DNA of 64,000 nt, taken from the NCBI GenBank assembly GCA_030697645.1, contig JAUYPI010000014.1, positions 12,136-76,135 of the forward strand, read 5' to 3'. Both the position numbers and the translations under genes were made by a program. This document shows, piece by piece, positions 1 through 64,000 of this stretch; within the stretch, counting starts at the first letter, position 1; the number at the start of each line of letters is the position of its first letter. The DNA comes from a bacterium (GTDB lineage: Bacteria > Patescibacteriota > Minisyncoccia > Phycocordibacterales > VMGT01). The notes beneath the pieces are model-generated. The model worked only from the letters and a program-made list of their open reading frames with translations. It did not search any database and was not told the DNA's origin.

Positions 1-31
1 CGCGACCTACACGGCACAACACTCCCCTGCA

Positions 32-1219
32 CTACGCAGCCCTCAGAGAGAGCGACTCTCGGAGATACTGCGCCAGCTTACGCGCGATGAAAACATCGGT
101 CGCCTCGCGCGACTCGACGGTCATGCCGCCGATGTGCGGGACGATGAGGAGATTTTCGTGCATCTCGGCGTACTCGACGAGCGGGTGCTTTGAGAAGCCC
201 GCCGACTCGAACGAGAGCTCGTCGGCGAGCACGTCGGTTGCGTAGCCTGCGATCTTATTTTGCTTGAGCGCCGCGAGGAGCGCGCGCTCATTCACAATTT
301 TGCCGCGCGAGGTATTAATAAGATAAACGCTCGGCTTCATCAGCGCAAACTCGCGCTCGCCGAACATGCCTTCGGTCTCCGGAGTGAGATGCGCGTGGAT
401 GGAGACCGCGTCGCTCTCGCGAAGCAGCTCGTCAAAATCAACCTTTTCCGCTTTCGCCGTAAAGGCACCCGCACGAGGAGGGTCAGACCCTCCTCGGCAT
501 TGGCTGAGGAGGGTCTGACCCTCCTCAGCTTCCTCCTCGGCTTCGTCGGCTTGTCCGCCCCTGACGCCTGACGCTTTGTTACGCAATAGATCCTCAACCC
601 CGTTAGAGGCAGCCGCATAAAATGCAGCGTGGCCTCGAGCGCGGTCAACATCCGGTGTCTTCCCGAAAAACCGCGGCGACGACGCTCGAACGTACGGATC
701 AAAAAAAATAACGCGCATGCCGAAGCCCGCTGCCTGCCGCGCCATGATGCGGCCGAGGCGGCCGAGTCCCACGATCCCCAGTGTCTTACCCGAGAGCGAG
801 TGGCCGCGGAACGCCTCACGGTTCCACTCGTAGCGCCTCACCGACTCGAAAGCCCACGGCACTCGCCGCGCAAGATCAATCAGCATCCCAAACGCAAGCT
901 CCGCAGTACCGGTGATCGTATTCAAAAACTCCTCCTCGCCGCGAAGCGAGAGTACCTCGATGTCGCGCACGAGCGCGGCGTTGAGGTCAATGTGGTCGAG
1001 CCCCGTCGTCGCGGTTGCGATCACGCGCAGTTTCTCCGCACGCGCGAGCACGCGCGAGTCAAACGTAAGCCCGAGCCCAACAAGCGCCGCATCGTACTCG
1101 CCAATGACTTCCGCAAGCTCGCCCTGCGAGAGCGCGCGGTCGTCAAGGCACCCTACTCCCTCGAGTATCGCCCTCGCCTCGGGCGTCAGTACCTGCCCAA
1201 TAGTATTCAAAATGCGCAT
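32..1219 (-). CDS. D-isomer-specific 2-hydroxyacid dehydrogenase (PGDH-like) with an in-frame insertion of about 65 extra residues
   Basis: GxGxxG Rossmann motif (GIVGLGRLGR), catalytic region (SIHAHLTPET, PHIGG). The 395 aa length compares with about 306 aa for the paralog at 62449-63369, and the extra low-complexity segment maps to nt 442-691. Confidence 0.8.
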   Translation of the reverse strand: MRILNTIGQVLTPEARAILEGVGCLDDRALSQGELAEVIGEYDAALVGLGLTFDSRVLARAEKLRVIATATTGLDHIDLNAALVRDIEVLSLRGEEEFLNTITGTAELAFGMLIDLARRVPWAFESVRRYEWNREAFRGHSLSGKTLGIVGLGRLGRIMARQAAGFGMRVIFFDPYVRASSPRFFGKTPDVDRARGHAAFYAAASNGVEDLLRNKASGVRGGQADEAEEEAEEGQTLLSQCRGGSDPPRAGAFTAKAEKVDFDELLRESDAVSIHAHLTPETEGMFGEREFALMKPSVYLINTSRGKIVNERALLAALKQNKIAGYATDVLADELSFESAGFSKHPLVEYAEMHENLLIVPHIGGMTVESREATDVFIARKLAQYLRESLSLRAA

Positions 1220-2163
1220 ACATCAAGACGTGACTCCAACTCCGCAAGTTCCTCAGTGATACGACGCCCAAAAGAAACGTCAGTGAGTGGTCGCGCACCG
1301 CTTCGAGCGCACGCGAAAAAATGGTCAAGTTCCCTCCGAAGCGGCTCTCGCGCGTCAAACGCAGGCACTTGAGGCGCGACGCCATCGCGGCAGATCAAAA
1401 GCGGTCCGCCCGCGAGCGACTCATCAAACAGCACCCGCATGCCCTCGCCGAGAAACGTGAGACGGCGTTTTTTTTCCCGCCCGTACCAGGAGGATGCAAG
1501 CGTGAGTGATGGGCCGTTCTCAGTACACATCGTCATCGCTACCGTGCCGGGAAGCGTTCCACCTTCCTGCGCGCGGAGAGAACCGTGAACCGCACCAATA
1601 CGCGGCGCCCCAAAAAGATAGTGCAGTATCGAGAGCGCATGCGGCGCAACGTCCCAAAGCACGTTCACATCAGGGCGCGGCGGAGACAGCGCATGCTCGA
1701 CAAACAAGTGTGTAAAACGAACACCGCGCTCGATGAGCTCCTCTCTGATATAGCGAATCGCGTCGTGAAAAAGGTACTGGTACCCCACCATGCACACTTT
1801 TCCCGAGATCTCGGCCGCATGAGCGAGCGCTCTCGCATCCTCGACGCTCGTCACCATCGGCTTCTCGACGAGCACATGCATACCGCGCGCGAGCGCCTCC
1901 TCGGCGAGGGCGAAATGCGTCGCCGGGGATGTCGCAATGATAGCGCAATCATACCGAGAGCTGCCGAGCGCTGCAGCGGCGTCAGTCGACACCTCGATTG
2001 CGCTCGGAATGCCGAGCGCCGCGCGCACATCTCCCGCAGCACTCTGGTGCACCACCACGCTCTCAAGCGCGACACCCTCAATCGTCTGCAGCAAGCGCGC
2101 GTAGTGCCTGCCGAAATTTCCAGCGCCCAAGAGCACACAGCGGAGCACAGACATACGGTTCAC
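1207..2163 (-). CDS. Gfo/Idh/MocA family NAD(P)-dependent oxidoreductase
   Basis: N-terminal Rossmann motif (LLGAGNFGRHY), EKP motif (VLVEKPM), size and architecture typical of the family. Confidence 0.75.
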   Translation of the reverse strand: MNRMSVLRCVLLGAGNFGRHYARLLQTIEGVALESVVVHQSAAGDVRAALGIPSAIEVSTDAAAALGSSRYDCAIIATSPATHFALAEEALARGMHVLVEKPMVTSVEDARALAHAAEISGKVCMVGYQYLFHDAIRYIREELIERGVRFTHLFVEHALSPPRPDVNVLWDVAPHALSILHYLFGAPRIGAVHGSLRAQEGGTLPGTVAMTMCTENGPSLTLASSWYGREKKRRLTFLGEGMRVLFDESLAGGPLLICRDGVAPQVPAFDAREPLRRELDHFFACARSGARPLTDVSFGRRITEELAELESRLDVCAF

Positions 2164-2175
2164 GCCAGCAACGGA

Positions 2176-3270
2176 TTAATCCGCTCTCGCACCCTGCGGC
2201 GTATCAGCAAGCAGCGCCCTATAGTAGGAGAGCGTGCGCGCGAGGCCAGTGCGGAGGTCTATCGCAGGGGAATACCCAAGATCTCGCCGACTTTTGGTAA
2301 GGTCCGGACACCGCCGCTGCGGCTCACCGGCAGGATATGCGTCGGGGTAGGAGACCAAGCGCACTTCCGGCCGCTCGGGCAACATGCCGCTCATGAGCTC
2401 GGCGAGCTCTCGCATAGTAATTTCCTCACGATCATGCCCCACGTTATACGCCTCGCCGCGCTTCCCCGCGACCAGCACCTTGAGAAAACCGTGCACTGCG
2501 TCTGTGATATAGCAAAAAGTCCTCGTCTGCCGACCGTGGTCGTGCACCGTGAGGGGTTCACCACGGAGGCCTTGCACGGAAAACGTCGGGATGACGCGGT
2601 AGTCGTCAGCGCGCATCCCCGGGCCGTAGACATTAAAAGGCCGCACCGTGCTCACCGGCACACGGTAATACTCATGGTAAATGCTGCAGAGCGTCTCGCC
2701 GAGCCGCTTCGACTCATCATAGCAAGCGCGAGGGCCAACCGCTGAAACCCTCCCCCAGTAGTGCTCTGGGGTCGGCACGAACTCAGGAACCGGGTCGCCG
2801 TAGATTTCGCTTGAACTGAAATACAGCATCCCCTCGATCCCGCGCTCGCGCGCGAACTCAAGAAGGTGCTTCGTGCCGTTGACCGCAACCTCAATCGTCT
2901 CGACCGGAAATTTGCGGTAGTAGACCGGTGACGCCAGGCCCGCGGCATGAATGATATACGCGGCGCTGAGCTTCTCGGGGAGCGGGAAACGCACATCGTG
3001 CTCGAGCACGCGCACTTCAGGATAGGCGCTGAAATCAAACAACGGGTTGTTCGCGACGCCCGTAATATAATTATCGAGCACCACAATAGAGCACGGCCGC
3101 TCAAAACGCTCGCGATTAAGCGCGACGAGCGTCGCCACGAGGTAGCGGCCAAGAAATCCCCCGCCCCCGGTAATGAGCACGGTCTTCCCGGCAAGCTGGT
3201 CAAGCGCACCGCCGAGGAGCGCGACTATAGTGCGAATGTCTTCGGTAAACAGTCTTTGTATGTCGTTCAT
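2176..3270 (-). CDS. NAD-dependent epimerase/dehydratase (UDP-glucuronate decarboxylase / UXS-like short-chain enzyme)
   Basis: TGGGGFLG Rossmann motif, YDESKR catalytic YxxxK, NVYGPGM. The likely true start is the internal Met (MNDIQ...) at 3270, since the ORF N-extension overlaps the upstream gene. Confidence 0.8.
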   Translation of the reverse strand: MNDIQRLFTEDIRTIVALLGGALDQLAGKTVLITGGGGFLGRYLVATLVALNRERFERPCSIVVLDNYITGVANNPLFDFSAYPEVRVLEHDVRFPLPEKLSAAYIIHAAGLASPVYYRKFPVETIEVAVNGTKHLLEFARERGIEGMLYFSSSEIYGDPVPEFVPTPEHYWGRVSAVGPRACYDESKRLGETLCSIYHEYYRVPVSTVRPFNVYGPGMRADDYRVIPTFSVQGLRGEPLTVHDHGRQTRTFCYITDAVHGFLKVLVAGKRGEAYNVGHDREEITMRELAELMSGMLPERPEVRLVSYPDAYPAGEPQRRCPDLTKSRRDLGYSPAIDLRTGLARTLSYYRALLADTPQGARAD

Positions 3271-3275
3271 ATGCA

Positions 3276-4535
3276 CTACAACACCACAGGTTCGGGAACG
3301 GGTACAATAAACCGCCCTCCATGGGCTTTGAAATCGGCGAGCTTCGCCATAATCGGCTTGGCAAAATTCCAAGCGAGAATCAGAAGGTAATCGGGCGGTG
3401 CCTCACGGAGTGCCTCGGCGCTCACCACTCTGATGTGCGTGCCGGGCGTGTAGCGCCCCTGCTTCCAGGCACTGTCGTCCACTATATAGTCGAGTGTCTC
3501 GGCGCCGATACCAAAGTGAGTGAGGAGCGTGTTGCCCTTCGCCGGTGCCCCGTAGCCCGCAAGCCGCTTCCCGCTCTCTTTGAGCGAGAGGAGCAGTGTA
3601 CGAAGCGCGCGCTTATTGCGCTCGATCCGCTCCCCAAACGCCGCGTAGGTCGCCCGCTCCCCGAGCGCCGATGCGTCCTCCTCGTCGAGGACGCGTCGGA
3701 GCGCAGCGTGATTCAGAGGCCGTCGACCGGCAGGTGAGACAAATACCCGAAGTGAGCCGCCGTGCGTCTCTGTTTCCTCAACATCAAAAACCGACATCCC
3801 GAGACGCTCGAAGAGGCGCATGAGCGAGCGGAGTGTGAAGTAGGAGAGGTGTTCGTGGTAGACGGTATCGAACAGATTATGCCGGAGCATCGCGCCCAGA
3901 TAGTACGCCTCAATCACAAAAACGCCGTCTTCGTCAAGCAGCGCCGCAACGCCGGCTACCAGGTCATCAAGGTCGTGCACATGGGGGAAGACGCTGGTCG
4001 CACTGATAAGCTTCGCGCCCCCGCGCTCTTCCGCGAGAGCGCACGCAAGAGTTGTTGAGAAAAAGGCGGGGATCGTCTCGACACCTGCGCCACTAGCGCG
4101 CGCGGCAATCTCGCGCGCCGGATCAATACCGAGCACGCGCCACCCGCGCTCGGCGAGCGGCCGGAGCAAAATGCCGTCGTTGCTCCCGATGTCGACCGCG
4201 AGCGAGTTTGGAGGAAAATCGAAACGGCGCGTGAGCGTCTCCGCAAGCTCCTCAAAGTGGGCGACGAAAACGGGCGAGGTCGAGGAGACATAGACGTACG
4301 TACCAAAAAGGAGCTCCGGCGAGACAACATCTCCGAGCTGCACGAAGCGACACGTCTCGCAGAACAAAAGCTCGAGTGGAAAGTGCGGCTCGGGCTTCTC
4401 CACTTCCTCGGGGCGGAGAAACGCATTTGCCGGCGGTGTCGGGGCGAGCGAGAGTATCGGCGCGAGCGCCGTGCTCCTGCATACGCGGCAGGCATTCGTG
4501 CGAAAAGAAAGACCCGGTTCCATGGTCACGCTCAT
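3276..4535 (-). CDS. SAM-dependent C-methyltransferase (NDP-hexose C3-methyltransferase TylCIII/Coq-like) with N-terminal Cys4 Zn ribbon
   Basis: CRVCRS...CETC zinc-ribbon followed by a class I MTase motif (AVDIGSNDG) and a C-terminal C-methyltransferase-like domain. Confidence 0.7.
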   Translation of the reverse strand: MSVTMEPGLSFRTNACRVCRSTALAPILSLAPTPPANAFLRPEEVEKPEPHFPLELLFCETCRFVQLGDVVSPELLFGTYVYVSSTSPVFVAHFEELAETLTRRFDFPPNSLAVDIGSNDGILLRPLAERGWRVLGIDPAREIAARASGAGVETIPAFFSTTLACALAEERGGAKLISATSVFPHVHDLDDLVAGVAALLDEDGVFVIEAYYLGAMLRHNLFDTVYHEHLSYFTLRSLMRLFERLGMSVFDVEETETHGGSLRVFVSPAGRRPLNHAALRRVLDEEDASALGERATYAAFGERIERNKRALRTLLLSLKESGKRLAGYGAPAKGNTLLTHFGIGAETLDYIVDDSAWKQGRYTPGTHIRVVSAEALREAPPDYLLILAWNFAKPIMAKLADFKAHGGRFIVPVPEPVVL

Positions 4536-4538
4536 GAG

Positions 4539-4928
4539 CTAGTGAGGAAGTGTGACGCGCACCGTGTCCGCCTCATAGTCCTCCTGTGCGCGCGATTCTG
4601 TTGCAAGCGCGAAAAACACCGAATCCTCGAGAAAACGCATCCGGTGAATGGTCATCGGCGGCGAGAACACCATATCCCCCGCTTCAAGCACGACCGACTC
4701 GCTCCGCTCCGGAGCATCCGCCGGCGCCTCAGTGTACTCCATGCGGCCGGACATAACATACGCATAATGCGCGTCTTTTTTATGATAATGGTTTGCACGA
4801 ACCGACCCCTTCTTTGAGGAGATCTTCAGCACACTGCGAATCACCGTCTTCCCGTCATCGAGAATTTTTGTAATCCCCCCGCGCTCATCTACAAATTCCG
4901 GTTTGATGTTTTTCGTCACCTGCAACAT
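4539..4928 (-). CDS. Cupin-fold sugar 3,4-ketoisomerase (FdtA/QdtA/WxcM C-terminal domain-like)
   Basis: About 130 aa cupin with the paired-His motif (ANHYHKK) characteristic of FdtA-type dTDP-sugar isomerases. Confidence 0.6.
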   Translation of the reverse strand: MLQVTKNIKPEFVDERGGITKILDDGKTVIRSVLKISSKKGSVRANHYHKKDAHYAYVMSGRMEYTEAPADAPERSESVVLEAGDMVFSPPMTIHRMRFLEDSVFFALATESRAQEDYEADTVRVTLPH

Positions 4929-4961
4929 GACACATTCACCCTATCACAAAACATCTAGCGC

Positions 4962-5004
4962 ATACAACAAAAAACACCCCGCCAACTCCTTGGCTTGCGG
5001 GGTG
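4962..5004 (-). terminator. Rho-independent terminator (minus strand) downstream of the DUF218 gene
   Basis: Perfect 8-bp GC-rich stem (caccccgc / gcggggtg) with a 14-nt loop, followed on the minus strand by a T6 run (A6 at 4969-4974 on plus). Confidence 0.55.
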
Positions 5005-5039
5005 TACGGTAATGGTGGCGCGAGATTATGTTTCGGGCG

Positions 5040-5684
5040 CTACCGCCACCGAGCGACGAGATACTCGAGTACTCTGCTCGGCAGTGGCATATTCGGGTAG
5101 TTCAGGATGCCGGAAAGCTCGTGGTCCCGGAGCAACTCCCAACGCCTGCCGGTCGTAACACCCTGCGAGTGTGTCACCTCCTGATTCCACTGCAGATATC
5201 GCCCGGACAAAAAGTATGCACGGAACTCCGGATATTCATCGAGCACGACGCCGACGACTGTCATCGCCGTGCGCAGCAGGTGAAACCTTGCAGCGACAAA
5301 AATGCCCTCAGTGTATCCCATCTCCCGTGCGTGCCGCACGCATGCGCGGGCCTCCGTGAGTGTATTGTACGCCGCGCGCACTTCGTCATTCGTAATCCGA
5401 ACAAGCTGACTAAACGGCACGCCGTACTCATGCAGTTGCTCCTCTCGCCGCGCGCACGGCGGAGCCCCGTGCGCAGTCGTGCCGTCGCAGAGCACAAACT
5501 TCTGGGCCACACCATTCTGCCACAAACGGACACCTTGTCTGAGAACAGCACCATCGCTATCCGCAAACTCTGCAAAAAGAAAGGCAGTTGTTTCTGGCAA
5601 CATGCCGACGCCTTCATCGTCCCCAACAATCGCATCAATAACGACCAGATCCCGCGCCTCAGCACTCAAATCAAACTTTGCCAC
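5040..5684 (-). CDS. DUF218 / YdcF-ElyC-like protein
   Basis: Protein-like composition versus the opposite-strand ORF; C-terminal motif IFVAARFHLLRTAMT resembles the DUF218 TSxxHMxRA signature. Confidence 0.5.
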   Translation of the reverse strand: MAKFDLSAEARDLVVIDAIVGDDEGVGMLPETTAFLFAEFADSDGAVLRQGVRLWQNGVAQKFVLCDGTTAHGAPPCARREEQLHEYGVPFSQLVRITNDEVRAAYNTLTEARACVRHAREMGYTEGIFVAARFHLLRTAMTVVGVVLDEYPEFRAYFLSGRYLQWNQEVTHSQGVTTGRRWELLRDHELSGILNYPNMPLPSRVLEYLVARWR

Positions 5685-5764
5685 CCTGTGTGCCTCCCTG
5701 AAATTGAACGCGTTCTAACGAGGAATTTACACCCAAGAGGATTGTACATTAAAATTGCAGCCTG

Positions 5765-7018
5765 TCAAATTTTGAAGACGTCAACGTCGAGCTCGGCGAG
5801 GAGAATATCGCGCGCGTGAATGCCTAGGTCTTCTATGGTGCGGACGCCGTATTTCTCAAACGGGATTTCAAACTCAACGCCGCGCTGCATTTTCTCGCGC
5901 GATGTAAGTACCGCCGCACGCGCCCTCTGTCGCGCGCCACGGAGAGCACGGATGCGGTGGTGGATGCCAAGGCGCCGCCCGAGGAAAACGATGAGGGCGC
6001 GGGGTAGTGCGAGCAGCGCACGGCGGCGCATAACGAGCTGTTCTGCGCGCGGGCGAGAGTGCAACACGCGAAACAGATTTAGCCAATTGCGCGGGAAATC
6101 ACGCGCGTCCATATTGAGATACACGAGCTCATCGAGATGCGCTCTGAGCACTCGATCAAGACGAATCGGTATGTCAGAAACAAGCTCCGGCAACAACTTC
6201 TTGACGCGGAGAAAGCTCTCGAGCAGCGCGTTACTGTACGTATGCGCGGTAAGCGGGCTCTCGCGCAGGGGAAACGCATCACGCTTGAATCGCGCGCGCG
6301 CCGCCGTGGACCACGCCTGGCTCATTGAGATCCCAAACCGACCGACCACGACGACCGGCGTGTCAATGAAAATGCACGAGCGCGCGAACGAAAGAAGAAT
6401 CGGCTGGTGCGAGTGAGCCGTGGGCATGTATTCAAACACGACGGTGTCTGCGCGCGAGAACGCTCGCTCGACCGCCTCGCGCGAAATCACCGTTGCCGAC
6501 GTGTGCAAACGCGGCATCTCGCCTGCCCCACCGCGCCGCGCAAATGAAAAGAGCGCCATGAGCATGGCGCGCGGACTTACATCGCATGTCGCTCCCGTAA
6601 ACGGCACAACGCCGAGGTGGTTGCGCAGATAATGCCGCGGGTGCGCACCGTCGTAATAATAGAGATGGCTTGCAGTAACGATGTCCGGGTTATCCTCGCT
6701 GTCAATCACGCGCTTAAAAACGGCGAGCGCGTGCGGGAGGAGATAATTGTCATCGTCGAACCAGAGGATATAGCGCCCGCGCGCCTGAAGCGCGCTGTAG
6801 TCGAACGAGTAATTCGGCCCGCGTCCCTGCGGCACCACAAAATATCTGATGCGGCTGTCGCCGGAGGAGAGTACCGCGCGCTTCGTCTCCTCCGAGCCGC
6901 GCACATCGGCAACCACAATCTCAAAATCCTGACACGTCTGCGCCAAGACCGAGCGCACCGCCATCGCGATCAGCACAGGCCGATTGCCGCCAGTGGGAAT
7001 CAGAATAGAAAAGAACAT
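5765..7018 (-). CDS. Family 2 glycosyltransferase
   Basis: N-terminal GT2 signature (FSILIPTGGNRP ... DFEIVVADV ... FDDDNY). Confidence 0.75.
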   Translation of the reverse strand: MFFSILIPTGGNRPVLIAMAVRSVLAQTCQDFEIVVADVRGSEETKRAVLSSGDSRIRYFVVPQGRGPNYSFDYSALQARGRYILWFDDDNYLLPHALAVFKRVIDSEDNPDIVTASHLYYYDGAHPRHYLRNHLGVVPFTGATCDVSPRAMLMALFSFARRGGAGEMPRLHTSATVISREAVERAFSRADTVVFEYMPTAHSHQPILLSFARSCIFIDTPVVVVGRFGISMSQAWSTAARARFKRDAFPLRESPLTAHTYSNALLESFLRVKKLLPELVSDIPIRLDRVLRAHLDELVYLNMDARDFPRNWLNLFRVLHSRPRAEQLVMRRRALLALPRALIVFLGRRLGIHHRIRALRGARQRARAAVLTSREKMQRGVEFEIPFEKYGVRTIEDLGIHARDILLAELDVDVFKI

Positions 7019-7053
7019 ACGGTATCCTTAAATCCGATATTCGAATTTCGAAT

Positions 7054-8070
7054 TTAATTGAGTGGTATCTCCTCCCAGTTGTATACCCAGCCATCTCTCG
7101 TGGGCGACGCAAACCTGCCGCGATAATAGTCTCTATTCAGGAGTTCGGTCGGCGTCATGTCCCTCTCGGCGCTCCCGAGGAGCGTCTGCCAAAGCGGAAT
7201 GTCACGCTCCACTTCCGTGCGCTGCGCCCCGCTCGAGAGTCTTCGGAAACGATCGAGCTCGGCAAGGAGCTTCGGCGTTATTGAAACCGGCCCGTCTTTC
7301 GACTGATCGGCAGCGAGTACGGTAAAATGCCGCTCGACGTAATCAGCGCCAAGCATGATCGCGACTTTTGCAGCCGTGATTCCATCGCGACCGACGTGCG
7401 TGTGGTCAGACCAGCCGACCTGCGGCACATGTTGTCTCAGCCAGTCCATACGAGCGAGGTGCGCCATCTCGAGCGTGTTCGGGTAACTCGTCACGCAGTG
7501 GAGAAACGTGAACTCCTTACCGAGCTCGCGCATGAGGGAAGCGGTTGCTTCAATCTCCTCGTCGTATGTTGCTCCGGTCGAAATAATGAAGCGATCAAAA
7601 TACTCTGCGAGCTCGCGGAGCAGCGCCGGACTCGCGCAATCATAACTGGCGACTTTGACAATCCGCTCGGGCCACGGCAGTGCACCAACGCCGGGAACGC
7701 GGTGCCGCGCAAAAATCGTCGTCATCGGCACGACGCCATACTTCACGCACTGCTCGATAAAAAAACGGTGGTCGTCGAGTGTGAGGTCGAGCTTGGCGAG
7801 CCGCTCGCGCTCAGCGTCAAAGGGACGCTTGATCGTCTTCACCGAGCCGTCGGGATGTGTCTCGCCTTCCTCAAAGCGCGAACGGTCTCGGAGGTCCTCG
7901 GACCACATCGACTGCATCTTCACGATGTCGGCGCCGTTTTCTGCCGCAGCGCGAATCTGCTGCGCGAAAATTTCGCGGTCGCCGTTGTGATTTTGGCAGA
8001 GTTCGACGATGAGTTTAGTCATTTGTTTATTGGAAAGTAGAAAAGTGGAAGGTGGAGAGTAGTACGACAT
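7054..8070 (-). CDS. NeuB-family sialic/nonulosonic acid synthase-like protein (no SAF domain)
   Basis: NeuB motif (ELCQNHNGD ... GADIVKMQS ... SDHT). The likely start is the internal Met (MTKLIV) at 8032, and the protein lacks the C-terminal SAF domain seen in the paralog at 44568-45644. Confidence 0.65.
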   Translation of the reverse strand: MSYYSPPSTFLLSNKQMTKLIVELCQNHNGDREIFAQQIRAAAENGADIVKMQSMWSEDLRDRSRFEEGETHPDGSVKTIKRPFDAERERLAKLDLTLDDHRFFIEQCVKYGVVPMTTIFARHRVPGVGALPWPERIVKVASYDCASPALLRELAEYFDRFIISTGATYDEEIEATASLMRELGKEFTFLHCVTSYPNTLEMAHLARMDWLRQHVPQVGWSDHTHVGRDGITAAKVAIMLGADYVERHFTVLAADQSKDGPVSITPKLLAELDRFRRLSSGAQRTEVERDIPLWQTLLGSAERDMTPTELLNRDYYRGRFASPTRDGWVYNWEEIPLN

Positions 8071-8110
8071 CGTACGCGTCGCCCGTCCCCATTATCTACT
8101 TTCTACTCTC
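8036..8110. repeat. Compound palindromic intergenic hairpin (family 3; GAGAGTAG / AAGGTGGA motifs)
   Basis: Inverted arms gaaggtggagagtag ... ctactctctaccttc enclose the perfect palindrome gtacgacatcgtac. A related element lies at 22255-22335. Confidence 0.6.
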
Positions 8111-8821
8111 TACCTTCTTGTGCGCCACCGCCCCGTATCCTTCCGCGTACCAGTCCTTGCCTGTACGGAGATTCGGATTGGTCATCGTGCGCGCCACGAG
8201 AAAAATGCCACGCGCGCACCACCGGAGCAGGGCAACAGAAGCATAACCACACGCTTTTACGGCCAGATTTCTGCGGAAGCGCTGTCGCACGCTTGCCTTG
8301 GCGGTTCTAAAAAATCCGGTCTGTACTTTCTGCATCACGTCGATGACATTCCCGCTTGGCTCGACAACGACGTCTACAAACCCAGCGTGAGACAGAAGGT
8401 AACGCAGCATGTAGTGCGTGTAGCGCAGATAATCGTGCGGCTCCTGGTGAATTGAGATAAAAAACGGTACGAGTATCACGATCTTTCCGCCCGGTTTCAA
8501 AATGCGGTAACAGTGTGCAAGCACCGCTTTAGGATCGGGGACGTGCTCAAGTACATTCGAGAGCACCACAATGTCCGCGATCTCGGAGGAGAGTGGTATA
8601 CCGGCGACAATATCGGTAACAACATCGACGCCTGGGAACTGAACGAAGTCGACACCGATATAGCTGCCTTGCCGCAAAAGATCCCCATACTGACCTTTTC
8701 CCGCGCCGATGTCAACTATAACCGTCTCGGGAGTGATTCTGCCGATCTCGCGCCGGAAGTACTCATAGCCCCACAGCCTATTCTGTGACCACCCGCGCTT
8801 GTTTTGAGGATCGCCGTTCAT
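8096..8821 (-). CDS. Class I SAM-dependent methyltransferase
   Basis: Motif I VDIGAGKGQYG, motif post-II (KPGGKIVILVP). Confidence 0.75.
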   Translation of the reverse strand: MNGDPQNKRGWSQNRLWGYEYFRREIGRITPETVIVDIGAGKGQYGDLLRQGSYIGVDFVQFPGVDVVTDIVAGIPLSSEIADIVVLSNVLEHVPDPKAVLAHCYRILKPGGKIVILVPFFISIHQEPHDYLRYTHYMLRYLLSHAGFVDVVVEPSGNVIDVMQKVQTGFFRTAKASVRQRFRRNLAVKACGYASVALLRWCARGIFLVARTMTNPNLRTGKDWYAEGYGAVAHKKVESRK

Positions 8822-8827
8822 GCCGCC

Positions 8828-10120
8828 TTATTGTACACCCCCGTCGCTCCTTAAAAAATCCTCGACAAACCGCGCTGCGCTCACGGAGTGGCCGTCAAGC
8901 GTCCCCCACCGCTCGAAGATGCACGTGCGAAGTGTCTCCATCGCGACGCACACGGAGGGCAGTCGTCCCGTGAGTTCACTAAGGGGTTCGCCCCTGTAGA
9001 CAATGCCGATCCCAAGCCGCTCGATCATTTTATTATTAAAATAAATCTCCGGATCATCTACCGGATCAAACGCGGGAACGACGATCGGGACACCTGTCGT
9101 AAGCGAGAGCCAGATCGAGCCCCATCCCGCACGAGCAAATTGAAACACGATGTTCGAATCGACAATGACGTCCGGCGGCATACGCATGCTGCCGGGAGGG
9201 ACTCCCTCGGTAGTGCTATAAATCGCGAGGCCCAGGTCCGTAGCCTCAGTATACAACCTCTCTAACCCCGCTATGCCGGTCACCGTTACGAGGATGCCGG
9301 GCTTCTCGAGCGGCGCGGCGGTCTTGGGCTGCTGCGAGGTGAGCGGCGGAGTAAGAAAGGTTGTAGGTTGTAGGTGGTAGGTGGTAGGTGGTAGGTCGCC
9401 CGTGAACCCCGTTAGAGAACTCACACAGGGCATCGAATCCCGTGTGTGTATTGAGCCGCTAGACCCCGCGGCTTGCCGCGCGGCATTCTCGAGCGGGGTG
9501 AACGTGCCGGGGAAGCCGACGGCGTGCATACGCTGTCCCTGCTCTACCCATTCTGCGGACTCGATTCCCTGCTGAAGCACATCCGCGGGAATCGCAATCG
9601 CGCCCGGCGGCTCTCGGAGCGCACGGGTGAAAATATCCGAAAGAAAACCAAATGTAGTCGAATACGCCGGTGCGATATCAAAACGAAGTCGCGGCGAGCG
9701 GCTCATCTCGATAATAATCTGTCGGCCGTCGACCACGCGCTCCGTACCGTCAAATGCGTGCACGGCGAAAGTGCCGGAGAGGTGCTCGTGCGCGCGCGCT
9801 GCCGTGTCTCTCACTCGCTCAATCCAGCGCGCAAGCGAGACGGCATAGTCGGCCGTGCCGTCATAAAAAATTTCCCGGAGCATCATGCCGAGATTCTCGT
9901 CGAGCACAATCTCCTCCGGCCGCGCGCGGAGAAAGGAGGCGAACTCCTCGCGCATCACCGCGCGCTGTCGCTCGCCATAGACGAGCGGCACGATAATCGC
10001 CGAGCGCTCTCTCCCCCGCCGCTCGAGCTCGTCATTGAACGCAATCGCCAGCTCGGTCGTATGCAGGTACGGCCCGGTGCCGTAGGCGAAATTCGTCACT
10101 ATATACTGACGCGATGGCAT
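8828..10120 (-). CDS. GT-B fold glycosyltransferase (MurG/GT28-like C-terminal domain) with Pro/Thr-rich interdomain linker
   Basis: C-terminal region DSNIVFQFARAGWGSIWLSLTTGVPIVVP resembles the MurG/UDP-glycosyltransferase donor-binding domain. The linker is encoded by heptanucleotide repeats at 9359-9400. Confidence 0.45.
   Translation of the reverse strand: MPSRQYIVTNFAYGTGPYLHTTELAIAFNDELERRGRERSAIIVPLVYGERQRAVMREEFASFLRARPEEIVLDENLGMMLREIFYDGTADYAVSLARWIERVRDTAARAHEHLSGTFAVHAFDGTERVVDGRQIIIEMSRSPRLRFDIAPAYSTTFGFLSDIFTRALREPPGAIAIPADVLQQGIESAEWVEQGQRMHAVGFPGTFTPLENAARQAAGSSGSIHTRDSMPCVSSLTGFTGDLPPTTYHLQPTTFLTPPLTSQQPKTAAPLEKPGILVTVTGIAGLERLYTEATDLGLAIYSTTEGVPPGSMRMPPDVIVDSNIVFQFARAGWGSIWLSLTTGVPIVVPAFDPVDDPEIYFNNKMIERLGIGIVYRGEPLSELTGRLPSVCVAMETLRTCIFERWGTLDGHSVSAARFVEDFLRSDGGVQ
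9359..9400. repeat. Six tandem heptanucleotide repeats (2x ggttgta + 4x ggtggta) inside the coding sequence
   Basis: Counted directly in the sequence; the tract encodes the LPPTTYHLQPTTF linker. Confidence 0.9.
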
Positions 10121-10147
10121 GGCAAGATGTAGCCTTCTAACCGCAAC

Positions 10148-11896
10148 TCACAACATCCGATAGTCTACGCCCACAACCTTCATGACTTCATCACGCTGAT
10201 AGAGCGCCCAGGGATCAAACAGGAGGACGCCCGCGCGCGAGAGCGCGAGGAGTTTGCGGATCGGGAGCGAGCGGAGTGCGCGATGATTCGTCATCACGAT
10301 AACTGCGTCGGCGTCGCGGAACACCTCGGCGCTCGTGCGCGCGACCTCAATGCCGAGCGCGGCGATCTCGGGTCGCGCGACCACCGGGTCGTAACCGACA
10401 ATCGTCACGCCACGCTCTTTTCGCAAGAGAGCGACAAGCTCGAGTGTCGGCGATCCACGCATGTCTGAGGTCGGCGGCTCGCCTTTGAATGCAAGGCCGA
10501 GAACGCCGACGCGGAGCGCTCCTCTGCCTCGCGCCTTCCGCCGCGCGCGGAGAAATGCGCGGATTTCGTCCGCAACGACGGTAAGAATCGCGACGTTCGT
10601 CTCCCGCGCATCTCGAGCAAGCAGGGGAGTATATTCGCGCGCGTGTGCGGAGGCGATATAGAGAAACGGGTCTTTCTCGAGGCAGTAGCCGCCGACGCCG
10701 GGGGATGGCCGCGGCACCATCGAGCGCGGGTAGCCAGTGTTTGCCGCAGAAATCACCCGCTGTGTATCAATGCCCCATCTGCGACAAATCAACGATACCT
10801 CGTTTGCAAACGCAAACGTAACATCGCGGTAGGTATTATTAACGAGCTTGACCATCTCTGCCTCTTCAAGTGTGTCTACGATTATCACCGTATCGGTCAT
10901 GAGATTAAAAATCGCCGCAGCCGCGTTCGTGCTTGCTCGATTGATTCCACCAACGACCTGCGGGAGAGAGCGGAGCTCGGACAGCGCCTGGCCTTCTACT
11001 GTGCGCTCCGGCGCAAACGCAACAAAAAAATCCTCGCCTGCCTTAAGGCCGGAGCGCTTCTCAAGAGTTGGCACTACAACATCGCGCGTCGTGCCAAGCG
11101 GAACGGTAGAGCGGAGGATAACGCTGTCGCCGCGCTTGAGAACGCGGCCGACTGCGTTCGCGGCATCCTTCAGGTGTGCGAGCTGCGGACGCTGCTCTCT
11201 ATCAAGCGGTGTCCCCACTGCGATGATGTAGACATCTGCGAGACTACGCTCGTCGAGGCTCGTGAGCACGCTGAATCGCTTGCCGACATGATCAGTAAGC
11301 AAATCCTCTATGCCTTCCTCAAAGAACGGCGCTTTTTTACGTCGCACGAGGGCCGTGAGTTCCGCGTTCGTGTCAAAGCCCACGACGCGAAAGCCGAGAT
11401 CAGCGAACGTAAGCGCGAGCGTGAGACCGACGTAGCCGAGGCCGATAACAGCGACACGCTTTGCCCGGACGTCCGCAGCGAGCCAGAGCTCGTGGAACCA
11501 CACGATATCTATCGGCCGCCCGTCTCGATCAATAACGACTATTTTTTCAAAGTGCTTCTTCTGCCACCCTCCCTCTCTCATACGCGCGACCACCTGCTCA
11601 AAGAGTGCTGCCGGTTCCTCCCGGCCCCGTACCGTAAACGGCTGCGGGTTCATCACGCTCTTAAGCGGCTCGTCCGAGGTCGCGCCGCGGCCGAGAGCCC
11701 GACGGATGTCACCGTCGGTCGCAATACCGACGAGCTTACCCGTCTCATCAACAACCAGCACAATCCCGCCGGGCAATTCCGACACTCCCGGATCCTGCCG
11801 ATTCATCAGCGCAAGCGCCTGCCCGAGCGTCTGGTCGTAGGATAGTATAAGCGAATCTATAGATTTTTTCGTCTGCTCCATACGCAAAAAACTCAC
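10148..11896 (-). CDS. CBS-domain-fused UDP-glucose/GDP-mannose dehydrogenase family nucleotide-sugar dehydrogenase
   Basis: N-terminal CBS-like module of about 130 aa, then GLGYVGLTLA Rossmann motif, catalytic GGYCLEKD and the C-terminal UDPG_MGDP_dh domain. Confidence 0.8.
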   Translation of the reverse strand: MSFLRMEQTKKSIDSLILSYDQTLGQALALMNRQDPGVSELPGGIVLVVDETGKLVGIATDGDIRRALGRGATSDEPLKSVMNPQPFTVRGREEPAALFEQVVARMREGGWQKKHFEKIVVIDRDGRPIDIVWFHELWLAADVRAKRVAVIGLGYVGLTLALTFADLGFRVVGFDTNAELTALVRRKKAPFFEEGIEDLLTDHVGKRFSVLTSLDERSLADVYIIAVGTPLDREQRPQLAHLKDAANAVGRVLKRGDSVILRSTVPLGTTRDVVVPTLEKRSGLKAGEDFFVAFAPERTVEGQALSELRSLPQVVGGINRASTNAAAAIFNLMTDTVIIVDTLEEAEMVKLVNNTYRDVTFAFANEVSLICRRWGIDTQRVISAANTGYPRSMVPRPSPGVGGYCLEKDPFLYIASAHAREYTPLLARDARETNVAILTVVADEIRAFLRARRKARGRGALRVGVLGLAFKGEPPTSDMRGSPTLELVALLRKERGVTIVGYDPVVARPEIAALGIEVARTSAEVFRDADAVIVMTNHRALRSLPIRKLLALSRAGVLLFDPWALYQRDEVMKVVGVDYRML

Positions 11897-12654
11897 AACT
11901 CCCCGCGCTCTTTGAGTGATCGGTAGATCGCCTCAGCGACTAGAAAATCAGTCGCGCTGTTGATATCCACCGAGCGCTCGTGCGGCATGATGTATGGTAG
12001 CACTTTTTCTCCCCACACTCTCCCCAGCTCCATGACGACCGAGCGTCTCGCCGCGTAGAGCCCGCCGTTTCGCTTATAGACCGACTCGAAATCCTGCCTA
12101 CGGGAGGTCGTAAGCTCCTCGGTACCCGAGACATATTGCTCAAGGAAACCATCGGCGCGCACTCGCTTCATCTTCACCGGGTGAAAATCTCTCACTTCAT
12201 ATACACTGACAATAGAGTCTGCCTCGCGGCGCGCGACAAGCATCTCGAGCGCCTCGTCAATATCGGCGGCGGTAAGAAATGGTGTCGTTGCGTGGAGCTG
12301 CACCACATAGTCTACCGCGCGCCCCATCTCGCGCTCAATCTCGCTCGTCGCATGTTGGAGCATGGGGACATCCGGGGTCGTATCAAGTGCAAGCTCCACT
12401 GGCCTCCGAAGCGCGACTTCCCTGCCTCCCAAAGAAGCAGCGATATCGAGCACCTCCTCGTCCTCGGAAGAAACAACGACGCGGCTGAGACTCGAGCTCG
12501 CCAGTGCCGAGCGCAGCATGTGCGCAAGGAGCGGCACGCCGCCAAGCGGCTTGATATTCTTCCGCGGCACGCTCTTGGACCCTCCGCGCGCGGGTATAAC
12601 GGCGAGTATATATGGGTTCATATAAACAACATCCCTCAACCAAACAATACGCAT
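11893..12654 (-). CDS. Acylneuraminate cytidylyltransferase family (CMP-nonulosonic acid synthetase, NeuA/LegF/PseF-like), paralog 1
   Basis: ILAVIPARGGSKSVPRKNIKPLGG motif typical of CTP_transf_3; the likely start is Met at 12621. Confidence 0.8.
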   Translation of the reverse strand: MRIVWLRDVVYMNPYILAVIPARGGSKSVPRKNIKPLGGVPLLAHMLRSALASSSLSRVVVSSEDEEVLDIAASLGGREVALRRPVELALDTTPDVPMLQHATSEIEREMGRAVDYVVQLHATTPFLTAADIDEALEMLVARREADSIVSVYEVRDFHPVKMKRVRADGFLEQYVSGTEELTTSRRQDFESVYKRNGGLYAARRSVVMELGRVWGEKVLPYIMPHERSVDINSATDFLVAEAIYRSLKERGEL

Positions 12655-12687
12655 CCACGCTCTTGTGACAGCGCTTTGGAAATTGGG

Positions 12688-12726
12688 TATTGGAAATTGG
12701 AAATTAAAATCTGTACCCTTTTCGCT
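12688..12726. repeat. Solo arm of intergenic repeat family 1 (ttggaaattggaaatt)
   Basis: Matches the terminal arm of the 140-bp palindromic elements at 32019-32160, 43185-43325 and 44400-44560. Confidence 0.5.
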
Positions 12727-13447
12727 TCAAATTCTCAAGCATCCACTCCGCTTTGAGCCAATCAAGCGGTTCGTCTATGTCCACCGAGCGCTCCCGCGGC
12801 ACGACATGTCCGACGACGCTCTCTCCATACAATCGTCCAGCCATGATAGTATCACGCCGCATGGCGTAGACTGCGCCGCTCCTGCGATATGCGGTCGGCA
12901 GATCCTGGCGACGCGCACCTTCCGGTTCTGCCATGGTGTACGGAAGCACGCGACCGTTCTCGATCCGCTTTGCCTTCACCGGATGGTCCGCGTTGGCGAC
13001 TTCGACGAGCGTCACCGCGCTCTCCGCCCCGCTCTCAATCAAGATTCGGAGCGTCTCGTCAATGTCCTCCGGCGTGCGAAACGGCGAGGTCGGTTGGAGT
13101 ATCACGGCATAATCGAACTTCCTGCCCTCACGCTCCTCCATAAAGGAAATCGCGTGCTGCATCACCGGCACGTGTGGTGCGTGATCAGTCGCAAGCTCGG
13201 CCGGGCGTACGAATGGCACCTTTCCGCCACAAGTCCGCGCGACGTCCGCGATCTCTTCGCTGTCTGTTGAAACGATGCAATGCGTGAGAAACGTGCTGCC
13301 TCGGGCCGCCTCGATTGAAAAAGCAATTAGGGGTTTGCCGCCGAGCGGCTTTATATTTTTCCCAGGAATGCCCTTTGAGCCGCCCCGTGCCGTAATGACG
13401 CCGAGGATCACGCGCTGCTTAAGAAAAGGTGTCGTTTTCGCGTTCAT
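12704..13447 (-). CDS. Acylneuraminate cytidylyltransferase family, paralog 2
   Basis: ILGVITARGGSKGIPGKNIKPLGG motif. Start assigned to the internal Met (MNAKT) to avoid overlap with the downstream gene. Confidence 0.8.
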   Translation of the reverse strand: MNAKTTPFLKQRVILGVITARGGSKGIPGKNIKPLGGKPLIAFSIEAARGSTFLTHCIVSTDSEEIADVARTCGGKVPFVRPAELATDHAPHVPVMQHAISFMEEREGRKFDYAVILQPTSPFRTPEDIDETLRILIESGAESAVTLVEVANADHPVKAKRIENGRVLPYTMAEPEGARRQDLPTAYRRSGAVYAMRRDTIMAGRLYGESVVGHVVPRERSVDIDEPLDWLKAEWMLENLKRKGYRF

Positions 13448-13449
13448 AC

Positions 13450-14334
13450 TCAATTCAAAAAAACAGAAGGAAGAATCCCTATAAACATTAATAGCGTTGC
13501 TATCGCTCGGCGGCCCATTTCTCTCTCTTCGAGAAATTTGCCCGCTATAACCACTGTCCATAGCGCTTGGAGCCTTTTCAGGCTTGATGCGTATGCTACG
13601 AGAGAGTAATGTAACGCCTGGTTTGTTAACACAACGCCCACACTGCTAAACAATGAAATAAGCATATGCGCCTTGCAATGCTGCGTAAAAGATTCGATAA
13701 CGGTGGTGGTAAATTTCCGATCGTACATCATATTGATTACATAGGTAAGAATGCCAAGCGATGTAAAAATAAAAAAAGTTGCGAACAGCGCCGAGGATCG
13801 CACGACTGCAATTTTATCAAAAGGAAAGGAAGCGGCAAAAAGAACAGAACCGATAAGCCCATATGCAACCCCTCTATCCTTTATCGAGGATTGCCTGTTC
13901 TGATATCTAAAAATTTTGCCTCCACCAAGTAAAAACCAGAGACCCGACATCGTTATAAAAATTCCAACAACACCGGCCAAAGACGGTTTCTCATTTAAAA
14001 ACAAAAATCCAGTAAAAATGACTAGCGGTGGGATAATGAGACGTAGAGGCGCAATAAGAGACGCATCACTCAACTTAAAAGCCCGAACAAATAAGTTCTG
14101 TGATATTAAATTTAAAAAACCCGTTATAGCGACAGCGGACCAAAAACCGTCCTCAATCTCTGGAATCCCAACCAGGACAAGAATTGGTAATAACAATATT
14201 CCGGTGAGAAACAAAGTAATGACGAGGAGCGCCTGATCGTTCAGACCATCTTTCAGATGCTTCCTTCTCAAAACATCGCTAATGCCGAGCGCAAAAGTAC
14301 CGCTTAACATTAATGCAAGAAAGAGAATCGTCAT
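13450..14334 (-). CDS. EamA/DMT-superfamily integral membrane transporter
   Basis: About 10 predicted TM helices in a duplicated EamA-like arrangement; AT-rich relative to neighbours. Confidence 0.6.
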   Translation of the reverse strand: MTILFLALMLSGTFALGISDVLRRKHLKDGLNDQALLVITLFLTGILLLPILVLVGIPEIEDGFWSAVAITGFLNLISQNLFVRAFKLSDASLIAPLRLIIPPLVIFTGFLFLNEKPSLAGVVGIFITMSGLWFLLGGGKIFRYQNRQSSIKDRGVAYGLIGSVLFAASFPFDKIAVVRSSALFATFFIFTSLGILTYVINMMYDRKFTTTVIESFTQHCKAHMLISLFSSVGVVLTNQALHYSLVAYASSLKRLQALWTVVIAGKFLEEREMGRRAIATLLMFIGILPSVFLN

Positions 14335-14369
14335 AACTTTCCATTCCTACATGCCCGCCCACTGATAAT

Positions 14370-15740
14370 CTATAACACAACGCGTGGTGCAATAGTGACA
14401 CAAATTTCTATCATGTCAACGAGCCGTTTGTAGGCCGTCCCGTCGGCGCGAGGCATGAGCTGCTCTCGCGCCCGAGAGCGCTCAACCGCACCGAGTGACG
14501 GATCAGTGAGATGAGCATTAAGCGCGGTCATCAAGTCCTCGGGGCTCCTCACCAGCCGCACGGCGCCGCTCTCAAGAAGCGGCACATAGTGCCTATGAGA
14601 ATAGCCGCGCGCGTAGCGATCCGGGTAACAGATGTTCACGACGGGCGTGTCGCAGAGAATCGCTTCGATCGAGAGTGTTGAGCGGTAGTTGGTATTGACG
14701 TCAGCGTAGCGAAGTGTTGCCGTAAGATTGGCGATATCTTCCTCGTCGAGCTCAACCGCGCTACCGGCAGCCGTAGCGCGCCGTTTGCCCGCCGCCTCGA
14801 GATGAAAATTCCTGGGTGGCGAGGCAAGAAGTGACGCGAACCTCCTACCGTCTTCCTTCGGGTGCAAGCGCACGAAGATATTCGGGTAGCCCGCGAACAC
14901 GCCCCGCTCGCGCGCCGCAAGGATGTCCGCAAGCACCAGGTGCTCTTCGGGATAGTTGCCGTCCGTTATCGTCGTGAGTAAAATCATTTTTTCACGCGGG
15001 TCGAGATTTTTACTCCGCAAGAATTCCTCGCGCGTCGGGAGCGAGCGCTGCGGCGAGATGTGGTTGTCAAACCGTACCGGCCCGGAAATAAACACGTTCT
15101 CCGGCACATAGCCGTACTCGCGTACTGCGACCCCCTTCATGTGATCATTCCAAAGACAGAGGTAGTCCGTCCGACGAAAATGAACGCCGCCGTTGTGGAG
15201 ATTATCCCAATTAAAATTGATCGCCGCGGTCGGCGCGCAGTACTTCCTCGCGTACACCACCGCCTCCGCATCAAAATGGTTGAAACCGGGGGAGCACGTG
15301 AGAATAATCGCGGGCTCATAGCGGCGGAGCAGCTCCTCCCACGCTCGATTGCGCGGCACAAGGAGCGTTTCAAGCCATGTAAAAAGGTCGTTCGTAATCC
15401 AGCACTGCGGCAGCGCATACGAGAGCGTCCGCAGCGCGCGACGTCGCCAGTCGCGCATGCCCTTCAGCCTGTTGCGCGCGACAACGGGTTCAAAGTCGTA
15501 CTTTCGGATCATCGAGTAACGAAGAAGCTTACCGAAGAGGATCCAAAATTTCGGATGCTGAATCGCCCGCTCGATGTAGGTGAGGTTCGAGAGCGCGGGA
15601 TACGGCGCACCACCGGCGAGGGCGCCCGGCGCAAGAAACGCCAACACATGGAACCGTGCCGCAAGCTCAACAATAAATCGCGTCCGAAGCAAATCCGACG
15701 CATACGCATTATTAGAAATGAAGAGAAAAACGGTTTGCAT
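14370..15740 (-). CDS. TagB/TagF (Glyphos_transf) or KpsC/KpsS (Capsule_synth)-like polymer-forming transferase, paralog A (divergent)
   Basis: Shares with the three other paralogs the motif pattern LLTTITD, FVRLHPKE and YADVNTNYRSTLSIEAILCDTPVVNI (equivalent to TagF LYAPTxR / HP / TDYSSV..D). Confidence 0.55.
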   Translation of the reverse strand: MQTVFLFISNNAYASDLLRTRFIVELAARFHVLAFLAPGALAGGAPYPALSNLTYIERAIQHPKFWILFGKLLRYSMIRKYDFEPVVARNRLKGMRDWRRRALRTLSYALPQCWITNDLFTWLETLLVPRNRAWEELLRRYEPAIILTCSPGFNHFDAEAVVYARKYCAPTAAINFNWDNLHNGGVHFRRTDYLCLWNDHMKGVAVREYGYVPENVFISGPVRFDNHISPQRSLPTREEFLRSKNLDPREKMILLTTITDGNYPEEHLVLADILAARERGVFAGYPNIFVRLHPKEDGRRFASLLASPPRNFHLEAAGKRRATAAGSAVELDEEDIANLTATLRYADVNTNYRSTLSIEAILCDTPVVNICYPDRYARGYSHRHYVPLLESGAVRLVRSPEDLMTALNAHLTDPSLGAVERSRAREQLMPRADGTAYKRLVDMIEICVTIAPRVVL

Positions 15741-15790
15741 AATTTCTGGGTGCCACTATACTACTGCGATGTTTCCTACGGGAGCGCGTT

Positions 15791-16444
15791 TTAATAGGGA
15801 AGATTATGGATGATACACCCAAACAGCATCGTATGGTGGCTTATGATTCGAACGTCCTTGTGCCTCTGTTCAGCACATAGTCTCATGTCGTATTTTGTAT
15901 AATAATAGTGTTTTGGACAGCGTTGGGAAATGAGATAGAGCATGTGCAGTAATCTCAGTAATGAAAATTTCTTCTCGGAAAAAGTGAATACAAAATACTC
16001 GCTTTTTAAGTTTTTAAACAGCGCGACAATTTCCTCTGCAGTGAGATAATCCAGAAAACCAAGACCTACGGTAATATCCGCTTTTGGAAGATGTATGCTG
16101 TTCGCGTCCCCCTCAATAAACGCGAGCCCTCCGGTAATGTCTAATTCTTTCTGGAGTCTCCTGGCGCGCTCGATGGCCCTGCGAGAAACATCAACTCCGA
16201 CGATGCTGTGCGGTCCGGCTTCCCGACGCATCCGAAATGCAAAATAGCCCGAGCCGCACCCCAGCTCCAAAACTGATTTATTTCGCGCATTCTTTTTTAG
16301 GATATCCAGACACAACTCGCTCCGCACCTTGAGAGGTTTTCGAAACTTCGAGGCGAGCGTTTCGACAAATGAAAGACCTTCGCTCGAGGAGAGCGAATCT
16401 TCCCACGCAATAATTTTGTTATCCCAGTATTCCCTACTGTCCAT
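15791..16444 (-). CDS. Class I SAM-dependent methyltransferase
   Basis: VLELGCGSGYFA motif I and acidic motif II (VDVS); lower GC than surroundings. Confidence 0.7.
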   Translation of the reverse strand: MDSREYWDNKIIAWEDSLSSSEGLSFVETLASKFRKPLKVRSELCLDILKKNARNKSVLELGCGSGYFAFRMRREAGPHSIVGVDVSRRAIERARRLQKELDITGGLAFIEGDANSIHLPKADITVGLGFLDYLTAEEIVALFKNLKSEYFVFTFSEKKFSLLRLLHMLYLISQRCPKHYYYTKYDMRLCAEQRHKDVRIISHHTMLFGCIIHNLPY

Positions 16445-17270
16445 AATAATAATCCTGAAATGAAGTAAAGGTGTGCGCCTGCAATAGTGTTCGTGCCATT
16501 TTTTGTATGTTGCTGGTATACGGCAGACAGAACGGATTTTTTAAAAGCAATTTCATCTTAAACGGAATTGAGGCTATCTCTTTTGTCTCATAGAGCTGCC
16601 AGGGATGTATAAATAAAATGGCAGGAATTCCCCGCTCATTTAGTTTTCTTATAAAATAAGAGGTGCCTCTCGCTTTCAAAAGCGCCATAAAAAGACCGCT
16701 TCCGATCGGTATCGAACGGAGCAAGAGGCTCATCGTCAAATTTTTTGGAAGCTCTTTTGAAACGCTGGCTTTACGATACGCGACAATCGAGACGGGTATC
16801 TCGTCTATCCCTTCATAATTAAAAACTGCATATGCATCGTACGTTGAAGAAGAGTACTTAAAACCGTATTTTTTCAAATACCGCCACGAGTCTGGCGGGA
16901 GATACATCAGAGGAGCGCGAAACCCTTTAGGATTAAATTTTTTTATAAATTTTTTTGAAAGAACCAACTCCCGCTCTAGAATCGCCGCTTTCGTTAAAAG
17001 GGGATGGGTGTGTGTATGATACGCGATTTCATGGCCCCTATTTTGTATCTCCTCAACCGCACGAGGGTGCCAATCATATATCTCAGCGACTATAAAGAAG
17101 GTCGCTTTCTGTTCAAACTCGTCAAGTACATCCAGTATTTTTTCTATTGCGTGCCGGATATAGCCGTCGTCCATTATCTTTCTCTCGTCAGAGGATGTTT
17201 TTTTAATCTTAAGCGCATCCTCATAGAAATGTATCCACGACTCCGTATCAATTGAGAGAATATTTTTCAT
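16434..17270 (-). CDS. Polysaccharide deacetylase (NodB-homology / CE4-like)
   Basis: DTE ... HTHTHP metal-binding motifs; strongly AT-rich gene. Confidence 0.65.
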   Translation of the reverse strand: MKNILSIDTESWIHFYEDALKIKKTSSDERKIMDDGYIRHAIEKILDVLDEFEQKATFFIVAEIYDWHPRAVEEIQNRGHEIAYHTHTHPLLTKAAILERELVLSKKFIKKFNPKGFRAPLMYLPPDSWRYLKKYGFKYSSSTYDAYAVFNYEGIDEIPVSIVAYRKASVSKELPKNLTMSLLLRSIPIGSGLFMALLKARGTSYFIRKLNERGIPAILFIHPWQLYETKEIASIPFKMKLLLKNPFCLPYTSNIQKMARTLLQAHTFTSFQDYYYGQ

Positions 17271-17335
17271 CTTTTACTCACAAGATACTGCGGCCGCTCG
17301 GTCTATGTGCGCAGATATCGAGACGAGACTATCGC

Positions 17336-18688
17336 TTACTTCTTCTTCGCAACGATGACTGCTTGCGTGAGCAGTATGGGCCAAATAATTTTTTGCTCGA
17401 TAATAGTCCCGTGTTCCTTAACAGTCGTTTCGACTTCGTGCATGGTGAGTGGACGTTCATCGTGATATATCCACTTCCCAACGAGGACGGCGACGCGCCT
17501 CGCAAAACGGTATAAGAGTGTCGGGGTCGGGAAAGCGATGATTGCGAGCCCTCCAGAAGAAAGCAGACTGAAGTGGCCTACAATAGCACGTTTGGTATCT
17601 TCCGGAGAAAAATGCTCTATGAGCCCGACACTAAACACGAGGTCAGCTTGCGGTTCGTTCTGTACGACTAAAACATCGGCTCTATGAAGAAAGGTGCCTG
17701 TATCGGAACCAAACTTGTCTTCAAATTTTTTAAGACTTACGTCGTTATTGTCAACAACATGATATTCTTTCGGGCTAAACCTATCTTTTATGAGCGAGTA
17801 GAAACAACTGTCACCGCCGCCGAGCTCAACAACCCTCATAGTATGAGGGTAGGAAATATATTTTTGTATGAAGTCAACTAAGACCTTGCTCTTGGTTTTT
17901 CGAAAAAATTTAATGTATATCGGCGCTGAGCGCTGTTCGTTATAATATGAATTCCAATCCGTCCTTCTCTGTCCATATTTGCCCATGACAATATTTTTTT
18001 TTACGGTAAAAAGCTCAAGGAGGGTACGCATATAGGACGTTACGCGGACCTTGGATTCTTTGCTCGCTTTGTACGTTATGGGTACTTCTTTTATTTTCAA
18101 TCCGGCTTGAGTCGCTATTGCTAATATTTCAATATCAAAACCCCAGCCATCTAGTGTCTGGAGTCCAAAGAGTGTACGCGCAGCCTCCTCGTTAAACATC
18201 TTAAAACCTCTCTGGCTGTCTCTGATAGACCAGCCCATAACTAGGGGTATTGCGATTTTAGACAAAGATCCAAGGAAAAAACGATAATCACACAGATCCA
18301 GTCGAGCGGATAAAAGACCGGTTGAGCCGATCACGACATCGTATCCCTGGATGATATGCTCCAAAAACTCGTCTAAGTATTCAAGAGATATCTGGCCATC
18401 GGCATCTATAAAAAATCTAACACCCCCTGACGCAGCCAGCATGCCGGTTTTTACCGCAGCGCCCTTGCCCCGATTGTGGCCGTGCGAAATTAACTTTATG
18501 TCTGACGAATTAAAATTTTTCCTTAACACTCCGGCCGTGCCGTCCGTGGAACCGTCATCGACCACGATTATCTCATTCGTGTAGCCGCGCTCTAAAAAGT
18601 ATCTGTGGATGGCAGAGACAGTTTTCACTATATTCTCCGCTTCGTTGTACACAGGAATGACGGCCGAAATATACGATTGTACCCTCAT
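17336..18688 (-). CDS. Bifunctional GT2 glycosyltransferase (DPM1/GtrB-like polyprenyl-phosphate sugar synthase) fused to a C-terminal SAM methyltransferase
   Basis: N-terminal VIPVYNEAENI ... VVDDGSTDGT ... DADGQ GT2 motifs; C-terminal VVELGGGDSCF MTase motif I. Confidence 0.7.
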   Translation of the reverse strand: MRVQSYISAVIPVYNEAENIVKTVSAIHRYFLERGYTNEIIVVDDGSTDGTAGVLRKNFNSSDIKLISHGHNRGKGAAVKTGMLAASGGVRFFIDADGQISLEYLDEFLEHIIQGYDVVIGSTGLLSARLDLCDYRFFLGSLSKIAIPLVMGWSIRDSQRGFKMFNEEAARTLFGLQTLDGWGFDIEILAIATQAGLKIKEVPITYKASKESKVRVTSYMRTLLELFTVKKNIVMGKYGQRRTDWNSYYNEQRSAPIYIKFFRKTKSKVLVDFIQKYISYPHTMRVVELGGGDSCFYSLIKDRFSPKEYHVVDNNDVSLKKFEDKFGSDTGTFLHRADVLVVQNEPQADLVFSVGLIEHFSPEDTKRAIVGHFSLLSSGGLAIIAFPTPTLLYRFARRVAVLVGKWIYHDERPLTMHEVETTVKEHGTIIEQKIIWPILLTQAVIVAKKK

Positions 18689-18729
18689 GATATATATAAC
18701 GTACCTTACGCACTAAAATGACGCACGCG

Positions 18730-21234
18730 CTAAAGGCCAGCAATCTCTCTCGCGCAGCGCAGAGCCTTGGCGAGCGTGCCGCATGGGTTGCTGTAAGAAA
18801 ACACGAGTTCATGTTTTCCTCGAGGTATCGCAACGCCCATAAACACGGTATTCACCCTGTAGATGGGGAGCGGGACTCCGTCGAGTGACGCATCCCACCC
18901 CGGCAGGTTGTTCTCCGAAAAAACGAGAAAGCCGGGAGTCTTTGTATACACTTTAAGCGCCGCAAGCCCGTTTTGGTGCTTCTCTATTTCCACGACGTGT
19001 TCTCCGTCAAACGTACGCTCCCCCGAACTGCAGCTTTTTTCGTACCGCTCGTCGGCCGTGCACTGAACAAGCATCTGGGAAAAATCTGTGCGGTAGCGCT
19101 CAAACACCTCTGCATCTTCGGCGTCAAGGAACGTCAGACGATCTGCGAAGTAAAAAATATCGTTCGCCTCGGGGTTTTCATATATAAATACGGGGATCTT
19201 GTGTTCTGTTATTTCCGTTTGGAATACCTGCGGGAATACGCCCTCCTCGAAGGGAGTGGTGGTAACAATATAGCGTATGCCGAGAAAATCTAATAATGCC
19301 TTACGCATTATGAGTACCTCCTCCTTGGTACGGTCAGGGACTCGAAAAGGGTTTTCTGTCAGTCCGGTAAAAACTGGGACCACCGCCACAAAACTCATCA
19401 ATCGGTTAGCCGCATGCGGCACGAGCGCATCGGCCGCAAGCGACGACTGTATATCGTAATGCAAAAACTGGTTAGGAACCAACACCGCCTGGCGGTATAT
19501 CAGCCTGTCTTCCAAAGTAAGCTTCCTCTCTTCCATAATCCCCTCCTCATTCGAACTGTAGAGGTGCTGTAAAACACGGCCCGGGTGATTCTCAAGGAAC
19601 GATATGGTCGCCGGTCTCTTCTCGTATGCGCCCGATTTGATTGTCGGGTAATTGAACATGCCGACTGCACCGGCGGACAGAGCGGCGACGATCAACAGCA
19701 CGACACTCTGTCGCCTCACGAGCGGCGTACGGGAATAAAGATAGATCGCTCCCCCGCCGATCGCGAGCGACATGAAGCTCGCGAGGAGCAGAGGGTTTGA
19801 AAAAGAAAGATACTGTCGCAGGTCTAAAAACACACGGTCAATGATGCCGAAATAATGGCTGGGTGGGTACGCCCCAGCAGGCTGGTACACGTGGTACAAG
19901 AAGCGTTCAAAAAACCATTTTAAGAATGAAGCAACGTGCCGCTCAAAAAACAGAAAAATTATATTCAGCGCAGCGACGAGCGCGGCCAACGCCATCACGG
20001 TCCATAAAAATATGCCCCTGGCCCTTCCGGTCCAGCGCTTCAAATTAGCATCCGGAACACGCGCTCGAAGAGCATCAACGCCAAAAGCGCTCAGTATAGA
20101 GAAACAAAATGTCGCAAGCAGAACGAGACGCGCCGGAGAACGAAACATTGAAACAAACGTGTGGTCGTGCAGGAACTTAAACGGTATGGAACGAAACAGT
20201 GCGAGACTCAAGGCAACGAACGCCAAGCCGAGGAAAAAACGCGGTACCGGGCGCCGATCTCGCAGTGAAATAATAAGAAAAAAAAGCGGAATAACGCCTA
20301 TGAAAAGCAGCTCGCTTGCGCCTCGCGACCCGAACGGAATCCCCTGCGGGCTCTTCACGCCGGGGAGAAACAACCGTATAAGTTCCTGGGGTAATAGTGA
20401 ATCATCAATTGCCTCTGCGTACGTGACTCCCCCCGCTGCGCGTGGGGAATAGGCACTGATGAGCGCGGTCGGCAGCAACTGATACGACGCCACGGCAAAC
20501 CCCACGCCGAACATCAGAGCAACTCTCAAGAGAAACCCGCGGAGTTCACGGGCACCGCCTCTCTGATATAGGTGCCACGCAATAAATAAGACAAACAAAG
20601 CTGCAGCCGCCAGAAAATAAACAAACTGCATGAATATGACGCCGAGTCCGCCAAACGCGATCAAAGCGATGCCGAACAAAACATACGACCACCGTTTGGC
20701 GGCAAGCTTCCAGAGAACGAGAAACAGCAACGGCAAGAACAACTGCGCGTGTACTGCGGTGGGAACGATGATACGAAATGTAACGATATACGCGACACCC
20801 GCCATGAGGGCCGCCGATTTAGAGACGCCGAGGGCGCGGGCAAGCGCCGCGCATGATATAGCGGCAAGCACACATACAATAAAGCCGTATACGTTTGTGT
20901 AATACAGAGCGCGCTCCGGCGTAGAGCTCAAAAGGGCTATAAGGTGGAACCAAGGTAGAAAAAATCCGGATGAAGTCGCGAAAATGGGAAAACCAAAAAG
21001 AGTCTCCGCGCTCCACAAATAACTCGTGCCGCTCGCGAGAGCTCGATGCAGAAAAGAAAAATAAGGGGCTGTCAGTTTTACCACATCGTTCCACCACAAA
21101 ATCCGACCGCCTACTAAAAGCGGGGCGCGGGCTATGAATACGGGGATGACCAAAAATAAAAACCAAAATCGCCCGAAGGCGGCTTTTTGCACGGCTGCCG
21201 AAACAAGGCGTACGGTTTTAAACAATGCAGACAT
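18730..21234 (-). CDS. Large polytopic membrane protein of the GT-C superfamily (YfhO-like)
   Basis: 834 aa with more than 12 TM helices in the N-terminal two thirds plus a soluble C-terminal domain. Adjacent to a GtrB-like GT2, i.e. a three-component glycosylation arrangement. Confidence 0.55.
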   Translation of the reverse strand: MSALFKTVRLVSAAVQKAAFGRFWFLFLVIPVFIARAPLLVGGRILWWNDVVKLTAPYFSFLHRALASGTSYLWSAETLFGFPIFATSSGFFLPWFHLIALLSSTPERALYYTNVYGFIVCVLAAISCAALARALGVSKSAALMAGVAYIVTFRIIVPTAVHAQLFLPLLFLVLWKLAAKRWSYVLFGIALIAFGGLGVIFMQFVYFLAAAALFVLFIAWHLYQRGGARELRGFLLRVALMFGVGFAVASYQLLPTALISAYSPRAAGGVTYAEAIDDSLLPQELIRLFLPGVKSPQGIPFGSRGASELLFIGVIPLFFLIISLRDRRPVPRFFLGLAFVALSLALFRSIPFKFLHDHTFVSMFRSPARLVLLATFCFSILSAFGVDALRARVPDANLKRWTGRARGIFLWTVMALAALVAALNIIFLFFERHVASFLKWFFERFLYHVYQPAGAYPPSHYFGIIDRVFLDLRQYLSFSNPLLLASFMSLAIGGGAIYLYSRTPLVRRQSVVLLIVAALSAGAVGMFNYPTIKSGAYEKRPATISFLENHPGRVLQHLYSSNEEGIMEERKLTLEDRLIYRQAVLVPNQFLHYDIQSSLAADALVPHAANRLMSFVAVVPVFTGLTENPFRVPDRTKEEVLIMRKALLDFLGIRYIVTTTPFEEGVFPQVFQTEITEHKIPVFIYENPEANDIFYFADRLTFLDAEDAEVFERYRTDFSQMLVQCTADERYEKSCSSGERTFDGEHVVEIEKHQNGLAALKVYTKTPGFLVFSENNLPGWDASLDGVPLPIYRVNTVFMGVAIPRGKHELVFSYSNPCGTLAKALRCAREIAGL

Positions 21235-21278
21235 CGTACTATACGCTTACACAACTTTTTTGCTGAAAAGTATCGCTG

Positions 21279-22250
21279 TTAATGCCACCGTGGCTCACGC
21301 TGGTGGGGGTCGTTCTCGAGCGCAAAACGCTGCAGTGACGAGAGGTGTGAGGACGCGGAAAAATACTCGGGATAAGAATAGGAAATCGGCGTAAACGAAC
21401 CGGGCGGCGTGTAAATGCTTGTATACATCAATCGCTCGCGCTCCCGTGCAAAGCCGCCGCGATGGAGCCCGCTCGTGTCGCAAAAAACGATAGTCCCGGC
21501 GGCGCCAGTACACACTCTTATATCTTCGCTCGGAATAAAATTGTCGGCGTCCGGCGGCATCTTGGGAGAACCCGCGGGCGGCTCCTGCGCAAAGAGCGAG
21601 CGCCACTTGCCACCGCTATGCGAAAACTGCACGTAGGTGAACGGGCCAGCGTCCTCGTCCACGTCATTGAGGTAAAGAAACACCTTAACGAGCTTCTGGT
21701 CTTCGGGGTCGCGATGCCAGCGCTGTGAGGCGAATCGGTCCCTGCTCGTGGGCATCGGCACCGTTGCCTCAAGCGCCCAGCCGCGAAACTTCGGCCACAT
21801 GCCGAGGTACCCCGCAACTGTGCCGAGTATCGCCTCGTCGAGTGAAAATCGCGTAAACGGGTGCGCGAAGTCGAGCACTGCTGGCCCCTCCCAGAGATTT
21901 ACCAAAAAATACGATTTGGCTCGCGTGCTCTCGCCTGCGCGCTCGTCGTGCGAGCGCTCTGCTCGAGCACGCACGGCCGGACTCTCCCATCGCTCGCGAG
22001 CGTACGCAATAAGCTCAACGACGCGCTTCCCGCCGAGGAGCGCGTCGGCGCGCGTCACGGCAATTCCGGTGCGCTCAAGCTCGCCTATAATCGCCCGCCC
22101 AACGTCGCTCACTATTGGCGGCGCGGAGCGGTAGCGTCGGATCGCGGCGCGGTTACGAAAACGCCACATCGCCGGTAGCGAGAGCGTACGATAATATCGG
22201 CGCCCGCAGGCGCGCAAAAATTTCTTTACGAGACGTTTGAGTGTGGACAT
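21279..22250 (-). CDS. Fe(II)/2-oxoglutarate dioxygenase, phytanoyl-CoA dioxygenase (PhyH)-like
   Basis: WHRDPED (HxD) and the later LHRGG His motif; start assigned to the internal Met MSTLKRL at 22250. Confidence 0.5.
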   Translation of the reverse strand: MSTLKRLVKKFLRACGRRYYRTLSLPAMWRFRNRAAIRRYRSAPPIVSDVGRAIIGELERTGIAVTRADALLGGKRVVELIAYARERWESPAVRARAERSHDERAGESTRAKSYFLVNLWEGPAVLDFAHPFTRFSLDEAILGTVAGYLGMWPKFRGWALEATVPMPTSRDRFASQRWHRDPEDQKLVKVFLYLNDVDEDAGPFTYVQFSHSGGKWRSLFAQEPPAGSPKMPPDADNFIPSEDIRVCTGAAGTIVFCDTSGLHRGGFARERERLMYTSIYTPPGSFTPISYSYPEYFSASSHLSSLQRFALENDPHQREPRWH

Positions 22251-22254
22251 AGAC

Positions 22255-22335
22255 GACGAGAGAGTAGAAGGTGGAAAGCGGAGACGGACGATAAAAATGC
22301 GTCGTCGTGCACTACCCTCTACACTTTCCACTCTC
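22255..22335. repeat. Palindromic intergenic hairpin element (family 3)
   Basis: gagagagtagaaggtggaaag ... ctctacactttccactctctc inverted arms; shares GAGAGTAG / GGTGGAAAG motifs with 8036-8110. Confidence 0.55.
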
Positions 22336-22350
22336 TCGTTCGCTCGCATA

Positions 22351-23742
22351 CTACACCGCCGCGCTCTGATAGTGCAAGGCCACACGCTCAAAAATAGCGT
22401 GCGCGATCCGCTCGCCGGCCTTCCCGTCCATAAACGCGCACTGCTCGCGCACGAGACGCTCGCGGCCGTCCCGATCGAGCTCATGATTATCAAGGTAGCG
22501 CCGCGTCCACTCCACTAACTCCTCGACACTCCCGACGAGCCGGATACCGCCAGTCGCAAGCGCTTTTCGGTAGTGCTCCGTCCCGTAGTAAAACGTCGGC
22601 GACCGGAGACTCGGTACGCGCCCGATGCTCTCCCCTATTTCAAAATTGATGTTGATGACCGGCCGCCCCATGAGCGCCGCGTCAATCCCGATGCTCGATG
22701 CGTAGGAAATGACCAGAGATGCATGCGCGAGCGTGTCGCGCAGCCGCTCCGCGTCCTCGCGCGTCATGTCCCAGTCACCGCCACGCTCTGAGCCGAACCG
22801 AAGACCAGGCAGATCGTACCGAAGCCACGGCCGTTTCTCAATCTCCTGTCGGTCTACAAAATCGTTGGGTTGAAACCGCACGAAAAGCTCGGCGTTCGGA
22901 ATTTGTTTTTGTTGCTCGATGAGATCGTAGAGCAGGTCTATCGCATACCAATCATACTTTGAAAACGCAGTCCCCATTGGGGCAAAAAGGACAAGGCGCT
23001 TTGTTGGGTCGGAGCCAATCGAGCGCAAAAATGCCTCGCGGCTCATCGGCTTATTCGTGAAATATATGTCGTACTGCGGCACGCCTACGATACTCGTGTG
23101 CTCGCGAGGCATATCGGCAAAACGCTCCGCCTCGTCTCGCACAATTTCATTGTAGACGAGGATCCTGTCTGACAGGAGGCGCAGCGACGCGCGGGCGGTG
23201 AGCTTATCCCACGTATTGATAAAACCGACTGTCGGCACGCCCCGCCGCCGCGCGTCGCGAAGCAGCGCGACTTCACCGTCGTCGAAAAGGTTCGCGAGCA
23301 CAACCACAGAAGGCTGGTACTTCTCGAAAAGTGCGCCGCAACCACTGTCGCCGACGAAAGCCGTATCGAGTCGGCGCAGCAACCGCCGCACAAAAGAGTG
23401 CACGATGAGGCGATTCAACAAAGACCCTGCGTAGTACGCGAAAGCATTCCGTGACTCAAGGTAGTGCCCGCGCCTGCGCAGGTCGGTCGTTCTCGTGCGG
23501 ATAAGATGAAATTTAAGGAAGCTCATCAGGCGCTCGAGAGCGCCATGTGGCGCTGGATCACACACTGCGTACGTAACGCCCTCAATTGGAAGCTCGCGTG
23601 TGTAATACGCCGCGCGCTCCTCATTGCGCACAAGCGCAATGATACGCGCATCTTTCCGAGAGAGCAGCGCGGCGGCAACCTCAGTGCGCAACAAATTTTT
23701 TACCTCCACCGCCTGAAAGCAAGTCAAAAAGATAGTCGTCAT
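22351..23742 (-). CDS. TagF/KpsS-like polymer-forming transferase, paralog B
   Basis: VLFAPMGT, FVRFQPND and ISYASSIGIDAALMGRPVININ motifs; paralogous to 23739-25112 and 54047-55402. Confidence 0.55.
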   Translation of the reverse strand: MTTIFLTCFQAVEVKNLLRTEVAAALLSRKDARIIALVRNEERAAYYTRELPIEGVTYAVCDPAPHGALERLMSFLKFHLIRTRTTDLRRRGHYLESRNAFAYYAGSLLNRLIVHSFVRRLLRRLDTAFVGDSGCGALFEKYQPSVVVLANLFDDGEVALLRDARRRGVPTVGFINTWDKLTARASLRLLSDRILVYNEIVRDEAERFADMPREHTSIVGVPQYDIYFTNKPMSREAFLRSIGSDPTKRLVLFAPMGTAFSKYDWYAIDLLYDLIEQQKQIPNAELFVRFQPNDFVDRQEIEKRPWLRYDLPGLRFGSERGGDWDMTREDAERLRDTLAHASLVISYASSIGIDAALMGRPVININFEIGESIGRVPSLRSPTFYYGTEHYRKALATGGIRLVGSVEELVEWTRRYLDNHELDRDGRERLVREQCAFMDGKAGERIAHAIFERVALHYQSAAV

Positions 23743-25112
23743 GCCGGTGAATTATTGATAGGGCAAAACCCTTGAAGTACACCCGCGAGCCGCTCGCTCG
23801 CGCGGCCGTCGAGGCGATACGCCTCCTCCCGCGCGAGCCGCTCACGCCCTTCGTGGCCTCGCGCAGGATCGGAGAGCGCCGTGCGCACGGCACCGCAAAG
23901 TTCACCCTCGCTTTTTGCGAACATAACCCCGCCGCTCTCAAGCACCGCGCTAAAGTGCTCGTAATCATAAAAGCGCCGCACGCTCTCCTGATACGGAAGC
24001 GCCGCCGCGTCCGTACCGTCAAATCCGACTAAAACAATCGGCTTATCAAAAAATGCGGCGTCCACGCAGATAGTTGAAGGTCCGGCGACGACGACGTCTG
24101 CTGCGGCAAGCGTTTGAGCAAGACGAACGTCGTCCGCGCGCGAGAGCTCCGTATTTTTCACATGGCCGAGCCCTGAGCCGCCGCGCTCGACAACCACGCG
24201 ACCGAACCGCCCGGGACGTACCCCCGCAACCTCGTCTGCGATCGGCAGGCGCACAAACAGAAGAGCGGTGTCTGGGAGACAAGAATCGAGCAGCGCGATA
24301 CAGTGCTGATCAATCGCGTGCCTCGCCGCAACATACCGGTCGCCAACCGGCGCAAAGAGAACAACGTGCGTCCCGGGATCAAACCCGAGTTCTCGAAGAA
24401 ACACCGCGCGGGTCGCTCCCGTGCTCACGTGCTCACGGTACCGCGCGTATCCGTCGTAGTGCGGAATGCCCACGACGCCGACGCGCTGCGGCGCAATGCC
24501 GTGGAGCACGGTTGCTTCACGAGCAATGATGTCGTTGTGGACAACGAGCCGATCCGGCACCACGCGGAGGAGTCCTTTGGCCGTCAGGTTGTCCCATGAG
24601 CGCACCATGCCGACGATGGGGATACTCAACCCACGGGCTGCGTGCATGAGTCGGACATCGTGCTCATTCTGCACGTCGGTCGAAAAAACAAGCGCGGGGC
24701 GAAACTCTCTCAAAAGTGCGTCGAACGGGAAGCGCGGCGTGAACATGCGGCTCAATGCCCGTACCAGAGCATGAGCTACCCTGTTCGACAACACCCGCGA
24801 GAGCCACGCGCCGCGCCCGCTAAGTTCAGCGGCTCGCTTGATTGAAAGCGCCCTCGTCCGGAGCGCCGAGAGGACAAGCGTACGCAGTATGAGATCTCGC
24901 CTCGTGAGCCGTGCGGAAATACCTCGGATAAGCACGCGCTCGCCCGCATACTCCCGCTCGAAATAAGGCTTCTTTCGCTCCGGACAGAGGATGACAACGG
25001 TGCTCTCCGGCCTCGCAACAAGCACCTGATCAATCACAGTCGTCCCGAGAATGTTGCGTGAAATGAGCGGGTGGAAGCTTGAAATGAAAATCGATGGCAT
25101 ACGAAAAAACAC
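23739..25112 (-). CDS. TagF/KpsS-like polymer-forming transferase, paralog C
   Basis: SFHPLISRNIL N-terminus shared with 54047-55402; VLFAPVGD, FVRLPIAD and VVAGPSTICVDAAFFDKPIVLV motifs. Confidence 0.55.
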   Translation of the reverse strand: MFFRMPSIFISSFHPLISRNILGTTVIDQVLVARPESTVVILCPERKKPYFEREYAGERVLIRGISARLTRRDLILRTLVLSALRTRALSIKRAAELSGRGAWLSRVLSNRVAHALVRALSRMFTPRFPFDALLREFRPALVFSTDVQNEHDVRLMHAARGLSIPIVGMVRSWDNLTAKGLLRVVPDRLVVHNDIIAREATVLHGIAPQRVGVVGIPHYDGYARYREHVSTGATRAVFLRELGFDPGTHVVLFAPVGDRYVAARHAIDQHCIALLDSCLPDTALLFVRLPIADEVAGVRPGRFGRVVVERGGSGLGHVKNTELSRADDVRLAQTLAAADVVVAGPSTICVDAAFFDKPIVLVGFDGTDAAALPYQESVRRFYDYEHFSAVLESGGVMFAKSEGELCGAVRTALSDPARGHEGRERLAREEAYRLDGRASERLAGVLQGFCPINNSPA

Positions 25113-25117
25113 CGCTC

Positions 25118-25148
25118 GACAGCGGGCATCCTGTCGCGCATGAATGTC
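25118..25148 (-). terminator. Weak candidate terminator after the metalloprotease gene
   Basis: Short GC stem (ccgct/agcgg) followed on the minus strand by a T6 run. Confidence 0.25.
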
Positions 25149-25259
25149 ACTCCATACAACTCCGCCCCTGGCGTCGATGGCACGGGCGACGGGCAGCGTG
25201 TAAAAACAAGACTACTTGTGGCTTTTCCCACGAGAGTCCTGATTTAGACGTGTACGTCT

Positions 25260-27104
25260 CTACGTACCGCACTGGCTCACAAGCAGCGCCCTCGATTTCG
25301 GACCGATAAGACCGTACCCGGTAGTTGCGGGACTGCCGCTCGAGACAACCCCGCTCGCGCCCTGCCACATGCGCACTGCCGCTTGAGTCAATTTCCCGAA
25401 ATACCCAGTCGCCAAACCGGCTTCAAGTTGCCCTTTTTTAATGAGAAATTTTTGTAGTTTCGAGACTTCACCCCCGGTTCCCGCATCTCGCATTCCAAGT
25501 CCAAGAGTTCTGGTGAGTTTACAATCTATCGTCGCCGTGGCAGTCGTGGCCAGTGGCAATACGGGTACAGGAACAGAAGTAGAGGAAGGAGAAGGAGGAG
25601 CGACCGCAGCGGGGATTGGGGACTGCTCTAGCTCGGGCTGGGGCGGCAAAACAGCACCTCCAGCGCTGTTAAAGTAGGACGGGATGCCAGTCTTCATGTA
25701 CTCGGCAAGGGCAGCAATAGCGGCGTCGGAATAATCGGCACGCACTAAGGATTTTACGTCATCATCAAACGCCGGACTGCCCTTGTATGGGAAGAATAAA
25801 TCGGCGCGCTCTAATCCGCTTACCTGCGTCATGGCACTCACGATCATGTCCGTGTCTTCGGCAGTACTTCCTTGAGGAGACGGGTTTCGTGTCTTCAAAA
25901 TCCTCAAGAGCTCCACCATACCGTCTGCGCCGACTTTTTTATAGAGATTCGAGATGATTACTCCCGAGTGCGTATATGAATCACGGATTGGGAAATCGAT
26001 ACCTCCTTCAAAACTATAATCGAAATTTTTATCGTATTTTGCCTTGAGTTCTTTGGCGCTGAACAGGTGAGTGCGGTTCGTTATATCCAGAAGCGTTTGT
26101 TCCTGTATATCTGCAAAAATGTACGGGCGTGCCTGGGTCTCCATAAAAACCGCGATACCCTCCTTAAACCATTTCGCGGAATACGCGGCCCCGTAGAAAA
26201 GCCGCTGATTCCTTTCGACAAGATGGGCCATCTCGTGCACGAGTGTTGTTTTAATCTCACTGAGCGTCTCGGTATCAAGATAATCCTTGTTGTAGAGGAC
26301 GACGTTCGGTGGAGCAGCCAGTGCCGTTGCCTCATACCCGACATCTATATCGGAAAGATCAGCCGCATAGATGAGTATATTCTCTGGCGGTTTGATGCCG
26401 AGGGACTTCACAAAAAGGTCGTCGACAAAAGACATCTGCGACAGGGCAGTTTCAAGCTTCGCTACCGACGCGACCGACCCTGCTACCGTATACCGCCCCA
26501 CCGTCTTAACCGCATTCCCCGTCCCTGCGTTCGGCGTTGCGAATGCCACCAGTACGGGGGCGACATAGGAGGAGTTTCCAGCAGGGTACGCCACAGAAAG
26601 CGTCTGGCCCTGCGCCTCATACGACGGCCAGGCAGATAGCACCTTCCAGTCTGCTGGATAATCAATCGTTATCGCGGGGGAGAGAAAGTAGGAGCCCCGC
26701 GCGACCCAAAATTCATACACCGCGACAGGCTGTGTCAGAACGGTGGAAATGTCGTAGTCGATGTAAAGATTGTGAACACCCGAGTTAGTTTTGTAACGGT
26801 TCGGCACGATAATGTAGCCGCTCTCGAAGCCAGTTTCGAGATTTCCCATTTCATCAGCCGCTCCCCGGAAGAGGTATGTCATGGCACCAGTCGCCCCGAA
26901 GTTATCAACATTATCAAAAGCGCTCGCGCTCACATACTTCGTGTCCAGAGGAAACGTCCAATGACCGCTCGCTTTAAAATCGGGCGTGATCGTAATATGC
27001 ACCTTTTGGTTGACCGCCTCGGCAGAGTTACTCAGGAAAAAGAGAGCAAAAAAGGCTCCACACAGGACGGCGTATTGGCAGATGGATGGTTTACGAAAAA
27101 ACAT
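25260..27104 (-). CDS. Secreted zinc metalloprotease-like protein with C-terminal peptidoglycan-binding (PG_binding_1) domain
   Basis: N-terminal signal peptide, HEMAH zincin motif, Pro-rich linker, C-terminal GEVSKLQKFL ... GYFGKLTQAAV PG-binding repeat. Confidence 0.6.
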   Translation of the reverse strand: MFFRKPSICQYAVLCGAFFALFFLSNSAEAVNQKVHITITPDFKASGHWTFPLDTKYVSASAFDNVDNFGATGAMTYLFRGAADEMGNLETGFESGYIIVPNRYKTNSGVHNLYIDYDISTVLTQPVAVYEFWVARGSYFLSPAITIDYPADWKVLSAWPSYEAQGQTLSVAYPAGNSSYVAPVLVAFATPNAGTGNAVKTVGRYTVAGSVASVAKLETALSQMSFVDDLFVKSLGIKPPENILIYAADLSDIDVGYEATALAAPPNVVLYNKDYLDTETLSEIKTTLVHEMAHLVERNQRLFYGAAYSAKWFKEGIAVFMETQARPYIFADIQEQTLLDITNRTHLFSAKELKAKYDKNFDYSFEGGIDFPIRDSYTHSGVIISNLYKKVGADGMVELLRILKTRNPSPQGSTAEDTDMIVSAMTQVSGLERADLFFPYKGSPAFDDDVKSLVRADYSDAAIAALAEYMKTGIPSYFNSAGGAVLPPQPELEQSPIPAAVAPPSPSSTSVPVPVLPLATTATATIDCKLTRTLGLGMRDAGTGGEVSKLQKFLIKKGQLEAGLATGYFGKLTQAAVRMWQGASGVVSSGSPATTGYGLIGPKSRALLVSQCGT

Positions 27105-27108
27105 GGAT

Positions 27109-27729
27109 TCAATAATTGGTGAATTTCACCGACTGGAGTATGCGGACCATGAGATCGCGCAGAACGGGATTTTTGTCCGTATAGACCGTATGTACCTGAT
27201 GTACCTTACCCTTCCGAAATATGAAGTCATCGAAGACAATAAGACGGTTCTTTTTCGTAGAAACGTAGCTCCACTCGACGGAGTATATTTTATTACCATC
27301 TCGCTCTTTCATGCTCGCCGCTGTTACCCGAACGCCCACCAACGATCGCCGTTGCTGAGCGATATAGAAATTGACCAGGTCTATGGGGTCGACCTTAGCG
27401 ACAACTGCCTCGGGCACAGAAAAAATAGCGGCGGGCGTAGAGCTTAACACATAGGCTTTTTTTACAATCCGTACCCCTTGGTCGGTGCGATCTCGTAGAG
27501 AAATCAAGCCCACCGAGTTGTTACTCAGGGTAGTAAAGGTGCGCTCGGAGACGCTCCAGTATTTCGGTACAAGCACGCGCACGCCACTGTCTTTGCTCGC
27601 ATATTCGGTGTCATACTGATATTCGGTCTCATACTGAAAGACGGTCTCTGCAGATACAAACAGCGACACTGCATGTGCCGCTACAGAGATGACAACAAAC
27701 GCGAGTATGAAACGGCCAAAAGAGTTCAT
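27109..27729 (-). CDS. Secreted hypothetical protein
   Basis: Signal peptide (FILAFVVISVAAHA) and a short internal duplication ETVFQYETEYQYDTEY. Confidence 0.5.
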   Translation of the reverse strand: MNSFGRFILAFVVISVAAHAVSLFVSAETVFQYETEYQYDTEYASKDSGVRVLVPKYWSVSERTFTTLSNNSVGLISLRDRTDQGVRIVKKAYVLSSTPAAIFSVPEAVVAKVDPIDLVNFYIAQQRRSLVGVRVTAASMKERDGNKIYSVEWSYVSTKKNRLIVFDDFIFRKGKVHQVHTVYTDKNPVLRDLMVRILQSVKFTNY

Positions 27730-27821
27730 GGTATTCTGTGATCCTGAAAATGCCAGAGGCCCTGTGGGAGATACCGTACCTCTGAGGCGTCTTGCACACT
27801 TTTTTTCTATACACAGTTTAA

Positions 27822-28697
27822 TTAACCCAGTCGCGACTTCTCCTCAATAGCCTTTCGGGCGACAGGAAGTTCGCCTATAAAGAGCTGGGGGGAAATGCCT
27901 TTGTCCGTCAAAACTATTTTCGCGTTGTCTTGCAAAGCACGCTGGGTAACTTCAAGTTGCTTGAGAAGTTGCGCGTTCCCGGTAAATGACTTGTTTATGA
28001 GATCAAAGGCCTGCGCCTGTCCTTCCGCCTCGAGGATGGCGGCCTGCTTCTTTCCTTCAGCTTCCTTGATCATTGCTCGCCGGTTGCCGTCGGCTTCTGT
28101 CTCTTTCGCTGTGGCAAAGTCGATGGCCGAGCGCTTACTGTTCTCTGCCTTGATAACCATGTTCATGGTTTCCTGAACGTCTCTCGGCGGAATAATTTCC
28201 TTCATTTCAACACGCACTACTTCAACGCCCCATTTACCTGTTTCTTTTCGTAAGATGTCGGCAAGCTCGGAATTCAGCTTCGAACGCTGCGAATTAACGT
28301 CCTTGAACGCCATGCCGCCAATGACGTTTCGTGCAGTCGTCTGCGCCAGTGAGACAATCTGGCTTCTGAAATCACTCACTTCATACAAAGATTGCTTTAC
28401 ATTGTCCTCATCGCGCTTGACCTGGAAGTAGATCATCATATCAACCTTCGCATTCAGATTGTCTTCGGTGATGATCTCGTGCGAAGCGATGTCCACCATG
28501 TTTTCGGTGGTGTCGACTTGCACCATGCGGTCGATAACCGGGATAATCCAGTGGAACCCGGGGTTGCAGAATTTTTTGTATTTACCCAAACGCTCAACAA
28601 CCGCTCTGCGTGTCGGCCTGACAATGCGTATCCCGGCGAGTATAAACACCGCAAGGATTGTGAGCCCCAGGAATTGGAAAGGTGATGCAGAGGTCAT
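27822..28697 (-). CDS. SPFH/band-7 (stomatin-prohibitin-like) membrane protein
   Basis: N-terminal TM helix followed by an SPFH domain and a coiled-coil AEGKKQAAILEAEGQAQA tail. Confidence 0.8.
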   Translation of the reverse strand: MTSASPFQFLGLTILAVFILAGIRIVRPTRRAVVERLGKYKKFCNPGFHWIIPVIDRMVQVDTTENMVDIASHEIITEDNLNAKVDMMIYFQVKRDEDNVKQSLYEVSDFRSQIVSLAQTTARNVIGGMAFKDVNSQRSKLNSELADILRKETGKWGVEVVRVEMKEIIPPRDVQETMNMVIKAENSKRSAIDFATAKETEADGNRRAMIKEAEGKKQAAILEAEGQAQAFDLINKSFTGNAQLLKQLEVTQRALQDNAKIVLTDKGISPQLFIGELPVARKAIEEKSRLG

Positions 28698-28749
28698 AGA
28701 TCATTATTTGTCGTCAAAAGTATAGCTCAGTATAACTCAATTCTTGTCG

Positions 28750-29277
28750 CTAGAGAAGCGAGGTTAGAAACACCCCTTCTCCTCCGTAAGGAACAGTAAA
28801 CCCATCGTCAAAGTTACGCTGTCGCACAGCGAGTCCATCACTCACGTGCCTACACGCTTCTTCCTTGCTCATAAACTCTGCTTCAGATTCTCGCAAGTAA
28901 GCAGGGGTCTGCCACGAATGTTCCAAGGTCGCTTTCTTCGATGGTTCGAGCCCGAAAAAAGCGCACTCTTGTCCAGCCGGTATCAACGCCAACAATTTCT
29001 TAACCATTGTAACGTCGTCGTCTTGATACGCGTACGCTTTCATCTCTGAAACCGAATAGAATCCATACGTGCTGTTCCATGTGTCGAGTATCGGGTATGT
29101 CACCACCATCTTAAAGGGGTGTGCCGTGAACGCTTTCTTGTATCCGTCTAAAAAGTGAACCCTGCAAACCTTCTGTCTCGTCGCTTTTCCTCCGAGCACC
29201 GGAGTAACGAGAACGTCTTTTGCGTTTGGATTTCTACAAATTTCACATTCTGGTTTTTTAAAAAAAGAAAGGGCCAT
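28750..29277 (-). CDS. Hypothetical protein with N-terminal CxxC ... CxxH zinc-ribbon-like motif
   Basis: ORF with protein-like composition and no recognisable family. Confidence 0.4.
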   Translation of the reverse strand: MALSFFKKPECEICRNPNAKDVLVTPVLGGKATRQKVCRVHFLDGYKKAFTAHPFKMVVTYPILDTWNSTYGFYSVSEMKAYAYQDDDVTMVKKLLALIPAGQECAFFGLEPSKKATLEHSWQTPAYLRESEAEFMSKEEACRHVSDGLAVRQRNFDDGFTVPYGGEGVFLTSLL

Positions 29278-29539
29278 ACAATAGAAAATGGCGGATATAC
29301 GGGGACCGCGCGACGGAGGGTTCCGTCACGCGTATTGTACCGCATACAACCTGAAGTCTCCGCGAGACGATACGAATGCGGGACACGGAATATACTAAAC
29401 ATCTCGCAAAAGCTGGCCGTTTGTGCTAGCGTAGGCTACCGTGGGGCAGAGCCCTGGTGATACTCCGTGGTCTTTTTTTTATACCTTATAGAGACTAGAG
29501 ACCGATTTTTATCAAAAGTCGTGCTACCCCGGGTGCGCC

Positions 29540-32020
29540 ATGTCCATAATGACTCTAAAAAATAAATGGGTCGGCGCTAGTATCGGCGCGGTACTACTCG
29601 CAGGGGGCACGATGCTCCTCATAAAATTCGTCTTCCCCGAGCCGGTACGTCGCCCCATCGTCAATGAAGCGCGCGGCCTCTATGTCGCGCTCGAGCGCCT
29701 TACCGAAATACCTCAGAGTCTCACCGCGCGCCTCAAGCCGCTGCCTGTCCCCGCCTATCGCCTGGTCATAGACCCCGAGCACGAGCGCGAGCTCGACGAC
29801 TACTTCAGGATCCAGGAGGGCAACCTCGATCGCGAAAAAATCTACGTGCCTGCCGTCTTTTACGACCCCGACGGCCGCCGCTACGACGTGCGCGTCACCT
29901 ATCGGGGCGACGGCGGACAACATTTTCGTTTTCCACAAAAATCGTGGCGCATTGTTTTCCCGGACGAAAGTCTCTTCATGGGTAAAAAAGCGATCACCCT
30001 GATCTACCCTGAAGAGAGAGAGTTCCTCGTCGAGGCGACGAACTTCCACCGCGCAAAGAAACTCGGCCTCGCGGCGCCGGAAACCGGATTTGTCTACCTC
30101 TTCGTGAACCGCCATGAAGCTGGCCTCTACTATGAATTCGAACACTGGTCCGAAGAGTTACTCGAGCGCAACCGTCTTAAAACCGACGGAAATCTCTACG
30201 GTGAGCAGGGGCTCGGGAGCGAAGACCTCTACCGATCGACGAGCCACTGGCAGCAATACGTCGCAAACGCGCCGGGCGCGGAACATAAGGAAGATCTCGC
30301 GCTGCTCATCGCCATCCTCAACCACCCGTCGGATGAATACTTCAATCGCAACATAGACGACATACTCGATCTCGAAACGTTCTACCGATGGAATGTCCAC
30401 GCGCTCCTCTCCGGGAGCGAGCACCAAGACGCGATCCACAATGCCCGCCTCTACTTCGACCCGACGCTTGGAAAATTCAAATATATCCCCTGGGACGTCA
30501 ACATCGGCGATCTTGAGGCGCCGATAGAGTCGAGGGGTATCGACCCGAAAGACTACAATCCACTCGTGCTCCGCATCCTCGCCCACCAGCCGTTCCTCGA
30601 GAAGCGAAACAGGCTCCTGCGAGAGTACCTCGCCGACTCGGAAACGGTCGCGGACGATTTTCGGTACTACGATGAACTCTACCAAACGCTTCGTCCGGCG
30701 TTCTACCGCGATACTCTGAAAAATTACTCGAACCGCTTTTTTAGAGAGGAGGTGGCCCGCTACCGCGACATCCTCTCGCGCAACATCGCCTACCTCCAAG
30801 AGCACTACCTCGAGGCCGAACCCCCTCCCGCGGCTCCGGCAGAGCGAGAACGCCCGCTCGCCGAGCCAGACGGAGAGTATGCGCCTCCGGTGCCGACCGG
30901 AGATGCATTCACGTATTTTCACGACATCAGCCGTTCTCCGGAGGAATTCCTCGCCGCACACCCCAACTTCTCGAAAGATACCGCCGGAGAACTCCACCTC
31001 GGGCCCGGGAGCGTTGTACTCCGCGCCACGACGCTGGTGCCAGAAAACACACGCCTTCACATCGAGGCCGGAACCGATGTCTTCCTTGACGCTCATGCAT
31101 CTCTCGTGAGCTACAGTGCCATAGATGCCCGCGGCACAGCGGAGCGTCCGATACGCTTTCTACCGCTCAGCCCTACAGAGCCGTGGGGCACCCTTGCGAT
31201 CATCGACGCGCCGAACGAGAGCCGATTCGAGAACGTCTTCTTTCTCCATACTGCGAAACGCCCCGACCCCCCGCTCTCGCCGGATGAGCACCGCACGATC
31301 GCCGGACCTATTAACGGGATGCTGTTTCGCGGTATGGTCACGGTGCGCCACGCGGCGGTCTCGATCGCCGCAAGCACATTTGCGCACGCTGCGGGGGACG
31401 ATGCGCTCTCGGTCCAATACGGCAGCTTCGCAATAACCGATTCGCTGTTCCGAGATAATAGCGCGGATGCGTTTGACGCCGACTTTGCGAGCGGCACTAT
31501 CATGCGCACTGCCTTTCGCGACAGCGGCAACGACGGCGTTGACATTGACGGCACGAAGGCGCTCGTCGAGGACGTGGTCGTAACCCGCACGGGCGACAAA
31601 GGGTTTTCGCTCGGAGCAAGCACCGAGCTCGAGCTCAAGAACAGCGTTATCGATACGGCCGATATCGGCGTCGCGATCAAGGACGACAGCAGCGCGACAC
31701 TCACCCATGCTCTGATCGTTGGAGCGCGCATTGGGATCAATATCTATCACGATAATCCGATATTCCCGGCGGCAACCGCCACGGCGAAAGTCAGTGCCTC
31801 CGTAATCGCTCAAAGTACCGAGCGTACCATTTCTGTGCCACGCGACGCCCAGCTTGCCATGGACCGAAGCATCATTGAGGGCGGTTTCCCCGGCTCTGCC
31901 GAGGACGTCATAGACGTTACGCCGCGCTTTCGCAATGCGGCAGCTGGCGATTACCGCCTGCTTGATGCTCCAGGCGGAGAGACGATCGGGTTGAGGTATC
32001 TTCCGAGAGTACCGCGCTAA
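29540..32020 (+). CDS. Membrane-anchored CotH-family atypical kinase domain fused to a C-terminal right-handed beta-helix (pectate-lyase-like) domain
   Basis: N-terminal TM helix; CotH-like block (KSWRIVFP ... KKLGLAAPETGFVYLFVNRHEAGLYYEFEH); C-terminal Asn/Asp/Gly-rich beta-helix repeats. Confidence 0.65.
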   Translation: MSIMTLKNKWVGASIGAVLLAGGTMLLIKFVFPEPVRRPIVNEARGLYVALERLTEIPQSLTARLKPLPVPAYRLVIDPEHERELDDYFRIQEGNLDREKIYVPAVFYDPDGRRYDVRVTYRGDGGQHFRFPQKSWRIVFPDESLFMGKKAITLIYPEEREFLVEATNFHRAKKLGLAAPETGFVYLFVNRHEAGLYYEFEHWSEELLERNRLKTDGNLYGEQGLGSEDLYRSTSHWQQYVANAPGAEHKEDLALLIAILNHPSDEYFNRNIDDILDLETFYRWNVHALLSGSEHQDAIHNARLYFDPTLGKFKYIPWDVNIGDLEAPIESRGIDPKDYNPLVLRILAHQPFLEKRNRLLREYLADSETVADDFRYYDELYQTLRPAFYRDTLKNYSNRFFREEVARYRDILSRNIAYLQEHYLEAEPPPAAPAERERPLAEPDGEYAPPVPTGDAFTYFHDISRSPEEFLAAHPNFSKDTAGELHLGPGSVVLRATTLVPENTRLHIEAGTDVFLDAHASLVSYSAIDARGTAERPIRFLPLSPTEPWGTLAIIDAPNESRFENVFFLHTAKRPDPPLSPDEHRTIAGPINGMLFRGMVTVRHAAVSIAASTFAHAAGDDALSVQYGSFAITDSLFRDNSADAFDADFASGTIMRTAFRDSGNDGVDIDGTKALVEDVVVTRTGDKGFSLGASTELELKNSVIDTADIGVAIKDDSSATLTHALIVGARIGINIYHDNPIFPAATATAKVSASVIAQSTERTISVPRDAQLAMDRSIIEGGFPGSAEDVIDVTPRFRNAAAGDYRLLDAPGGETIGLRYLPRVPR

Positions 32021-32160
32021 ATTCCAAGCTCCAACCAACAATTTCCAAACAAAGCTCAAATTCCAATGCGCCAAATCTCAAACACGCCATTATCTGTGTT
32101 TGGAGCTTGGGGTTTGGATATTGTGATTTGTTTGGAGCTTGTTTCTTGGAATTTGAAAAT
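32019..32160. repeat. Palindromic intergenic repeat element, family 1, copy A (about 142 bp, imperfect inverted arms of about 65 bp)
   Basis: Left arm aaattccaagctccaaccaacaatttccaaacaaagctcaaattccaatgcgccaaatctcaaac is nearly identical to the copy at 44400; right arm ... gtttggagcttgtttcttggaatttg is its imperfect reverse complement. Confidence 0.85.
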
Positions 32161-32167
32161 TAATGCC

Positions 32168-32899
32168 ATGCACACCCAACGCTTCGAATGGAAATATCTG
32201 GTAACGCCGACTGAGGCCGACCATCTCATCGGCGCTCTTCTTGCACGCGGGATGCGATGGGATAAAGTCGTCGCAAGCTCTCCATCGCATCACTACCCGG
32301 TGACGAGCCTCTATTTTGATTCGCCCGCGTTTCTCTGCTACCACGACAAACGACACGGCTTATACCGACGGTTTAAGGTACGCCTGCGCGGCTATACGAA
32401 GACGCTCGGACAAAACGCGCCCCTGTACCTCGAGCTCAAGCGCAAAGACGGCGATATCGTCACGAAAGACCGGATCACGCTTGCGCGCGGGGCGATGGAG
32501 ATGGTGGCAGCGCGAAACATCCCGGGACTCACGGCTCCCGCGCGGAGAGTCGGAGAGGCCGAGGAGAGAAAGGTCGCCCTGCGGCTCACGACGCTTCTTG
32601 CTAATTTTGCGCTGAGGCCCCGTATTATGGTACGCTACGACCGCCAGCCGCTTATCGGCACAGAGGCAAACCACCTGCGCGTTACGTTCGATCGCGCGCT
32701 TGAGGCATATCCGTATGCTCTCGGCGAGACGTACGCCACCGCCCTTCCGCCGCGCCGCTCGGTCGTGATGGAGATCAAATACAACGGCGCGATGCCGGTC
32801 TGGCTCCATACGCTTATCGTGCACGAGGGTCTTCAACGAATAGCATTCTCAAAATACTGTATCGGCGTCACGACGCTTCGATCACGTTTACTTATCTAA
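32168..32899 (+). CDS. VTC-domain (polyphosphate polymerase-like) protein
   Basis: VTC motifs (FEWKYLV ... TSLYFDS ... YRRFKVRLRGY ... LELKRK); start assigned to the Met downstream of the repeat element. Confidence 0.65.
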   Translation: MHTQRFEWKYLVTPTEADHLIGALLARGMRWDKVVASSPSHHYPVTSLYFDSPAFLCYHDKRHGLYRRFKVRLRGYTKTLGQNAPLYLELKRKDGDIVTKDRITLARGAMEMVAARNIPGLTAPARRVGEAEERKVALRLTTLLANFALRPRIMVRYDRQPLIGTEANHLRVTFDRALEAYPYALGETYATALPPRRSVVMEIKYNGAMPVWLHTLIVHEGLQRIAFSKYCIGVTTLRSRLLI

Positions 32900-32901
32900 C
32901 T

Positions 32902-33564
32902 ATGTTCACCGATGTACCAGAAATTGCCGCAGCGCAAGTCACCGCGCTCGCCGCGCTCACCGCTATCGCATTCTCATTCGCGCTTGCGTTCGCGATTGCG
33001 TTTATCTACCGCAAAACGCATCGCGGTTTTTCCTACTCGCCCTCCTTCGTCTTTACCTTGATACTCGTCGCAATCCTCTCCGCGGTAGTCATGCTGGTCG
33101 TCGAGAACTCTCTCGCGCGCGCATTTGCCATCCTCGGCACATTCACCATCATACGCTATCGGACGGCTATCAAAGACACGCGCGACACGGCGTTCCTTCT
33201 TTGGGCCATTGTTACCGGCCTTGCGGTCGGCACGACGAACTACGCCCTCGCGCTCGTCGCAACCGGCCTCGTTGGCATCGTCGTTCTCGCGCTTTCCAAA
33301 TTCGACTTCGGTTCCCTCAATAAACCTGAAACGCTTCTCTACTTCACGACGAAAGCCGAGCCGGAAACGTACACGCCTCTGTTCGAACAGTATTGCACAG
33401 CGCACCACATGCTCTCCGTGCGCGCCTCGGGCGGTACGCGATCACTCACCTACTCTATAACCCCTCTCAACGAAAGGGAAGCACACGCGCTCGTGCGCGC
33501 GCTTCAGAACGCTCCGCAGACCGACAACATAGAGCTCGTCTCGACCAAGGAAGATATCGAATAG
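32902..33564 (+). CDS. DUF4956-family membrane protein
   Basis: Four TM helices plus a soluble C-terminal domain; the family is classically encoded next to VTC and CotH genes. Confidence 0.55.
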   Translation: MFTDVPEIAAAQVTALAALTAIAFSFALAFAIAFIYRKTHRGFSYSPSFVFTLILVAILSAVVMLVVENSLARAFAILGTFTIIRYRTAIKDTRDTAFLLWAIVTGLAVGTTNYALALVATGLVGIVVLALSKFDFGSLNKPETLLYFTTKAEPETYTPLFEQYCTAHHMLSVRASGGTRSLTYSITPLNEREAHALVRALQNAPQTDNIELVSTKEDIE

Positions 33565-33576
33565 ACTGCGCGCGGC

Positions 33577-34998
33577 TCACGACGCGCCGCGCCGCCCAAA
33601 CCCGAACGCCCGTCGCGCGGCCACACCATAGGGTCGCGCGGCGCGCACGCCTATACGCAAGGCCTCGCGCGCAAAGTCCGCGTCTTCCTTGCCGAAATGC
33701 GTAAGGTCGCGCACGTGCAGCGCAAACTCCGGTGCGGAGCGCTTGAGATAGAGCACGAGCACGGTCGCCTTAACAAGAAGCTGCAGCCAGCGCTCGAGCA
33801 CAAGACCCCAGAGGCCGAGGAGTGGGAGGAAGATCAGCGTGAGCGGCAACGCAACCGCGGTTTTGACGACGCGGTTGAAGAAAAGAAATCTCTGCCGCCG
33901 CATGGCGCGGAGAAAAAATACGGGCAGTGACCCGATCGCGGCAATGGGAGCGGTTCCGGCAAGCGCGTAAAAATACGGAAGTGCGACGACATATTTCGGA
34001 AAGAAGAGGCGAACCGCGAAAGGGAACACCGCGGCTCCCGCAAGCACGCCGAGGAAAGTGAACGCCACCTGATATTTCACCCCGCGGAGGAAGACACGCC
34101 GCGACCACCGAGAATCATAGACGCGCATGGGAAGCAAAGTGCCGAGCGTGCGCGTCGGCACAAAGTTCGTCACTACAGCGATAAGAGAGCGCGCTACCAC
34201 AAAGAGCGCCACGGCTTCTGTGCTCACAAAAATTTTAATCAGCCATGGCTCTACCTGCTCCGTCACATGGCCGAGTAACCCTTGAGCGCTCGCCCACTTC
34301 CCATACGCCTTAAACGTGCGCGGTAGGATCCAACGCCGCACCGCCTTGAGTCCTCGCCATGGCGTATACGCACGGATGGCGGACGGCACCATGGTGACGC
34401 CCATGCCGAGTGAGCCGACGACGAGAGACCAAAGCACCACGCGCACGTCAACTTTTGAGGCACTCACCACAAACGCGCCGAGGAAGAGGAGTTGCAGCGT
34501 CTTCTGCACGACGCGCCTGCGCGCGATGGCGGCAAATCTGAGGCGAAAGTTGAGGAGAGACGTACACAAACGCTGCAGTACGTCAACCGCCATAAGCAAG
34601 GCGAGAATTTTTCCGAAACGCGCAACCTCGGAGCCGTATTTTTGGATAAAGAGGTTCGAGCCGAAAAAAAAGAGCACCGCAAGCAGAAGTGTCGCGACAC
34701 ACCGCAAGCCATAAAACTCCAAAAAGGCACGTTTCGCCTCACGCTCCCTGCCTTCGCCGATAAAACGCGACACGTCGTTGTCTGCGAATGTCATCATGAG
34801 CGATGGAAGCCCGATCGCAAACCCAAATGCGGCAAGCAGCAGCTGGAACACGCCATACTCGTAAAGTGAGAGCGCCGAAAGAACGATCAGGGCGTTCAGT
34901 GCGCTCACGCCGCGCTCGACGAGCCCCCAACCGCCGAACTGGAGCTCACCAAGCACATAGTGACGCAAAAAAGACACGCGTGATTGTGCTGTTGCCAT
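33577..34998 (-). CDS. Polysaccharide flippase (Wzx / MOP-superfamily oligosaccharide exporter)
   Basis: 473 aa with about 12-14 TM helices and Wzx-like topology; sits inside a glycan locus. Confidence 0.65.
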   Translation of the reverse strand: MATAQSRVSFLRHYVLGELQFGGWGLVERGVSALNALIVLSALSLYEYGVFQLLLAAFGFAIGLPSLMMTFADNDVSRFIGEGREREAKRAFLEFYGLRCVATLLLAVLFFFGSNLFIQKYGSEVARFGKILALLMAVDVLQRLCTSLLNFRLRFAAIARRRVVQKTLQLLFLGAFVVSASKVDVRVVLWSLVVGSLGMGVTMVPSAIRAYTPWRGLKAVRRWILPRTFKAYGKWASAQGLLGHVTEQVEPWLIKIFVSTEAVALFVVARSLIAVVTNFVPTRTLGTLLPMRVYDSRWSRRVFLRGVKYQVAFTFLGVLAGAAVFPFAVRLFFPKYVVALPYFYALAGTAPIAAIGSLPVFFLRAMRRQRFLFFNRVVKTAVALPLTLIFLPLLGLWGLVLERWLQLLVKATVLVLYLKRSAPEFALHVRDLTHFGKEDADFAREALRIGVRAARPYGVAARRAFGFGRRGAS

Positions 34999-35007
34999 GG
35001 TGGCGCG

Positions 35008-36855
35008 TTAGTTGATAAAACGCTCAAGCCAGAGCTCAAGGGTAATGAGTCTCCAGAGAAGAGAAGAATCCCCCGTGGGCTCTCGGAGCGTCTCGGTTAT
35101 GATCCTCTCCACGGCCTCGGCGTCCGTGTATGCGCCAGAGCGGCTCGTGGCACGAGCGAGGAGTGCGCGTACATCGGGCGCAAAATACCGTACCAGCCAT
35201 GCCGTCTGAAAGCTCCGGAAAGTAAACTTTTGCCTCTGCCACAGCGCGGGGGGAAGATACGCCCGCATTGCCCGCTGTAAGAGCACCTTGCGCATGTGCG
35301 GAGCAATTTTATAACGGTCCGGGAGAAAGAAGCAGAACTCAACAAGGCGCGTATCAAGATACGGCACGCGCAACTCTTTTGAAAAGTGCATGCTGATGTG
35401 ATCGTTGGTGCGGAGCACCCGCGGCAGTTTCGTGTACCGGATGTCGCGGTACTGCGCATTCAAAAGCGCAGAGTCAAACGGCATCGGAAAGATGCGTGTA
35501 CCACAGTGCTCCTGTATGCGTCGCCGAAATGCGGCGTCGAGCACTCCCGCGCCGGCTCGACTCGAGCGCTCGTGCTCTCTCGCGCGAGTGGGTATGATCC
35601 GCCGCGAACACGAGCGCCAGAACTTTCCTATTCCCTCATTTAGGGCCCGTACCAGCATGAATCGCGCGATGTCAAAGACGCGTGCTTCGCGCACGAGGTC
35701 GCGGTAGAACGGCGGCACATACGAACCGTATCCTGCCAAAATTTCATCAGCGCCCTGCCCCTCAAGAAGCACGGTGACTCCCGAGCGCTCCGCCGTAGCC
35801 CGATAGAGCGCATAGTAGGCAGCGGTCTGCATGCCGCCCGCAGGCTGATCCTCGATCGCCACAAGCTCTCGCGTACGCTCCCATACATCCTCGGGCCCGA
35901 GATCGCCCCTATGCCAGCGCGAGCACTCCGCATCGCTTAAAATACGTTCTAGGACGCGACACTCGCTGCTTCGCTCGTCAGCGATGCAAGCGGTAAAGAG
36001 GTGCGGCGAAGCACCCACCGCCTCTTTCGCGTAATAGTGGAGCGCGTTTGAGTCAAGCCCACTTGAGAGATTAAGCCCTACCGGTACATCGGAGCGGAAC
36101 TGAAGCCGCAGCGCATCGCGAATGAGAAAACGGAGCGTCTCCTCTGCCTCTGCCTCGCTTCGCGGTGCGGGCGGCACCGCTCGCTCGGCGAGATCCCAAT
36201 ACGCTCGCACGGACACTGCTCCAGAGCGGTACTCAAGTGTATGACCCGGAGGAAGCGACAGCACGCCGTCAAAAAACGTCTCCTCGCTGTGGTCGTGGAG
36301 TCCGTCCGCGAGATACTCGGCTACGGCGTGCTCATTGACACGCGGAGTGATGCCGAGCGCGAGCAAACCCTTAATCTCGGAGGCAAAACGGAACACTCCC
36401 CCATCAAGAGAATAAAAAAACGGCTTGATGCCGAAGTGGTCACGCGCGCAAAACAAAGAACCCTGTTCGCTGTCGTACATCGCGAACGCAAACTGTCCGT
36501 TAAACCTGAGAAGACACGCCGGGCCCCAGAGCACAAACGCCGCAAGTAATACTTCAGTATCCGTCTCAGTCCGAAACTCATACCGGCCGCGGAGCTCCTC
36601 GCGCAGTTCGATATAGTTAAAAATCTCGCCGTTAAAAACGACAACGTACCTGCCGTCCGCAGAGCGCATCGGCTGCACTCCGGCCTCCGAGAGGTCAATG
36701 ATAGCGAGACGGCGATGGCCGAGCCCAACACCGCGCGCCCGGTCAATATAGATACCGCTCCCATCCGGTCCGCGATGCGCGAGAGAGTCGCGCGCCCGAC
36801 AGAGCGCGCTCTCGTCAATCTCCCTCGCTCCGGCAATTCCAATGATGCCACACAT
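35008..36855 (-). CDS. Asparagine synthase (glutamine-hydrolysing) family amidotransferase (AsnB/WbpS-like)
   Basis: MCGIIG N-terminal nucleophile, GATase-2 domain, SGGLDS PP-loop motif (LSSGLDSN). Confidence 0.8.
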   Translation of the reverse strand: MCGIIGIAGAREIDESALCRARDSLAHRGPDGSGIYIDRARGVGLGHRRLAIIDLSEAGVQPMRSADGRYVVVFNGEIFNYIELREELRGRYEFRTETDTEVLLAAFVLWGPACLLRFNGQFAFAMYDSEQGSLFCARDHFGIKPFFYSLDGGVFRFASEIKGLLALGITPRVNEHAVAEYLADGLHDHSEETFFDGVLSLPPGHTLEYRSGAVSVRAYWDLAERAVPPAPRSEAEAEETLRFLIRDALRLQFRSDVPVGLNLSSGLDSNALHYYAKEAVGASPHLFTACIADERSSECRVLERILSDAECSRWHRGDLGPEDVWERTRELVAIEDQPAGGMQTAAYYALYRATAERSGVTVLLEGQGADEILAGYGSYVPPFYRDLVREARVFDIARFMLVRALNEGIGKFWRSCSRRIIPTRAREHERSSRAGAGVLDAAFRRRIQEHCGTRIFPMPFDSALLNAQYRDIRYTKLPRVLRTNDHISMHFSKELRVPYLDTRLVEFCFFLPDRYKIAPHMRKVLLQRAMRAYLPPALWQRQKFTFRSFQTAWLVRYFAPDVRALLARATSRSGAYTDAEAVERIITETLREPTGDSSLLWRLITLELWLERFIN

Positions 36856-36926
36856 TAAAAACACGACGCCACAGAGCGCCACACCACTAATAACAACAAT
36901 CAGCACGGGGACGTCACCACGGAAGC

Positions 36927-37385
36927 TCAACCACGAATTTTGATTATCACGAGCCGCGCGGTGGCGGAAGCAACGTGCTGATGCGGCACGCCGGGCGGGA
37001 TCCAGAGCCAGTCGCCGGGGCGCAGGGCGTACGTCGTGCCATCCTCAATCCGCTCGCCAACAAGCTCGTCTGGATTGGACGAGCCGTCCTCCCGTGCTCG
37101 TTTGGTGGCACCGATAAGCTCCCCGTTGACGAGGAACGTCACCTCGCCCGCAAGACACTGCCAGAGATCCCCCTCGCGGCGGTGTATCTCCGGCGCATTT
37201 TCGACGGCGCTGTCTTCAAGGATGCCGAATGGCATCTCGGTCACACCAGCCGGAAGCGGCAGCATCCGCCTCCCCTGCTGCGGCTTTTCTCGAAGCAGCT
37301 CCAAGAGAGCGCTCTGTGAAAAATATCGTGCCTCAATCATGAAATGGTGCACTTCATACAACCGCAAAAAACAGGCACGCGTCAC
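36927..37385 (-). CDS. Cupin-domain protein
   Basis: C-terminal cupin motifs (GDWLWIPPGVPHQH). Confidence 0.5.
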   Translation of the reverse strand: MTRACFLRLYEVHHFMIEARYFSQSALLELLREKPQQGRRMLPLPAGVTEMPFGILEDSAVENAPEIHRREGDLWQCLAGEVTFLVNGELIGATKRAREDGSSNPDELVGERIEDGTTYALRPGDWLWIPPGVPHQHVASATARLVIIKIRG

Positions 37386-38389
37386 TCGTGGCTACGCTGC
37401 GGCAGTCGCACGATGGCGCCTGTCTCGAGCGACTCGCGGGCGGCAAGCGCGACGTCGAGGGTGGCGACGGCCTCGGAGAGCGGCACCTGCGATTCTTCTT
37501 CTCCGCGGATGACTCTCAAAAAATGTACGACTTCGTCGAGGTACATCTGATTTTTATCAAACGGCTCATCGAGGCCGACCCGGCGCGGGGACGCTGCACT
37601 CGTGCGGGAAAAAATGCTAGCGCAATTTGAAAAGTAGTCCCACTCGATCTGTCCCCCCGTGCCAACGAGAGAGAAATCGCGCCGCGGAGGACGCGCGAGA
37701 TAGTCCAAATGCAGCGCGCCGATGCAGCCGGATTCAAACTCAAGGAGGATGTCGGCCACGTCTTCAACGTCAATATCTAAATTGCTTTTGTGCCCGCCGA
37801 GGCAGTAGACGCTCCTCACGGCGCCAAAAAGCCACAGGGCGTAATCAATCTCATGGCTCAAAGTGAGGATCACGCCGCCGCCGAGCTCTCTCAGAGCGGC
37901 ATAACTGCTGCGGTAATCTTCATTTGGGTGCCAATCCGGCAGAAACTGACCGACACTGATGCGGGCGGCAATCGGATCTCCGACCTCGCGCTCATCCACC
38001 GCTTTTTTAATGGCACGAAGCAGTGGATGAAACCGCAGGTGATAACCGACGTATACACAGCGCTTCTTTGCCTCGGCCGCAGCAAAGATTTCCTCGACAT
38101 GCTCGGCCGATGCGGCAAGCGGCTTCTCCACAAATACATGACCGCCCTCCGCGAGCGCCGCGAGCGTATCCCGCGCATGAAATACAGTCGGGTTGGTAAT
38201 AAAAACCGCGTCCGGCCTTACAGAAAAACCGTCTTCGAGCGAGCGGACGCGTCGAACGCCGCACTCGATCTCCGCGCTCGCCACCCTCTCGCTCGTGCGA
38301 TACGCCACGAAATCTCTATAGCCGAGCGCATAGAGATTGCGCACATGCCGCTCGCCGATAGACCCAAGACCGAGAAATAAAAATCGCAT
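37382..38389 (-). CDS. Gfo/Idh/MocA family oxidoreductase
   Basis: LGLGSIGERH Rossmann motif, VFVEKPLA motif. Confidence 0.75.
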   Translation of the reverse strand: MRFLFLGLGSIGERHVRNLYALGYRDFVAYRTSERVASAEIECGVRRVRSLEDGFSVRPDAVFITNPTVFHARDTLAALAEGGHVFVEKPLAASAEHVEEIFAAAEAKKRCVYVGYHLRFHPLLRAIKKAVDEREVGDPIAARISVGQFLPDWHPNEDYRSSYAALRELGGGVILTLSHEIDYALWLFGAVRSVYCLGGHKSNLDIDVEDVADILLEFESGCIGALHLDYLARPPRRDFSLVGTGGQIEWDYFSNCASIFSRTSAASPRRVGLDEPFDKNQMYLDEVVHFLRVIRGEEESQVPLSEAVATLDVALAARESLETGAIVRLPQRSHE

Positions 38390-38404
38390 AAAGAGACCAC
38401 TCGC

Positions 38405-38600
38405 TTAAGCAAGTGCGCACACCTTTTATTTTTGTGCATTGCGAGAGGTGTTTAGGAAATGGCGAGCCGAGTAGAAAAATGCAGCTGTCTGAGGCCGACC
38501 AGGAGGGAGGCCGAGTTCTGCATTTTTCGTAGACGAGGCGACACCATTTCCAGACACTTCAAGCACGAGCACAAAAATAAAAGGTGTAAGCACTAAAATT
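38405..38600. repeat. Structured palindromic element, family 2, copy 1 (about 195 bp)
   Basis: Perfect 20-bp outer inverted repeat (acaccttttatttttgtgc / gcacaaaaataaaaggtgt) around the conserved core gcgagaggtgtttaggaaa...gaaaaatgcag...ctgcatttttc shared with 59778-59949. Confidence 0.85.
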
Positions 38601-38644
38601 GCTCAAACTCGATATTTTTGCTACAGTCATGAGAACTTTTAGAG

Positions 38645-39469
38645 ATGAAAAAGACACGACGCGCCAGCCCCATAGATAAACTTTTTAGTCTCTCCGGAAA
38701 GACCGCGGTCATTACCGGCGGCTGTGGCATGCTTGGCATCGAGTATGCGACCATACTCGCTGAGGCGGGCGCTCGTGTGGTCCTCCTTGATATGCTGCCT
38801 CCCCGCACCGTGCGTGCTCGGCTCGAAACACTGCCCGCCTCCATTCGCACACGCGTCGACGGGCGCTCGATAGACATTACCGACGAATCGCGCGTCAAAA
38901 AAACATTCAAGGATATTCTCAATAAATACCAGACAGTAGACATACTCGTCAACAACGCCGCTCTCACCGATTTTTCAGACAACGCAGATCGGTGGGCGGC
39001 GTATGAAAATTTTTCGCTCCCGCTCTGGAGCAAAGAGCTTGAAGTCAGCCTCACGGGCTCGTTTCTTTGTACCCGGGCGGTCATGCCGCAGATGAAAAAA
39101 GCCCGCTCCGGAGTTATCGTGAACATCTCTTCGATATACGGGCTCGCTGCACCGGACAATCGCATCTACAAGGAAGGCGTGTATCGGTCGCTCGCCTACG
39201 CCACGGCAAAGTCCGGCATCATGAACTTTACGCGCTCACTTGCCTCCTACCTCTCACCCCACGGCATCCGAGTCAACACGCTCTCGCTCGGCGGCGTCTT
39301 TGCCGACCACGACGAGGCGTTTGTGACAGCCTATGCGGCGCGCACCATGCTCGGGAGAATGGCGAGAAAAGAAGAGTATCGCGGGCCGCTGCTTTTTCTC
39401 TGCTCCGACGCATCGGCGTATATGACCGGGAGCAACCTGGTCGTTGACGGCGGGTGGACGGCGTGGTGA
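38645..39469 (+). CDS. Short-chain dehydrogenase/reductase (SDR) family oxidoreductase
   Basis: TGGCGMLG cofactor motif, YxxxK (YATAKSG), NNAA motif. Confidence 0.8.
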   Translation: MKKTRRASPIDKLFSLSGKTAVITGGCGMLGIEYATILAEAGARVVLLDMLPPRTVRARLETLPASIRTRVDGRSIDITDESRVKKTFKDILNKYQTVDILVNNAALTDFSDNADRWAAYENFSLPLWSKELEVSLTGSFLCTRAVMPQMKKARSGVIVNISSIYGLAAPDNRIYKEGVYRSLAYATAKSGIMNFTRSLASYLSPHGIRVNTLSLGGVFADHDEAFVTAYAARTMLGRMARKEEYRGPLLFLCSDASAYMTGSNLVVDGGWTAW

Positions 39470-39488
39470 GGATCCGCCCACGAAGAAT

Positions 39489-40355
39489 ATGACAAAACCA
39501 CAAAATCTTACAACAAAAATATTCTTAGACGGCGGTGACTCGAAGGAGACGAAAGAAATTATTACCCTGCTCGGATTCCTTGATGGGCAGACGACAAACC
39601 CAACGCTCATCGCGAAAAATCCCAACGCGCAGGAGCGACTTGCCAAGGGAGATACATTCACCGAGGAAGAAATATACGATTTTTACCACGGGGTGGTGAA
39701 GGAGATAGCAACCCTTGTGCCCGAGGGCTCGGTATCGGTTGAGGTATATGCCGACAAAAACACAGCCACCGATGAGATGTTTACACAGGGAAAAGAAATG
39801 TTTTCGTGGATTCCGAACGCACACATTAAGTACCCCACGACAGCGGCCGGACTTGCGGCGGCGAGGCGTTCCGTAGAGGTAAACATGCGAGTCAACATGA
39901 CGCTGGTTTTTACCCAAGAGCAGGCGGCGGCAGTGTATGTGGCGACACGCGGCGCGAAAAAAAGCGACGTATTCGTATCTCCGTTTGTCGGGCGGCTTGA
40001 CGACAGGGGAGAGAATGGCATGGATTTGATTAAAAATATCACGAAGATGTATAAAGCCGGTGACGAGCACGTGAAAGTCTTGGTCGCGAGTGTCCGAAAT
40101 ATGGACCATTTTCTTTACGCGATACAACTTGGCTCCGACATTATTACCGCCCCTTTCAAAATTCTCAAAGAATGGGGTGGACAAGGCATGCCGATTCCGA
40201 AAGACGATTTTATATACCCCGCCAAAGGACTAAAAGAAATTCCCTATCGAGAAATTAATCTGTCAAAGGACTGGAGAGAATTTGACCTTACCCACGAACT
40301 TACCGGAAGAGGCGTTGAACGTTTTGCCGACGATTGGAACGCGCTTATCCGGTAA
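39489..40355 (+). CDS. Transaldolase-family protein (fructose-6-phosphate aldolase / TalC-like)
   Basis: IFLDGGD ... TTNPTL signature; start assigned to MTKPQN. Confidence 0.7.
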   Translation: MTKPQNLTTKIFLDGGDSKETKEIITLLGFLDGQTTNPTLIAKNPNAQERLAKGDTFTEEEIYDFYHGVVKEIATLVPEGSVSVEVYADKNTATDEMFTQGKEMFSWIPNAHIKYPTTAAGLAAARRSVEVNMRVNMTLVFTQEQAAAVYVATRGAKKSDVFVSPFVGRLDDRGENGMDLIKNITKMYKAGDEHVKVLVASVRNMDHFLYAIQLGSDIITAPFKILKEWGGQGMPIPKDDFIYPAKGLKEIPYREINLSKDWREFDLTHELTGRGVERFADDWNALIR

Positions 40356-40518
40356 ATATACGCACCCAAATCAGATTTGCGAAAATATTTCCGCGAATGT
40401 CCTTATTTTAGGACGTTTGTTCCGGTAAATTTTGGCAAACCTGTGTCATTTTGGCATAAAGTGCGCCAGATTATAAAAACAAGAGCGCGGCCCAAAAAAT
40501 TTTCGCGAGAAGCCCATC

Positions 40519-41286
40519 ATGAAAAAAGACGCAAAAATACTTGTATTCATCCCCGCCCGCGGAGGGAGCAAAAGGGTGCAGGGGAAAAATACCCGCCCAT
40601 TTGCGGGGAAACCCCTGATCTCATACACGATTCGCATGGCAAAGACACTGAGGGGCGCTGATTTCCGAATCATCGTCTCGACCGAGGACGAGAAGATAGC
40701 GCAGGTGGCACGGCGCTTCGGGGCAGAAGTGCCTTTCTTGAGACCGCAGAGCCTCGCGCAGGATGACAGCCTCGTTGCCGACAGCGCGCTCCACCTCCTC
40801 GCAAGACTAAGACAAGACGAAGGGTATGTGCCGGATTACATCATGCACCTGCAGCCGCCCTCGCCTCTTGCGGAAGCAGAGGATGTATACCGGTGTATCG
40901 AAGCTCTCAGGCGCGATCAAAAAGCAGATGCGGCGCTCACGGTCTGCTCTACCCACCCGCTGCTCTACCGCTTAGGAGAAGGGAGCTATCTTGAGCTCGC
41001 CAATAAAAAAATAGCCGTTGATAAAAGGTTTATGCGGCGAGGCAGGATTACTGGTTTCCAAGGGCAAAAATTCCATCCCGCCTACAAACTCAACGGCTGC
41101 TTCGTCTATCTGGTCAAATACGCGGCGTTTGTACGAGAAAAAACCTTCCAACCAAAACGCACCCTCGCCGTCGTTGTTGACGCGTGGCGTTCCATAGACA
41201 TTGATACGCCGGATGATTTTGTACTCGCCGAAACGATTTATCGTAACCGACAAAAAATTCGACGCGCCCTTGCGTCATTTATATAA
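40519..41286 (+). CDS. Acylneuraminate cytidylyltransferase family, paralog 3
   Basis: ILVFIPARGGSKRVQGKNTRPFAGKPL motif. Confidence 0.8.
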   Translation: MKKDAKILVFIPARGGSKRVQGKNTRPFAGKPLISYTIRMAKTLRGADFRIIVSTEDEKIAQVARRFGAEVPFLRPQSLAQDDSLVADSALHLLARLRQDEGYVPDYIMHLQPPSPLAEAEDVYRCIEALRRDQKADAALTVCSTHPLLYRLGEGSYLELANKKIAVDKRFMRRGRITGFQGQKFHPAYKLNGCFVYLVKYAAFVREKTFQPKRTLAVVVDAWRSIDIDTPDDFVLAETIYRNRQKIRRALASFI

Positions 41287-41291
41287 AGGCA

Positions 41292-41516
41292 TCACAGGAG
41301 CGTTCGGAGCTCCTCGACGCTTACGTTTGCATCGCGCAGTATGCTTTTCAATGTTTTGGGGTGAAGTATGGTGCTGCCGTGAGCAGGAACCGTGGCGCGG
41401 CTGCCTGCTTTGTTGCGGTAGATCACGTGACTACCACTTTGGCGAGTAACAAAAAAGCCGCTCTTTTCAAGAACAGCCGAGATTTGTTTTGCAGTGAGAC
41501 GTGGAAGCCGGGGCAT
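41292..41516 (-). CDS. hicA: HicA-family toxin (mRNA interferase) of a type II toxin-antitoxin pair
   Basis: About 75 aa with KQISAVLEKSGFFVTRQSGSHVIYRN ... TVPAHGSTILHPKTLKSILRDA, the canonical HicA pattern including the catalytic His. The start could be 41558 if the upstream Met is used. Confidence 0.7.
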   Translation of the reverse strand: MPRLPRLTAKQISAVLEKSGFFVTRQSGSHVIYRNKAGSRATVPAHGSTILHPKTLKSILRDANVSVEELRTLL

Positions 41517-41541
41517 GGGTGACAGTCCTTGGCCACGCTCT

Positions 41542-41769
41542 CTACGCGGCAACAGCAACCGAGGCGACGCTCACCGAGCGCCCGGTGGGGATTATTTCTC
41601 GTTCTGCAGCACGATCGTCGAGGTGCAACTTTATGGCATCGCGTATGTTCTTCAGCGCTTCTTCGTATGTTTGTCCTTGGCTGTAGCACCCTTGTAATTC
41701 AGGGCAGGAAACGAAATATCCGTTTTTGTCTTGTTCTACGACGATGGCGAAGTGGTAGTAGTTTTTCAT
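41542..41769 (-). CDS. hicB: HicB-family antitoxin (RNase H-like fold partner of HicA)
   Basis: HFAIVVEQDKNGYFVSCPELQGCYSQGQTYEEALKNIRDAI matches the HicB/UPF0150 N-terminal domain and lies immediately upstream of hicA. Confidence 0.65.
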   Translation of the reverse strand: MKNYYHFAIVVEQDKNGYFVSCPELQGCYSQGQTYEEALKNIRDAIKLHLDDRAAEREIIPTGRSVSVASVAVAA

Positions 41770-41966
41770 GACTTAAGAGTAAACGACAACGGCTGGAAAA
41801 TCAAATCCCATGTTAAGAAATTCCAGCAAGAAAAGCATCCCTCCTGCGCGGGGCAGAGGGCTGCTGTTATCAGCGTAGACACAGAGAGGCCGTGGCGAAG
41901 CTGGTACGACTTTCGTACAGAGTTCTGCCACAGAATCCGCAGGAGAGTGTACCACGCTGCAGCCGC

Positions 41967-43127
41967 TTAGTCAACAAACTGTTTCTGTATCGGCACCGAT
42001 GCGAGGTTGAGGCTCTTTAAAATAGAGACGATGCGCTCGGCGGACTGGCCGTCGCCGTAGATATTCTTGACACGGCGGACTCTGCGGCGGAATCCCTCGT
42101 CCGTAAGCGCTGTGCGGATGGCGTGCTCGATTGCCGATGCGTCATGGGGAACGTCTATCACGTTTCCCGCTCTCTCTCTACCCTGCTGCCGCGAGCCGAT
42201 GTTGATTGTCGGCACGCGAAATGTCGCAGACTCGTGAATGCCGCTTGAAGAGTTGCCGACGAGTGCCGCGGCATGACGCAGCACGTTTGCGTAGTGCTCT
42301 GGAGACAGGCTCTTGAGACGTTTCAGCCGCGCGCCGCGCCTGATCCTCTTCACGATCGCTTCGGCCCCCGCATCGTTATTCGGATACAGAACGACCGCCT
42401 CGACGTTCGTTTTCGCTATAGCACGGAGTGTGATCTCGATCTGTTTTTCCGCATCGTGCATTTCCGTCGTTACCGGGTGCTGCACAACGAGGAGATATGG
42501 TGCCTGCGGGTCTACCCCCGCAATGCGGCATGTATCTTCTCGAGAGAGAATCGGGGCCGCGAGCAGCGCATCTATCGAAGGGCAGCCGACGGGGAAAATG
42601 AAACGCGGGTCCTCACCCATGCGCTTGAGACGCCGCGCAGCGCTCTTCGTTGCAGGAAAATGGATGTGCGCGAATTTACTCATCGCGTGCCGGAGCGATT
42701 CGTCAATGCTCCCCGTCACTTCACCGCCCTGGATATGCGCAACGGGGATGTTGAGATGCGCGCCGACGACCGCTGCGGCGAAATTGGCCCCAATATCAAA
42801 ACCGGTAAGCACAAGGTCGGGCTCGAGTTTTTCAAACAGGTCCGTAAGCGCGATCATCACGCGGCCGCAGCCGCGCGTCATGTGGCCACCGGTGTCGCGC
42901 ACCACCCGCTCCGGGAACATGGGAATCGTTGCGGCGATGTCGAACCCATCCTTTTTTATACTGTTGATATCTTCGCCGCGACTCTTTAAGAGCGATACTC
43001 CGGTGACAATAAGCCGGTACTCAAAAAAAGGGTCGCTCCGCAGGAGCGAGAGAATCGGCTTGAAGCGGGAGTAGTCCGCGCGGCGCTCGGAGACGAGCGC
43101 GACACGGAGCGGGCGTGTGGGGATCAT
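41967..43127 (-). CDS. UDP-N-acetylglucosamine 2-epimerase, hydrolysing type (NeuC/LegG-like)
   Basis: Two-domain GT-B-like epimerase with HIQGGE and NSSSG motifs typical of NeuC-family enzymes. Confidence 0.7.
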   Translation of the reverse strand: MIPTRPLRVALVSERRADYSRFKPILSLLRSDPFFEYRLIVTGVSLLKSRGEDINSIKKDGFDIAATIPMFPERVVRDTGGHMTRGCGRVMIALTDLFEKLEPDLVLTGFDIGANFAAAVVGAHLNIPVAHIQGGEVTGSIDESLRHAMSKFAHIHFPATKSAARRLKRMGEDPRFIFPVGCPSIDALLAAPILSREDTCRIAGVDPQAPYLLVVQHPVTTEMHDAEKQIEITLRAIAKTNVEAVVLYPNNDAGAEAIVKRIRRGARLKRLKSLSPEHYANVLRHAAALVGNSSSGIHESATFRVPTINIGSRQQGRERAGNVIDVPHDASAIEHAIRTALTDEGFRRRVRRVKNIYGDGQSAERIVSILKSLNLASVPIQKQFVD

Positions 43128-43184
43128 AACAAAAACTCAAAGTGTAAAATGCAAAGCGAAAAATAACAGTGCAAAAAGCAAAAC

Positions 43185-43325
43185 AAATTTCCAATTTCCA
43201 AAAAACCCGTCTCCAAACAAATCTCAAATTCCAATGCGTCAAATCTCAAACACGTACGTCGTGTTTGGAAATTGAAATTTGAATCATTTGTTTGAAGCTT
43301 GTTTTTTGGAATTTTGAATTTTGCT
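43185..43325. repeat. Palindromic intergenic repeat element, family 1, copy B
   Basis: ccaaacaaatctcaaattccaatgcgtcaaatctcaaacacgtacgtcgtgtttgga core. Its outer left arm is the reverse complement of the outer right arm of copy C. Confidence 0.85.
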
Positions 43326-43375
43326 GTGTTGTTTTGCAATTTTCGTTTTGCGATTTGCGCTTTATGTCATGTACG

Positions 43376-44392
43376 CTACCACCCAGCGCGGTCGAGGAGC
43401 GCCGAGATGTCGTCCTTCCCAAGCGGCGCCACGGCTCTCGTGAGGTATGTCTCCGAGGTACGCGGGAGAGCGCCAGCGTAGGTATACTGATCTGCGGCGA
43501 CGTCCGCAGTCGCTATCTGCGGGACGATGATAAAGTGGCGCTCAGTCTCAAGCGCGGTACGCGCCTCGTCCTCGGTGAGGAGCCCTTCGTGGATTTTCTC
43601 CCCCGGCCGAATCACTCCGTAGACCACGCGCGCTGGGGGGGAAGTGAAACGCTCTGCGCACACCTCCGCCAAATCCGCAATCTTGAGCGCGGGCATCTTC
43701 AGGACGAAAATGTCTCCGCCGCGCGCTCTCATCAGAGCCTCAAAGACGAGCTCGACCGCATCGGGTATCGTCATGAAAAACCGCGTCATATCCGGATGCG
43801 TTACCGTGAGCGCTCCAGCTCGCGCCTGCTCGTGAAAAAGCGGCAACACCGAGCCGACGGTACCGAGAACATTGCCAAACCGCACCGTCGTAAAAATTTT
43901 CCCTCTTTTCCCCTGAATGTAATGGGCTGCTGTTATGAGTCGTTCAGCGAGGAGCTTCGACGCCCCCATGGTGGAGGTCGGTGCCACTGCCTTATCGGTG
44001 GAGATCATCACCGTGTGCGTAATGGTCGGCGTGTTGAGCGCCGCACTGACCACATGCTGCGTACCGATAACATTGGTCTGCACCGCCTCGAATGGATTAT
44101 ACTCCCCCTGCGGCACATACTTAAACGCCGCCGCGTGGAAAATGATGTCCACATCCTCACACGCAGACATGAGGCGGTCCCGATCTCGAATATCGCCAAG
44201 GATATAGCGCAGACGACGATCTCGAGCGAACGCGTCCTCGACCTCAATCTGCTTAATGGCGTCGCGCGAGAAAATACGGACGACGGCAGGATCGAACGAC
44301 AGCAGTTGGTTCACAATCACGCGGCCGATCGAGCCGGTACCGCCGGTGACCAAAATCTTTTTACCGCGAATGAATGAAGCAGGGTCGGACAT
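43376..44392 (-). CDS. UDP-GlcNAc 4,6-dehydratase of the PseB/FlaA1/CapD (short form) family
   Basis: ILVTGGTGSIG, YGASK catalytic motif, overall FlaA1-like architecture. Start assigned to MSDPAS, because the longer ORF N-terminus is encoded by the repeat element. Confidence 0.75.
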   Translation of the reverse strand: MSDPASFIRGKKILVTGGTGSIGRVIVNQLLSFDPAVVRIFSRDAIKQIEVEDAFARDRRLRYILGDIRDRDRLMSACEDVDIIFHAAAFKYVPQGEYNPFEAVQTNVIGTQHVVSAALNTPTITHTVMISTDKAVAPTSTMGASKLLAERLITAAHYIQGKRGKIFTTVRFGNVLGTVGSVLPLFHEQARAGALTVTHPDMTRFFMTIPDAVELVFEALMRARGGDIFVLKMPALKIADLAEVCAERFTSPPARVVYGVIRPGEKIHEGLLTEDEARTALETERHFIIVPQIATADVAADQYTYAGALPRTSETYLTRAVAPLGKDDISALLDRAGW

Positions 44393-44399
44393 ATCGTAG

Positions 44400-44560
44400 A
44401 ATAAATTCCAAGCTCCAACCAACAATTTCCAAACAAACTTCAAATTCCAATGCGCCAAATCCCAAACTCTCACGTCGTGTTTAGTCCGCCAGCTGGCGGA
44501 TTGGATTTTGAATATTGTGATTTGTTTGGAGACGGGTTTTTTGGAATTTGGAAATTCGAG
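44400..44560. repeat. Palindromic intergenic repeat element, family 1, copy C
   Basis: Left arm nearly identical to copy A; right arm atttgtttggagacgggttttttggaatttgg is the reverse complement of copy B's left arm. Confidence 0.85.
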
Positions 44561-44567
44561 CTTTGTA

Positions 44568-45644
44568 TCACGGCACCACCATCTTCCAGCTCAGTTGGCT
44601 ATCCTTCTTGATTGGCCGTTTTGCGCGCATACCAAGGAGCCGCTTAAAATCAACCGCTCGTATCTCTCCGGTACCCGGCCTCTTCACCCATATATTCTCG
44701 CGCGTCAAGAGCTCCCCGCGCGCAATGTCCTGAATCGCTACCACAGAGGCGTACGCGAAGTCAATGGTCGGCTTTTCTGCGGCCAGTATGCGCTTGCTGC
44801 CCCCGCGCGCCGCAAAAATCGCGCGACTGCCCACGATGAGCTCGCGGAGCTCTCCGGGCATAATCGAAATCGCGATGTCCGGCCCGGGCCAACGCCTCTC
44901 CGAAGTAAAGTGCTTTTCGAGAATGGATGCACCCAGTGCAACTGCGGCAAGAGCAGTATAGATACCGAGCGAATGATCACTCGAACCTATGACTGCGCGC
45001 GGAAAGGCCCGCGCGAGCTCCGCGATCGCGCCAAGGCGCACGCTCTCATACGGCGTCGGGTAGAGCGAAGTGCAATGAAGCAACGCGTACGATACAGAAC
45101 GCCGCTCGAGGATGCGCACTGCCGGCCGGATAGAGCGGAGATCGTTCATGCCGGTCGAGAGGATTATCGGCTTCCCGAATGACGCGATGTGCTCGACCAA
45201 GGGGTAATTGTTGCACTCGCCGGAGCCAATCTTGTAGGCATGAACACCCAAGCGCTCGAGCCTGTCCGCCGCGGCGCGCGAGAATGGTGTGCAGAGGTAG
45301 ATCAGGCCGAGCGATTCGGTAAACTTTTTCAATTCGCGCTCCTGGTCCTCATCGAACGCGCACCGCGCCATGATGTCCCAGATCGATTCTTTCGTATGAC
45401 CCGGAATGACTTTCTTCGCGACGGGCGTCATCTCGTCCTCGATTACATGCGACTGAAATTTTACGCACTCGGCACCAGCCTTTGCCGCATCAGACACCAT
45501 GCGTTTTGCCTTGCGCATGTCGCCTTCATGGTTGATGCCGATTTCCGCAATCACAAACGGCGGGTAGTCCGCGCCAATAACCCGCTTCCCTATAGTGAGT
45601 GATGGTTTTTTTGCCCTTGCCATATCGTCACTTATGACTAACAC
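44568..45644 (-). CDS. Nonulosonic acid synthase (NeuB/LegI/PseI family) with C-terminal SAF domain
   Basis: AEIGINHEGD, KFQ, SDHS motifs plus the C-terminal SAF/antifreeze-like domain (ENIWVKRPGTG). Confidence 0.8.
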   Translation of the reverse strand: MLVISDDMARAKKPSLTIGKRVIGADYPPFVIAEIGINHEGDMRKAKRMVSDAAKAGAECVKFQSHVIEDEMTPVAKKVIPGHTKESIWDIMARCAFDEDQERELKKFTESLGLIYLCTPFSRAAADRLERLGVHAYKIGSGECNNYPLVEHIASFGKPIILSTGMNDLRSIRPAVRILERRSVSYALLHCTSLYPTPYESVRLGAIAELARAFPRAVIGSSDHSLGIYTALAAVALGASILEKHFTSERRWPGPDIAISIMPGELRELIVGSRAIFAARGGSKRILAAEKPTIDFAYASVVAIQDIARGELLTRENIWVKRPGTGEIRAVDFKRLLGMRAKRPIKKDSQLSWKMVVP

Positions 45645-45724
45645 GACACACGCCCACTAGCAAGGACGCATGCGCCATCGATTTCATCTTGCTCACAGAG
45701 CAACCTCATGGTATTTTATTCTCC

Positions 45725-46147
45725 ATGAAAAGAAAGTCGGGTCCGCGCCCCGGGACGAGTATCGGAGTTGATCTTGAACAGATACGCCGTTTCCGGGCAC
45801 ACTCGTTTTCAAAAGAGAAAAGATTTTGGGTACATATTTTTTCCGCACGAGAACTGGAGCGACTTGCGACGTATACAGATCCCTATCCTCATGCGGCGGG
45901 TATGTTTACGGCAAAAGAGGCCGTCGTAAAATCACTTTCTTTTTTTAAGAAAAAATTATCCATTCGAGACATTGAGGTGCTCCACGAAAAAGATGGCCGC
46001 CCTATTGTTTTTATACGGAGCTTAAAAGACATGACGTGCCAGGTGAGTATCTCGCACACGCTCGAGTATGCATGCGCCGCCGCCGTGTGCCAGGAAACAA
46101 CCTCCAATAAAAAGTATGGAACAAAAAGAAATACGAGAGCGGATTAA
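45725..46147 (+). CDS. 4'-phosphopantetheinyl transferase (AcpS-type holo-ACP synthase)
   Basis: GVDLEQIRRF ... FTAKEAVVKS ... SISHT motifs. Confidence 0.65.
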   Translation: MKRKSGPRPGTSIGVDLEQIRRFRAHSFSKEKRFWVHIFSARELERLATYTDPYPHAAGMFTAKEAVVKSLSFFKKKLSIRDIEVLHEKDGRPIVFIRSLKDMTCQVSISHTLEYACAAAVCQETTSNKKYGTKRNTRAD

Positions 46148-46367
46148 AACAATATTCCAGGAAACGTTTCCCGAGGAAGCGTTCCGGTGGGAAAAAAAGC
46201 AGGAGGAATTCCCTCGATGGGATTCTTTAAGCCACATGGAGTTGGTCGGCAAATGCGAGGAGCGCCTGGGCTCCAGGTTCGAAATGGAAGAAGTTATGGC
46301 GCTCAACACGCCGGAGGATTTTTTTAGGGTGATTTCAAAAAAAAATGGCGGACCAGTTACTTCATAA
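46116..46367 (+). CDS. Acyl carrier protein
   Basis: DSLSHMELV phosphopantetheine-attachment serine motif in a protein of about 80 aa. Confidence 0.65.
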   Translation: MEQKEIRERIKTIFQETFPEEAFRWEKKQEEFPRWDSLSHMELVGKCEERLGSRFEMEEVMALNTPEDFFRVISKKNGGPVTS

Positions 46368-47814
46368 ATTTTTAGAAGCGAGCGCAAAAAAATTCCCCGA
46401 TAAAACCGCCCTGCGCATGGATCGGCGTACGCTCTCGTATAGAGAACTCGACCGGGCCGCTCAATGTGTCGCCTCTCTTCTTGTCGGATCAACGACATTT
46501 CAAGATCGCGTGATTTTGTTTTTGCCGAACTCATGCGAATTTATCGCGTGTTATTTCGGCATTCTAAAAGCGGGGCGGGTGGCGGTACCGGTTGATCCTG
46601 CAATAAACCCGGAAATGCTTCTGAAAAGGACCGTATCGAGCGGTGCAGTGCTCTGTCTCACGAACGAAATTCTGATGCAAAAATTCAAAGACGTGGTTCG
46701 AGGCGTACGGGTCGAGGATGCATCTCGGGCAATGCTCTGTACCGACGCTCTTCGGGAAAAGCGCACAGTCAGGCCGAACGATCTCGCGTCGCTCCTCTTT
46801 ACCACTGGCACCACCGGTACCCCAAAAGGGGTTATGGTACGACATGCCAACGCGTACTCGGCTGCAATAAATATGCTGCGGAGGCTTAACTACTCTCATG
46901 AGTCCATCGACAGTAATCCTCTCCCCATAACTCATTCTTTCGGATTAGGTAATGTCCATGCCGTTTTCGGGGTCGGCGGGACGGTTTTGCTCTATAAAAA
47001 CTTTATCAACTTAAAAAAGATTCTGGAGGATATCCGTGAATATCGGGCAACCTCTTTTTCGGCAACCCCTCCCGTTTTTGAAACCCTGGCCGGACCCTTG
47101 AGCACTTTGTTTAAGCGCTCAAGCGCCAGTCTGCGTCTCCTGCTTGCAAACAGCGCCCCGATTCCTCCCCGGACGATAAAAAAAATTCTGTCATTGGCGC
47201 CGCGCGCCGATTTTTTTACCTATTACGGTCTGACTGAAGCGTCTCGCTCCACGTTTATAAATTACCGCACCGAGCGGCGGTTTACCTCGGTCGGCAAAGC
47301 CGCTCCACGCGTAAAGATCGCGGTGCTCTCCGAGCGAAGAAAAAGGCTTCCCCGAAACACAATCGGAGAAATTTATATCAACGGACCGACCGTGGTCAGC
47401 GGCTACTGGAAAAATCCAAAAGAAACCAAAAAAAGAATACAAAAGAAATGGCTCGCAAGCGGCGATAACGGATACCTTGATGAAGACGGCTATCTGTATA
47501 TTGTAGGCCGCACAGACGACGTGATGAACATCGGCGGGAATAAAGTATATCCGTACGAAATCGAGGAAATGTTAAAAAAACACGCGCTGGTTAAAGACGC
47601 GGCCGTTGTCGCCGAGAAAGACGCGTGGCTCGGAGAGGTGCCGCGAGCCGTTATTGTGCTCGGGGAGGGTTATAACGAAAAAACTATACAGGAAGATATA
47701 CAAAATTTTTGCCGAAGAAACCTTGAGCCGTTTAAGACCCCGAAGAGTATCGAGTTTGTCAAAAATCTGCCGAAAACGTCGTCTGGTAAGGTGCAGAAAA
47801 AGTTATTGCTATGA
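46345..47814 (+). CDS. AMP-dependent synthetase/ligase (ANL adenylating enzyme, probable acyl-ACP or acyl-CoA ligase)
   Basis: TTGTTGTPKG AMP-binding motif and the C-terminal GEI / GRTDD / K motifs. Confidence 0.8.
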   Translation: MADQLLHKFLEASAKKFPDKTALRMDRRTLSYRELDRAAQCVASLLVGSTTFQDRVILFLPNSCEFIACYFGILKAGRVAVPVDPAINPEMLLKRTVSSGAVLCLTNEILMQKFKDVVRGVRVEDASRAMLCTDALREKRTVRPNDLASLLFTTGTTGTPKGVMVRHANAYSAAINMLRRLNYSHESIDSNPLPITHSFGLGNVHAVFGVGGTVLLYKNFINLKKILEDIREYRATSFSATPPVFETLAGPLSTLFKRSSASLRLLLANSAPIPPRTIKKILSLAPRADFFTYYGLTEASRSTFINYRTERRFTSVGKAAPRVKIAVLSERRKRLPRNTIGEIYINGPTVVSGYWKNPKETKKRIQKKWLASGDNGYLDEDGYLYIVGRTDDVMNIGGNKVYPYEIEEMLKKHALVKDAAVVAEKDAWLGEVPRAVIVLGEGYNEKTIQEDIQNFCRRNLEPFKTPKSIEFVKNLPKTSSGKVQKKLLL

Positions 47815-48896
47815 CAAAAAAGACGGATGTGCATTCTCACTGGAGCTTGCTCGCAGTTCCGAAAATGTTCTTTCCGGGCCATCTCTACCACGGTGCACGG
47901 GCGCTCGATTTTCTCAGGGTACTCGACGGTGATTTTTTGCTCGTCGCATCAAGGGATGCGTGGGCCACGCACAAGAATATGATCGCTTCCCGTTTTACGA
48001 CCGCCCCGAGCGAAATCTTTTTTGTGGAGAAAGAACCTACCGCTCGGACATACAACGATTTTTCGATGAAGCTTGCCGATAAAAATTATGCGTCTGTTGT
48101 TGGCGTCGGCGGAGGTTCCACCATGGACGTGGCAAAAACCGCGCATATCCATAAAGAAAATCTGCAGGTTATTTTAATTCCCACGACGGCAGGAAGCGGG
48201 TCGGAAGTAAGCCGGTATTCCTTATTCGTCAACGAAAAAGGCGAGAAAGAGCCACTGGTGTCCCCGGCGCTGCTTCCGGATGTGATTTTGTATGATCCCG
48301 TACTGCTGACTTCTCTTTCGCCCGAACTCACCGCCTGCACTACCATTGACGCATATGCCCACGCATTAGAAGGCCTGACTTCGAGACTGGCGCATCCAAT
48401 TTCAGACCTGTTTGCAAGAGAGGCCCTCTCGCTCATCTTAAAATATGCGCCGCAGGCATGCCGCAATCCCGAAAATCTTGAAGCACGGACGTATTTACAA
48501 ACCGCTGGGTTTCTCTCAGGACTGGTACAGAGCAGCGCGTCGGTCGGGCTCGCGCATGGCATGGCAGATTTTTTCGGTCCTCGCTTCGCTCTTGGGCATG
48601 GCCGGGCTATTGCACTGTTTCTTCTGCCGGTCATCCGGCTCAATCTCAAAAGAAACAGCGAGTACTATAAAAAAATTCAAGAAACAAGGGATATTTTAGA
48701 ATGCACACGGAAGCTCTACGGGGAATGCGGTCTGGACACTGATGTGCGGGAGGCGCTGAAAGAAGCGCGGGTATCTTTAGAGGAAGTATCACGTTTTATA
48801 AAAAAAGACCCAGCGGTAAAAACGCATCAATTCATGCCGAGCGACGCGGAGCTCGAAGAGATTATGCGGTCCTGCGGTATCACCTGTGTCAGATAA
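47811..48896 (+). CDS. Iron-containing (group III) alcohol dehydrogenase family protein
   Basis: GVGGGSTMDVAK glycine-rich motif and conserved His cluster (HALE ... HGMA). Confidence 0.7.
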   Translation: MTKKTDVHSHWSLLAVPKMFFPGHLYHGARALDFLRVLDGDFLLVASRDAWATHKNMIASRFTTAPSEIFFVEKEPTARTYNDFSMKLADKNYASVVGVGGGSTMDVAKTAHIHKENLQVILIPTTAGSGSEVSRYSLFVNEKGEKEPLVSPALLPDVILYDPVLLTSLSPELTACTTIDAYAHALEGLTSRLAHPISDLFAREALSLILKYAPQACRNPENLEARTYLQTAGFLSGLVQSSASVGLAHGMADFFGPRFALGHGRAIALFLLPVIRLNLKRNSEYYKKIQETRDILECTRKLYGECGLDTDVREALKEARVSLEEVSRFIKKDPAVKTHQFMPSDAELEEIMRSCGITCVR

Positions 48897-49983
48897 TATC
48901 GAAAAACTGCTTGCCGAACCGGCTTTCATGCCGTATGAAGAAAAGGCGCTCCTTTTTTTGGCGGCCATGCGCGACTCGGTTTTGTTCCATAAAAAAAATT
49001 GCGTTTTTTATGCTACGTTCTTGAGCGCGAATGCTTTTGACGGTCGCGTGGACAATCTCGCCGATATTCCGCCGCTCCCCATTGGCATCTTTAAGAAACG
49101 GACGTTGCTCTCCGTTCCGCAAAGCGACATCGTAAAAATGACCCATTCGAGCGCCACAACGAGCGGCACGCCGAGCTCTATTTCCATTGATCGAGTTACC
49201 CGAGAGCGGCAGAGAACGGCGCTTTCTAAAATCATGTCTTCGCTTCTCGGTGGGGAGCGCAGGCCGTTTGTTATCTTTGACAGTCGCTCCGTTGTAGAGT
49301 CAACGGCAGAGGAACTTTCTTCCCGCGCTACCACGATCCGCGGGCTGCTCGCTTTTTCGTCTGGTTTCTTTTGCCTGCTTGATAGCGAACTTCAGTTACG
49401 CGCGTCTGTACTGCAAGAGGCACTGAAAAAAATGGACGGGCGGTCTCCGGTATTTTTTGGCGTCACCACAATACTCTATGAAATTTTCCAAAAATATAAA
49501 CACGATCGGGACGTACGCGCCCTGCTAAAAGAATTTCCACATCCGACCGTACTTTTTAGCGGCGGGTGGAAAAAGTTGGCGAGCATGAATATCGACCACG
49601 AGTCGTTCAAAAAAGGCCTTGCCGAATTTTTTTCTGTTGCGAGGAACGACCTTATTGATTTTTACGGCATGATAGAGCAGCCGGGGGTGATTTATCCTGA
49701 ATGTGCATACGGCTACAAGCATGTGCCCGCGTATGCAGAGGTTATTATTCGTGATCTAAGAAGCATGCGGCCTCTCGGCGCGAGCCAGGAGGGGATGATC
49801 GAGGTTCTCTCGCCCCTTGCCCATAGCTACCCGGGCATCGCCCTGCTTACCGATGACATCGGGAGCCTCGGAGGAAATGACGGCTGCACATGCGGACGGC
49901 GGGGACAATTTTTTTCTTTCGTGCGCAGAGCTCCTGAAGCGGAAACCAAAGGATGTGCCGACGCTCTAGAGCTGCCGCCATAA
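48886..49983 (+). CDS. LuxE-family acyl-protein synthetase-like protein
   Basis: Pattern shared with LuxE: SSATTSG, GGWKK, TDDIG, KGCA near the C-terminus. Confidence 0.6.
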   Translation: MSDNIEKLLAEPAFMPYEEKALLFLAAMRDSVLFHKKNCVFYATFLSANAFDGRVDNLADIPPLPIGIFKKRTLLSVPQSDIVKMTHSSATTSGTPSSISIDRVTRERQRTALSKIMSSLLGGERRPFVIFDSRSVVESTAEELSSRATTIRGLLAFSSGFFCLLDSELQLRASVLQEALKKMDGRSPVFFGVTTILYEIFQKYKHDRDVRALLKEFPHPTVLFSGGWKKLASMNIDHESFKKGLAEFFSVARNDLIDFYGMIEQPGVIYPECAYGYKHVPAYAEVIIRDLRSMRPLGASQEGMIEVLSPLAHSYPGIALLTDDIGSLGGNDGCTCGRRGQFFSFVRRAPEAETKGCADALELPP

Positions 49984-49987
49984 ACGT

Positions 49988-51271
49988 ATGCGAATACAAA
50001 GCCTGTTTTTCGAGGGCAAAAAAGAGCATACCGAGCGCGAGCTTGCCGATGTGGTGCGAGCGCTTGAAGATTCGCGCGCTGCCCTGCACAATATTCCGGT
50101 TGATGAGATTCTTGATTTTTTTGGCGTCCTTAGCGCGCGAATCGCCCGATTATCTCATCCGGCGCAAAAAACCGGAGGCAATTTTGGAGACTTGGTGCAT
50201 TTTCTTAAAAAAGAAAACTTGGGAAAAAACCTAGACCTTGCTCTGAGGGGAAAACGTGCGTACCTCGACGGTTTTATACAGCCGGAGGGGTTTGATTTTT
50301 TCCTGCACGCCCAACCTAGGGGACTCGTGGTCGAGTGGCTTGCCGGCAATATCCCGCTGCTCGGCATATATTCCCTGGCGCAGGTGACGGCCACCAAGAA
50401 CGTTTTGCTCACGAAAGCGCCCAAGAAAAATTACGAGATTTTGCTTGACATGCTCGAGATAGCGGCTGACGCGGCGCGGGGGCATAAAGGATGGGAGCGT
50501 ATCATCAATTCGGTAAGTGTTATAGGTGTCCCAAAAAACGACAGAGCTGCCCACGAGGAACTTTCCCGTTTTGCCGATGTCCGTATACTGTGGGGTGGTG
50601 AAGAGAGCGTCAAAGCGATTTTGTCTCTTTCTAAAAATTTTTGGACTGAAGATATCGTATACGGCCCGAAGTACTCGTATGCTCTGATCAGCAAAGCGGT
50701 TCCTCAAGACCGCATGAGAACTATAGCCAGCGCCCTCGCCGTTGACGTGGCAAATTTTGATCAGTACGCCTGTTCTTCTCCCCACGTTGTTTTTATTGAA
50801 GCGGGTGGAGTAGCGACGCCTGAGGTATTCGGTCAGATACTTGCAAAGGAGCTCGAAAGGACAACACGGCTCCTCCTCCCCAAGGGAGAGATGGATGCGG
50901 AAACGGTTATGCAGATATTGACTCTGCGCGCAGAGTATGCCTCACGGGGAGAGGTTATTATTCCTCAAGGAAACGCTACCGACTGGACAGTCATTATAAC
51001 GAACGAGGAAGGTTTTTCGCCCATCGTCGGTTCCCGCACTATTTTTATAAAACCAATAAAAAGCATCTCTGATCTGGCGTCACTAAACAGTCACAAAATT
51101 CAGACTATCGGCTTTGTGGGCGCTCCTGAAGAAGATTTGCAAAAAATAGATGACCTAACATTGAAGGGCGGTGACCGTCTCCCGCAATTGGGGAATATGA
51201 GCTTTTTCGCTTCTCCCTGGGACGGACTCTTCGCCATGGATCGGCTGGTGCGCTGGGTCCGCTATCACTAA
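49988..51271 (+). CDS. LuxC-family acyl-CoA/acyl-ACP reductase-like protein
   Basis: Size and motif similarity to LuxC (GNIPLLGIYSL ... TKAPKK; Cys-containing active-site region); translationally coupled to the LuxE-like gene. Confidence 0.55.
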   Translation: MRIQSLFFEGKKEHTERELADVVRALEDSRAALHNIPVDEILDFFGVLSARIARLSHPAQKTGGNFGDLVHFLKKENLGKNLDLALRGKRAYLDGFIQPEGFDFFLHAQPRGLVVEWLAGNIPLLGIYSLAQVTATKNVLLTKAPKKNYEILLDMLEIAADAARGHKGWERIINSVSVIGVPKNDRAAHEELSRFADVRILWGGEESVKAILSLSKNFWTEDIVYGPKYSYALISKAVPQDRMRTIASALAVDVANFDQYACSSPHVVFIEAGGVATPEVFGQILAKELERTTRLLLPKGEMDAETVMQILTLRAEYASRGEVIIPQGNATDWTVIITNEEGFSPIVGSRTIFIKPIKSISDLASLNSHKIQTIGFVGAPEEDLQKIDDLTLKGGDRLPQLGNMSFFASPWDGLFAMDRLVRWVRYH

Positions 51272-51272
51272 A

Positions 51273-52421
51273 ATGCTCGCAGAAAATTTTACAACCCGGT
51301 ATCTTACCGAGCATGACCGCGGCGCTCTCACGGGCTTTATGAAGCGCGCCTACGGCGACCACTACATTCTTACGGACGAAAAATTTTTCGAGTGGTACAC
51401 GCACCCTCCGCGAGTAAGTGACGAAAAAAGTTCGCTGCCGATCATCGGGACATTTTGGAAAAATGCGCTGGTCGGGCACATATTTGTCATCCCACATTAC
51501 TTCAGCAACAGAACGGGGGCGAAGCTGCCCATGGTGTGGAATTCAAATTTTATGATCAGCGCCGAGTTGCAACAAAAAGGGATCGGTCCGGCGATTGTGC
51601 GCCATCTACTCGCCGATGAGTCAATTTTTATTTCCGCAGGCACCGGTGCGAGCCTGCAGCACAAGGGCGGCAGGAGTCTCCTTGAAGCCATGGGCTACAA
51701 TTTCGGCTTTATGAATAAATATGTTTTTGTGTTCGACGAAGTCGCGCTCAAAATCTTCAAAGAAGTACGGCCGGGAGATACAGAAAAAATCAAAGAAGGA
51801 TTGAGCCGATTTCAGCACTTCAAAGGCGAGACGGTAGACACGATGAAGCCATCGGTGTTTGACCAAACGATGACCGATTTTTGGGAAAAAAACATGGCGA
51901 AAAAATTTTACGGCGCATGGCGCGACGCCGATTTTTTCAACTGGAGATATGGTGCCCATCCGCATTTTACCTATACGCCGCTCGTCATTGCGGACGAGAA
52001 ACATGAAATCAGGGGGCTCGCGGTATGGAGAATTGCCGAGATCGCTCCTTCACAGAAGCGCGTGGGAAGGGTGGTTGAATTTCTTCCCGACGACGGGTTT
52101 GCCGAAGCTCTGGCTTTTGCTCTCCTCGGCGAATTACAAGAGGCGGGCGCGCTTATGGCAGATTTTTTTATGACAACAAACCTCTTTGACCACGCCCTGA
52201 CTCGCCTCGGTTTTATATCCTCCCGAGATTTTACCGAGCGGGTCCCACGGCTACTGGACCCTCTCAGTTTCTCCGACCCTTTTGTCAATATCGTCTCCAA
52301 AAATATACGCGCCATTGATCCTGAGAATGGTTTTAATTCTTTTTCCAATTGGTATGCCACGAGCGCCGACGGTGACCAGGACCGCCCTAATACCATTACA
52401 AATTTAAATACGAGCCCATGA
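51273..52421 (+). CDS. FemAB-like / GNAT-fold acyltransferase
   Basis: 382-aa two-lobed GNAT-like architecture of the FemAB-related type found in EPS loci. Confidence 0.45.
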   Translation: MLAENFTTRYLTEHDRGALTGFMKRAYGDHYILTDEKFFEWYTHPPRVSDEKSSLPIIGTFWKNALVGHIFVIPHYFSNRTGAKLPMVWNSNFMISAELQQKGIGPAIVRHLLADESIFISAGTGASLQHKGGRSLLEAMGYNFGFMNKYVFVFDEVALKIFKEVRPGDTEKIKEGLSRFQHFKGETVDTMKPSVFDQTMTDFWEKNMAKKFYGAWRDADFFNWRYGAHPHFTYTPLVIADEKHEIRGLAVWRIAEIAPSQKRVGRVVEFLPDDGFAEALAFALLGELQEAGALMADFFMTTNLFDHALTRLGFISSRDFTERVPRLLDPLSFSDPFVNIVSKNIRAIDPENGFNSFSNWYATSADGDQDRPNTITNLNTSP

Positions 52422-53383
52422 CCGATGCATCAATCATCATCGTCTATCACTACATACAAAGAAAGGAGGAGCGGCCGAGAATGAAAGGCATGCTCGTGGA
52501 TGATTTTGAACGACACGTCAAACTTTTATTAGAAAGCGGGTATCGCATCGTGACGTTACATGAGTACCTCGAGGCGACAAAGGATTTAACCACTCTCCCG
52601 CCGTCGAAAATGGCCGTGCTGAGTTTTGACGACGGCCTCAAGGTTCATATCGAAAATGTAATGCCTCTGTTTCAAAAATATGGACTAAAAGGGAGCTTTT
52701 TTGTGATCACTCGCCCCTTGACTGATCGCTGGCTTGCTCCGGTCCACAAAAACCACCTACTTCTTGCTGCGTCGGTAGAAGAAGACTCCTTGTTTTCTGT
52801 TGCTGATTTGATTACCGAAGCCACGCGTTGGCTCGTTAAAAACAGCGGGGTTGCGGCTCCTCTAAACACCGAGGACCTGATCAAAAAATATGCAGCGATG
52901 TCTCCCTGGGACGACCAGACGACTGCATATTATAAATATCTGCTCAATGTTTTTGTTTCCGAACCTGTGCGCTCGTTACTTATTGACCACTTGTTTCGCG
53001 CGTTCTACGGCGAACTATCGGCGTGGGTTAGCAAATTTTATTTAGACAAAGAGGACATACAGCAGATGCAGCGCGCCGGTATGGAAATCGGCTCTCACTC
53101 ACATACACACCAATTTTTGTCTTCGCTTTCCGAAGAAGCGCAGCGCGAGGAAATCGTTCGCTCTAAAATAATACTTGAGGAAATTTTGGGGGAGATGAGT
53201 ACGTCATTTTCGTACCCGTACGGTTTAGGCGGAGCATACGATCAAGTTGCGATGGATATTGCAAAAACGTGCGGCTTCCGTGCAGCCCTGACATGCGAGA
53301 AAGGCTACGCCGCCGCGTCTCCGAGCCTACTCGCCATTAACCGGATTGACGCCAATGACATGCAGAAATATCTGATTACATGA
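52418..53383 (+). CDS. Polysaccharide deacetylase family protein (CE4, PEP-CTERM-locus-like subfamily)
   Basis: SFDDG ... HSHTH NodB-type motifs. Confidence 0.7.
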   Translation: MTDASIIIVYHYIQRKEERPRMKGMLVDDFERHVKLLLESGYRIVTLHEYLEATKDLTTLPPSKMAVLSFDDGLKVHIENVMPLFQKYGLKGSFFVITRPLTDRWLAPVHKNHLLLAASVEEDSLFSVADLITEATRWLVKNSGVAAPLNTEDLIKKYAAMSPWDDQTTAYYKYLLNVFVSEPVRSLLIDHLFRAFYGELSAWVSKFYLDKEDIQQMQRAGMEIGSHSHTHQFLSSLSEEAQREEIVRSKIILEEILGEMSTSFSYPYGLGGAYDQVAMDIAKTCGFRAALTCEKGYAAASPSLLAINRIDANDMQKYLIT

Positions 53384-53425
53384 AACCCGCCGGTTTGTCC
53401 GGTGGTTAATGCAATGTAACTTCAC

Positions 53426-54054
53426 ATGGTGTACAAAATGACAAAAACAGAATACGAAGAATATCAAAAGACGAACGGAGATTATGCTATAGCATCTTTG
53501 TTTTTTCTCAACGAACTGAAAAACATAGTGAGGAGTGAAAAACCGAGGAGAATTTTAGAGGTCGGCGTCGGCGTCGGAACAATACCGTACGGCATAAGAG
53601 AATTTCAAAACACGTTCGAGTATGTCGGAACGGAGAATTTTGAACCCTGCATCGAGCGGCTGCGCGAAAACGCTCCCTTTGTCATCCATGAACGGTTCAT
53701 AAAAGAAACGAAGGGGGCGTTTGACCTCATCATCGTTGACGGACAAGATGCAGATACTCATGGACTCCCGCAACGATTGCGCAGGGGGGGGTAATCCTTG
53801 TCGAAAATGATCGGCGAGGCCAAGTCGGGGTGCTTCAGGAAGCATCGAGGAAAAGAACATTCGTATCCTACCGCAAGAGGCCGTTTTCGCTGCATAAAAG
53901 CGCAGGGTATACCATTTTCTATTTTGAACCAAACGCAATGGATTATATGCGGTGGATCACCGGCTCTCTGTGGTACAAGATAAAAACTCATCTGCAATTC
54001 CGGATCAACAGGGCACGGACCTTCGTTAAGTCCGCTCTCAAGTCATATGCATAA
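53426..54054 (+). pseudogene. Small class I SAM methyltransferase interrupted at a poly-G tract (possibly phase-variable or frameshifted)
   Basis: 5' ORF (to 53794) carries motif I ILEVGVGVGT and motif II FDLIIVDG and stops directly after G8-9 at about 53783-53791. The adjacent frame continues GVILVEND ... to 54054 (MTase motif III), giving a normal 208-aa enzyme if fused. Confidence 0.55.
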
Positions 54055-55402
54055 GGACGCCAAAACAATCGTCATTACCAGTTTTCACTCCTTAATTTCG
54101 AGAAATATTCTCTCGACGGATATCTTGAAACTGCTTCTACGAGACGGGGCGCGCCTCGTGATCGTGGTTCCTCGGCATAAAACCGTATATTACGAAAAAA
54201 ATTTCGGCGGACCGAATGTTTGTATTGAAGGCGTCGACGCCAATCAACCAACGCGTTATTTTTTCGGTCTCTTCTTCAAACGCCTGTCCTGGAACATGCT
54301 CGCCACCGAGACCGTCGCCATCAGGCAAACGTACCAACGCGTCGTCAACAAAAAGTGGCTCCAGTACTATCTATTTTTTCTGCCAGCGCGTGTGCTGGCG
54401 CGCTCGTCTCTGCTCGTGCGCTTCGTGCGATTTTTGGATTACCATCTGTCGCCCAAAAATATATTTAAGAAAATTTTTGAGCACTATGCCCCCGATCTCA
54501 TTTTTGCCACTGATATCCAGAACGAAAATGACGTCGCGCTACTGCAGGAAGCAAAAAAACGCTCTGTGCCACGAGCGGCGATGGTCAGATCGTGGGACAA
54601 CCTCAGCCAGTGGGGGATGATCCGGATTGTGCCACTGACACTCATCGTCGCAGATGAGGTTTCAAGACAGGAGGCGCACGCGCTCCACTATATCCCCGAG
54701 AAACGCATCGCGGTTACCGGCGTTCCTCACTACGATCGCTACCGCCGCGGCCCGCAGGAGAGTCGGGAGACATTTCTCGCGTCGCTCGGTCTTGATCCGA
54801 CAAAAAAAGTTGTTCTCCACGCGCCCATCGGCAATTTCTATGTGAACGACGCCGAGATTGACCGCGTGCTCCTCGAGTTACTTGCGGAGACCGGGGAAAA
54901 TATCATCGTGCGCTTTCCGCCACTCGACACGGTGAGTAATATCGAAACTCTCCGTGCACCGAACGTGTATATTAATAAGCCGGGCCTCGCTTTTGGCGCC
55001 AACAGGTTTGCCGACCGAGAAATAACAGCCGCGGATGATACTTTTTTGATGAACGCCCTCTGTCACAGCGACGTGGTAACGACCGGACCCTCTACCATTG
55101 CGCTCGACGCGGCTCTGTTCAATAAACCGATTATTCTGATTCATTTTTACGCCGCGGCAAAAACGCACTGGGACAAACTCTATGGTTACGACTTTACGCA
55201 CATCAAACGATTGGTCCGGAGCGGCGGTGTCCGGGTCGCAGAGAGCGAGGGGGAATTTCGTGATTTATTAAAAATGTATTTACAAAACCCTCACCTCGAT
55301 GAGAGCGAACGAGGCGATATTGTCCGCACCATCTGCGGTCCATCAGATACAAGAGCGTCCGAGAGGGTCGTTCGTGCTCTTAGAGCCCTGTTGGCTTCAT
55401 GA
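54047..55402 (+). CDS. TagF/KpsS-like polymer-forming transferase, paralog D
   Basis: SFHSLISRNIL N-terminus, VLHAPIGN, IVRFPPLD and VTTGPSTIALDAALFNKPIILI motifs. Confidence 0.55.
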   Translation: MHKDAKTIVITSFHSLISRNILSTDILKLLLRDGARLVIVVPRHKTVYYEKNFGGPNVCIEGVDANQPTRYFFGLFFKRLSWNMLATETVAIRQTYQRVVNKKWLQYYLFFLPARVLARSSLLVRFVRFLDYHLSPKNIFKKIFEHYAPDLIFATDIQNENDVALLQEAKKRSVPRAAMVRSWDNLSQWGMIRIVPLTLIVADEVSRQEAHALHYIPEKRIAVTGVPHYDRYRRGPQESRETFLASLGLDPTKKVVLHAPIGNFYVNDAEIDRVLLELLAETGENIIVRFPPLDTVSNIETLRAPNVYINKPGLAFGANRFADREITAADDTFLMNALCHSDVVTTGPSTIALDAALFNKPIILIHFYAAAKTHWDKLYGYDFTHIKRLVRSGGVRVAESEGEFRDLLKMYLQNPHLDESERGDIVRTICGPSDTRASERVVRALRALLAS

Positions 55403-55447
55403 CACGCTCTTTCACCGTCACGCGTCATCCCTTAAAAATAGCCCCAC

Positions 55448-56236
55448 TTGGTCACTATGCTGATTTTTGCACATCGAGGATTAAAGTTGGAGCATCCGGA
55501 AAACACTATGCCGGCGTTTGCCGCGGCGCTCGAGGCGGGATTTGGCATTGAGCTTGACGTGCGGCTCACGAAAGACAGACAGCTTATATGCCTGCACAAT
55601 CCGGACACGGAGCACGTGACTGGCACGAAGCTCACGGTCCGGGAGAGCACGTACGAAGAGCTTTCTCGGTTGGACGTACTGAAACCGGGTGTGAAAATTC
55701 CACGTTTTCCGGACGTGGCAGAGCAAATAATGGCGCGGTTTGGCCCAACACAGAAAGCCGCTATCCATGTGAAGGGCGACGAGCAGGGAGAGCAACAGAT
55801 CCGCATACTGCTCGAGGCTTTCAGGCGTTGCGGCCTGCACGAAAAAGCCCTGCTCTTCGATCTCACATTCGAAACCGCCGAGCGCGTGCGCAAAGCCGAC
55901 CCGTCTGTCGAAATTGCGATCTCGGTCGGCGAGAAGAATTATGCTCCTACCATATACACCTGGGGAGAGGCGCGGCAGCACCTCAATCTCTTCCACACGG
56001 TCTGGTGGGATGAGTGGAAAATACCGGCCAGTGAGTATACTGAGCAGCGCGCCCGGGAAATCCAGAGGGCGGGTAAAAAGATTTACGCGATATCGCCAGA
56101 ACTTCACGCCGATCACGGCCACTCGCACGCTCTCCAGGGCTACGAGAAAGACTGGCGGAATTTCATCACGTGGAAAATTGACGGGGTGTGCACCGCCCAC
56201 CCGCGAGACCTTGACGATCTGCTCGGGTTGCTATAG
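55448..56236 (+). CDS. Glycerophosphodiester phosphodiesterase (GDPD/UgpQ) family protein
   Basis: HRG ... ENT ... ELDV catalytic motifs (FAHRGLKLEHPENTMPAF ... GIELDVRLTKD). Confidence 0.75.
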   Translation: MVTMLIFAHRGLKLEHPENTMPAFAAALEAGFGIELDVRLTKDRQLICLHNPDTEHVTGTKLTVRESTYEELSRLDVLKPGVKIPRFPDVAEQIMARFGPTQKAAIHVKGDEQGEQQIRILLEAFRRCGLHEKALLFDLTFETAERVRKADPSVEIAISVGEKNYAPTIYTWGEARQHLNLFHTVWWDEWKIPASEYTEQRAREIQRAGKKIYAISPELHADHGHSHALQGYEKDWRNFITWKIDGVCTAHPRDLDDLLGLL

Positions 56237-56276
56237 CGTAAATCTAGTGATTTCGCAGGGCTATGCCTTGACAAGG

Positions 56277-56300
56277 CAGCGAGCACACTCGCTGTTTTTT
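56277..56300 (+). terminator. Rho-independent terminator after the GDPD gene
   Basis: cagcgag-cacac-ctcgctg hairpin followed by TTTTTT, then an AAAGGAG ribosome-binding site 8 nt before the next ATG (56342). Confidence 0.6.
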
Positions 56301-56341
56301 GGTTCGTACTTTCGGACAATCATAAAGAAAAGGAGTGTCTC

Positions 56342-56983
56342 ATGGCAAACGGAACGGATCCGGTGCTTGAGAAAATTAAGGGTCTGAAAGAAGCCGGTGC
56401 GGCGGCGGTGCAGGCGGGAAACGTGGGAACATTCAGTGGGTTTCCGCCAGCGCTTGCGCAACGCATGAATGTTTCCTTTCTCGGCGACTTCACCAACGAC
56501 CAGCTATTGACGGCAATAGCGAAGTCGGCTGAGTCCCATGGGATTGACGTTATCCTTGCTGGCCTTGACTTCCCGCTCCATGCCACTGTGCTTGAAGCTG
56601 ATTGGAACGAAAATCTTGGCGACTGGTGCGAAATTTGCTCATTCATGTCGCAAGAAATTTCCCTTGTTGCTGACGGTTATCGTCACCACAAGGACTTGCT
56701 GTTTCAACATGTAATCCTCGATGGAGAAGGCAACTGCCTTTTGATGGCGGATAGCATTCCGACATGGCTCATCGGGTTGAGGATGGACCTCGCCACCGTA
56801 TACAAGGCCTACAACCTGCAGGTTCGCCGGATGGACGACATCTTGCACGCAACACTCTGTAGGATTCGCAGTTATGATGGTGGGGATCTCTCCGCGTTTT
56901 GCTGTGGGATTGAGAAGCTCGAAGGCGAAACGTTATTTCAATGTCGACGTGTCCGCATCGGTTCGGCGCTAGATTTGCTATAA
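56342..56983 (+). CDS. Hypothetical protein (no recognisable family)
   Basis: Good RBS, protein-like composition, flanked by terminators. Confidence 0.5.
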   Translation: MANGTDPVLEKIKGLKEAGAAAVQAGNVGTFSGFPPALAQRMNVSFLGDFTNDQLLTAIAKSAESHGIDVILAGLDFPLHATVLEADWNENLGDWCEICSFMSQEISLVADGYRHHKDLLFQHVILDGEGNCLLMADSIPTWLIGLRMDLATVYKAYNLQVRRMDDILHATLCRIRSYDGGDLSAFCCGIEKLEGETLFQCRRVRIGSALDLL

Positions 56984-57012
56984 AAAGGAGCAAACAATAA
57001 ATTTGATGTTGG

Positions 57013-57045
57013 GCCCCACAGCCATGCGCTGTGGGGTTCTACATT
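57013..57045 (+). terminator. Probable terminator hairpin (ccccacagc-catgc-gctgtgggg) between convergent genes
   Basis: 9-bp GC-rich stem with a 5-nt loop followed by a T-rich segment; lies between the 56342 (+) and 57165 (-) genes. Confidence 0.4.
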
Positions 57046-57164
57046 GTAAACGACCCTACCGGAGGGCAGGGCATTCCTGTCGGCACTCCGCGGTCTTCCA
57101 TAACCACAAGCGAGGAAAAATAGAGACTTATATAAAGTATTTCGTGCACTTTTTGCCTAATCGT

Positions 57165-58064
57165 TCACTCTCGCACATTGGTGAAATGCCACAACTCTTT
57201 GAGAAGTGCCGCTTCTCTGGTCGGCGCGTCGAGTAATACTGAGCAAGCAGACAGGGGCGCCTCGCTCCCATGCGGCTCGGGCAGATACGCTCGACCATCG
57301 AGCATCTCGTTTTTTTCCGCCGCTATAAACCGTCCGCCAGGCCGAGACGAAAGTATCGACTCGTAGTAACCGCGGTACGCTTCAAGCAGAAAAATATCGA
57401 CTGTCAGATTTTTGTACCGATCAATCAGGTCGAAGCACTCCTTGACAATATCTGCTCTCGGTCCGCCATCAATGATGAACACCGCGTGGCATTTCCGTCC
57501 CGCTTGAAGTGCTTCGAGCAATCCAGTAAGCGGCAGGCGAATATACTTATGCTTATTCGGCGACTCGCCGTACTGGTCTTTGAACCCCTCGTATATATAC
57601 GCATACTCGAAATCAATGCAGTCGATTTTCACGCCATACTTCTCATCGAACCAAAAATTGTTCTTCCGGAACAGGAACTCGGCGATGAATCGTAGCGTTT
57701 TCATTTTCTTCTGCTCACGCTCGAGCCGCCGACATTCCGGAGGCACGTCCCATACGTTCTGCGATTCAGAGCGCAAAAATGCGACGTAGTCTTTTAGGGA
57801 CCAAACGTTTCGGGCTGTTGTCCCACCCGGAAAATACGAGAGCATCCTCGCATACCAGAGCGGCGATCGCTCAACGGCGACGTAACGCGCGACAATGTTC
57901 GCCGTAATCAACTCGTCTACAAAGAACTTCGTTGAGTCCCCCGACCCGTATTCGATAATGAAATGCTCCCTCTCTAGGCTCGAATTTTTTCGCCGAAGCA
58001 GATGCGTGGTTATATACCGCACTGCAGTGGCGCTCATCAGAGGTATACACTCATGCGTAGTCAT
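57165..58064 (-). CDS. Hypothetical protein, possible class I methyltransferase-like fold
   Basis: FIIEYGSGDSTKFF resembles MTase motif I; AT-rich gene. Start assigned to the internal Met MTTHEC to avoid overlap with the upstream SIS gene. Confidence 0.4.
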   Translation of the reverse strand: MTTHECIPLMSATAVRYITTHLLRRKNSSLEREHFIIEYGSGDSTKFFVDELITANIVARYVAVERSPLWYARMLSYFPGGTTARNVWSLKDYVAFLRSESQNVWDVPPECRRLEREQKKMKTLRFIAEFLFRKNNFWFDEKYGVKIDCIDFEYAYIYEGFKDQYGESPNKHKYIRLPLTGLLEALQAGRKCHAVFIIDGGPRADIVKECFDLIDRYKNLTVDIFLLEAYRGYYESILSSRPGGRFIAAEKNEMLDGRAYLPEPHGSEAPLSACSVLLDAPTREAALLKELWHFTNVRE

Positions 58065-58068
58065 AATG

Positions 58069-58653
58069 TCATTTATTTTCGAACATTTCCGTGAGTGCCT
58101 CGCACCAACTGTGGAGGATCCACTGATGAGCGTCTTGAATCTCTTGGGTTGATGAGGATGGCACGATAATCTCATAGTCCGCGCGACCTTTCATCGCACC
58201 GCCGTCCTTGCCGAGGAGGCTCACGGTCTTGAGACGCTGTCGGCGCGCCTCGTCGACCCCCGCAAGGATGTTCGGTGAGTTTCCGCTCGTTGAGATTGCT
58301 ATAAAAACATCGCCCGTTCTCCCAAGCGCCTCGATCTGGCGTGCAAAAACGCTCTCGAAGCCAACGTCGTTACTCCACGCGGTGAGGAACGACGTATCGG
58401 TGGTGAGCGCAAGCGCGGGGAGAGCGCGGCGTTTGCTTTTATTGAACGACCCCACGAGCTGTGAGGCAAAATACTCGGCGTGCGTCGCGCTCGCGCCGTT
58501 TCCTGCGATAAGCACCTTACAACCGCTCGCAAGCGAGGCGCCGAGACACTCCCGCGCAGACTCGACGCGTCCCAGGAGCTCCTCATCCGCTTGCATGCGC
58601 TCGAGCGTCTGAGACAGTGCATCAAGATATAGTCGAAACGTTCTCGTGTGCAT
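58069..58653 (-). CDS. SIS-domain sugar-phosphate isomerase (GmhA-like sedoheptulose-7-phosphate isomerase), paralog 1
   Basis: IAGNGASATHAEYFASQL SIS motif and about 190 aa single-SIS architecture. Confidence 0.65.
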   Translation of the reverse strand: MHTRTFRLYLDALSQTLERMQADEELLGRVESARECLGASLASGCKVLIAGNGASATHAEYFASQLVGSFNKSKRRALPALALTTDTSFLTAWSNDVGFESVFARQIEALGRTGDVFIAISTSGNSPNILAGVDEARRQRLKTVSLLGKDGGAMKGRADYEIIVPSSSTQEIQDAHQWILHSWCEALTEMFENK

Positions 58654-58655
58654 AG

Positions 58656-59723
58656 TTAATGAATTCTAGCGGCAAAATATTCTCCCATCCACTCTCTGAA
58701 TTGGCGATCGGGGCGGACGACGGTCTTAAACGTCTGCCCCACGCCACGCATCAATATCAACCCGAGATCTGACCCGACATTTTTTTTGTCCCTGCCGAGC
58801 GCGTCCATAAATGTATCGAAGTTACTGTCTCCCATGTCAAAACCCGCACAGACCTTCGAAAAAAATGCGCTGAGGTCTTCAAACAGCTCTTTTGAGATAA
58901 ACCCCAGCTTCATCGAGATGAAATTCGCCATGTCCATACCGAACACAACCCCTATGCCGTGCGGTATCTTGTGGTGGGTCACGCACTCAAGAGCATGTCC
59001 GAAGGAATGGCCGTAATTCAAAACCTGTCTTTCATTCCGGTCGAATTCGTCCAGTTCTATAATTTTTTTCTTAATCTCGAGACTCCTCTCAATAACTCCC
59101 CGCAGAGTCTCCCGATCGGTGAGTGCGCGAACATACTCACGAACAAAGCGTTCGTAATCCCGCTCTCCGGAGACAATATAGTAGTGCAGCATCTCACCTA
59201 GCCCTGATTTCATATCGCGCTCGGGCAGCGTGTCGAGCCACGTCATGTCAATAAAAATTTGGTGCGGCGGATAAAAATTGCCCACCTGATTTTTGTAGCG
59301 TCCAAAGTTAATCGCTGTTTTACTCCCAATACAGCTGTCGCCCATCGCAAGGAGCGTCGTCGGGAAAAACGACCACGCCACGCCTCGATAAAGAATGGAG
59401 GCTACAAAGGCCGTCACGTCCTGTGTAATACCCCCGCCAATCGCGACAAGACGGTTGTTTTTCCTGAAGCCATTCTCAATCAGGTGCTCAAGCACCGACA
59501 CGACCCCGAGATAACTCTTCTTCTCCTCGGTCGCGTCAAGGACAACGTGCCCGTGGCCGCGGACAAGAGCTCCGATCGTACGCTCGTACAGCTCGAGGAC
59601 ATTTTTATCAACGATCACAAAATCGCCCTCCGAGAGGCATGACGCGAGCGTAGTTGGTGCATCATCGACAAAAGCAGCCGTGTAATTATGGACCGAAGAT
59701 TTTACTGAAAAAGTATGCAGCAT
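58656..59723 (-). CDS. 3-dehydroquinate synthase-family sugar-phosphate cyclase (DHQS-like)
   Basis: GGGITQDVTAF glycine motif plus metal-binding His pairs (HSFGHALE ... HG) typical of DHQS/EEVS/DOIS enzymes. Confidence 0.65.
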   Translation of the reverse strand: MLHTFSVKSSVHNYTAAFVDDAPTTLASCLSEGDFVIVDKNVLELYERTIGALVRGHGHVVLDATEEKKSYLGVVSVLEHLIENGFRKNNRLVAIGGGITQDVTAFVASILYRGVAWSFFPTTLLAMGDSCIGSKTAINFGRYKNQVGNFYPPHQIFIDMTWLDTLPERDMKSGLGEMLHYYIVSGERDYERFVREYVRALTDRETLRGVIERSLEIKKKIIELDEFDRNERQVLNYGHSFGHALECVTHHKIPHGIGVVFGMDMANFISMKLGFISKELFEDLSAFFSKVCAGFDMGDSNFDTFMDALGRDKKNVGSDLGLILMRGVGQTFKTVVRPDRQFREWMGEYFAARIH

Positions 59724-59777
59724 ATCTAATCCCTGTAATTGTAATCACCCGCACGAAACACCAAACCTCTCGCCATA

Positions 59778-59949
59778 CCACCCACGTCTCATAATTTCGC
59801 GCATAGCGAGAGGTGTTTAGGAAACGCGAGCCTGAATAGAAAAACGCATCTGTTTCTGGCCCGCAGGCGAGTTATGCGTTTTTCGTCGCTGAGGCGACTA
59901 TCATTTCCAAACACCGAAGCTCGAGCGCGAAATTATGAGACGTGGGTGG
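59778..59949. repeat. Structured palindromic element, family 2, copy 2 (about 172 bp)
   Basis: Perfect 25-bp outer inverted repeat (ccacccacgtctcataatttcgcgc / gcgcgaaattatgagacgtgggtgg) around the same conserved core as 38405-38600. Confidence 0.85.
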
Positions 59950-59956
59950 TTACCCC

Positions 59957-60712
59957 CTATACACTCACAAACCCCCCGTCGACGATAATATTTTGCGCGG
60001 TGATGAAAGTGTTCAGATCGCTTGTTAAGAACAGCACGACTTTCGCTATCTCGTCTGGTTCTGCACAGCGCCGGAGTGGCACTTTTGCGAGAAGCGCATC
60101 GCGCTCGCGGGGATCAGCAAGCATCCGTTTTGTCATCTCTGTCGCCACGAAGCCGGGCGAAACTGCGTTTACAAGGATATTATACGGGGCAAGGTCAACT
60201 GCTGCGGCCTTGGTGAGGCCAATCAGCGCATTTTTAGACGTTATATACGAGACGCGCTTGTCGCGTGCGACAACGCCAAAAATGGACGCGACATTAACGA
60301 TGCGCCCGTATCCGTTTTTCTTCATCATGACGCTCGTCTCTTGTAGCAGCTGCAGGGGGCCAGTCACATTCACCTTCATCACGTTCTCGAAGTCCACTGT
60401 ACTCGTCTCGCCAATTGCCCCGACCTCATTGATACCGGCATTGTTCACCAATATATCAACGCGCCCGTAGCACTCCTCTACTTCCGTCACAAAAGAGTCA
60501 CACGAGCCGTCCTCGAGAAAATCCAGATGAAAGTAATTTGCTCGCCGCTCACGACGAAAAGTGAGACCCTGCGCGGCGCTCAGACGATCCAGGTCCGTGC
60601 CGGTGGCAATGACTTCTCCGCCAAGCGCCGCGAAATGCTCGGCAATACTTTTCCCGATGCCGCGCGTGCCGCCGGTCACAATAATTATCTTGCCGGTGAA
60701 ATCAAATTGCAT
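59957..60712 (-). CDS. Short-chain dehydrogenase/reductase (SDR) family oxidoreductase
   Basis: VTGGTRGIG, NNAG, YxxxK (YITSKNA) motifs. Confidence 0.8.
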   Translation of the reverse strand: MQFDFTGKIIIVTGGTRGIGKSIAEHFAALGGEVIATGTDLDRLSAAQGLTFRRERRANYFHLDFLEDGSCDSFVTEVEECYGRVDILVNNAGINEVGAIGETSTVDFENVMKVNVTGPLQLLQETSVMMKKNGYGRIVNVASIFGVVARDKRVSYITSKNALIGLTKAAAVDLAPYNILVNAVSPGFVATEMTKRMLADPRERDALLAKVPLRRCAEPDEIAKVVLFLTSDLNTFITAQNIIVDGGFVSV

Positions 60713-61373
60713 ACGGCATCCCTGTGGGGTGCGCGTGCGGCGCAAGCGAAACGGCCGCGCTACCCCCGAACTTCTGCTGTATCCAGCTTGTAAGCATGTG
60801 GTTCAAGATCAGGTGAACGTCCTCAACCGGCCCGTACTCGCCCTTCGGCGTCGCCACGACGATCGGCACATGGCAGAGGTCCTTCAGCTTCCCGCCGTCA
60901 AACCCGAGAAGTCCGAGGACCGTCCCCTGCCTCTCGCGCACCCACTCTGCTGCTCTCACCACATTCGGGGAATTGCCGCTCGCTGAGATCACGACGAGCA
61001 CGTCCCCGTCTCTGTAGTGTATCGCAAGCTGCTTCGTGAAGATGTCGTCATATCCGTAATCGTTGCCGACAGCGGTCATGGTTGACACATGATCCGTGAG
61101 CGGGAAAACCCGGTACGGCCGATTACGCTGCGCCACCTTCACCATCGCCATCCCGATGTCGTTCCCTATATGCGAGGCCGTTGACGCGGACCCGCCGTTT
61201 CCTGCCACGAACACCGTACTGTCGTGGACTCGCGCGTTTTCGAGTGTTTGCATAAACGCGCTGATCGCTCCCTGGTCAAGGGACTCAAGAAGCCCAGCGA
61301 GGTAGCGGAAATAACCACCGGCAAAGGCCTCGATGTTTTGACTCGCTAAAAATATTTTTTCCAGGTTATTCAT
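60702..61373 (-). CDS. SIS-domain sugar-phosphate isomerase (GmhA-like), paralog 2
   Basis: VAGNGGSASTASHIGNDIG SIS motif. Confidence 0.65.
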   Translation of the reverse strand: MNNLEKIFLASQNIEAFAGGYFRYLAGLLESLDQGAISAFMQTLENARVHDSTVFVAGNGGSASTASHIGNDIGMAMVKVAQRNRPYRVFPLTDHVSTMTAVGNDYGYDDIFTKQLAIHYRDGDVLVVISASGNSPNVVRAAEWVRERQGTVLGLLGFDGGKLKDLCHVPIVVATPKGEYGPVEDVHLILNHMLTSWIQQKFGGSAAVSLAPHAHPTGMPYAI

Positions 61374-61409
61374 ACCCTTCCAGAGAGTACCGGTTAAGCT
61401 GGTTACAGG

Positions 61410-62444
61410 CTACGCATCAGGGTCCGCGATGCTAAATTTATCACGCCATGCTCGATCGGCGAAGTAGATCCGGTAGACCAATTTCATGGTGTCGAGCGCG
61501 TCTTCGCTCGTGCCGAACTTTACAGGAGCGCCGCCTTGTATGGCATCGGCGAACTCGTCTATTTCACGCTTCCAGGAATTATCATCCAGGTATTTAATGG
61601 TCTCAGAGCCCAGTGTACCCTGGTCCGAATCGCCTCGCCGCCCAATCTGCAGTGTTTCCTCCCCGTAGCTTTTTGAACCGGTCACGAGGCCGGAGAGCTT
61701 GAGATATCCCTTTTCTAAAAAGACATGCAGAGAAAAACCGTGTTCCCAGAGGGTGGCGCTCGAGTGGATCATGGCAACCCTCCCCCGCTCGTCTTTCATG
61801 ATGGCGTACGCATTATCCTCCACGTCGTGGTTCCAAAAATCGTTCGACACAGCACTCCGCACCTCCCGAAACTCCCCACAGAACAAACGCATCAAGTCCA
61901 GCATGTGGATTCCTTGATCAAGGAGAATGCCCCCTCCGGCGTATTTTCTTTCCGATCGCCACCCCCCGGAAAACGGGACTACTTTGCTCTTCCCATACAC
62001 CCCGCGTACGTTGATAATTTCCCCCATCTCTCCCGACTCGATAATCTTCAGGGCCGCCTGAACAGAGTCGTGGTACCGGTGGTTAAATCCATATTTCAAA
62101 ATTAAACCCGGGTGCGATTTTTCTTCCTGTATCACCTCCTCAATGTCTTTGACCGAGCGACCGGGCGGCTTTTCGCAAAAAACATGGAGGCCTTGTTTGA
62201 GCCCCGCGATGGTCGCCTCCGGAGCAAGGTAGTTGGGGACAGAAACAAACAGAGCATCCAAGTCCTCTTTCAGCAGGTGTTGGTAGTCTCGATACGCCCG
62301 CGCGCCGCCCGCCTCCACAACGTCTTCGGGAAACGTTATGTCAGAGACCGCAACGGTCGTGAGCACGGGGTGCGCGTCTATAAAACTTCTCCGCCTCTTG
62401 CCCACGACCCCGTACCCGACAATGCCTACCCTCTTTTTTATCAT
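61410..62444 (-). CDS. Gfo/Idh/MocA family oxidoreductase
   Basis: IVGYGVVGKRR Rossmann motif, FCEKPPG motif. Confidence 0.75.
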   Translation of the reverse strand: MIKKRVGIVGYGVVGKRRRSFIDAHPVLTTVAVSDITFPEDVVEAGGARAYRDYQHLLKEDLDALFVSVPNYLAPEATIAGLKQGLHVFCEKPPGRSVKDIEEVIQEEKSHPGLILKYGFNHRYHDSVQAALKIIESGEMGEIINVRGVYGKSKVVPFSGGWRSERKYAGGGILLDQGIHMLDLMRLFCGEFREVRSAVSNDFWNHDVEDNAYAIMKDERGRVAMIHSSATLWEHGFSLHVFLEKGYLKLSGLVTGSKSYGEETLQIGRRGDSDQGTLGSETIKYLDDNSWKREIDEFADAIQGGAPVKFGTSEDALDTMKLVYRIYFADRAWRDKFSIADPDA

Positions 62445-62448
62445 AGCG

Positions 62449-63369
62449 TTATCTCTTGAAGTGTCGCCTCAAGTGCTCTATGGCACTCATGCCCATCGCG
62501 AGAACCGCTTCTTTGGAGTTGCCTCCTATGTGCGGCGTCGTTATCACGTTCTCGAGCGCGAGTAATTCTTTGTCCTTGGGAGGCTCCTCGTTGTAGACGT
62601 CAATCGCCGCCCCGGCAAGCCTGCCAGATTTTAGAGCCTGCGTCAAGGCCTCTAGCTTCACTATGGGACCGCGCGCGGTATTAATGAGGTGTGAGTCAGG
62701 CCGCATCATCGAAAGCGTTCCCTCGTTGACGAGAGCGCGTGTCGCTTCTGTAAGCGGCGTGTGGATACTTACTATATCTGCACGCCTAAAAATTTCCTCC
62801 TTACTGACCTCCTCAACCCCCTCGTCGCGGTAGTAATCGGCCTGATCAATAATATCGTTTACCAATATCCGGCAGCCAAAGGGCTTGAGCAGGCGAATGA
62901 CTTCTTTTCCGACATGCCCAACGCCGATGATGCCGACCGTCTTCCCGCTCAACTCGAAACCGCCGCTCTTGTCCCACTCTCCGCGCTTTAATCGGGCTGA
63001 TGTCTTAAAAAGATTCCGCGAGAGCGCAAGCATGAAGCCGAGCGTCATTTCTGCGACCGAGAGTCGGTTCACGCCGCCGGTCCAGCCAATCGTGATGTTG
63101 CGCCGCGCACAAGCCTCACCGTCAATGTTGTCGAGTCCGACGCCATATTTCGCGATTATTTCTAAATTTAGGCGCTTGTCTAACACCCCTTCGTGTATTC
63201 TCTCGAGTCCGACAATCGCCCCACGAGCATCGCCAATAAAGAATGCCAGGTCATCGTCCGCGAGCGCCCGATCACTATTGAACGCAGTATCCGGAAAATG
63301 TTTCAAGAGCTCCTCTCGCAACTCTTTTGTCCCGGAGAATGTCCGGGAAGTTACAACAATTTCACTCAT
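62449..63369 (-). CDS. D-isomer-specific 2-hydroxyacid dehydrogenase
   Basis: GIIGVGHVGKEV Rossmann motif and SIHTPLTEAT / PHIGG catalytic region; canonical length (306 aa). Confidence 0.8.
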   Translation of the reverse strand: MSEIVVTSRTFSGTKELREELLKHFPDTAFNSDRALADDDLAFFIGDARGAIVGLERIHEGVLDKRLNLEIIAKYGVGLDNIDGEACARRNITIGWTGGVNRLSVAEMTLGFMLALSRNLFKTSARLKRGEWDKSGGFELSGKTVGIIGVGHVGKEVIRLLKPFGCRILVNDIIDQADYYRDEGVEEVSKEEIFRRADIVSIHTPLTEATRALVNEGTLSMMRPDSHLINTARGPIVKLEALTQALKSGRLAGAAIDVYNEEPPKDKELLALENVITTPHIGGNSKEAVLAMGMSAIEHLRRHFKR

Positions 63370-64000
63370 GATGGCGACTTCACGTACGTTGCAATAAGGG
63401 GATCGGATTTCATCCGCGCGATGACTCTCTCGAGGTCCTCCGGCGTATCAACGGAGCTGGTATCTGTGTCCGTTATCGACGTCTGCAAGCGAATGCCGTT
63501 TTCAATAACGCGCAGCATGTCAACGGACTCTATTGTCTCTAGGGGCGTCGCGGGCATGCGGTTGTACTTTATCAGGAAATCTTTGTTGAAAAGAATAATG
63601 CCGAGCTGCTTTAACATCGGTATCTCACCTTTGTATTTCGCGTCCGATGGAATAGGAGATCGAGAAAGATAGAGCGCCCTCCCCGTGCCGTCCACTACCA
63701 CCTTTACGGTGTTGGGGCTTTCAAAAGTCTCACGGTCCACGCGCGCAATAATGTTCAAGATATTGAGAGACGGATCGTCTAACATCGGCCGGATTGCTTT
63801 TTCGAGCATTTCCGGCACGACCATCGGCTCATCGCCCTGCACCATGACGACGAGGTCTATCGACTCGCCGGTCGCCTCTTCGATCTTCGCGACCGCCTCT
63901 GCGGTACGATCAGTGGCACGCTCGTGCGTATTCGCGGTCATCACCGCCTTCCCGCCAATGCTCTCTACATAATCAAAAATCTCCTGGTCGCACGTCGCCA
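63366..64000 (-). CDS. kdsB: 3-deoxy-manno-octulosonate cytidylyltransferase (CMP-Kdo synthetase), N-terminus outside the window
   Basis: VQGDEPMV, NPNAVKVV, YFSR, LRVL and VDTPEDLERV match KdsB signature blocks; the ORF runs off the 3' edge of the window. Confidence 0.75.
   Translation of the reverse strand, partial: ATCDQEIFDYVESIGGKAVMTANTHERATDRTAEAVAKIEEATGESIDLVVMVQGDEPMVVPEMLEKAIRPMLDDPSLNILNIIARVDRETFESPNTVKVVVDGTGRALYLSRSPIPSDAKYKGEIPMLKQLGIILFNKDFLIKYNRMPATPLETIESVDMLRVIENGIRLQTSITDTDTSSVDTPEDLERVIARMKSDPLIATYVKSPS

Follow-up and report, generated by a model that had tools for sequence, protein, structure and literature searches.

The 64,000-nt stretch of DNA analysed here (hereafter the window) comes from an 82-kb contig of an uncultured Patescibacteria-like MAG and carries a gene cluster lying entirely on the minus strand (5765–12654), delimited from ORFs, domain scans and neighbourhood comparison. 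This cluster encodes a cytidylyltransferase (11893–12654), a CBS and nucleotide-sugar dehydrogenase protein (10148–11896), a 430-aa protein (8828–10120), a methyltransferase (8096–8821), a NeuB-family synthase (7054–8070) and a GT2 glycosyltransferase (5765–7018). Distant relatives retain the core order dehydrogenase / GT-B / NeuB / cytidylyltransferase. The 8828–10120 gene belongs to a glycan cluster of the NeuB type, nonulosonic-acid-like.

The 430-aa protein has 313 homologs, and 64 genomic loci were retrieved; members of the family are common across Patescibacteria and occur in some DPANN archaea as well. Scans of the ORF against Pfam and NCBIfam gave no match, even at E values up to 10, and a profile search against PDB sequences gave only insignificant matches, of a C-terminal motif to plant UGT chains (E = 1.3). 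The AF2 model is of high quality (pLDDT 89.1, pTM 0.90) and has 222 Foldseek matches in the PDB at E ≤1e-3, the best being GT1 enzymes (6lg0, 3d0r CalG3, 5du2 and 2iya; E ~1e-10, TM ~0.5). The product is thus confidently modelled as a GT1-like GT-B fold made of two Rossmann-like domains and a linker. The label "GT-B glycosyltransferase" given by the first-pass annotation therefore holds at the level of the fold, but no Pfam or NCBIfam model backs it. PseG and NeuC likewise have a GT-B fold. The location of the gene between those of the nucleotide-sugar dehydrogenase and NeuB is compatible with glycosyl transfer and with an NDP-sugar hydrolase/epimerase role alike. AF2 secondary structure and invariant columns delimit an N-terminal Rossmann-like domain (residues 1 to ~207; 9500–10120, minus strand), which terminates at an invariant PxTF motif. 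The C-terminal Rossmann-like domain (residues 275–430; 8828–9298, minus strand), delimited from AF2, Foldseek and a frameshift simulation, carries a FARAGWGS...DDPEIYFNN motif. ORFs overlapping the gene on the plus strand (e.g. 9381–9575, with a GTG start within the repeat described below) were rejected as non-coding, the minus-strand frame being conserved over its full length in hundreds of homologs.

Between the two domains, the gene contains a heptanucleotide array of five full units (9359–9393, minus strand), defined by reading the sequence, Tandem Repeats Finder, shuffles and codon phase. It reads ggttgta x2 (9359–9372) then ggtggta x3 (9373–9393) on the plus strand, i.e. (TACCACC)x3 (TACAACC)x2 on the gene strand, so that the array is interrupted and includes only three perfect units. 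Tandem Repeats Finder reports it at 9358–9396 (period 7, 5.6 copies, 96% matches, score 64). Among 200 shuffles of the window that preserved dinucleotides, none yielded an array of period 4–12 scoring at least 64, the maximum being 49: the period-7 array is real and non-random. The first-pass annotation had counted six units, two ggttgta and four ggtggta; the tandem array lies where it had been placed and the ggttgta pair is correct, but ggtggta is present only three times. The supposed sixth unit (9394–9400, minus strand; ggtcgcc on the plus strand, GGCGACC on the gene strand) agrees with the array unit at only 4/7 positions, and DNA alignment with loci L076 and L077 shows that its counterpart in the closest relatives is the non-repeat AGCGACC or GGCGGCC. 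It is ancestral flanking sequence common to the orthologs. As proposed earlier, the array encodes a Pro/Thr-rich interdomain linker: it is in phase with codons 243–254, which specify LPPTTYHLQPTT, and the tract lies in the sole low-confidence part of the model, residues 241–250 having a mean pLDDT of 54 (versus 89 overall). The predicted DNA fold of the region (9340–9500) is unremarkable (z = -1.86). A proposed kinship of the repeat with a family of intergenic hairpins ("family 3") through a gtaggtgg motif was rejected, as the exact 8-mer occurs only once outside the tract (52753–52760, minus strand) and the hairpin-associated look-alikes are only 10-mers with one or two mismatches (GTGGGTGGTA/T), which lie at the outer ends of a single inverted repeat (59777–59802 / 59925–59950).

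The mechanical premises of a frameshift switch, which the first-pass annotation had set out, are borne out. The repeat is non-triplet (period 7) and lies inside an ORF, and in simulations the gain or loss of one or two units leads to premature stops at residues 275–293 and to the loss of the whole C-terminal, donor-binding Rossmann domain. A one-unit slip would therefore give a null allele and might be polar on the methyltransferase, NeuB and GT2 genes downstream. Changes of three units keep the frame and give products of 423 and 437 aa; since none of the sense frames of the array contains a stop codon, such steps would merely extend a benign linker. What is diagnostic of a contingency locus is polymorphism in length, with ON as well as OFF alleles; none turned up in the databases searched (see below).

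The best reading of the locus, held with about even confidence, is that of a microsatellite born by slippage in a linker, with at most low-rate switching. The array would have arisen by replication slippage in the lineage of the window and would now form part of a Pro/Thr-rich, disordered hinge that joins the two Rossmann domains of an enzyme with a GT-B fold in a NeuB-type sugar pathway. The tract is absent from the two closest orthologs (P0002 and P0003, 68% and 65% identity), which carry at the same spot a non-repetitive, unrelated sequence of similar length; the array stands in place of 29 nt of poorly conserved linker. Of the whole protein, this linker alone tolerates arbitrary sequence, and homologs have unrelated inserts there, some of them palindromic and at the same site. 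As the array comprises just three perfect units and then two variant ones, one-unit slippage would occur above the ordinary mutation rate but far below that of proven heptanucleotide switches. Most likely, the tract yields sporadic loss-of-function mutants and turnover of the linker rather than a tuned, high-frequency ON/OFF switch.

Several points argue against this microsatellite reading. Building and homogenising a 7-nt array in frame requires frameshifted intermediates, jumps of several units or compensating indels. A tolerant linker would be expected to show periods of 3, 6 and 9 at least equally often, whereas a cluster at lag 7 is seen. The sampling is too thin to rule out minority length variants. 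Lastly, genes of surface-glycan pathways are the classic home of contingency loci.

A selected contingency locus is the next explanation to be weighed; we regard it as possible, at a probability clearly short of even. Slipped-strand mispairing would reversibly toggle the GT-B enzyme and hence a NeuB-type surface sugar, to the benefit of the cell, for example against phages or for attachment to a host. The ON state would correspond to five units (with a 6-nt net offset), four or six units leading to truncation before the C-terminal domain. Besides the truncating non-triplet unit in an ORF of a glycan pathway (±1 and ±2 units truncating, ±3 staying in frame), this explanation draws on the recurrence of arrays of period 7 at this linker position in a clade only ~40% identical (see below) and on the location in the linker of the six strongest lag-7 signals found in 65 distinct homolog genes, no such cluster existing at any other lag. 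The tract also reaches the cut-off used in surveys of phasomes, i.e. at least three units for repeats of 6–9 nt; this cut-off is permissive, and three perfect units plus two variant ones place the tract just at its minimum (PMC5953494, PMC2651432).

Against a contingency locus, the array is interrupted and its perfect units are only three, it lies mid-gene rather than close to the 5' end, and the repeat is missing in the closest orthologs. Moreover, these genomes generally hold more period-7 arrays than expected, most of them intergenic: the window contains 8 short ones versus 1.2 expected and they are also common in related CPR loci, so that the period alone is not special. No other SSR was seen in coding regions of the 64-kb window with Tandem Repeats Finder. 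Above all, none of the searches brought up a length variant, an OFF allele or a truncated fragment. The 64 homolog loci are all free of frameshifts and no truncated near-identical fragment occurs among the homolog matches of the protein. Exact look-up in a collection of 15 billion proteins found none of the 9 distinct variants of the window protein predicted for changes of one, two or three units. Two NCBI protein records are identical to the window protein and every copy seen is in frame. Near-identical loci were found neither in JGI metagenome contigs (best match 51% identity) nor in GTDB species genomes (best full-length match 47%). The lack of a length polymorphism with ON and OFF alleles is a weak negative, the organism being very thinly sampled (two protein records at NCBI and a single Logan contig).

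Proven systems provide a yardstick, their heptanucleotide tracts being much longer than the present one. One precedent is neuO, the polysialic-acid O-acetyltransferase gene of the CUS-3 prophage in E. coli K1, whose (AAGACTC)n repeat is also a 7-base coding unit in a gene for an enzyme of a sialic/nonulosonic-acid surface glycan. As at the locus described here, the unit is stop-free in all frames, a three-unit step adds a heptapeptide and full-length protein is made only at unit counts that keep the frame (those divisible by 3 in neuO) (PMC13001214). However, the neuO repeat is located at the 5' end and is perfect, long and polymorphic (3–53 copies, 20 being the most common), with colonies mixing 20, 21 and 22 units and 65.6% of genomes OFF (PMC13001214), whereas the present tract has five units (three perfect) in a mid-gene interdomain linker, shows no variation and belongs to a GT-B-fold enzyme unrelated to the acetyltransferase. 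A heptanucleotide array deep within an ORF has a precedent in hmw1A of H. influenzae strain PittAA, (AATTTTG)14; it differs in having fourteen perfect copies and a documented frameshifted allele, against five units and only in-frame alleles here, and hmw tracts range from 13 to 38 copies (PMC2651432). The SSR loci of LOS and capsule glycosyltransferases in Haemophilus, Neisseria and Campylobacter likewise combine a non-triplet repeat in a glycan ORF with truncation by a one-unit slip, but their repeat numbers vary between strains and, in long tetranucleotide tracts, switching has been measured at ~1e-4 per generation (PMC2651432); unlike the uncultured organism studied here, these bacteria are host-adapted pathogens with many such loci. 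Within the CPR, a gene of Gracilibacteria has tandem repeats that also encode a Pro/Thr-rich (PTD) peptide and for which slipped-strand mispairing was invoked. Its units are, in contrast, 9 nt long and in frame, its arrays are very long and vary within the population to the point of breaking assemblies, and this variation affects the sequence and length of the protein rather than an ON/OFF state (PMC6851277).

The contingency explanation can also be extended beyond the window, although this broader version is tentative and rather unlikely: the linker of this GT-B family, itself CPR-wide and uncharacterised, would be a selected frameshift switch, with arrays recruited or maintained at exactly one hinge position in two or more distant lineages of Patescibacteria, the units turning over while the ON length remains constant, and would toggle a NeuB-type nonulosonic-acid surface sugar. 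It stems from a Peribacteria-labelled clade, the ~40% identical one mentioned above, in which period-7 arrays occupy the same linker position. Their units differ from those of the window, yet are internally homogenised, and perfect triplets are lineage-specific: TACCACC x3 in the window, TCAATGC x3 in L084–L087 and TCCCTAC x3 in L069. As such triplets appeared in separate lineages despite a 7-nt unit, out-of-frame states may have been tolerated repeatedly. This recurrence keeps the possibility of switching alive. However, all species-level sequences bearing an array (7/7) are ON, and the period-7 linker of the Peribacteria clade has a constant length of 42 nt rather than being spread over 21, 42 and 63 nt, the only exception (57 nt, in L080) being due to a 15-nt non-repeat insert. 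This constancy spans species that differ by up to ~30% in protein sequence, and the linker is unchanged between strains 0.05–0.5% apart from different samples. Ten predicted slipped variants from this clade (6 for P0126 and 4 for P0123) were absent on exact look-up. Orthologs with differing numbers of repeats, which the first-pass annotation had suggested looking for, therefore did not emerge, the two closest having no repeat and the arrays of the distant clade being fixed in length.

It is improbable that the array is a remnant of foreign or mobile DNA inserted at a hot-spot linker rather than a product of local slippage. This idea arises from a lineage-specific in-frame insertion of 96 nt (32 aa; 9402–9497, minus strand), which is missing from the closest orthologs, precedes the array by 8 nt on the gene strand and has a low pLDDT at residues 212–227. 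Its ends form an imperfect inverted repeat (10/12) and GTTCAC (6 bp) is duplicated at both junctions. The palindromic inserts of other homologs at the same site, the abundance of intergenic period-7 arrays in the window and in CPR loci, and the similarity of units from the Peribacteria clade (TCAATTT) to the intergenic CCAATTT-type arrays of the window point in the same direction. However, orthologous sequence (GGGCGACC versus AGCGACC and GGCGGCC) lies between insertion and array, so that the two are separate events, and the unit of the tract is GC-rich whereas the intergenic arrays are AT-rich. Furthermore, blastn found no second copy of either, whether the region of tract plus insert was compared with the window or the insert with 783 kb of related loci, so that an origin from a multi-copy mobile element could not be shown.

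Finally, an assembly artefact or a meaningless chance similarity, conceivable for a repeat prone to mis-assembly in a metagenome-assembled genome, is already effectively refuted by the shuffles described above, by the size of the tract (39 nt, far below read length), by the intact frame on either side, in agreement with homologs, and by the base-for-base equality of two independent assemblies, the Logan assembly of SRR26726066 matching over 15,342 nt at 100% identity, tract included.

Should the tract switch, this uncultured, ultra-small bacterium would be varying a sialic-acid-like surface sugar through the bet-hedging known from Haemophilus, Neisseria, Campylobacter and E. coli K1, and read-level data could then serve to follow surface variation in organisms that resist cultivation. 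A full-text literature search for CPR and phase variation brought up no apparent frameshifting SSR switch in what were mostly titles and abstracts. The broader switch, if real, would be the first contingency locus of the simple-sequence-repeat type to be reported from the Candidate Phyla Radiation; it would also indicate bet-hedging at the interface between episymbiont and host or with phages. Even without switching, the locus illustrates how slippage and small insertions remodel the sole unconstrained hinge in a family of otherwise highly conserved enzymes for which Pfam has no model.

Read on the plus strand, the segment 9359-9400 within the minus-strand GT-B ORF (8828-10120; 430 aa) consists of the blocks ggttgta ggttgta ggtggta ggtggta ggtggta ggtcgcc. 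The first-pass annotation counted six units here; the heptamer array is indeed present but has only five full units (2 + 3), the final block matching the unit at 4/7 positions. This ggtcgcc block was rejected as a sixth unit, as DNA alignment with orthologs assigns it to the ancestral flank. On the gene strand, the tract reads (TACCACC)3(TACAACC)2, in phase with codons 243-254 (LPPTTYHLQPTT), and no sense frame of the units contains a stop codon, as read directly from the sequence. Tandem Repeats Finder delimits it at 9358-9396 (period 7, 5.6 copies, 96% matches) with a score of 64, the second-highest in the window.

No Pfam or NCBIfam model recognises the ORF product, even when E values up to 10 are admitted. 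It has 313 homologs at E 1e-3 or better (typical length 384-395 aa), the few named sources being Patescibacteria/Parcubacteria MAGs, and GTDB species genomes hold 64 genomic loci of the family, a few of them in DPANN archaea; the identical protein on record is 'MAG: hypothetical protein Q8R39_03160 [bacterium]'. An AlphaFold2 model (64-sequence alignment; pLDDT 89.1, pTM 0.90) displays two Rossmann-like halves, and Foldseek retrieves from the PDB GT1-type GT-B glycosyltransferases (SbCGTa 6lg0, CalG3 3d0r/3oti, EspG2 5du2, OleD-type 2iya and YojK 7vm0; E about 1e-10, TM about 0.5). At fold level, this bears out the GT-B assignment. The sole low-confidence stretch of the model (residues 212-250) comprises a lineage-specific insert and the repeat-encoded peptide.

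When unit gains and losses were simulated in silico, translation stopped after 275 (-1 unit), 293 (+1), 286 (-2) or 282 (+2) residues, and changes of -3 or +3 units remained in frame (423 or 437 aa). Each out-of-frame product lacks the whole C-terminal domain (residues 275-430), which bears the family-invariant FARAGW.S.W...DDPEI.FNN motif, as had been proposed for a one-unit change. The proposal of slipped-strand phase variation thus has these frameshift mechanics in its favour, but no length variants or frameshifted alleles were found, under thin sampling. A frameshifted allele would be expected as an N-terminal fragment ~100% identical to the protein, estimated at ~500 bits and fourth in the match list; no such truncated fragment occurs in the homolog match list. 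Nine distinct slipped proteins, predicted for 0-6 TACCACC and 0-3 TACAACC copies, are absent from a collection of ~15 billion proteins, in which the wild type has two NCBI accessions. Near-identical loci are missing from JGI metagenome contigs (best 51% identity) and GTDB genomes (best 47%), and a frame difference between the N- and C-terminal halves occurs in none of 64 homolog loci. With no more than two or three samplings of the organism, these genuine negatives carry little weight.

Among all homolog genes, Tandem Repeats Finder detected other period-7 arrays with at least three copies only at loci L042 (TCAATTT-like x5, L042:6557-6591) and L069 (TCCCTAC x3, L069:6562-6583), from a Peribacteria-labelled clade of distant relatives. 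Both arrays are bracketed by the invariant motifs PGTFS and VPPTI and so occupy the same linker as the window tract. Four more clade members were fetched (P0122 and P0124-P0126, 69-76% identical to L042; loci L078-L087), and the period-7 linker structure is found in every clade member, for example TCAATGC x3 in L084-L087 (2080-2100), ATCAATC alternating with GCAAATC in L078 (2075-2108) and a degenerate array in L081 (2056-2127). The PGTFS-to-VPPTI distance is exactly 42 nt (6 x 7 nt, 14 codons), except in L080, which has an extra 15 nt. The units, TCAATNN-like (TCCCTAC in L069), are homogenised differently per species, and the linker peptide is hypervariable between flanks almost invariant at the protein level. 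When self-similarity was scored at lags 4-14 in 65 distinct full-length genes, the best six lag-7 segments (window gene 29, L087 16, L069 15, L042 12, L025 11, L079 10) all lay downstream of the PxTF motif, at a distance of ~20-120 nt; at lags not divisible by seven, maxima of 7-12 were scattered along the genes, and lag-14 peaks coincided with the same arrays. From these signals and the clade arrays at one hinge, it follows that slippage has shaped this hinge repeatedly. The perfect triplets of different units in each lineage imply unit turnover after the lineages split, and, since a 7-nt step shifts the frame, such a history would imply out-of-frame intermediates that were tolerated, jumps of several units at once or indels that restored the frame.

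A selected contingency switch, for which the simulated frameshifts speak, is a tentative alternative that we hold to be rather doubtful. Total array length in the clade is constant among species whose proteins diverge by up to ~30%, and strains of different sample origin show no change in their arrays (L078/L079, 99.49% identical; L084-L087, 99.95-100%). The protein collection contains none of ten slipped variants predicted for P0126 and P0123, although nine contigs drawn from several samples carry P0126. Length and visible polymorphism mark the proven heptanucleotide switches: copy number in neuO is 3-53 (20 being the most frequent value), with 65.6% of genomes OFF and mixed colonies (PMC13001214), and hmw promoter tracts have 13-38 copies, PittAA carrying a 14-copy mid-ORF tract (PMC2651432). 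In contrast, the window tract barely attains the three-unit threshold of permissive in-silico screens (PMC2651432, PMC5953494). Nor is period 7 special to the linker: the window holds eight such arrays, most of them AT-rich and intergenic, against 1.22 expected (0/150 shuffles reach eight), and across 783 kb of related CPR loci period 7 equals periods 9 and 12 in frequency. The shared location of the arrays is partly explained by the linker alone tolerating arbitrary sequence, as it also houses unrelated inserts in other homologs. Constant length, absent variants, a short tract and the commonness of period 7 are the reasons why an active switch is not ranked first. The reading placed first, with belief and doubt about evenly balanced, is that a slippage-born microsatellite, its frame fixed, encodes a disordered hinge rich in Pro and Thr and undergoes, at most, low-rate loss-of-function slippage. 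The tract is a candidate addition to the SSR frameshift loci, a well-known class; a brief literature check turned up no described case in the same phylum.

The closest homologs, P0002 (68%) and P0003 (65%), are 392-393 aa long and lack 38 residues of the window protein. Alignment of their DNA (loci L076 and L077) with the window shows that the window lineage underwent two separate events, a 96-nt insertion and the heptamer array. The insertion (9402-9497, minus strand; in frame, 32 aa, PLENAARQ...SSLTGFT), absent from both orthologs, ends in CCCGCTCGAGAA / TTCTCTAACGGG, a 10/12 inverted repeat, has GTTCAC duplicated at its junctions (one copy at each) and contains internal hairpins. It resembles a miniature inverted-repeat element that entered the gene in frame, in the manner of Rickettsia palindromic elements; neither the window nor 783 kb of related loci holds a second copy. 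Orthologous sequence (GGGCGACC in the window vs AGCGACC and GGCGGCC) separates it from the array, and the 35-nt array (9359-9393) stands where the orthologs have, instead of other repeat numbers, 29 nt of unrelated and mutually dissimilar sequence encoding STELERENA and LTESLIHINS. This alignment argues for the array being a local, lineage-specific tandem-duplication product in a poorly conserved hinge; its derivation from inserted or mobile DNA, which the neighbouring insertion might evoke, appears improbable. Artefact or chance can practically be dismissed, as no period 4-12 array scores 64 in 200 dinucleotide-preserving window shuffles (mean maximum 39, largest 49) and the Logan assembly of SRR26726066 matches the window at 100% identity across 15,342 nt, tract included, so that the unit count is no assembly accident.

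Inserts of 25-40 aa occupy the same linker in P0004, P0007, P0010, P0015, P0025, P0056, P0072, P0084 and L006:2366-2602, in P0041 / L014:6589-6843 and in P0017. Their sequences (HAERSEAS...RSFAxAQDD; SRESGNP...SGMT; VIPAKAGIH) resemble palindromic repeat elements in translation, the SRESGNP...SGMT insert having an 11-bp inverted repeat in L014 DNA (TGTCATTCCCG / CGGGAATGACA). Across the GT-B family, this linker apparently acts as a hot-spot for insertions. In three MAGs, the GT-B homolog is split over two contig ends (L054 / L066, L057 / L067, L056 / L075), in two of the three just downstream of the linker (query residues about 275-298); conserved sequence between strains or species may have broken the assembly graph.

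Other period-7 arrays of the window lie at 560-574, 7040-7055, 8095-8118, 12676-12705, 43186-43201, 43305-43323 and 43333-43363. Several occupy gene junctions or positions upstream of the GT-B glycan operon: a TTGGAAA-type array precedes its first gene, a TTCGAAT array precedes the GT2 gene and a TCTACTT array marks the methyltransferase/NeuB junction, L076 carrying CAATTTC x5.4 at the equivalent methyltransferase junction. These short arrays may act as promoter elements or as regulatory spacers. Two intergenic palindromic elements of ~175 nt (59777-59802 / 59925-59950 and 38412-38437 / 38569-38594) have 26-nt arms, 100% and 92% complementary, and are related by a 79-nt direct repeat (73% identity); with AATTTCC-rich inverted repeats (~32018-32154, 43173-43334, 44402-44556), they form intergenic repeat families. 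A suggested kinship of the tract with motifs in such intergenic hairpins found no support.

The GT-B gene is surrounded, on the same minus strand, by genes for a cytidylyltransferase (PseF-like, below cut-off; 11893-12654), a CBS + nucleotide-sugar dehydrogenase (10148-11896), a methyltransferase (8096-8821), a NeuB-family synthase (7054-8070) and a GT2 glycosyltransferase (5765-7018). The order dehydrogenase, GT-B, NeuB, cytidylyltransferase (CTP_transf_3) recurs in L078, L081 and L084-L087 of the Peribacteria-labelled clade, with a GT-B only ~40% identical. The cluster 5765-12654 represents a conserved nonulosonic-acid-like sugar pathway in a surface-glycan setting. PseG and NeuC have the same fold as GT-B enzymes, and the predicted activity of the GT-B protein could be either sugar transfer or hydrolysis/epimerisation of an NDP-sugar. 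The GT-B family, widespread in Patescibacteria and also found in some Woesearchaeota/Nanoarchaeia MAGs, is an uncharacterised core component of a NeuB-type pathway, possibly catalysing the NDP-sugar hydrolase/epimerase step rather than a transferase one.

Follow-up and report, generated by a model that had tools for sequence, protein, structure and literature searches.

A CotH–beta-helix, VTC and DUF4956 gene triad in a patescibacterial glycan island: a possible envelope polyphosphate module

Related systems

The gene triad described here, which encodes CotH-, VTC- and DUF4956-family proteins, is not new as a neighborhood: it has been published as a set of uncharacterized accessory genes of Gram-positive pel operons, represented in S. 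intermedius by SIR_1594, SIR_1593 and SIR_1592 (Whitfield et al. 2020; mBio 2025, PMC12345266). There, deletion of the CotH gene lowers Pel, deletion of the DUF4956 gene raises it and either deletion alters aggregation, whereas deletion of the VTC gene gives no phenotype; the mBio paper did not find the triad's synteny outside pel loci (PMC12345266). The literature that we searched gives neither an established function for the triad nor a biochemical result for any bacterial member.

Our locus lies in a 64-kb stretch of DNA (the window) from a Patescibacteria-like MAG, whereas the pel modules come from Bacillota or Actinomycetota. It has in common with them the three families and their order, a secreted or anchored CotH protein, a soluble VTC protein, a DUF4956 protein that joins an MgtC-like membrane domain to an ACT-like domain, and adjoining exopolysaccharide genes. 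It differs in having no pel genes anywhere in the window and no DUF4832 hydrolase gene, in the fusion of its CotH domain to a beta-helix rather than an FN3 domain, and in the His that fills the catalytic Asp column. A comparable arrangement is found in NELoc-2 of C. perfringens, a Bacillota pathogen, where VTC genes are each followed by a gene for a 222–226-aa cytoplasmic-membrane protein, with CotH and glycosyltransferase genes beside them, as at our locus; unlike in the window, two copies of the pair flank a resolvase gene. Judged by size and position, the NELoc-2 'tubulin/FtsZ-like' genes are putative DUF4956 genes.

The individual families also have described relatives. In yeast Vtc4, K200, R264, R266, K281, R361, K458, S457, Y359 and E426 bind triphosphate or Mn2+, mutation of each lowers polyphosphate (polyP), and the K458 position holds Ile or Leu in the inactive Vtc2/3 (bioRxiv 10.1101/2023.01.27.525886). 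The window VTC protein shares with Vtc4 a tunnel domain with these nine substrate or metal residues, K458 included, and a paired membrane component. It lacks an SPX domain, neither it nor its partner has the Vtc-type three-helix transmembrane (TM) domain, and that partner, unlike in yeast, is a separate and unrelated five-helix MgtC-like protein. For Bacillus CotH, ATP-dependent protein kinase activity is proven (PMC7821199). The Bacillus structures (5jd9/5jda) and the window CotH protein are alike in fold, Pfam family and metal-binding Asn and Asp, but the window protein is only ~20% identical, has His295 in the catalytic Asp column, carries an extracytoplasmic signal-anchor and an added 330-residue beta-helix, and has no CotB- or CotG-like Ser-rich substrate gene nearby. 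Among the relatives are enzymes, of the Fam20B and POMK type, that phosphorylate glycan sugars in an extracytoplasmic compartment. These secretory-pathway kinases offer a functional analogy only, and they draw on ATP brought into the Golgi or ER, unlike what we propose for the window CotH.

Architecture of the three proteins

The features of the locus are as follows.

29540–32020, plus strand: CotH-family protein fused to a right-handed beta-helix, 826 aa, N-terminal membrane anchor (Pfam, PDB search, AF2)
29570–29632, plus strand: N-terminal hydrophobic signal-anchor, residues ~11–31 (hydropathy, AF2 helix)
29873–30814, plus strand: CotH kinase-like domain, residues ~112–425 (alignment to 5jd9)
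30422–30496, plus strand: active-site segment, with catalytic loop EHQDAIHN (H295, D297, N301) and metal-binding WD (D319) (alignments)
30968–31960, plus strand: right-handed parallel beta-helix domain of carbohydrate-active type, residues ~477–807 (AF2, Foldseek, Pfam)
32018–32165, no strand assigned: intergenic palindromic repeat of a dispersed family, 148 nt, between the CotH and VTC genes (inverted arms, folding)
32168–32899, plus strand: stand-alone VTC-domain protein, 243 aa, candidate Vtc4-type polyphosphate polymerase (Pfam, profile search, alignment)
32902–33564, plus strand: DUF4956 membrane protein, 220 aa (Pfam, AF2)
32944–33300, plus strand: DUF4956 membrane domain, five helices (AF2: residues 15–39, 47–66, 71–87, 93–110 and 114–133)
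33331–33543, plus strand: DUF4956 C-terminal ACT-like (ferredoxin-fold) domain, residues ~144–214
33577–34998, minus strand: polytopic membrane protein with ~9–12 hydrophobic segments, the 'flippase' neighbor

A first-pass annotation had placed three plus-strand genes here, and all are present at its coordinates apart from the VTC start. Pfam supports each family assignment well above threshold: ORF1 matches CotH (E=2.2e-28, 100 bits, cut-off 23.8, residues 120–418) and Beta_helix (E=4.1e-7, 30.2 bits, cut-off 25.9, residues 606–739), with a NosD match under its own cut-off; ORF2 matches VTC (E=1.4e-34, 120 bits); and ORF3 matches DUF4956 (E=1.9e-13, 50.9 bits, cut-off 30.6). NCBIfam has no model for any of the three ORFs.

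The CotH protein matched B. cereus CotH 5jd9 both in sequence (phmmer against PDB, E=1e-15) and in its AF2 model (mean pLDDT 78.9; Foldseek E=2.8e-15, TM(target) 0.76). Its beta-helix is modeled as an unbroken ladder of short strands over residues 477–807, with pLDDT mostly >90, and Foldseek matched it to alginate epimerase AlgG (E=9e-5), PL6 alginate lyases, polygalacturonase and phage tailspikes. At the N terminus, hydropathy peaks at 2.06 at residue 15 within an AF2 helix spanning residues 2–31, so hydropathy, AF2 and Foldseek agree with the anchored, beta-helix-fused CotH protein first annotated. An N-terminal TM or signal segment is present in 50 of 61 distinct triad CotH ORFs; those without a clear anchor are mostly 5'-truncated or have a weaker cleavable signal peptide. 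The charge flanks of the window anchor are ambiguous, and family topology suggests that the bulk of the protein lies outside the cytoplasm.

Its active site departs from the Bacillus pattern at the catalytic Asp. His295 occupies that column (B. cereus D223, B. subtilis D228) in an hmmalign alignment and, independently, in one made with MAFFT L-INS-i; N301 aligns with Bc N228 and D319 with Bc D246, and N190, G195, Y197, E201, N301 and D319 are conserved. Across triad CotH domains the catalytic column is His in 33 of 58 (and in 24 of the 25 beta-helix fusions), the metal-binding Asn is kept in 55 of 58 and the metal-binding Asp in 54 of 58. AF2 does not fix the loop geometry, as residues 296–299 have pLDDT <50. 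By alignment, the window protein is a member of a beta-helix-fused subclass with a conserved His for the Bacillus catalytic Asp. Loss of the conserved kinase lysine and aspartates had been named beforehand as grounds for rejecting the first-pass reading. The loss is partial: His fills the column of the catalytic Asp, and metal-binding Asn301 and Asp319 are kept.

The VTC protein has no TM segment and no SPX domain. A single-sequence search of PDB returned nothing, and its likeness to the Vtc4 catalytic domain (3g3q, E=3.9e-9) is detectable with a profile only. The basic tunnel residues, flagged at first pass as a point to check, are all present: K9, R72, R74, K91 and Y157 align with Vtc4 K200, R264, R266, K281 and Y359, and R159, E202, S228 and K229 with R361, E426, S457 and K458. 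Across 86 distinct bacterial VTCs all nine show little or no variation, and Lys occupies the K458 position in 85 of them, the remaining one being an alignment gap. The start first assigned, 32066, gives way to the ATG at 32168 as the most likely one, because Pfam aligns the long ORF only from residue 39 onward and orthologues of 59–84% identity are called at 243 aa.

The DUF4956 model (mean pLDDT 88.1) combines a five-helix membrane domain, where four TM segments had been annotated, with a C-terminal beta-alpha-beta-beta-alpha-beta fold that matches ACT domains. On this model, the protein has the architecture of MgtC. Even so, it differs from MgtC/SapB/YhiD in its sub-threshold match to Pfam MgtC (E=0.0015, 19.3 against 31.4 bits), its near-constant adjacency to VTC and its own invariant motif, R-x-R-T-x-x-K-D-T-R-D. 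No solved structure matched the membrane part, and no pore is visible in the monomer model. Across a 46-sequence alignment the invariant positions are Y36, A74, G79, R85, R87, K91, D95, G106, A108 and G110, with little variation at G42, Y45, S46, S48, R73, T88, D92 and T93; the topology would put the conserved basic and hydroxyl residues at the cytoplasmic face.

Gene linkage and possible functions

Among 80 distinct loci from Patescibacteria, Bacillota, Chloroflexota, Planctomycetota, Bacteroidota, Verrucomicrobiota and Hydrogenedentota, 76 have the VTC and DUF4956 genes side by side, in either order. The DUF4956 start codon of the window lies 3 nt past the VTC stop codon, leaving 2 nt between them, and in other genomes the two genes often overlap; no fusion of the two was found among the 120 VTC and 270 DUF4956 proteins listed. 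A CotH gene is adjacent in 43 of the 80 loci. In diderm lineages export-type genes take the place of CotH beside the pair: an HlyD-family membrane-fusion gene stands directly before or after it in 13 loci, and a TolC-like OEP gene adjoins it in six further loci with HlyD beside it. Three operons (L047, L045 and L049) consist of VTC, DUF4956 and HlyD alone, with no ABC, RND or other recognizable transporter gene adjoining, and in Bacteroidota such an operon lies beside a complete RND system. Around 20 loci, many on short contigs, have neither CotH nor HlyD nearby. The commonest immediate neighbors are GT4 (9/126) and polysaccharide-deacetylase (8/126) genes, and other Patescibacteria loci carry the triad within glycan gene clusters, as the window does. 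The recurrence of this neighborhood, already suggested at first pass, thus extends widely across phyla.

The explanation that we favor, which we regard as quite possible while short of probable, is that the three genes form one envelope-spanning module in which polyP is made inside the cell and used outside it. The soluble VTC protein, as a Vtc4-type triphosphate-tunnel polymerase, would build polyP from ATP in the cytoplasm. DUF4956, which linkage and architecture suggest is a dedicated membrane partner of VTC, has a cytoplasmic ACT-like domain and an Arg/Lys/Ser/Thr/Tyr cluster predicted at its cytoplasmic face; as an oligomer, it could pass the nascent chain across the membrane, in the role of the non-homologous Vtc1/3/4 transmembrane pore of yeast. 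In the least certain step, the anchored extracytoplasmic CotH–beta-helix protein would bind a surface glycan by its beta-helix, and its kinase-like domain would attach phosphate or polyphosphate to that glycan or to a protein associated with it. With no ATP available outside the cell, the donor would be exported polyP, and the conserved His may reflect this different donor chemistry.

Several observations favor such a module: the full Vtc4 residue set, including K229 at K458; the tight VTC–DUF4956 pairing; the precedent of yeast VTC, which couples synthesis with translocation; and, in diderms, the HlyD- and TolC-like genes, since membrane-fusion proteins are known only from serving inner-membrane exporters as adaptors. 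The operon itself, with one enzyme in the cytoplasm, a second outside it and a membrane protein between, has the usual layout of trans-envelope modification; the beta-helix resembles those of polysaccharide epimerases, lyases and hydrolases, in keeping with the glycan clusters; and in S. intermedius deletion of CotH or DUF4956 alters Pel level and aggregation (PMC12345266). The first-pass proposal of phosphorylation or poly-phosphorylation of a surface polymer matches this explanation and is strengthened by the diderm HlyD/TolC-type genes and the extracytoplasmic CotH protein, but 'kinase' in the strict Bacillus sense is unproven because His replaces the catalytic Asp.

Other observations weigh against it. 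A strictly linear pathway does not predict the differing S. intermedius deletion phenotypes, and DUF4956, with no pore in its monomer model, resembles MgtC, which, as far as it is cited in PMC12345266, is a regulator (ATP synthase, PhoR) and not a channel. The absence of fusions among the proteins listed, the ~20 loci with neither CotH nor HlyD and the Bacteroidota RND system, which could be the true partner of HlyD there, count in the same direction. The Asp-to-His change, in a loop of which AF2 is unsure, could equally mean a catalytically dead CotH, and we know of no kinase of the CotH superfamily that uses polyP.

Those deletion phenotypes are better accommodated if the triad serves two loosely coupled functions, which is close to the position of the S. 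intermedius Pel authors (PMC12345266) and which we consider rather unlikely here. VTC would make cytoplasmic polyP, DUF4956 would be an MgtC-like regulator of phosphate and ATP homeostasis, and CotH would be an ATP-dependent Ser/Thr kinase that regulates or modifies glycan-export proteins, the genes being linked only through tuning of exopolysaccharide output. Cytoplasmic polyP is normal bacterial physiology, Bacillus CotH is an ATP-dependent protein kinase, and the MgtC architecture and weak Pfam match agree. Against this, triad CotH proteins are almost always extracytoplasmic, with no known source of ATP there, and the catalytic Asp is missing from the window subclass; both the HlyD/TolC-type genes of diderm operons and the near-constant VTC–DUF4956 adjacency go unexplained.

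The His substitution, together with the poorly modeled loop, raises the alternative that the CotH–beta-helix protein is non-catalytic or at least no kinase, and serves at the surface as an anchor that binds glycans, as an adhesin or, through its beta-helix, as a glycan lyase or epimerase. Its degenerate kinase fold would then be retained for binding, possibly of polyP, and VTC–DUF4956 alone would do the chemistry. The likeness of the beta-helix to active polysaccharide enzymes, the large minority of VTC–DUF4956 loci without CotH and the Mucorales CotH proteins, which are described as invasins, would all suit it. We think it improbable, because the metal-binding residues, other core residues and the replacing His itself are conserved, which argues for a maintained active site rather than decay.

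More doubtful still is that VTC is another triphosphate-tunnel enzyme (a tripolyphosphatase, polyphosphatase or nucleotide-processing enzyme) whose product the DUF4956 ACT-like domain senses. ACT domains are small-ligand sensors, and the TTM/CYTH superfamily catalyzes diverse reactions on triphosphate substrates (PMC4641920); however, the best matches are to Vtc4 itself and to no other TTM family, and the polymerase-discriminating Lys is near-universal. The orientation of the block might suggest that three unrelated genes had landed side by side by chance, opposite in strand to the rest of the glycan island. This has a negligible chance of being right: it is contradicted by the recurrence of these three families, in an unchanged order, in relatives as distant as 31% identity and in other phyla.

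Surroundings and the intergenic palindrome

The window is a nonulosonic-acid and teichoic-like glycan island, and the triad block is transcribed against the surrounding genes. The block was described as the sole one on the plus strand within the first 38 kb, which is essentially correct: any other plus-strand ORF of 200 aa or more in that span overlaps a longer minus-strand gene with domain matches, the exception being an ORF pair, 5028–5819 (plus) and 5040–5684 (minus), with a domain match on neither strand. The 'flippase' label of the adjoining gene lacks support as a family assignment, as no Pfam match appeared even at E≤1.

The palindromic repeat between the CotH and VTC genes was correctly noticed at first pass; with the VTC start at 32168, it is wholly intergenic. 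Folding gives a single long hairpin (−52.2 kcal/mol, z=−7.2) that none of 200 shuffled sequences equaled; the repeat has no Rfam match and no terminator-like T tract, and two further copies lie in the window at 43183–43320 and 44399–44560. In the orthologous loci L004 and L007 the CotH–VTC gap contains palindromes of another sequence, and at most the repeat would modulate the relative expression of the operon's two halves.

A glycan island surrounding the triad

Three plus-strand ORFs stand in succession within a long run of minus-strand genes. Their Pfam matches bear out the CotH, VTC and DUF4956 labels that a first-pass annotation had given them, whereas NCBIfam holds no model matching any of the three proteins.

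Genes of the triad
29540-32020, plus strand: CotH-beta-helix protein, 826 aa; Pfam CotH E=2.2e-28 and Beta_helix E=4.1e-7
32066/32168-32899, plus strand: VTC protein, 243 aa from the ATG at 32168; Pfam VTC E=1.4e-34
32902-33564, plus strand: DUF4956 protein, 220 aa; Pfam DUF4956 E=1.9e-13, MgtC sub-threshold

The entire 64-kb window is a surface-glycan island, as seen in a Pfam scan of about 65 ORFs (nearly all of those of at least 200 aa, minus shadows of longer opposite-strand genes). Two NeuB paralogues, three CMP-sugar-type cytidylyltransferases, a NeuC-like epimerase and a PseB-like dehydratase (7054-8070, 44568-45644, 11893-13561, 40519-41286 and 41967-44473) suggest that a single island holds more than one nonulosonic-acid pathway. 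Four or five TagF-like CDP-glycerol glycerophosphotransferases and a glycerophosphodiester phosphodiesterase (14370-15740, 22351-25112 and 54047-56236) indicate a teichoic-acid-like polyol-phosphate polymer and hence a phosphate-rich surface near the putative polyphosphate (polyP) module. The island also holds GT2 enzymes, methyltransferases, two polysaccharide deacetylases, a YfhO-like protein, AsnB and Band7 genes, and a block at 46345-51271 encoding an AMP-binding ligase, an Fe-alcohol dehydrogenase, a LuxE acyl-protein synthetase and a LuxC acyl-CoA reductase; this block suggests fatty aldehyde or alcohol formation, or acyl modification of a surface polymer. The gene convergent with the triad (33577-34998) had been called a flippase; its product is polytopic, and Pfam offers no family for it, even at E<=1.

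Active sites and folds of the three proteins

Conservation was read from 80 loci, obtained by scanning one genome per GTDB species with a VTC profile and then searched with iterated HMMs derived from the window proteins. A VTC (PF09359) profile of five sequences matched the catalytic domain of Vtc4 in the PDB (3g3q_A, E=3.9e-9) over residues 5-237; the single sequence gave no match there with phmmer. The window and Vtc4 residues pair as K9-K200, R72-R264, R74-R266, K91-K281, Y157-Y359, R159-R361, E202-E426, S228-S457 and K229-K458, so that the basic tunnel residues on which the first-pass annotation had staked its VTC assignment (K9, R72, R74, K91, R159 and K229) are all kept. By cryo-EM of the yeast VTC complex, these nine Vtc4 residues are ligands of triphosphate and Mn2+, mutation of each lowers polyP, and K458 is the single position that differs in the inactive Vtc2 and Vtc3 (bioRxiv 10.1101/2023.01.27.525886). 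Among 86 distinct bacterial VTCs from the 80 loci, all nine are invariant, alignment gaps aside, except Ser228, whose column holds 76 Ser and 9 Ala; K229, within an 'FSKYC' motif, is Lys in 85 and a gap in one. Because all nine residues are present, the sequence supports a putative Vtc4-type polyP polymerase. Eukaryotic VTC combines an SPX domain with a Vtc-type transmembrane pore, whereas the window protein is a VTC domain alone, with no SPX and no transmembrane segment, and has DUF4956 as its partner. The 120 VTC homologues listed are likewise all 223-306 aa long with PF09359 as their sole Pfam domain. Textbooks name PPK1 and PPK2 as the polyP enzymes of bacteria.

The kinase-like domain of the first protein is securely placed in the CotH family: PF08757 scores 100.1 bits against a cut-off of 23.8 over 321 of 322 profile positions, the domain aligns to Bacillus cereus CotH at E=1e-15, and its AF2 model matches 5jd9 in Foldseek (E=2.8e-15, TM(target) 0.76). 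We took the catalytic residues from PMC7821199 and the 5jd9 alignment; B. subtilis CotH D228Q and D251A are both inactive (PMC7821199). The expectation of conserved kinase residues stood for the metal-binding pair, with Asn301 and Asp319 corresponding to B. cereus N228 and D246 (Asp319 being B. subtilis D251), but failed for the catalytic Asp: its column (B. subtilis D228, B. cereus D223) is His295 in the window, by both hmmalign and MAFFT L-INS-i. Of 58 distinct CotH domains from triad loci, 33 have His at this position, 21 have Asp and 4 have another residue; the metal-binding Asn and Asp columns are kept in 55 and 54, respectively. The Asp-type proteins come from Chloroflexota, Bacillota and others, and the His-type mostly from Patescibacteria. 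Beta-helix fusions are His-type in 24 of 25 cases, and no Asp-type protein carries a beta-helix (58 domains, surveyed loci L002-L090). The window protein is thus a distinct, conserved active-site variant of the CotH kinase family rather than a textbook CotH kinase. A nearby Asp297, two residues past His295 in the catalytic loop (30422-30442), is not conserved within the subclass, and the AF2 model, with pLDDT <50 at residues 296-299, is silent on whether H295 or D297 is oriented into the active site.

The C-terminal part of the same protein matches Beta_helix (PF13229; 30.2 bits against a cut-off of 25.9), and the AF2 model forms a strand ladder from 477 to 807. Foldseek matches of these C-terminal 330 residues include AlgG, PL6 lyases, polygalacturonases and tailspikes, a modelled likeness that points to a polysaccharide as the probable ligand. 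A hydrophobic anchor is present at the N terminus, as it is in 50 of 61 distinct triad CotH ORFs; truncation or a cleavable signal peptide accounts for most of the exceptions.

The third protein belongs to DUF4956 (PF16316; 50.9 bits against a cut-off of 30.6) and falls below the MgtC (PF02308) threshold (19.3 bits against 31.4), with which it shares only architecture and C-terminal fold. Its AF2 model, from a 46-sequence alignment (pLDDT 88), has helices at 15-39, 47-66, 71-87, 93-110 and 114-133, followed by a C-terminal beta-alpha-beta-beta-alpha-beta domain. Invariant or near-invariant residues in that alignment cluster in the first loop (Y36, G42, Y45, S46 and S48) and near helices 3-4 (R73, R85, R87, T88, K91, D92, T93 and D95). 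With the ACT-like domain placed in the cytoplasm, these conserved basic and hydroxyl residues would lie at the cytoplasmic face. The family is large, with 5,728 cluster representatives (50% identity) at E<=1e-10 among 1.84 billion. The matches listed are stand-alone proteins of about 225 aa plus some shorter fragments, and no VTC-DUF4956 or VTC-CotH fusion occurs among the homologues listed.

Linkage across phyla and a candidate polyphosphate route

Of the 80 distinct loci, 76 have VTC and DUF4956 side by side, in both gene orders, and the remaining four are truncated contigs or ORF-calling artefacts; CotH adjoins them in 43 loci and is present somewhere in 48. The earlier description of the triad as a recurrent neighbourhood is thus upheld at these frequencies. 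Outside their own clade, the nearest relatives of all three window proteins are encoded in Patescibacteria MAGs at 35-50% identity, which points to a Patescibacteria-like host. Window relatives at 83%, 65% and 31% identity keep the CotH-beta-helix, VTC, DUF4956 order while their glycan contexts differ. In one Patescibacteria locus of the survey (L023), the triad is co-directional within a Wzx-type cluster, ordered GT4, epimerase, GT4, triad, deacetylase, GT2, GtrA-methyltransferase and flippase. The commonest among 126 immediate neighbours are GT1/GT4 glycosyltransferases (9), polysaccharide deacetylases (8) and HlyD proteins (8). Several loci from Patescibacteria have a gene for an MsbA-like ABC exporter (ABC_membrane plus ABC_tran) right after DUF4956 (L012:9043-10830 and L042:8398-10254).

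The module has been published, although it is uncharacterised: the triad is described as accessory genes beside pelDEADAFG in streptococci, clostridia and bifidobacteria, where the listing comprises cotH, a polyphosphate polymerase, DUF4956 and often DUF4832 (bioRxiv 10.1101/768473 / PMC7112168). The contiguous order in the window is the order of that accessory module, and the gene set of Clostridium perfringens NELoc-2 is similar. The pel accessory module adjoins pelD, pelE, pelA-DA, pelF and pelG, whereas the window triad adjoins TagF-like, NeuB, AsnB and Band7 genes. We rejected a hidden pel locus: none of the roughly 65 ORFs across the window has a Pel-family Pfam match, and the Patescibacteria L023 cluster is Wzx-type, not PelDEFG. 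The authors of a Streptococcus intermedius study did not find triad synteny outside pel loci (bioRxiv 10.1101/2024.04.20.589940; PMC12345266), a statement that the window and the survey loci contradict. What is new here is the beta-helix fusion, the His-type active site and the setting, a glycan island outside any pel locus, in a Patescibacteria-like genome.

In 13 loci, a HlyD-family membrane-fusion gene abuts VTC-DUF4956, often overlapping it, in Planctomycetota, Verrucomicrobiota (Limisphaerales), Hydrogenedentota, Balneolales/Bacteroidetes, Spirochaetales or genomes labelled only 'bacterium'. Six further loci (the L066 group, a rumen clade) hold HlyD, a TolC-like OEP, VTC and DUF4956, in that order.

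HlyD-linked VTC-DUF4956 operons in diderm phyla
L044-L057 and L066-L078; for example L047:6959-9581, L049:2716-5320 and L066:3718-8462

At L047, L045 and L049, the unit is VTC-DUF4956-HlyD only, with unrelated flanks (citrate synthase, alanyl-tRNA synthetase) and no adjoining ABC, RND or other recognisable transporter gene; a caveat on HlyD as a partner is that the Bacteroidota loci have a complete RND system next door. We found no description of the association between HlyD and the pair in the literature searched. Membrane-fusion proteins are adaptors of inner-membrane exporters, and the HlyD pattern is the strongest argument that DUF4956 moves something across the membrane, most simply the product of VTC.

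From the observed architecture and linkage we infer a chemistry and a transport step. VTC would synthesise polyP in the cytoplasm, and a DUF4956 assembly would transfer it out for extracytoplasmic use. Where an outer membrane is lacking, the CotH-beta-helix protein would be the one to consume the polymer, and its conserved His may serve an altered chemistry; in diderm envelopes, a HlyD/TolC route would carry the polymer further. A kinase-fold enzyme outside the cytoplasm has no obvious ATP supply, so exported polyP would solve the donor problem. This model as a whole is the most economical, although we give it a little short of an even chance; its export half is somewhat more probable, and the polyP-using CotH step is doubtful. 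The boldest form, which we consider rather unlikely, is that the triad carries out polyP-driven extracytoplasmic phosphorylation, with DUF4956 as the first bacterial polyP translocase (extended by HlyD/TolC in diderms) and the Patescibacteria His-type CotH-beta-helix proteins as a new kinase-fold class that would use exported polyP instead of ATP, possibly via phospho-His, for phosphorylation or polyphosphorylation of surface glycans. As a translocase, DUF4956 would be a functional, non-homologous analogue of the yeast VTC pore.

An unlikely but serious alternative is that VTC and DUF4956 form a cytoplasmic polyP or phosphate-homeostasis pair, next to an independent, ATP-dependent secreted kinase. 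The main evidence against the export model speaks for it: in S. intermedius, deletion of DUF4956 raises Pel and lowers aggregation, deletion of cotH lowers both, and deletion of VTC has no measurable effect (bioRxiv 10.1101/2024.04.20.589940; PMC12345266), so that the phenotypes differ between genes. The known role of MgtC, moreover, is regulatory and not transport; the HlyD linkage weighs on the other side. That the CotH-beta-helix protein is non-catalytic or glycan-cleaving seems improbable. The His-type domain could be catalytically dead, a third point against the export model, and the beta-helix resembles lyases; the conserved His and metal-binding columns favour an active enzyme. A non-polymerase TTM reaction for VTC is quite improbable given the Vtc4 match and the Lys at K229. 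We found no functional study of a bacterial VTC, DUF4956 or triad CotH member in the literature searched. Chance adjacency of the three genes has a negligible probability in light of the survey counts.

The window is one ordinary instance. What counts is the pattern across phyla, which replaces a loose 'phosphate-related' label with a model that experiments can test; the family is an attractive experimental target. VTC-type polymerases are common in bacteria, with DUF4956 as their obligate partner, and secreted or anchored CotH-type kinases pose the question of a phosphate donor outside the cell. If polyP export and surface use were true, they would constitute a new bacterial polyP pathway with a new membrane translocase family, and would provide a route to phosphorylate capsules, teichoic-like polymers and matrix polysaccharides such as Pel, itself a factor in streptococcal virulence. 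The polyP-driven reading could likewise explain kinase chemistry outside the bacterial cell and, for Patescibacteria, whose way of life relies on surface contact with a host cell, would hint at a conserved surface-modification system.

Repeats and base composition

In the longest ORF the VTC Pfam match begins only at residue 39, and the orthologues are annotated as 243-aa proteins, so the start is most likely the ATG at 32168. This leaves a 147-nt gap after CotH that is occupied by a palindromic element, which the first-pass annotation had placed between these genes and which folds as a single long hairpin (-52.2 kcal/mol, z=-7.2).

Palindrome family copies (140-150 nt, A/T-rich)
32018-32165: in the CotH-VTC gap
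43183-43320: one of two copies bracketing the PseB-like gene (43376-44473, minus strand)
44399-44560: the other bracketing copy

The family has periodic CCAAA/TTTGG motifs and forms long hairpins of -39 to -52 kcal/mol (z -4.4 to -7.2). With three copies in the window, the palindrome is a dispersed repeat, and the copies look like REP/MITE-type intergenic elements. At gathering thresholds, Rfam has zero matches in the window, which means that no curated RNA family covers the palindromes, and the terminator scan returned nothing at 32018-32165. Orthologous loci (L004 and L007) have palindromes in the same gap that differ in sequence from that of the window; these unrelated palindromes, and the dispersed nature of the window element, led us to reject a conserved riboswitch-like VTC leader.

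Across the window, promoter and terminator scans found no more sites than in shuffled sequence and thus give no evidence on operon boundaries, and a tRNA scan found none. Overlapping ORFs at 5028-5819 (plus strand) and 5040-5684 (minus strand) lie in a gap between minus-strand genes; Pfam matches neither, and codon-position GC at 5028-5819 singles out neither strand as coding. The G+C content, 0.58-0.61 in the surroundings, dips twice: to 0.44 at 16-18 kb (16001-18000), where deacetylase and GT2-methyltransferase genes lie, and to about 0.50 at 26-30 kb (26001-30000), a stretch with peptidase-MA/PG-binding, Band7 and two unknown genes. These dips may reflect mosaic acquisition; the triad itself has the high-GC composition.

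A second repeat family (38412-38594 and 59777-59950) has 26-nt inverted arms, 92-100% complementary and spaced by 122-131 nt, and a 79-nt direct repeat of 73% identity. Each copy adjoins a short-chain dehydrogenase gene (38645-39469 and 59957-60745), and GFO/IDH/MocA oxidoreductase genes lie nearby (37382-38389 and 61410-62444); repeats and dehydrogenases together look like a cassette that was duplicated along with its structured leader.

Follow-up and report, generated by a model that had tools for sequence, protein, structure and literature searches.

The whole stretch of DNA that we analysed – hereafter the window – is 64 kb long and constitutes a large biosynthesis island for glycan and nonulosonic acid. 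It is 99.99% identical to a contig of the MAG GCA_034376905.1, and the EF-Tu of this MAG and of its relatives groups with the Parcubacteria/Patescibacteria. We identified two copies of one family of intergenic elements of about 180 nt within the window (Table 1). Copy 1 occupies most of a 255-nt spacer between a Gfo/Idh/MocA gene (37382-38389, minus strand) and a divergent SDR gene (38645-39469, plus strand). Copy 2 lies 7 nt past the stop codon of a second SDR gene (59957-60745, minus strand) and 54 nt from the start of a dehydroquinate-synthase-like (DHQS-like) gene (58656-59723, minus strand).

Consistent with the original prediction, which had proposed two related intergenic elements with a common core at these places, the 19-mer GCGAGAGGTGTTTAGGAAA occurs exactly twice in the 64-kb window, where 0.03 occurrences are expected. 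Each copy folds as a single long imperfect hairpin, with a folding energy of -97.1 kcal/mol (z -13.2) for copy 1 and -93.5 kcal/mol (z -9.9) for copy 2, and in both cases none of 200 shuffled sequences was as stable. The prediction had also drawn attention to SDR-family genes next to both copies. An adh_short (SDR) gene does adjoin each of them, but the gene at 58656-59723, likewise taken for an SDR gene, is DHQS-like. Because other copies of the family sit beside FIST, HAD, mraZ, dnaN, TPR and other genes, we consider the SDR association coincidental, and these unrelated neighbours rule out a functional link to the SDR genes.

Table 1. Positions in the window of the two element copies and of their parts.
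Feature	Position	Strand	Basis and remarks
Copy 1, complete element, rod-like hairpin	38411..38595	+	Covariance model R1, 194.6 bits, E 1.9e-48, full length
Copy 1, 5' flanking motif CCACTCGC	38397..38404	+	7 nt 5' of the palindrome; 7/8 complementary to GCGAGAGG at the core start
Copy 1, outer stem, 5' arm, 26 nt	38412..38437	+	Repeat finder; 92% complementary to 38569-38594
Copy 1, core start GCGAGAGGTGTTTAGGAAA; 5' strand of helices 2-3, bulged A	38441..38459	+	Exact 19-mer also in copy 2 and in eight metagenome copies
Copy 1, inner stem, 5' strand GAAAAATGCAG	38474..38484	+	Helix 4
Copy 1, variable apical stem-loop	38485..38517	+	Length and sequence copy-dependent; always a hairpin
Copy 1, inner stem, 3' strand CTGCATTTTTC	38518..38528	+	Fold and consensus structure
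Copy 1, outer stem, 3' arm	38569..38594	+	Repeat finder; helix 1 of the consensus
Copy 2, complete element, core subtype B	59776..59951	+	R1, 171 bits, E 2.6e-42, full length
Copy 2, 5' flanking motif CCTCTCGC	59766..59773	+	3 nt 5' of the palindrome; fully complementary to GCGAGAGG of the core
Copy 2, outer stem, 5' arm, 26 nt	59777..59802	+	Repeat finder; 100% complementary to 59925-59950
Copy 2, inner stem, 5' strand GAAAAACGCAT	59839..59849	+	Both partners differ from copy 1 at columns 72/134 and 76/130
Copy 2, inner stem, 3' strand ATGCGTTTTTC	59874..59884	+	Fold and consensus structure
Copy 2, outer stem, 3' arm	59925..59950	+	Repeat finder

Read inward from its ends, the element consists of an outer stem, a core, an 11-bp inner stem and a variable apical hairpin. 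Its size ranges from about 176 to 205 bp across copies, every one of which folds as one rod. The outer stem is 26-27 bp long in every copy; its termini approach AACCGCTCAC...GTGAGCGGTT, and its interior is free in sequence, yet paired. The core is conserved in sequence and asymmetric, with a bulged A and internal loops that have the same polarity in all copies. The apical stem-loop is deleted in copy 2 and in L020, a further copy described below, and a longer hairpin takes its place in the copy L006. Some copies terminate in AAC...GTT, and a 2-nt GC/AA mismatch inside the outer stem is common to copy 1 and L007, which lie at different loci in different genomes.

The outer inverted repeats had been described as 20 bp long in one window copy and 25 bp in the other, and as completely different in sequence. 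The repeat finder instead gives 26 nt in both, and column by column the two are 56% identical, with invariant positions in common. Given this column-wise alignment, the equal length, the invariant positions and the intermediates present in eight further copies, we interpret the outer repeats as part of the element, in which they form a co-varying terminal stem. The reading of the inner stem fared better: the change from AAATGCAG/CTGCATTT to AAACGCAT/ATGCGTTT is compensatory, and a third compensated variant, AAATACAG/CTGTATTT, occurs in another copy.

Wider searches recovered 10 distinct copies and a sister family. Four of the 10 lie at unrelated loci on four contigs of one MAG, that of the window: copies 1 and 2, L020 (5593-5779), which is situated between a response-regulator gene and a FIST gene, and L027 (9372-9555), which is situated between two genes that both lie on the strand opposite to it. 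An exact scan of metagenome contigs with the 19-mer returned 10 loci, representing six further distinct copies from related Parcubacteria in JGI groundwater and subsurface samples and in Hainich groundwater. Recovery was through the exact 19-mer for eight of the 10 copies and, for L020 and L027, through flanking proteins followed into other contigs. The flanks of the six further copies have no nucleotide similarity to the window, except for about 20 nt 5' of the L010 copy. Throughout the family, copies occupy short intergenic spacers in either orientation relative to the neighbouring genes – many of them ending 8-15 nt ahead of start codons (L003, L004 and L020) or lying 4-7 nt past stop codons (copy 2 and L002). 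When species-representative genomes were scanned with the 19-mer, the sole match was a chance one within a coding region of a Thiodiazotropha MAG, and neither plasmid and phage collections (blastn) nor viral contigs (exact pattern) contained a match.

The sister family emerged from a search with the covariance model R1, which was built on eight copies. Its rod architecture is that of the first family, again with a conserved core, and its outer stem, 18 bp long and perfect, is copy-specific in sequence. Each of its four full copies has a flanking TA at both ends, the TA also lengthening the palindrome, and a copy of this sister family is found some 200 nt beyond the left edge of the window. Intergenic spacers of the lineage, among them those between EF-Tu and S10 and between S10 and L3, are filled by further palindromic families. 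Public short-read assemblies of the lineage break at these palindromes.

To quantify the pairing, we used nine full copies, for which the RNAalifold consensus is one unbranched rod of 67 pairs. Standard pairs fill 94.2% of the cells, as against 84.9% in column shuffles and 34-51% in registers slid by 1-3 columns. The covariation that had been noted between the two window copies holds statistically: 30 of the 67 pairs have changed on both sides, far above what column shuffles (13.6±2.2, with 0 of 500 reaching 30) and slid registers (at most 5) produce. Of these 30 pairs, the outer stem contributes 17, the core helix 6 and the inner stem 4. The inner stem (helix 4) comprises 11 pairs, 4 of them changed on both sides, with 97% of cells paired.

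The original prediction took such covariation as the signature of a functional RNA or DNA hairpin rather than of a decaying insertion. Pairing is indeed kept beyond the controls, but covariation does not prove an RNA function here – there is no wobble excess, and the arms change at about the neutral rate. Mismatches in the outer stem comprise 6 G:U, 8 A:C and 7 of transversion type, a spectrum close to that expected of neutral mutation and with no excess of wobble pairs on either strand, and the structure as a whole contains 19 G:U and 14 A:C. A strand bias in wobble pairs was rejected on these counts (19 versus 14 overall, 6 versus 8 in the outer stem), which carry no signal. An apparent G:U excess in helix 3 is an artefact: the 5' strand of this helix consists of G and T only, and the search with the 19-mer had fixed it. 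Decay is visible in L002 and L006, in which about 6 and 3 outer-stem positions, respectively, are unpaired.

Identity between the arms of different copies ranges from 0.45 to 0.96. Core identity between genomes is 0.79-0.98 and exceeds that of four-fold sites, a value biased by the recovery of 8 of the 10 copies through an exact 19-mer within the core; selection on the core sequence could account for this conservation. Among the copies found with the 19-mer the 5' half of the core appeared better conserved than the 3' half. This difference is absent from the unbiased pair of copy 2 and L020 (0.83 versus 0.90), and we therefore attribute it to ascertainment and reject it as a property of the core.

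We also observed a short motif on one side of the element only. The motif CC[TA]C[TC]C (fuller form CC(T/A)CTCNC) lies at most 22 nt 5' of 6 of the 10 copies, compared with about 2% of background 22-nt windows, its definition having been made post hoc from the same data as this count. It stands 3-8 nt 5' of the palindrome, is carried by all four copies of the window's MAG, and is complementary to GAGAGG at the core start. The flank CACCAAACCTCTC, found before copy 2, also precedes the L010 copy at an unrelated locus. The motif could belong to the element, mark a target or offer an alternative partner for pairing.

Rfam 15 returned 0 matches for the whole window at gathering thresholds. At E <= 10 neither copy had a credible match, 6S RNA included, the scores for MIR821 (20.7 bits versus a threshold of 249) and Pistol (12.6 versus 34.5) being at chance level; with scores below the gathering thresholds, known RNA families, including 6S RNA and ribozymes, were rejected. 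Also rejected was a small protein: type-A copies contain an ORF, ATGGCGAGC..., after AGGAAA, but its ATG is absent in subtype B (copy 2 and L020) and the frame is not kept, shifting between copies through apical indels and a 1-nt indel. As for signals of transcription, no T run that would mark an intrinsic terminator follows the outer stem on either strand of copy 1 or copy 2, and a terminator scan yielded unrelated small hairpins only. At L027 a separate, conventional terminator-like hairpin stands after the element. No consensus promoter was found in or at the ends of copy 1, and candidate -10 boxes read by hand in the A/T-rich middles of the arms are inconsistent between copies. TIGR arrays repeat in tandem a unit that has dual spacers and box C/D motifs, and they have an adjoining tas gene (PMC12045711); the copies described here are single and dispersed, they lack a UGAUGA box C, none of the genes called in their neighbourhood encodes a Nop domain, and a TIGR stem-loop array was rejected on these grounds.

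The sites occupied by the family appear to turn over between relatives. At the site orthologous to that of copy 2, the relative L014, whose DHQS-like protein is 86% identical at the amino acid level, has an unrelated 155-bp palindrome, and in the more distant relative L015 the genes overlap, with no spacer and no element. A site upstream of a HAD gene is occupied in L005 and unoccupied in the window's MAG (L027), which has a copy 600 nt downstream. The flanks are rearranged in both of these comparisons, with no exact empty site alignable, and no clean empty site was recovered at the compared loci. The FIST locus provided none in more distant relatives (EF-Tu 89-90% identical) because these lack the FIST and response-regulator genes.

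The copies are also mosaic. Arms and cores reassort between copies: members of the arm cluster L020/L027/L010 have a core of type B or type A, and L004 combines B-like arms with an A-type core. Nested within one copy is a MITE of 106 nt that has terminal repeats of 14 bp and a duplication of CGAG, which implies that small mobile elements are active in these genomes. No direct repeats consistently flank the copies of the family themselves; TA is found on both sides of 2 of 9 copies (L002 and L006) and on the 3' side of 4 of 7. In about 320 kb of related sequence we saw no transposase gene flanked by matching termini that could be the autonomous partner, and the search for isolated termini was too noisy to help.

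The copies L020 and L004/L008 occupy the same position in the same orientation 5' of a FIST gene, between alignable genes, and permit a comparison of arm divergence with that of the surrounding sequence. The arms of L020 and L004 are 0.67 identical, and the four-fold degenerate sites of the flanking genes 0.60-0.69. Nine of the 27 outer-stem pairs differ (6 transitions and 3 transversions), and both stems are perfect. Had the two copies arisen from one insertion, neutral decay would have broken about one-third of the pairs in each, and the chance of finding none broken is, by our own estimate, about 1e-9. On a single insertion, then, the perfect stems imply that pairing has been maintained without slowing sequence change – the signature that unbiased arm-to-arm copying predicts. 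Template switching in quasi-palindromes is a documented way in which stems are both created and repaired (PMC8794818). The different subtypes of the two cores suggest, on the other hand, that L020 and L004 are independent insertions at one target, in which case their perfect stems reflect youth. Correction is not always rapid, since copy 1 and L007 have the GC/AA mismatch in common at different loci.

These elements form a real family, and they are not a new kind of RNA. We favour, with a probability of roughly 55%, the interpretation that they are non-coding, non-autonomous, dispersed palindromic repeats of groundwater Parcubacteria, MITE-like and functionally closest to Correia and ERIC elements, whose arms are kept paired at the DNA level and which are co-transcribed as RNA. 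Traits of MITEs are present in the non-coding length of 176-205 bp, in terminal inverted repeats of 26-27 nt (albeit of variable sequence) and in the dispersal of copies to unrelated loci. The original prediction had set its hairpin against ordinary MITEs; the picture that we obtained is MITE-like, comprising dispersed copies with homologous termini at unrelated loci, in both orientations and with variable occupancy, and membership of the MITEs in the strict sense is not proven.

On this MITE-like interpretation, the spread of copies would depend on an enzyme supplied in trans, for which either the termini or the folded hairpin would be the recognition signal. Complementarity of the arms would be kept mainly at the DNA level, and two routes may contribute: intra-palindrome template switching or hairpin correction, by which one arm is copied onto the other, and propagation limited to well-paired copies. 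The closeness of many copies to start and stop codons implies that they are co-transcribed with their neighbours. A co-transcribed element would form an RNA hairpin of about 85 bp, with a perfect duplex of at least 26 bp that would be suited to RNase III-type processing or 3'-end protection. This hairpin is probably a side effect and not the cause of persistent pairing; selection on the RNA hairpin is possible, and the data do not require it. Several observations fit the interpretation poorly: neither a clean empty site nor, in about 320 kb, an autonomous partner was recovered; the GC/AA mismatch is common to copy 1 and L007; the core is better conserved than four-fold sites, subject to the 19-mer bias; the terminal sequences vary, which would be unusual if a sequence-specific transposase bound them; and the 5' motif complementary to the core start plays no part in the model.

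Several known systems resemble the family in part. The ERIC/IRU elements of enterobacteria and the bcr1-type elements of the Bacillus cereus group are imperfect palindromes of about 125-155 bp that lie in transcribed intergenic regions in either orientation and retain their secondary structure through compensatory changes. The present element has no sequence similarity to these and differs in its longer perfect outer stem, its one-sided flanking motif and its small-genome Patescibacteria host. REP/BIME sequences with their RAYT partners are likewise dispersed intergenic palindromes, recognised as hairpins without target duplication and with stems that vary while pairing is kept; REPs, however, are 20-40 nt long and clustered, whereas the element here is about 180 nt long, has a conserved asymmetric core and has no RAYT gene seen with it.

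The Correia elements (CREE/NEMIS) of Neisseria are non-coding, about 105-157 bp long, and have 26-bp terminal inverted repeats and a directional core (PMC2649163). They number more than 100 intergenic copies, include inverted-repeat variants and are often co-transcribed, and the symmetric-ended hairpin is an RNase III substrate (PMC2649163). The likeness lies in the small non-coding format, the terminal repeats of about 26 bp, the directional core and the intergenic location. The present family belongs to another phylum and has no sequence similarity to Correia elements, with arms of the form AACCGCTCAC... and with both the 26-bp Correia repeat and the CREE core absent. In Correia elements the repeat sequence is conserved, TA duplication is established and the ends pair; the elements described here have a variable arm interior and pair along their whole length as one rod, and no TA duplication is established for them. 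Template-switch correction can account for perfect stems, and for compensatory changes of several bases, with no need for selected intermediates (PMC8794818), and it predicts neutral-rate arm turnover and the absence of a wobble bias, as seen here. It is, however, a mutational process, and leaves the conserved asymmetric core and the spread to new loci unexplained. Taken together, the element appears to behave most like Correia and ERIC elements, a class of repeats reviewed elsewhere (PMC2229807, PMC10969869).

Alternative readings place the selection on RNA. The one that we take most seriously, though we think it unlikely, is a host-selected cis-acting RNA hairpin that would direct processing by RNase III or in another way, stabilise 3' ends or insulate cistrons, in the manner of the intercistronic RNase III sites of phage T7 or of Correia elements. 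Such a role would fit the strong covariation in every helix, an outer-stem length that stays at 26-27 bp despite variable sequence, and the retention of the asymmetric bulge and internal loops. It would also fit copies that lie 8-15 nt before starts or 4-7 nt after stops, hence in mRNAs, the perfect pairing of the positional orthologs L020 and L004 with 9 of 27 pairs differing, and the presence of other palindromic families even between EF-Tu, S10 and L3. It is at odds with the mixed orientation relative to transcription, with outer-stem mismatches that show no wobble preference (6 G:U, 8 A:C, 7 transversion-type), with arms that change at a roughly neutral rate, faster than purifying selection on pairs predicts, with the decayed copies L002 and L006, and with an occupancy of sites that differs between relatives. 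We hold it rather less likely that the family is a domesticated Patescibacteria RNA module, in which a duplex cut or bound by an RNase III-type enzyme, a protein-binding core and a CCUCUC/GAGAGG switch would set transcript boundaries and, in a minimal genome, the translation of downstream genes without a Shine-Dalgarno sequence. The directional core, with its bulged A and loops of the same polarity in all copies, and the conserved 5' motif on one side would also suit a stand-alone, rod-shaped ncRNA of about 180 nt with its own promoter on the plus strand of the element, possibly bound by protein at the internal loops. Size and rod shape are those of 6S-like RNAs, a likeness on which the Rfam search is the sole check, and that search gave no match, 6S included, at E <= 10. 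Apart from the short C/T motif nothing promoter-like is common to the upstream flanks, a terminator after the element is lacking, several copies are only 8-22 nt from the start codons of neighbouring genes, and the many copies per small genome, the sister family and the nested insertions amount to the behaviour of a repeat; we regard an ncRNA of this kind as distinctly improbable.

Other readings concern the DNA. A single-strand DNA hairpin element, derived from IS200/IS605 or moving in the manner of REP/RAYT, would read the target CCTCTC through its internal GAGAGG and insert without duplication, a scheme that we rate as improbable, if by a little less than the ncRNA. It would account for the 5' motif in 6 of 10 copies and the complementarity of this motif to the core start, for the lack of consistent flanking direct repeats, and for termini conserved in structure and not in sequence; independent insertion at the same motif would also explain how L020 and L004 come to have the same position and orientation with different core subtypes. 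The motif is, however, missing from 4 of the 10 copies, the related sequence examined showed neither a HUH transposase nor a RAYT gene, and the TA on both sides of all four sister-family copies points to a TA-duplicating mechanism. IS608 has short hairpins in a subterminal position and a target directly adjoining its left end, a geometry unlike that of the present element. We give hardly any credence to the idea that the element is an attC-like site for recombination, tagging gene cassettes of the glycan-biosynthesis island, although structure is kept more than sequence, copies lie between genes of a variable polysaccharide cluster and some of them end in AAC...GTT. Conservation is reversed relative to attC sites, which have conserved R''/R' ends (RYYYAAC...GTTRRRY), a variable centre, a length of 57-141 bp and a fixed orientation; the present elements, at about 180 bp, keep their centre, diverge at their ends and face either way relative to the genes. 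Their neighbours include housekeeping genes (the EF-Tu region, mraZ and dnaN), and an integrase gene is not among the genes nearby.

The family thus belongs to a known class, that of palindromic, non-autonomous intergenic repeats, and a limited literature search returned no description of such elements in the Parcubacteria/Patescibacteria lineage. The ultra-small genomes of Patescibacteria are host to several such families, whose long palindromes occupy intergenic spacers and are present even within the EF-Tu/S10 ribosomal operon. Such palindromes break short-read assemblies at predictable points, which is useful for binning and finishing MAGs of the lineage. The most instructive property of the elements is an arm evolution that proceeds at a neutral rate and is yet perfectly symmetric: in this natural case the arms are renewed at close to the neutral rate and are still perfectly complementary. 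Covariation alone is no proof of a functional RNA in these elements, and arms that are complementary at a neutral rate of change make it unsafe as such a proof – a caution relevant to genome scans that use covariation as a criterion.

Besides the family-2 repeats, palindromic repeats of ~175 bp form a sister family that outnumbers family 2 and was detected by a covariance model only (41.7 bits). Its members share the rod architecture of family 2 and carry a conserved core, and their 18-bp outer stem is perfect, yet varies from copy to copy. All four full copies are flanked by TA|...|TA. Coordinates of these and other features are listed in the table below.

Positions of repeats, contig breaks and other features (L0xx, contigs compared; L020 and L027 belong to the window's own MAG)
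Feature	Contig	Position	Strand	Remark
Sister family	L027	5646-5820	-	covariance model
Sister family	L023	754-889, 9570-9744, 18904-19039		covariance model
Sister family	L024	8778-8952		covariance model
Sister family	L011	both ends		covariance model
Sister family	L017	11400-11423		~200 nt beyond the left end of the window
Family 1	window	32018-32162, 43173-43334, 44402-44556
Family 1	L020	4105-4377, 7772-7903		outside window; 7772-7903 in ribosomal-protein operon
Long palindrome	L020	8309-8428		ribosomal-protein operon
Long palindromes	L023, L024	ribosomal-protein region
Nested MITE	L003	1193-1298		inside family-2 copy
Unrelated palindrome	L014	1618-1770		copy-2 orthologous site
Gene starts without recognisable Shine-Dalgarno	L004, L020, L005	429, 5582, 1683
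Contig break	L013	window 38420-43219		ends at palindromic elements
Contig break	L016			begins within copy 2
Contig break	L018			terminates within copy 2
Contig break	L010			terminates within a family-2 copy
tRNA-Leu(tag) and repeat	L027	7752-8074
Hairpin	window	475-526
HicA/HicB	window	41292-41769		L012 gene calls

One family-2 copy contains a 106-nt MITE, identical in L005 and L011, with terminal repeats TGCCGTTACAAGTC/GACTTGTAACGGTA and a duplicated CGAG; it is inserted directly after ATGGCGAG of the family-2 core. In the relative L014, the SDR/DHQS-like spacer orthologous to the copy-2 site is occupied by an unrelated palindrome of ~155 bp, closed by a perfect 16-bp outer repeat (CTTTGAATAACGAAAT), and in another relative (L015) the two genes overlap. 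Where genes start 8-15 nt past a family-2 element, no Shine-Dalgarno sequence was recognisable in the short spacer (GCACCACT-ATG, GCGCCATCATCCCCC-ATG and ACCACACACAT-ATG in L004, L020 and L005, respectively).

Family 1, a distinct set of CCAA/TTGG-rich palindromic elements, brackets an epimerase gene (about 43376-44392) with the second and third window copies, which are mutually inverted (49-nt arms, 90% complementary) and make the arrangement resemble a MITE-bracketed gene. The glycan-biosynthesis island also carries a HicA/HicB toxin-antitoxin pair in its middle, and a 24-bp hairpin (96% complementary, 4-nt loop; GAGGAGGGTCAGACCCTCCTCGGC...) falls within a 2-hydroxyacid dehydrogenase family gene (ORF 32-1219). 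Elsewhere in the MAG, immediately upstream of a HAD gene, a 33-nt stretch comprising the 3' end of tRNA-Leu(tag) and its flank (GACTCCCTCCTTGCCCATGGATACGAAAAACCG) recurs as a direct repeat ~255 nt after the tRNA; the pair resembles the attL/attR sites of a small integrated remnant.

The EF-Tu/S10/L3...S19 ribosomal-protein operon of this lineage is broken up by long palindromes as well as by gene insertions (PadR, NUDIX). Gaps between its genes measure 120-750 nt; in more distantly related Parcubacteria (L021, L022), the corresponding gaps span 9-25 nt.

Public short-read assemblies of the window's organism end exactly at palindromic elements. The repeats therefore fragment MAGs of this lineage, and are probably under-represented in them.
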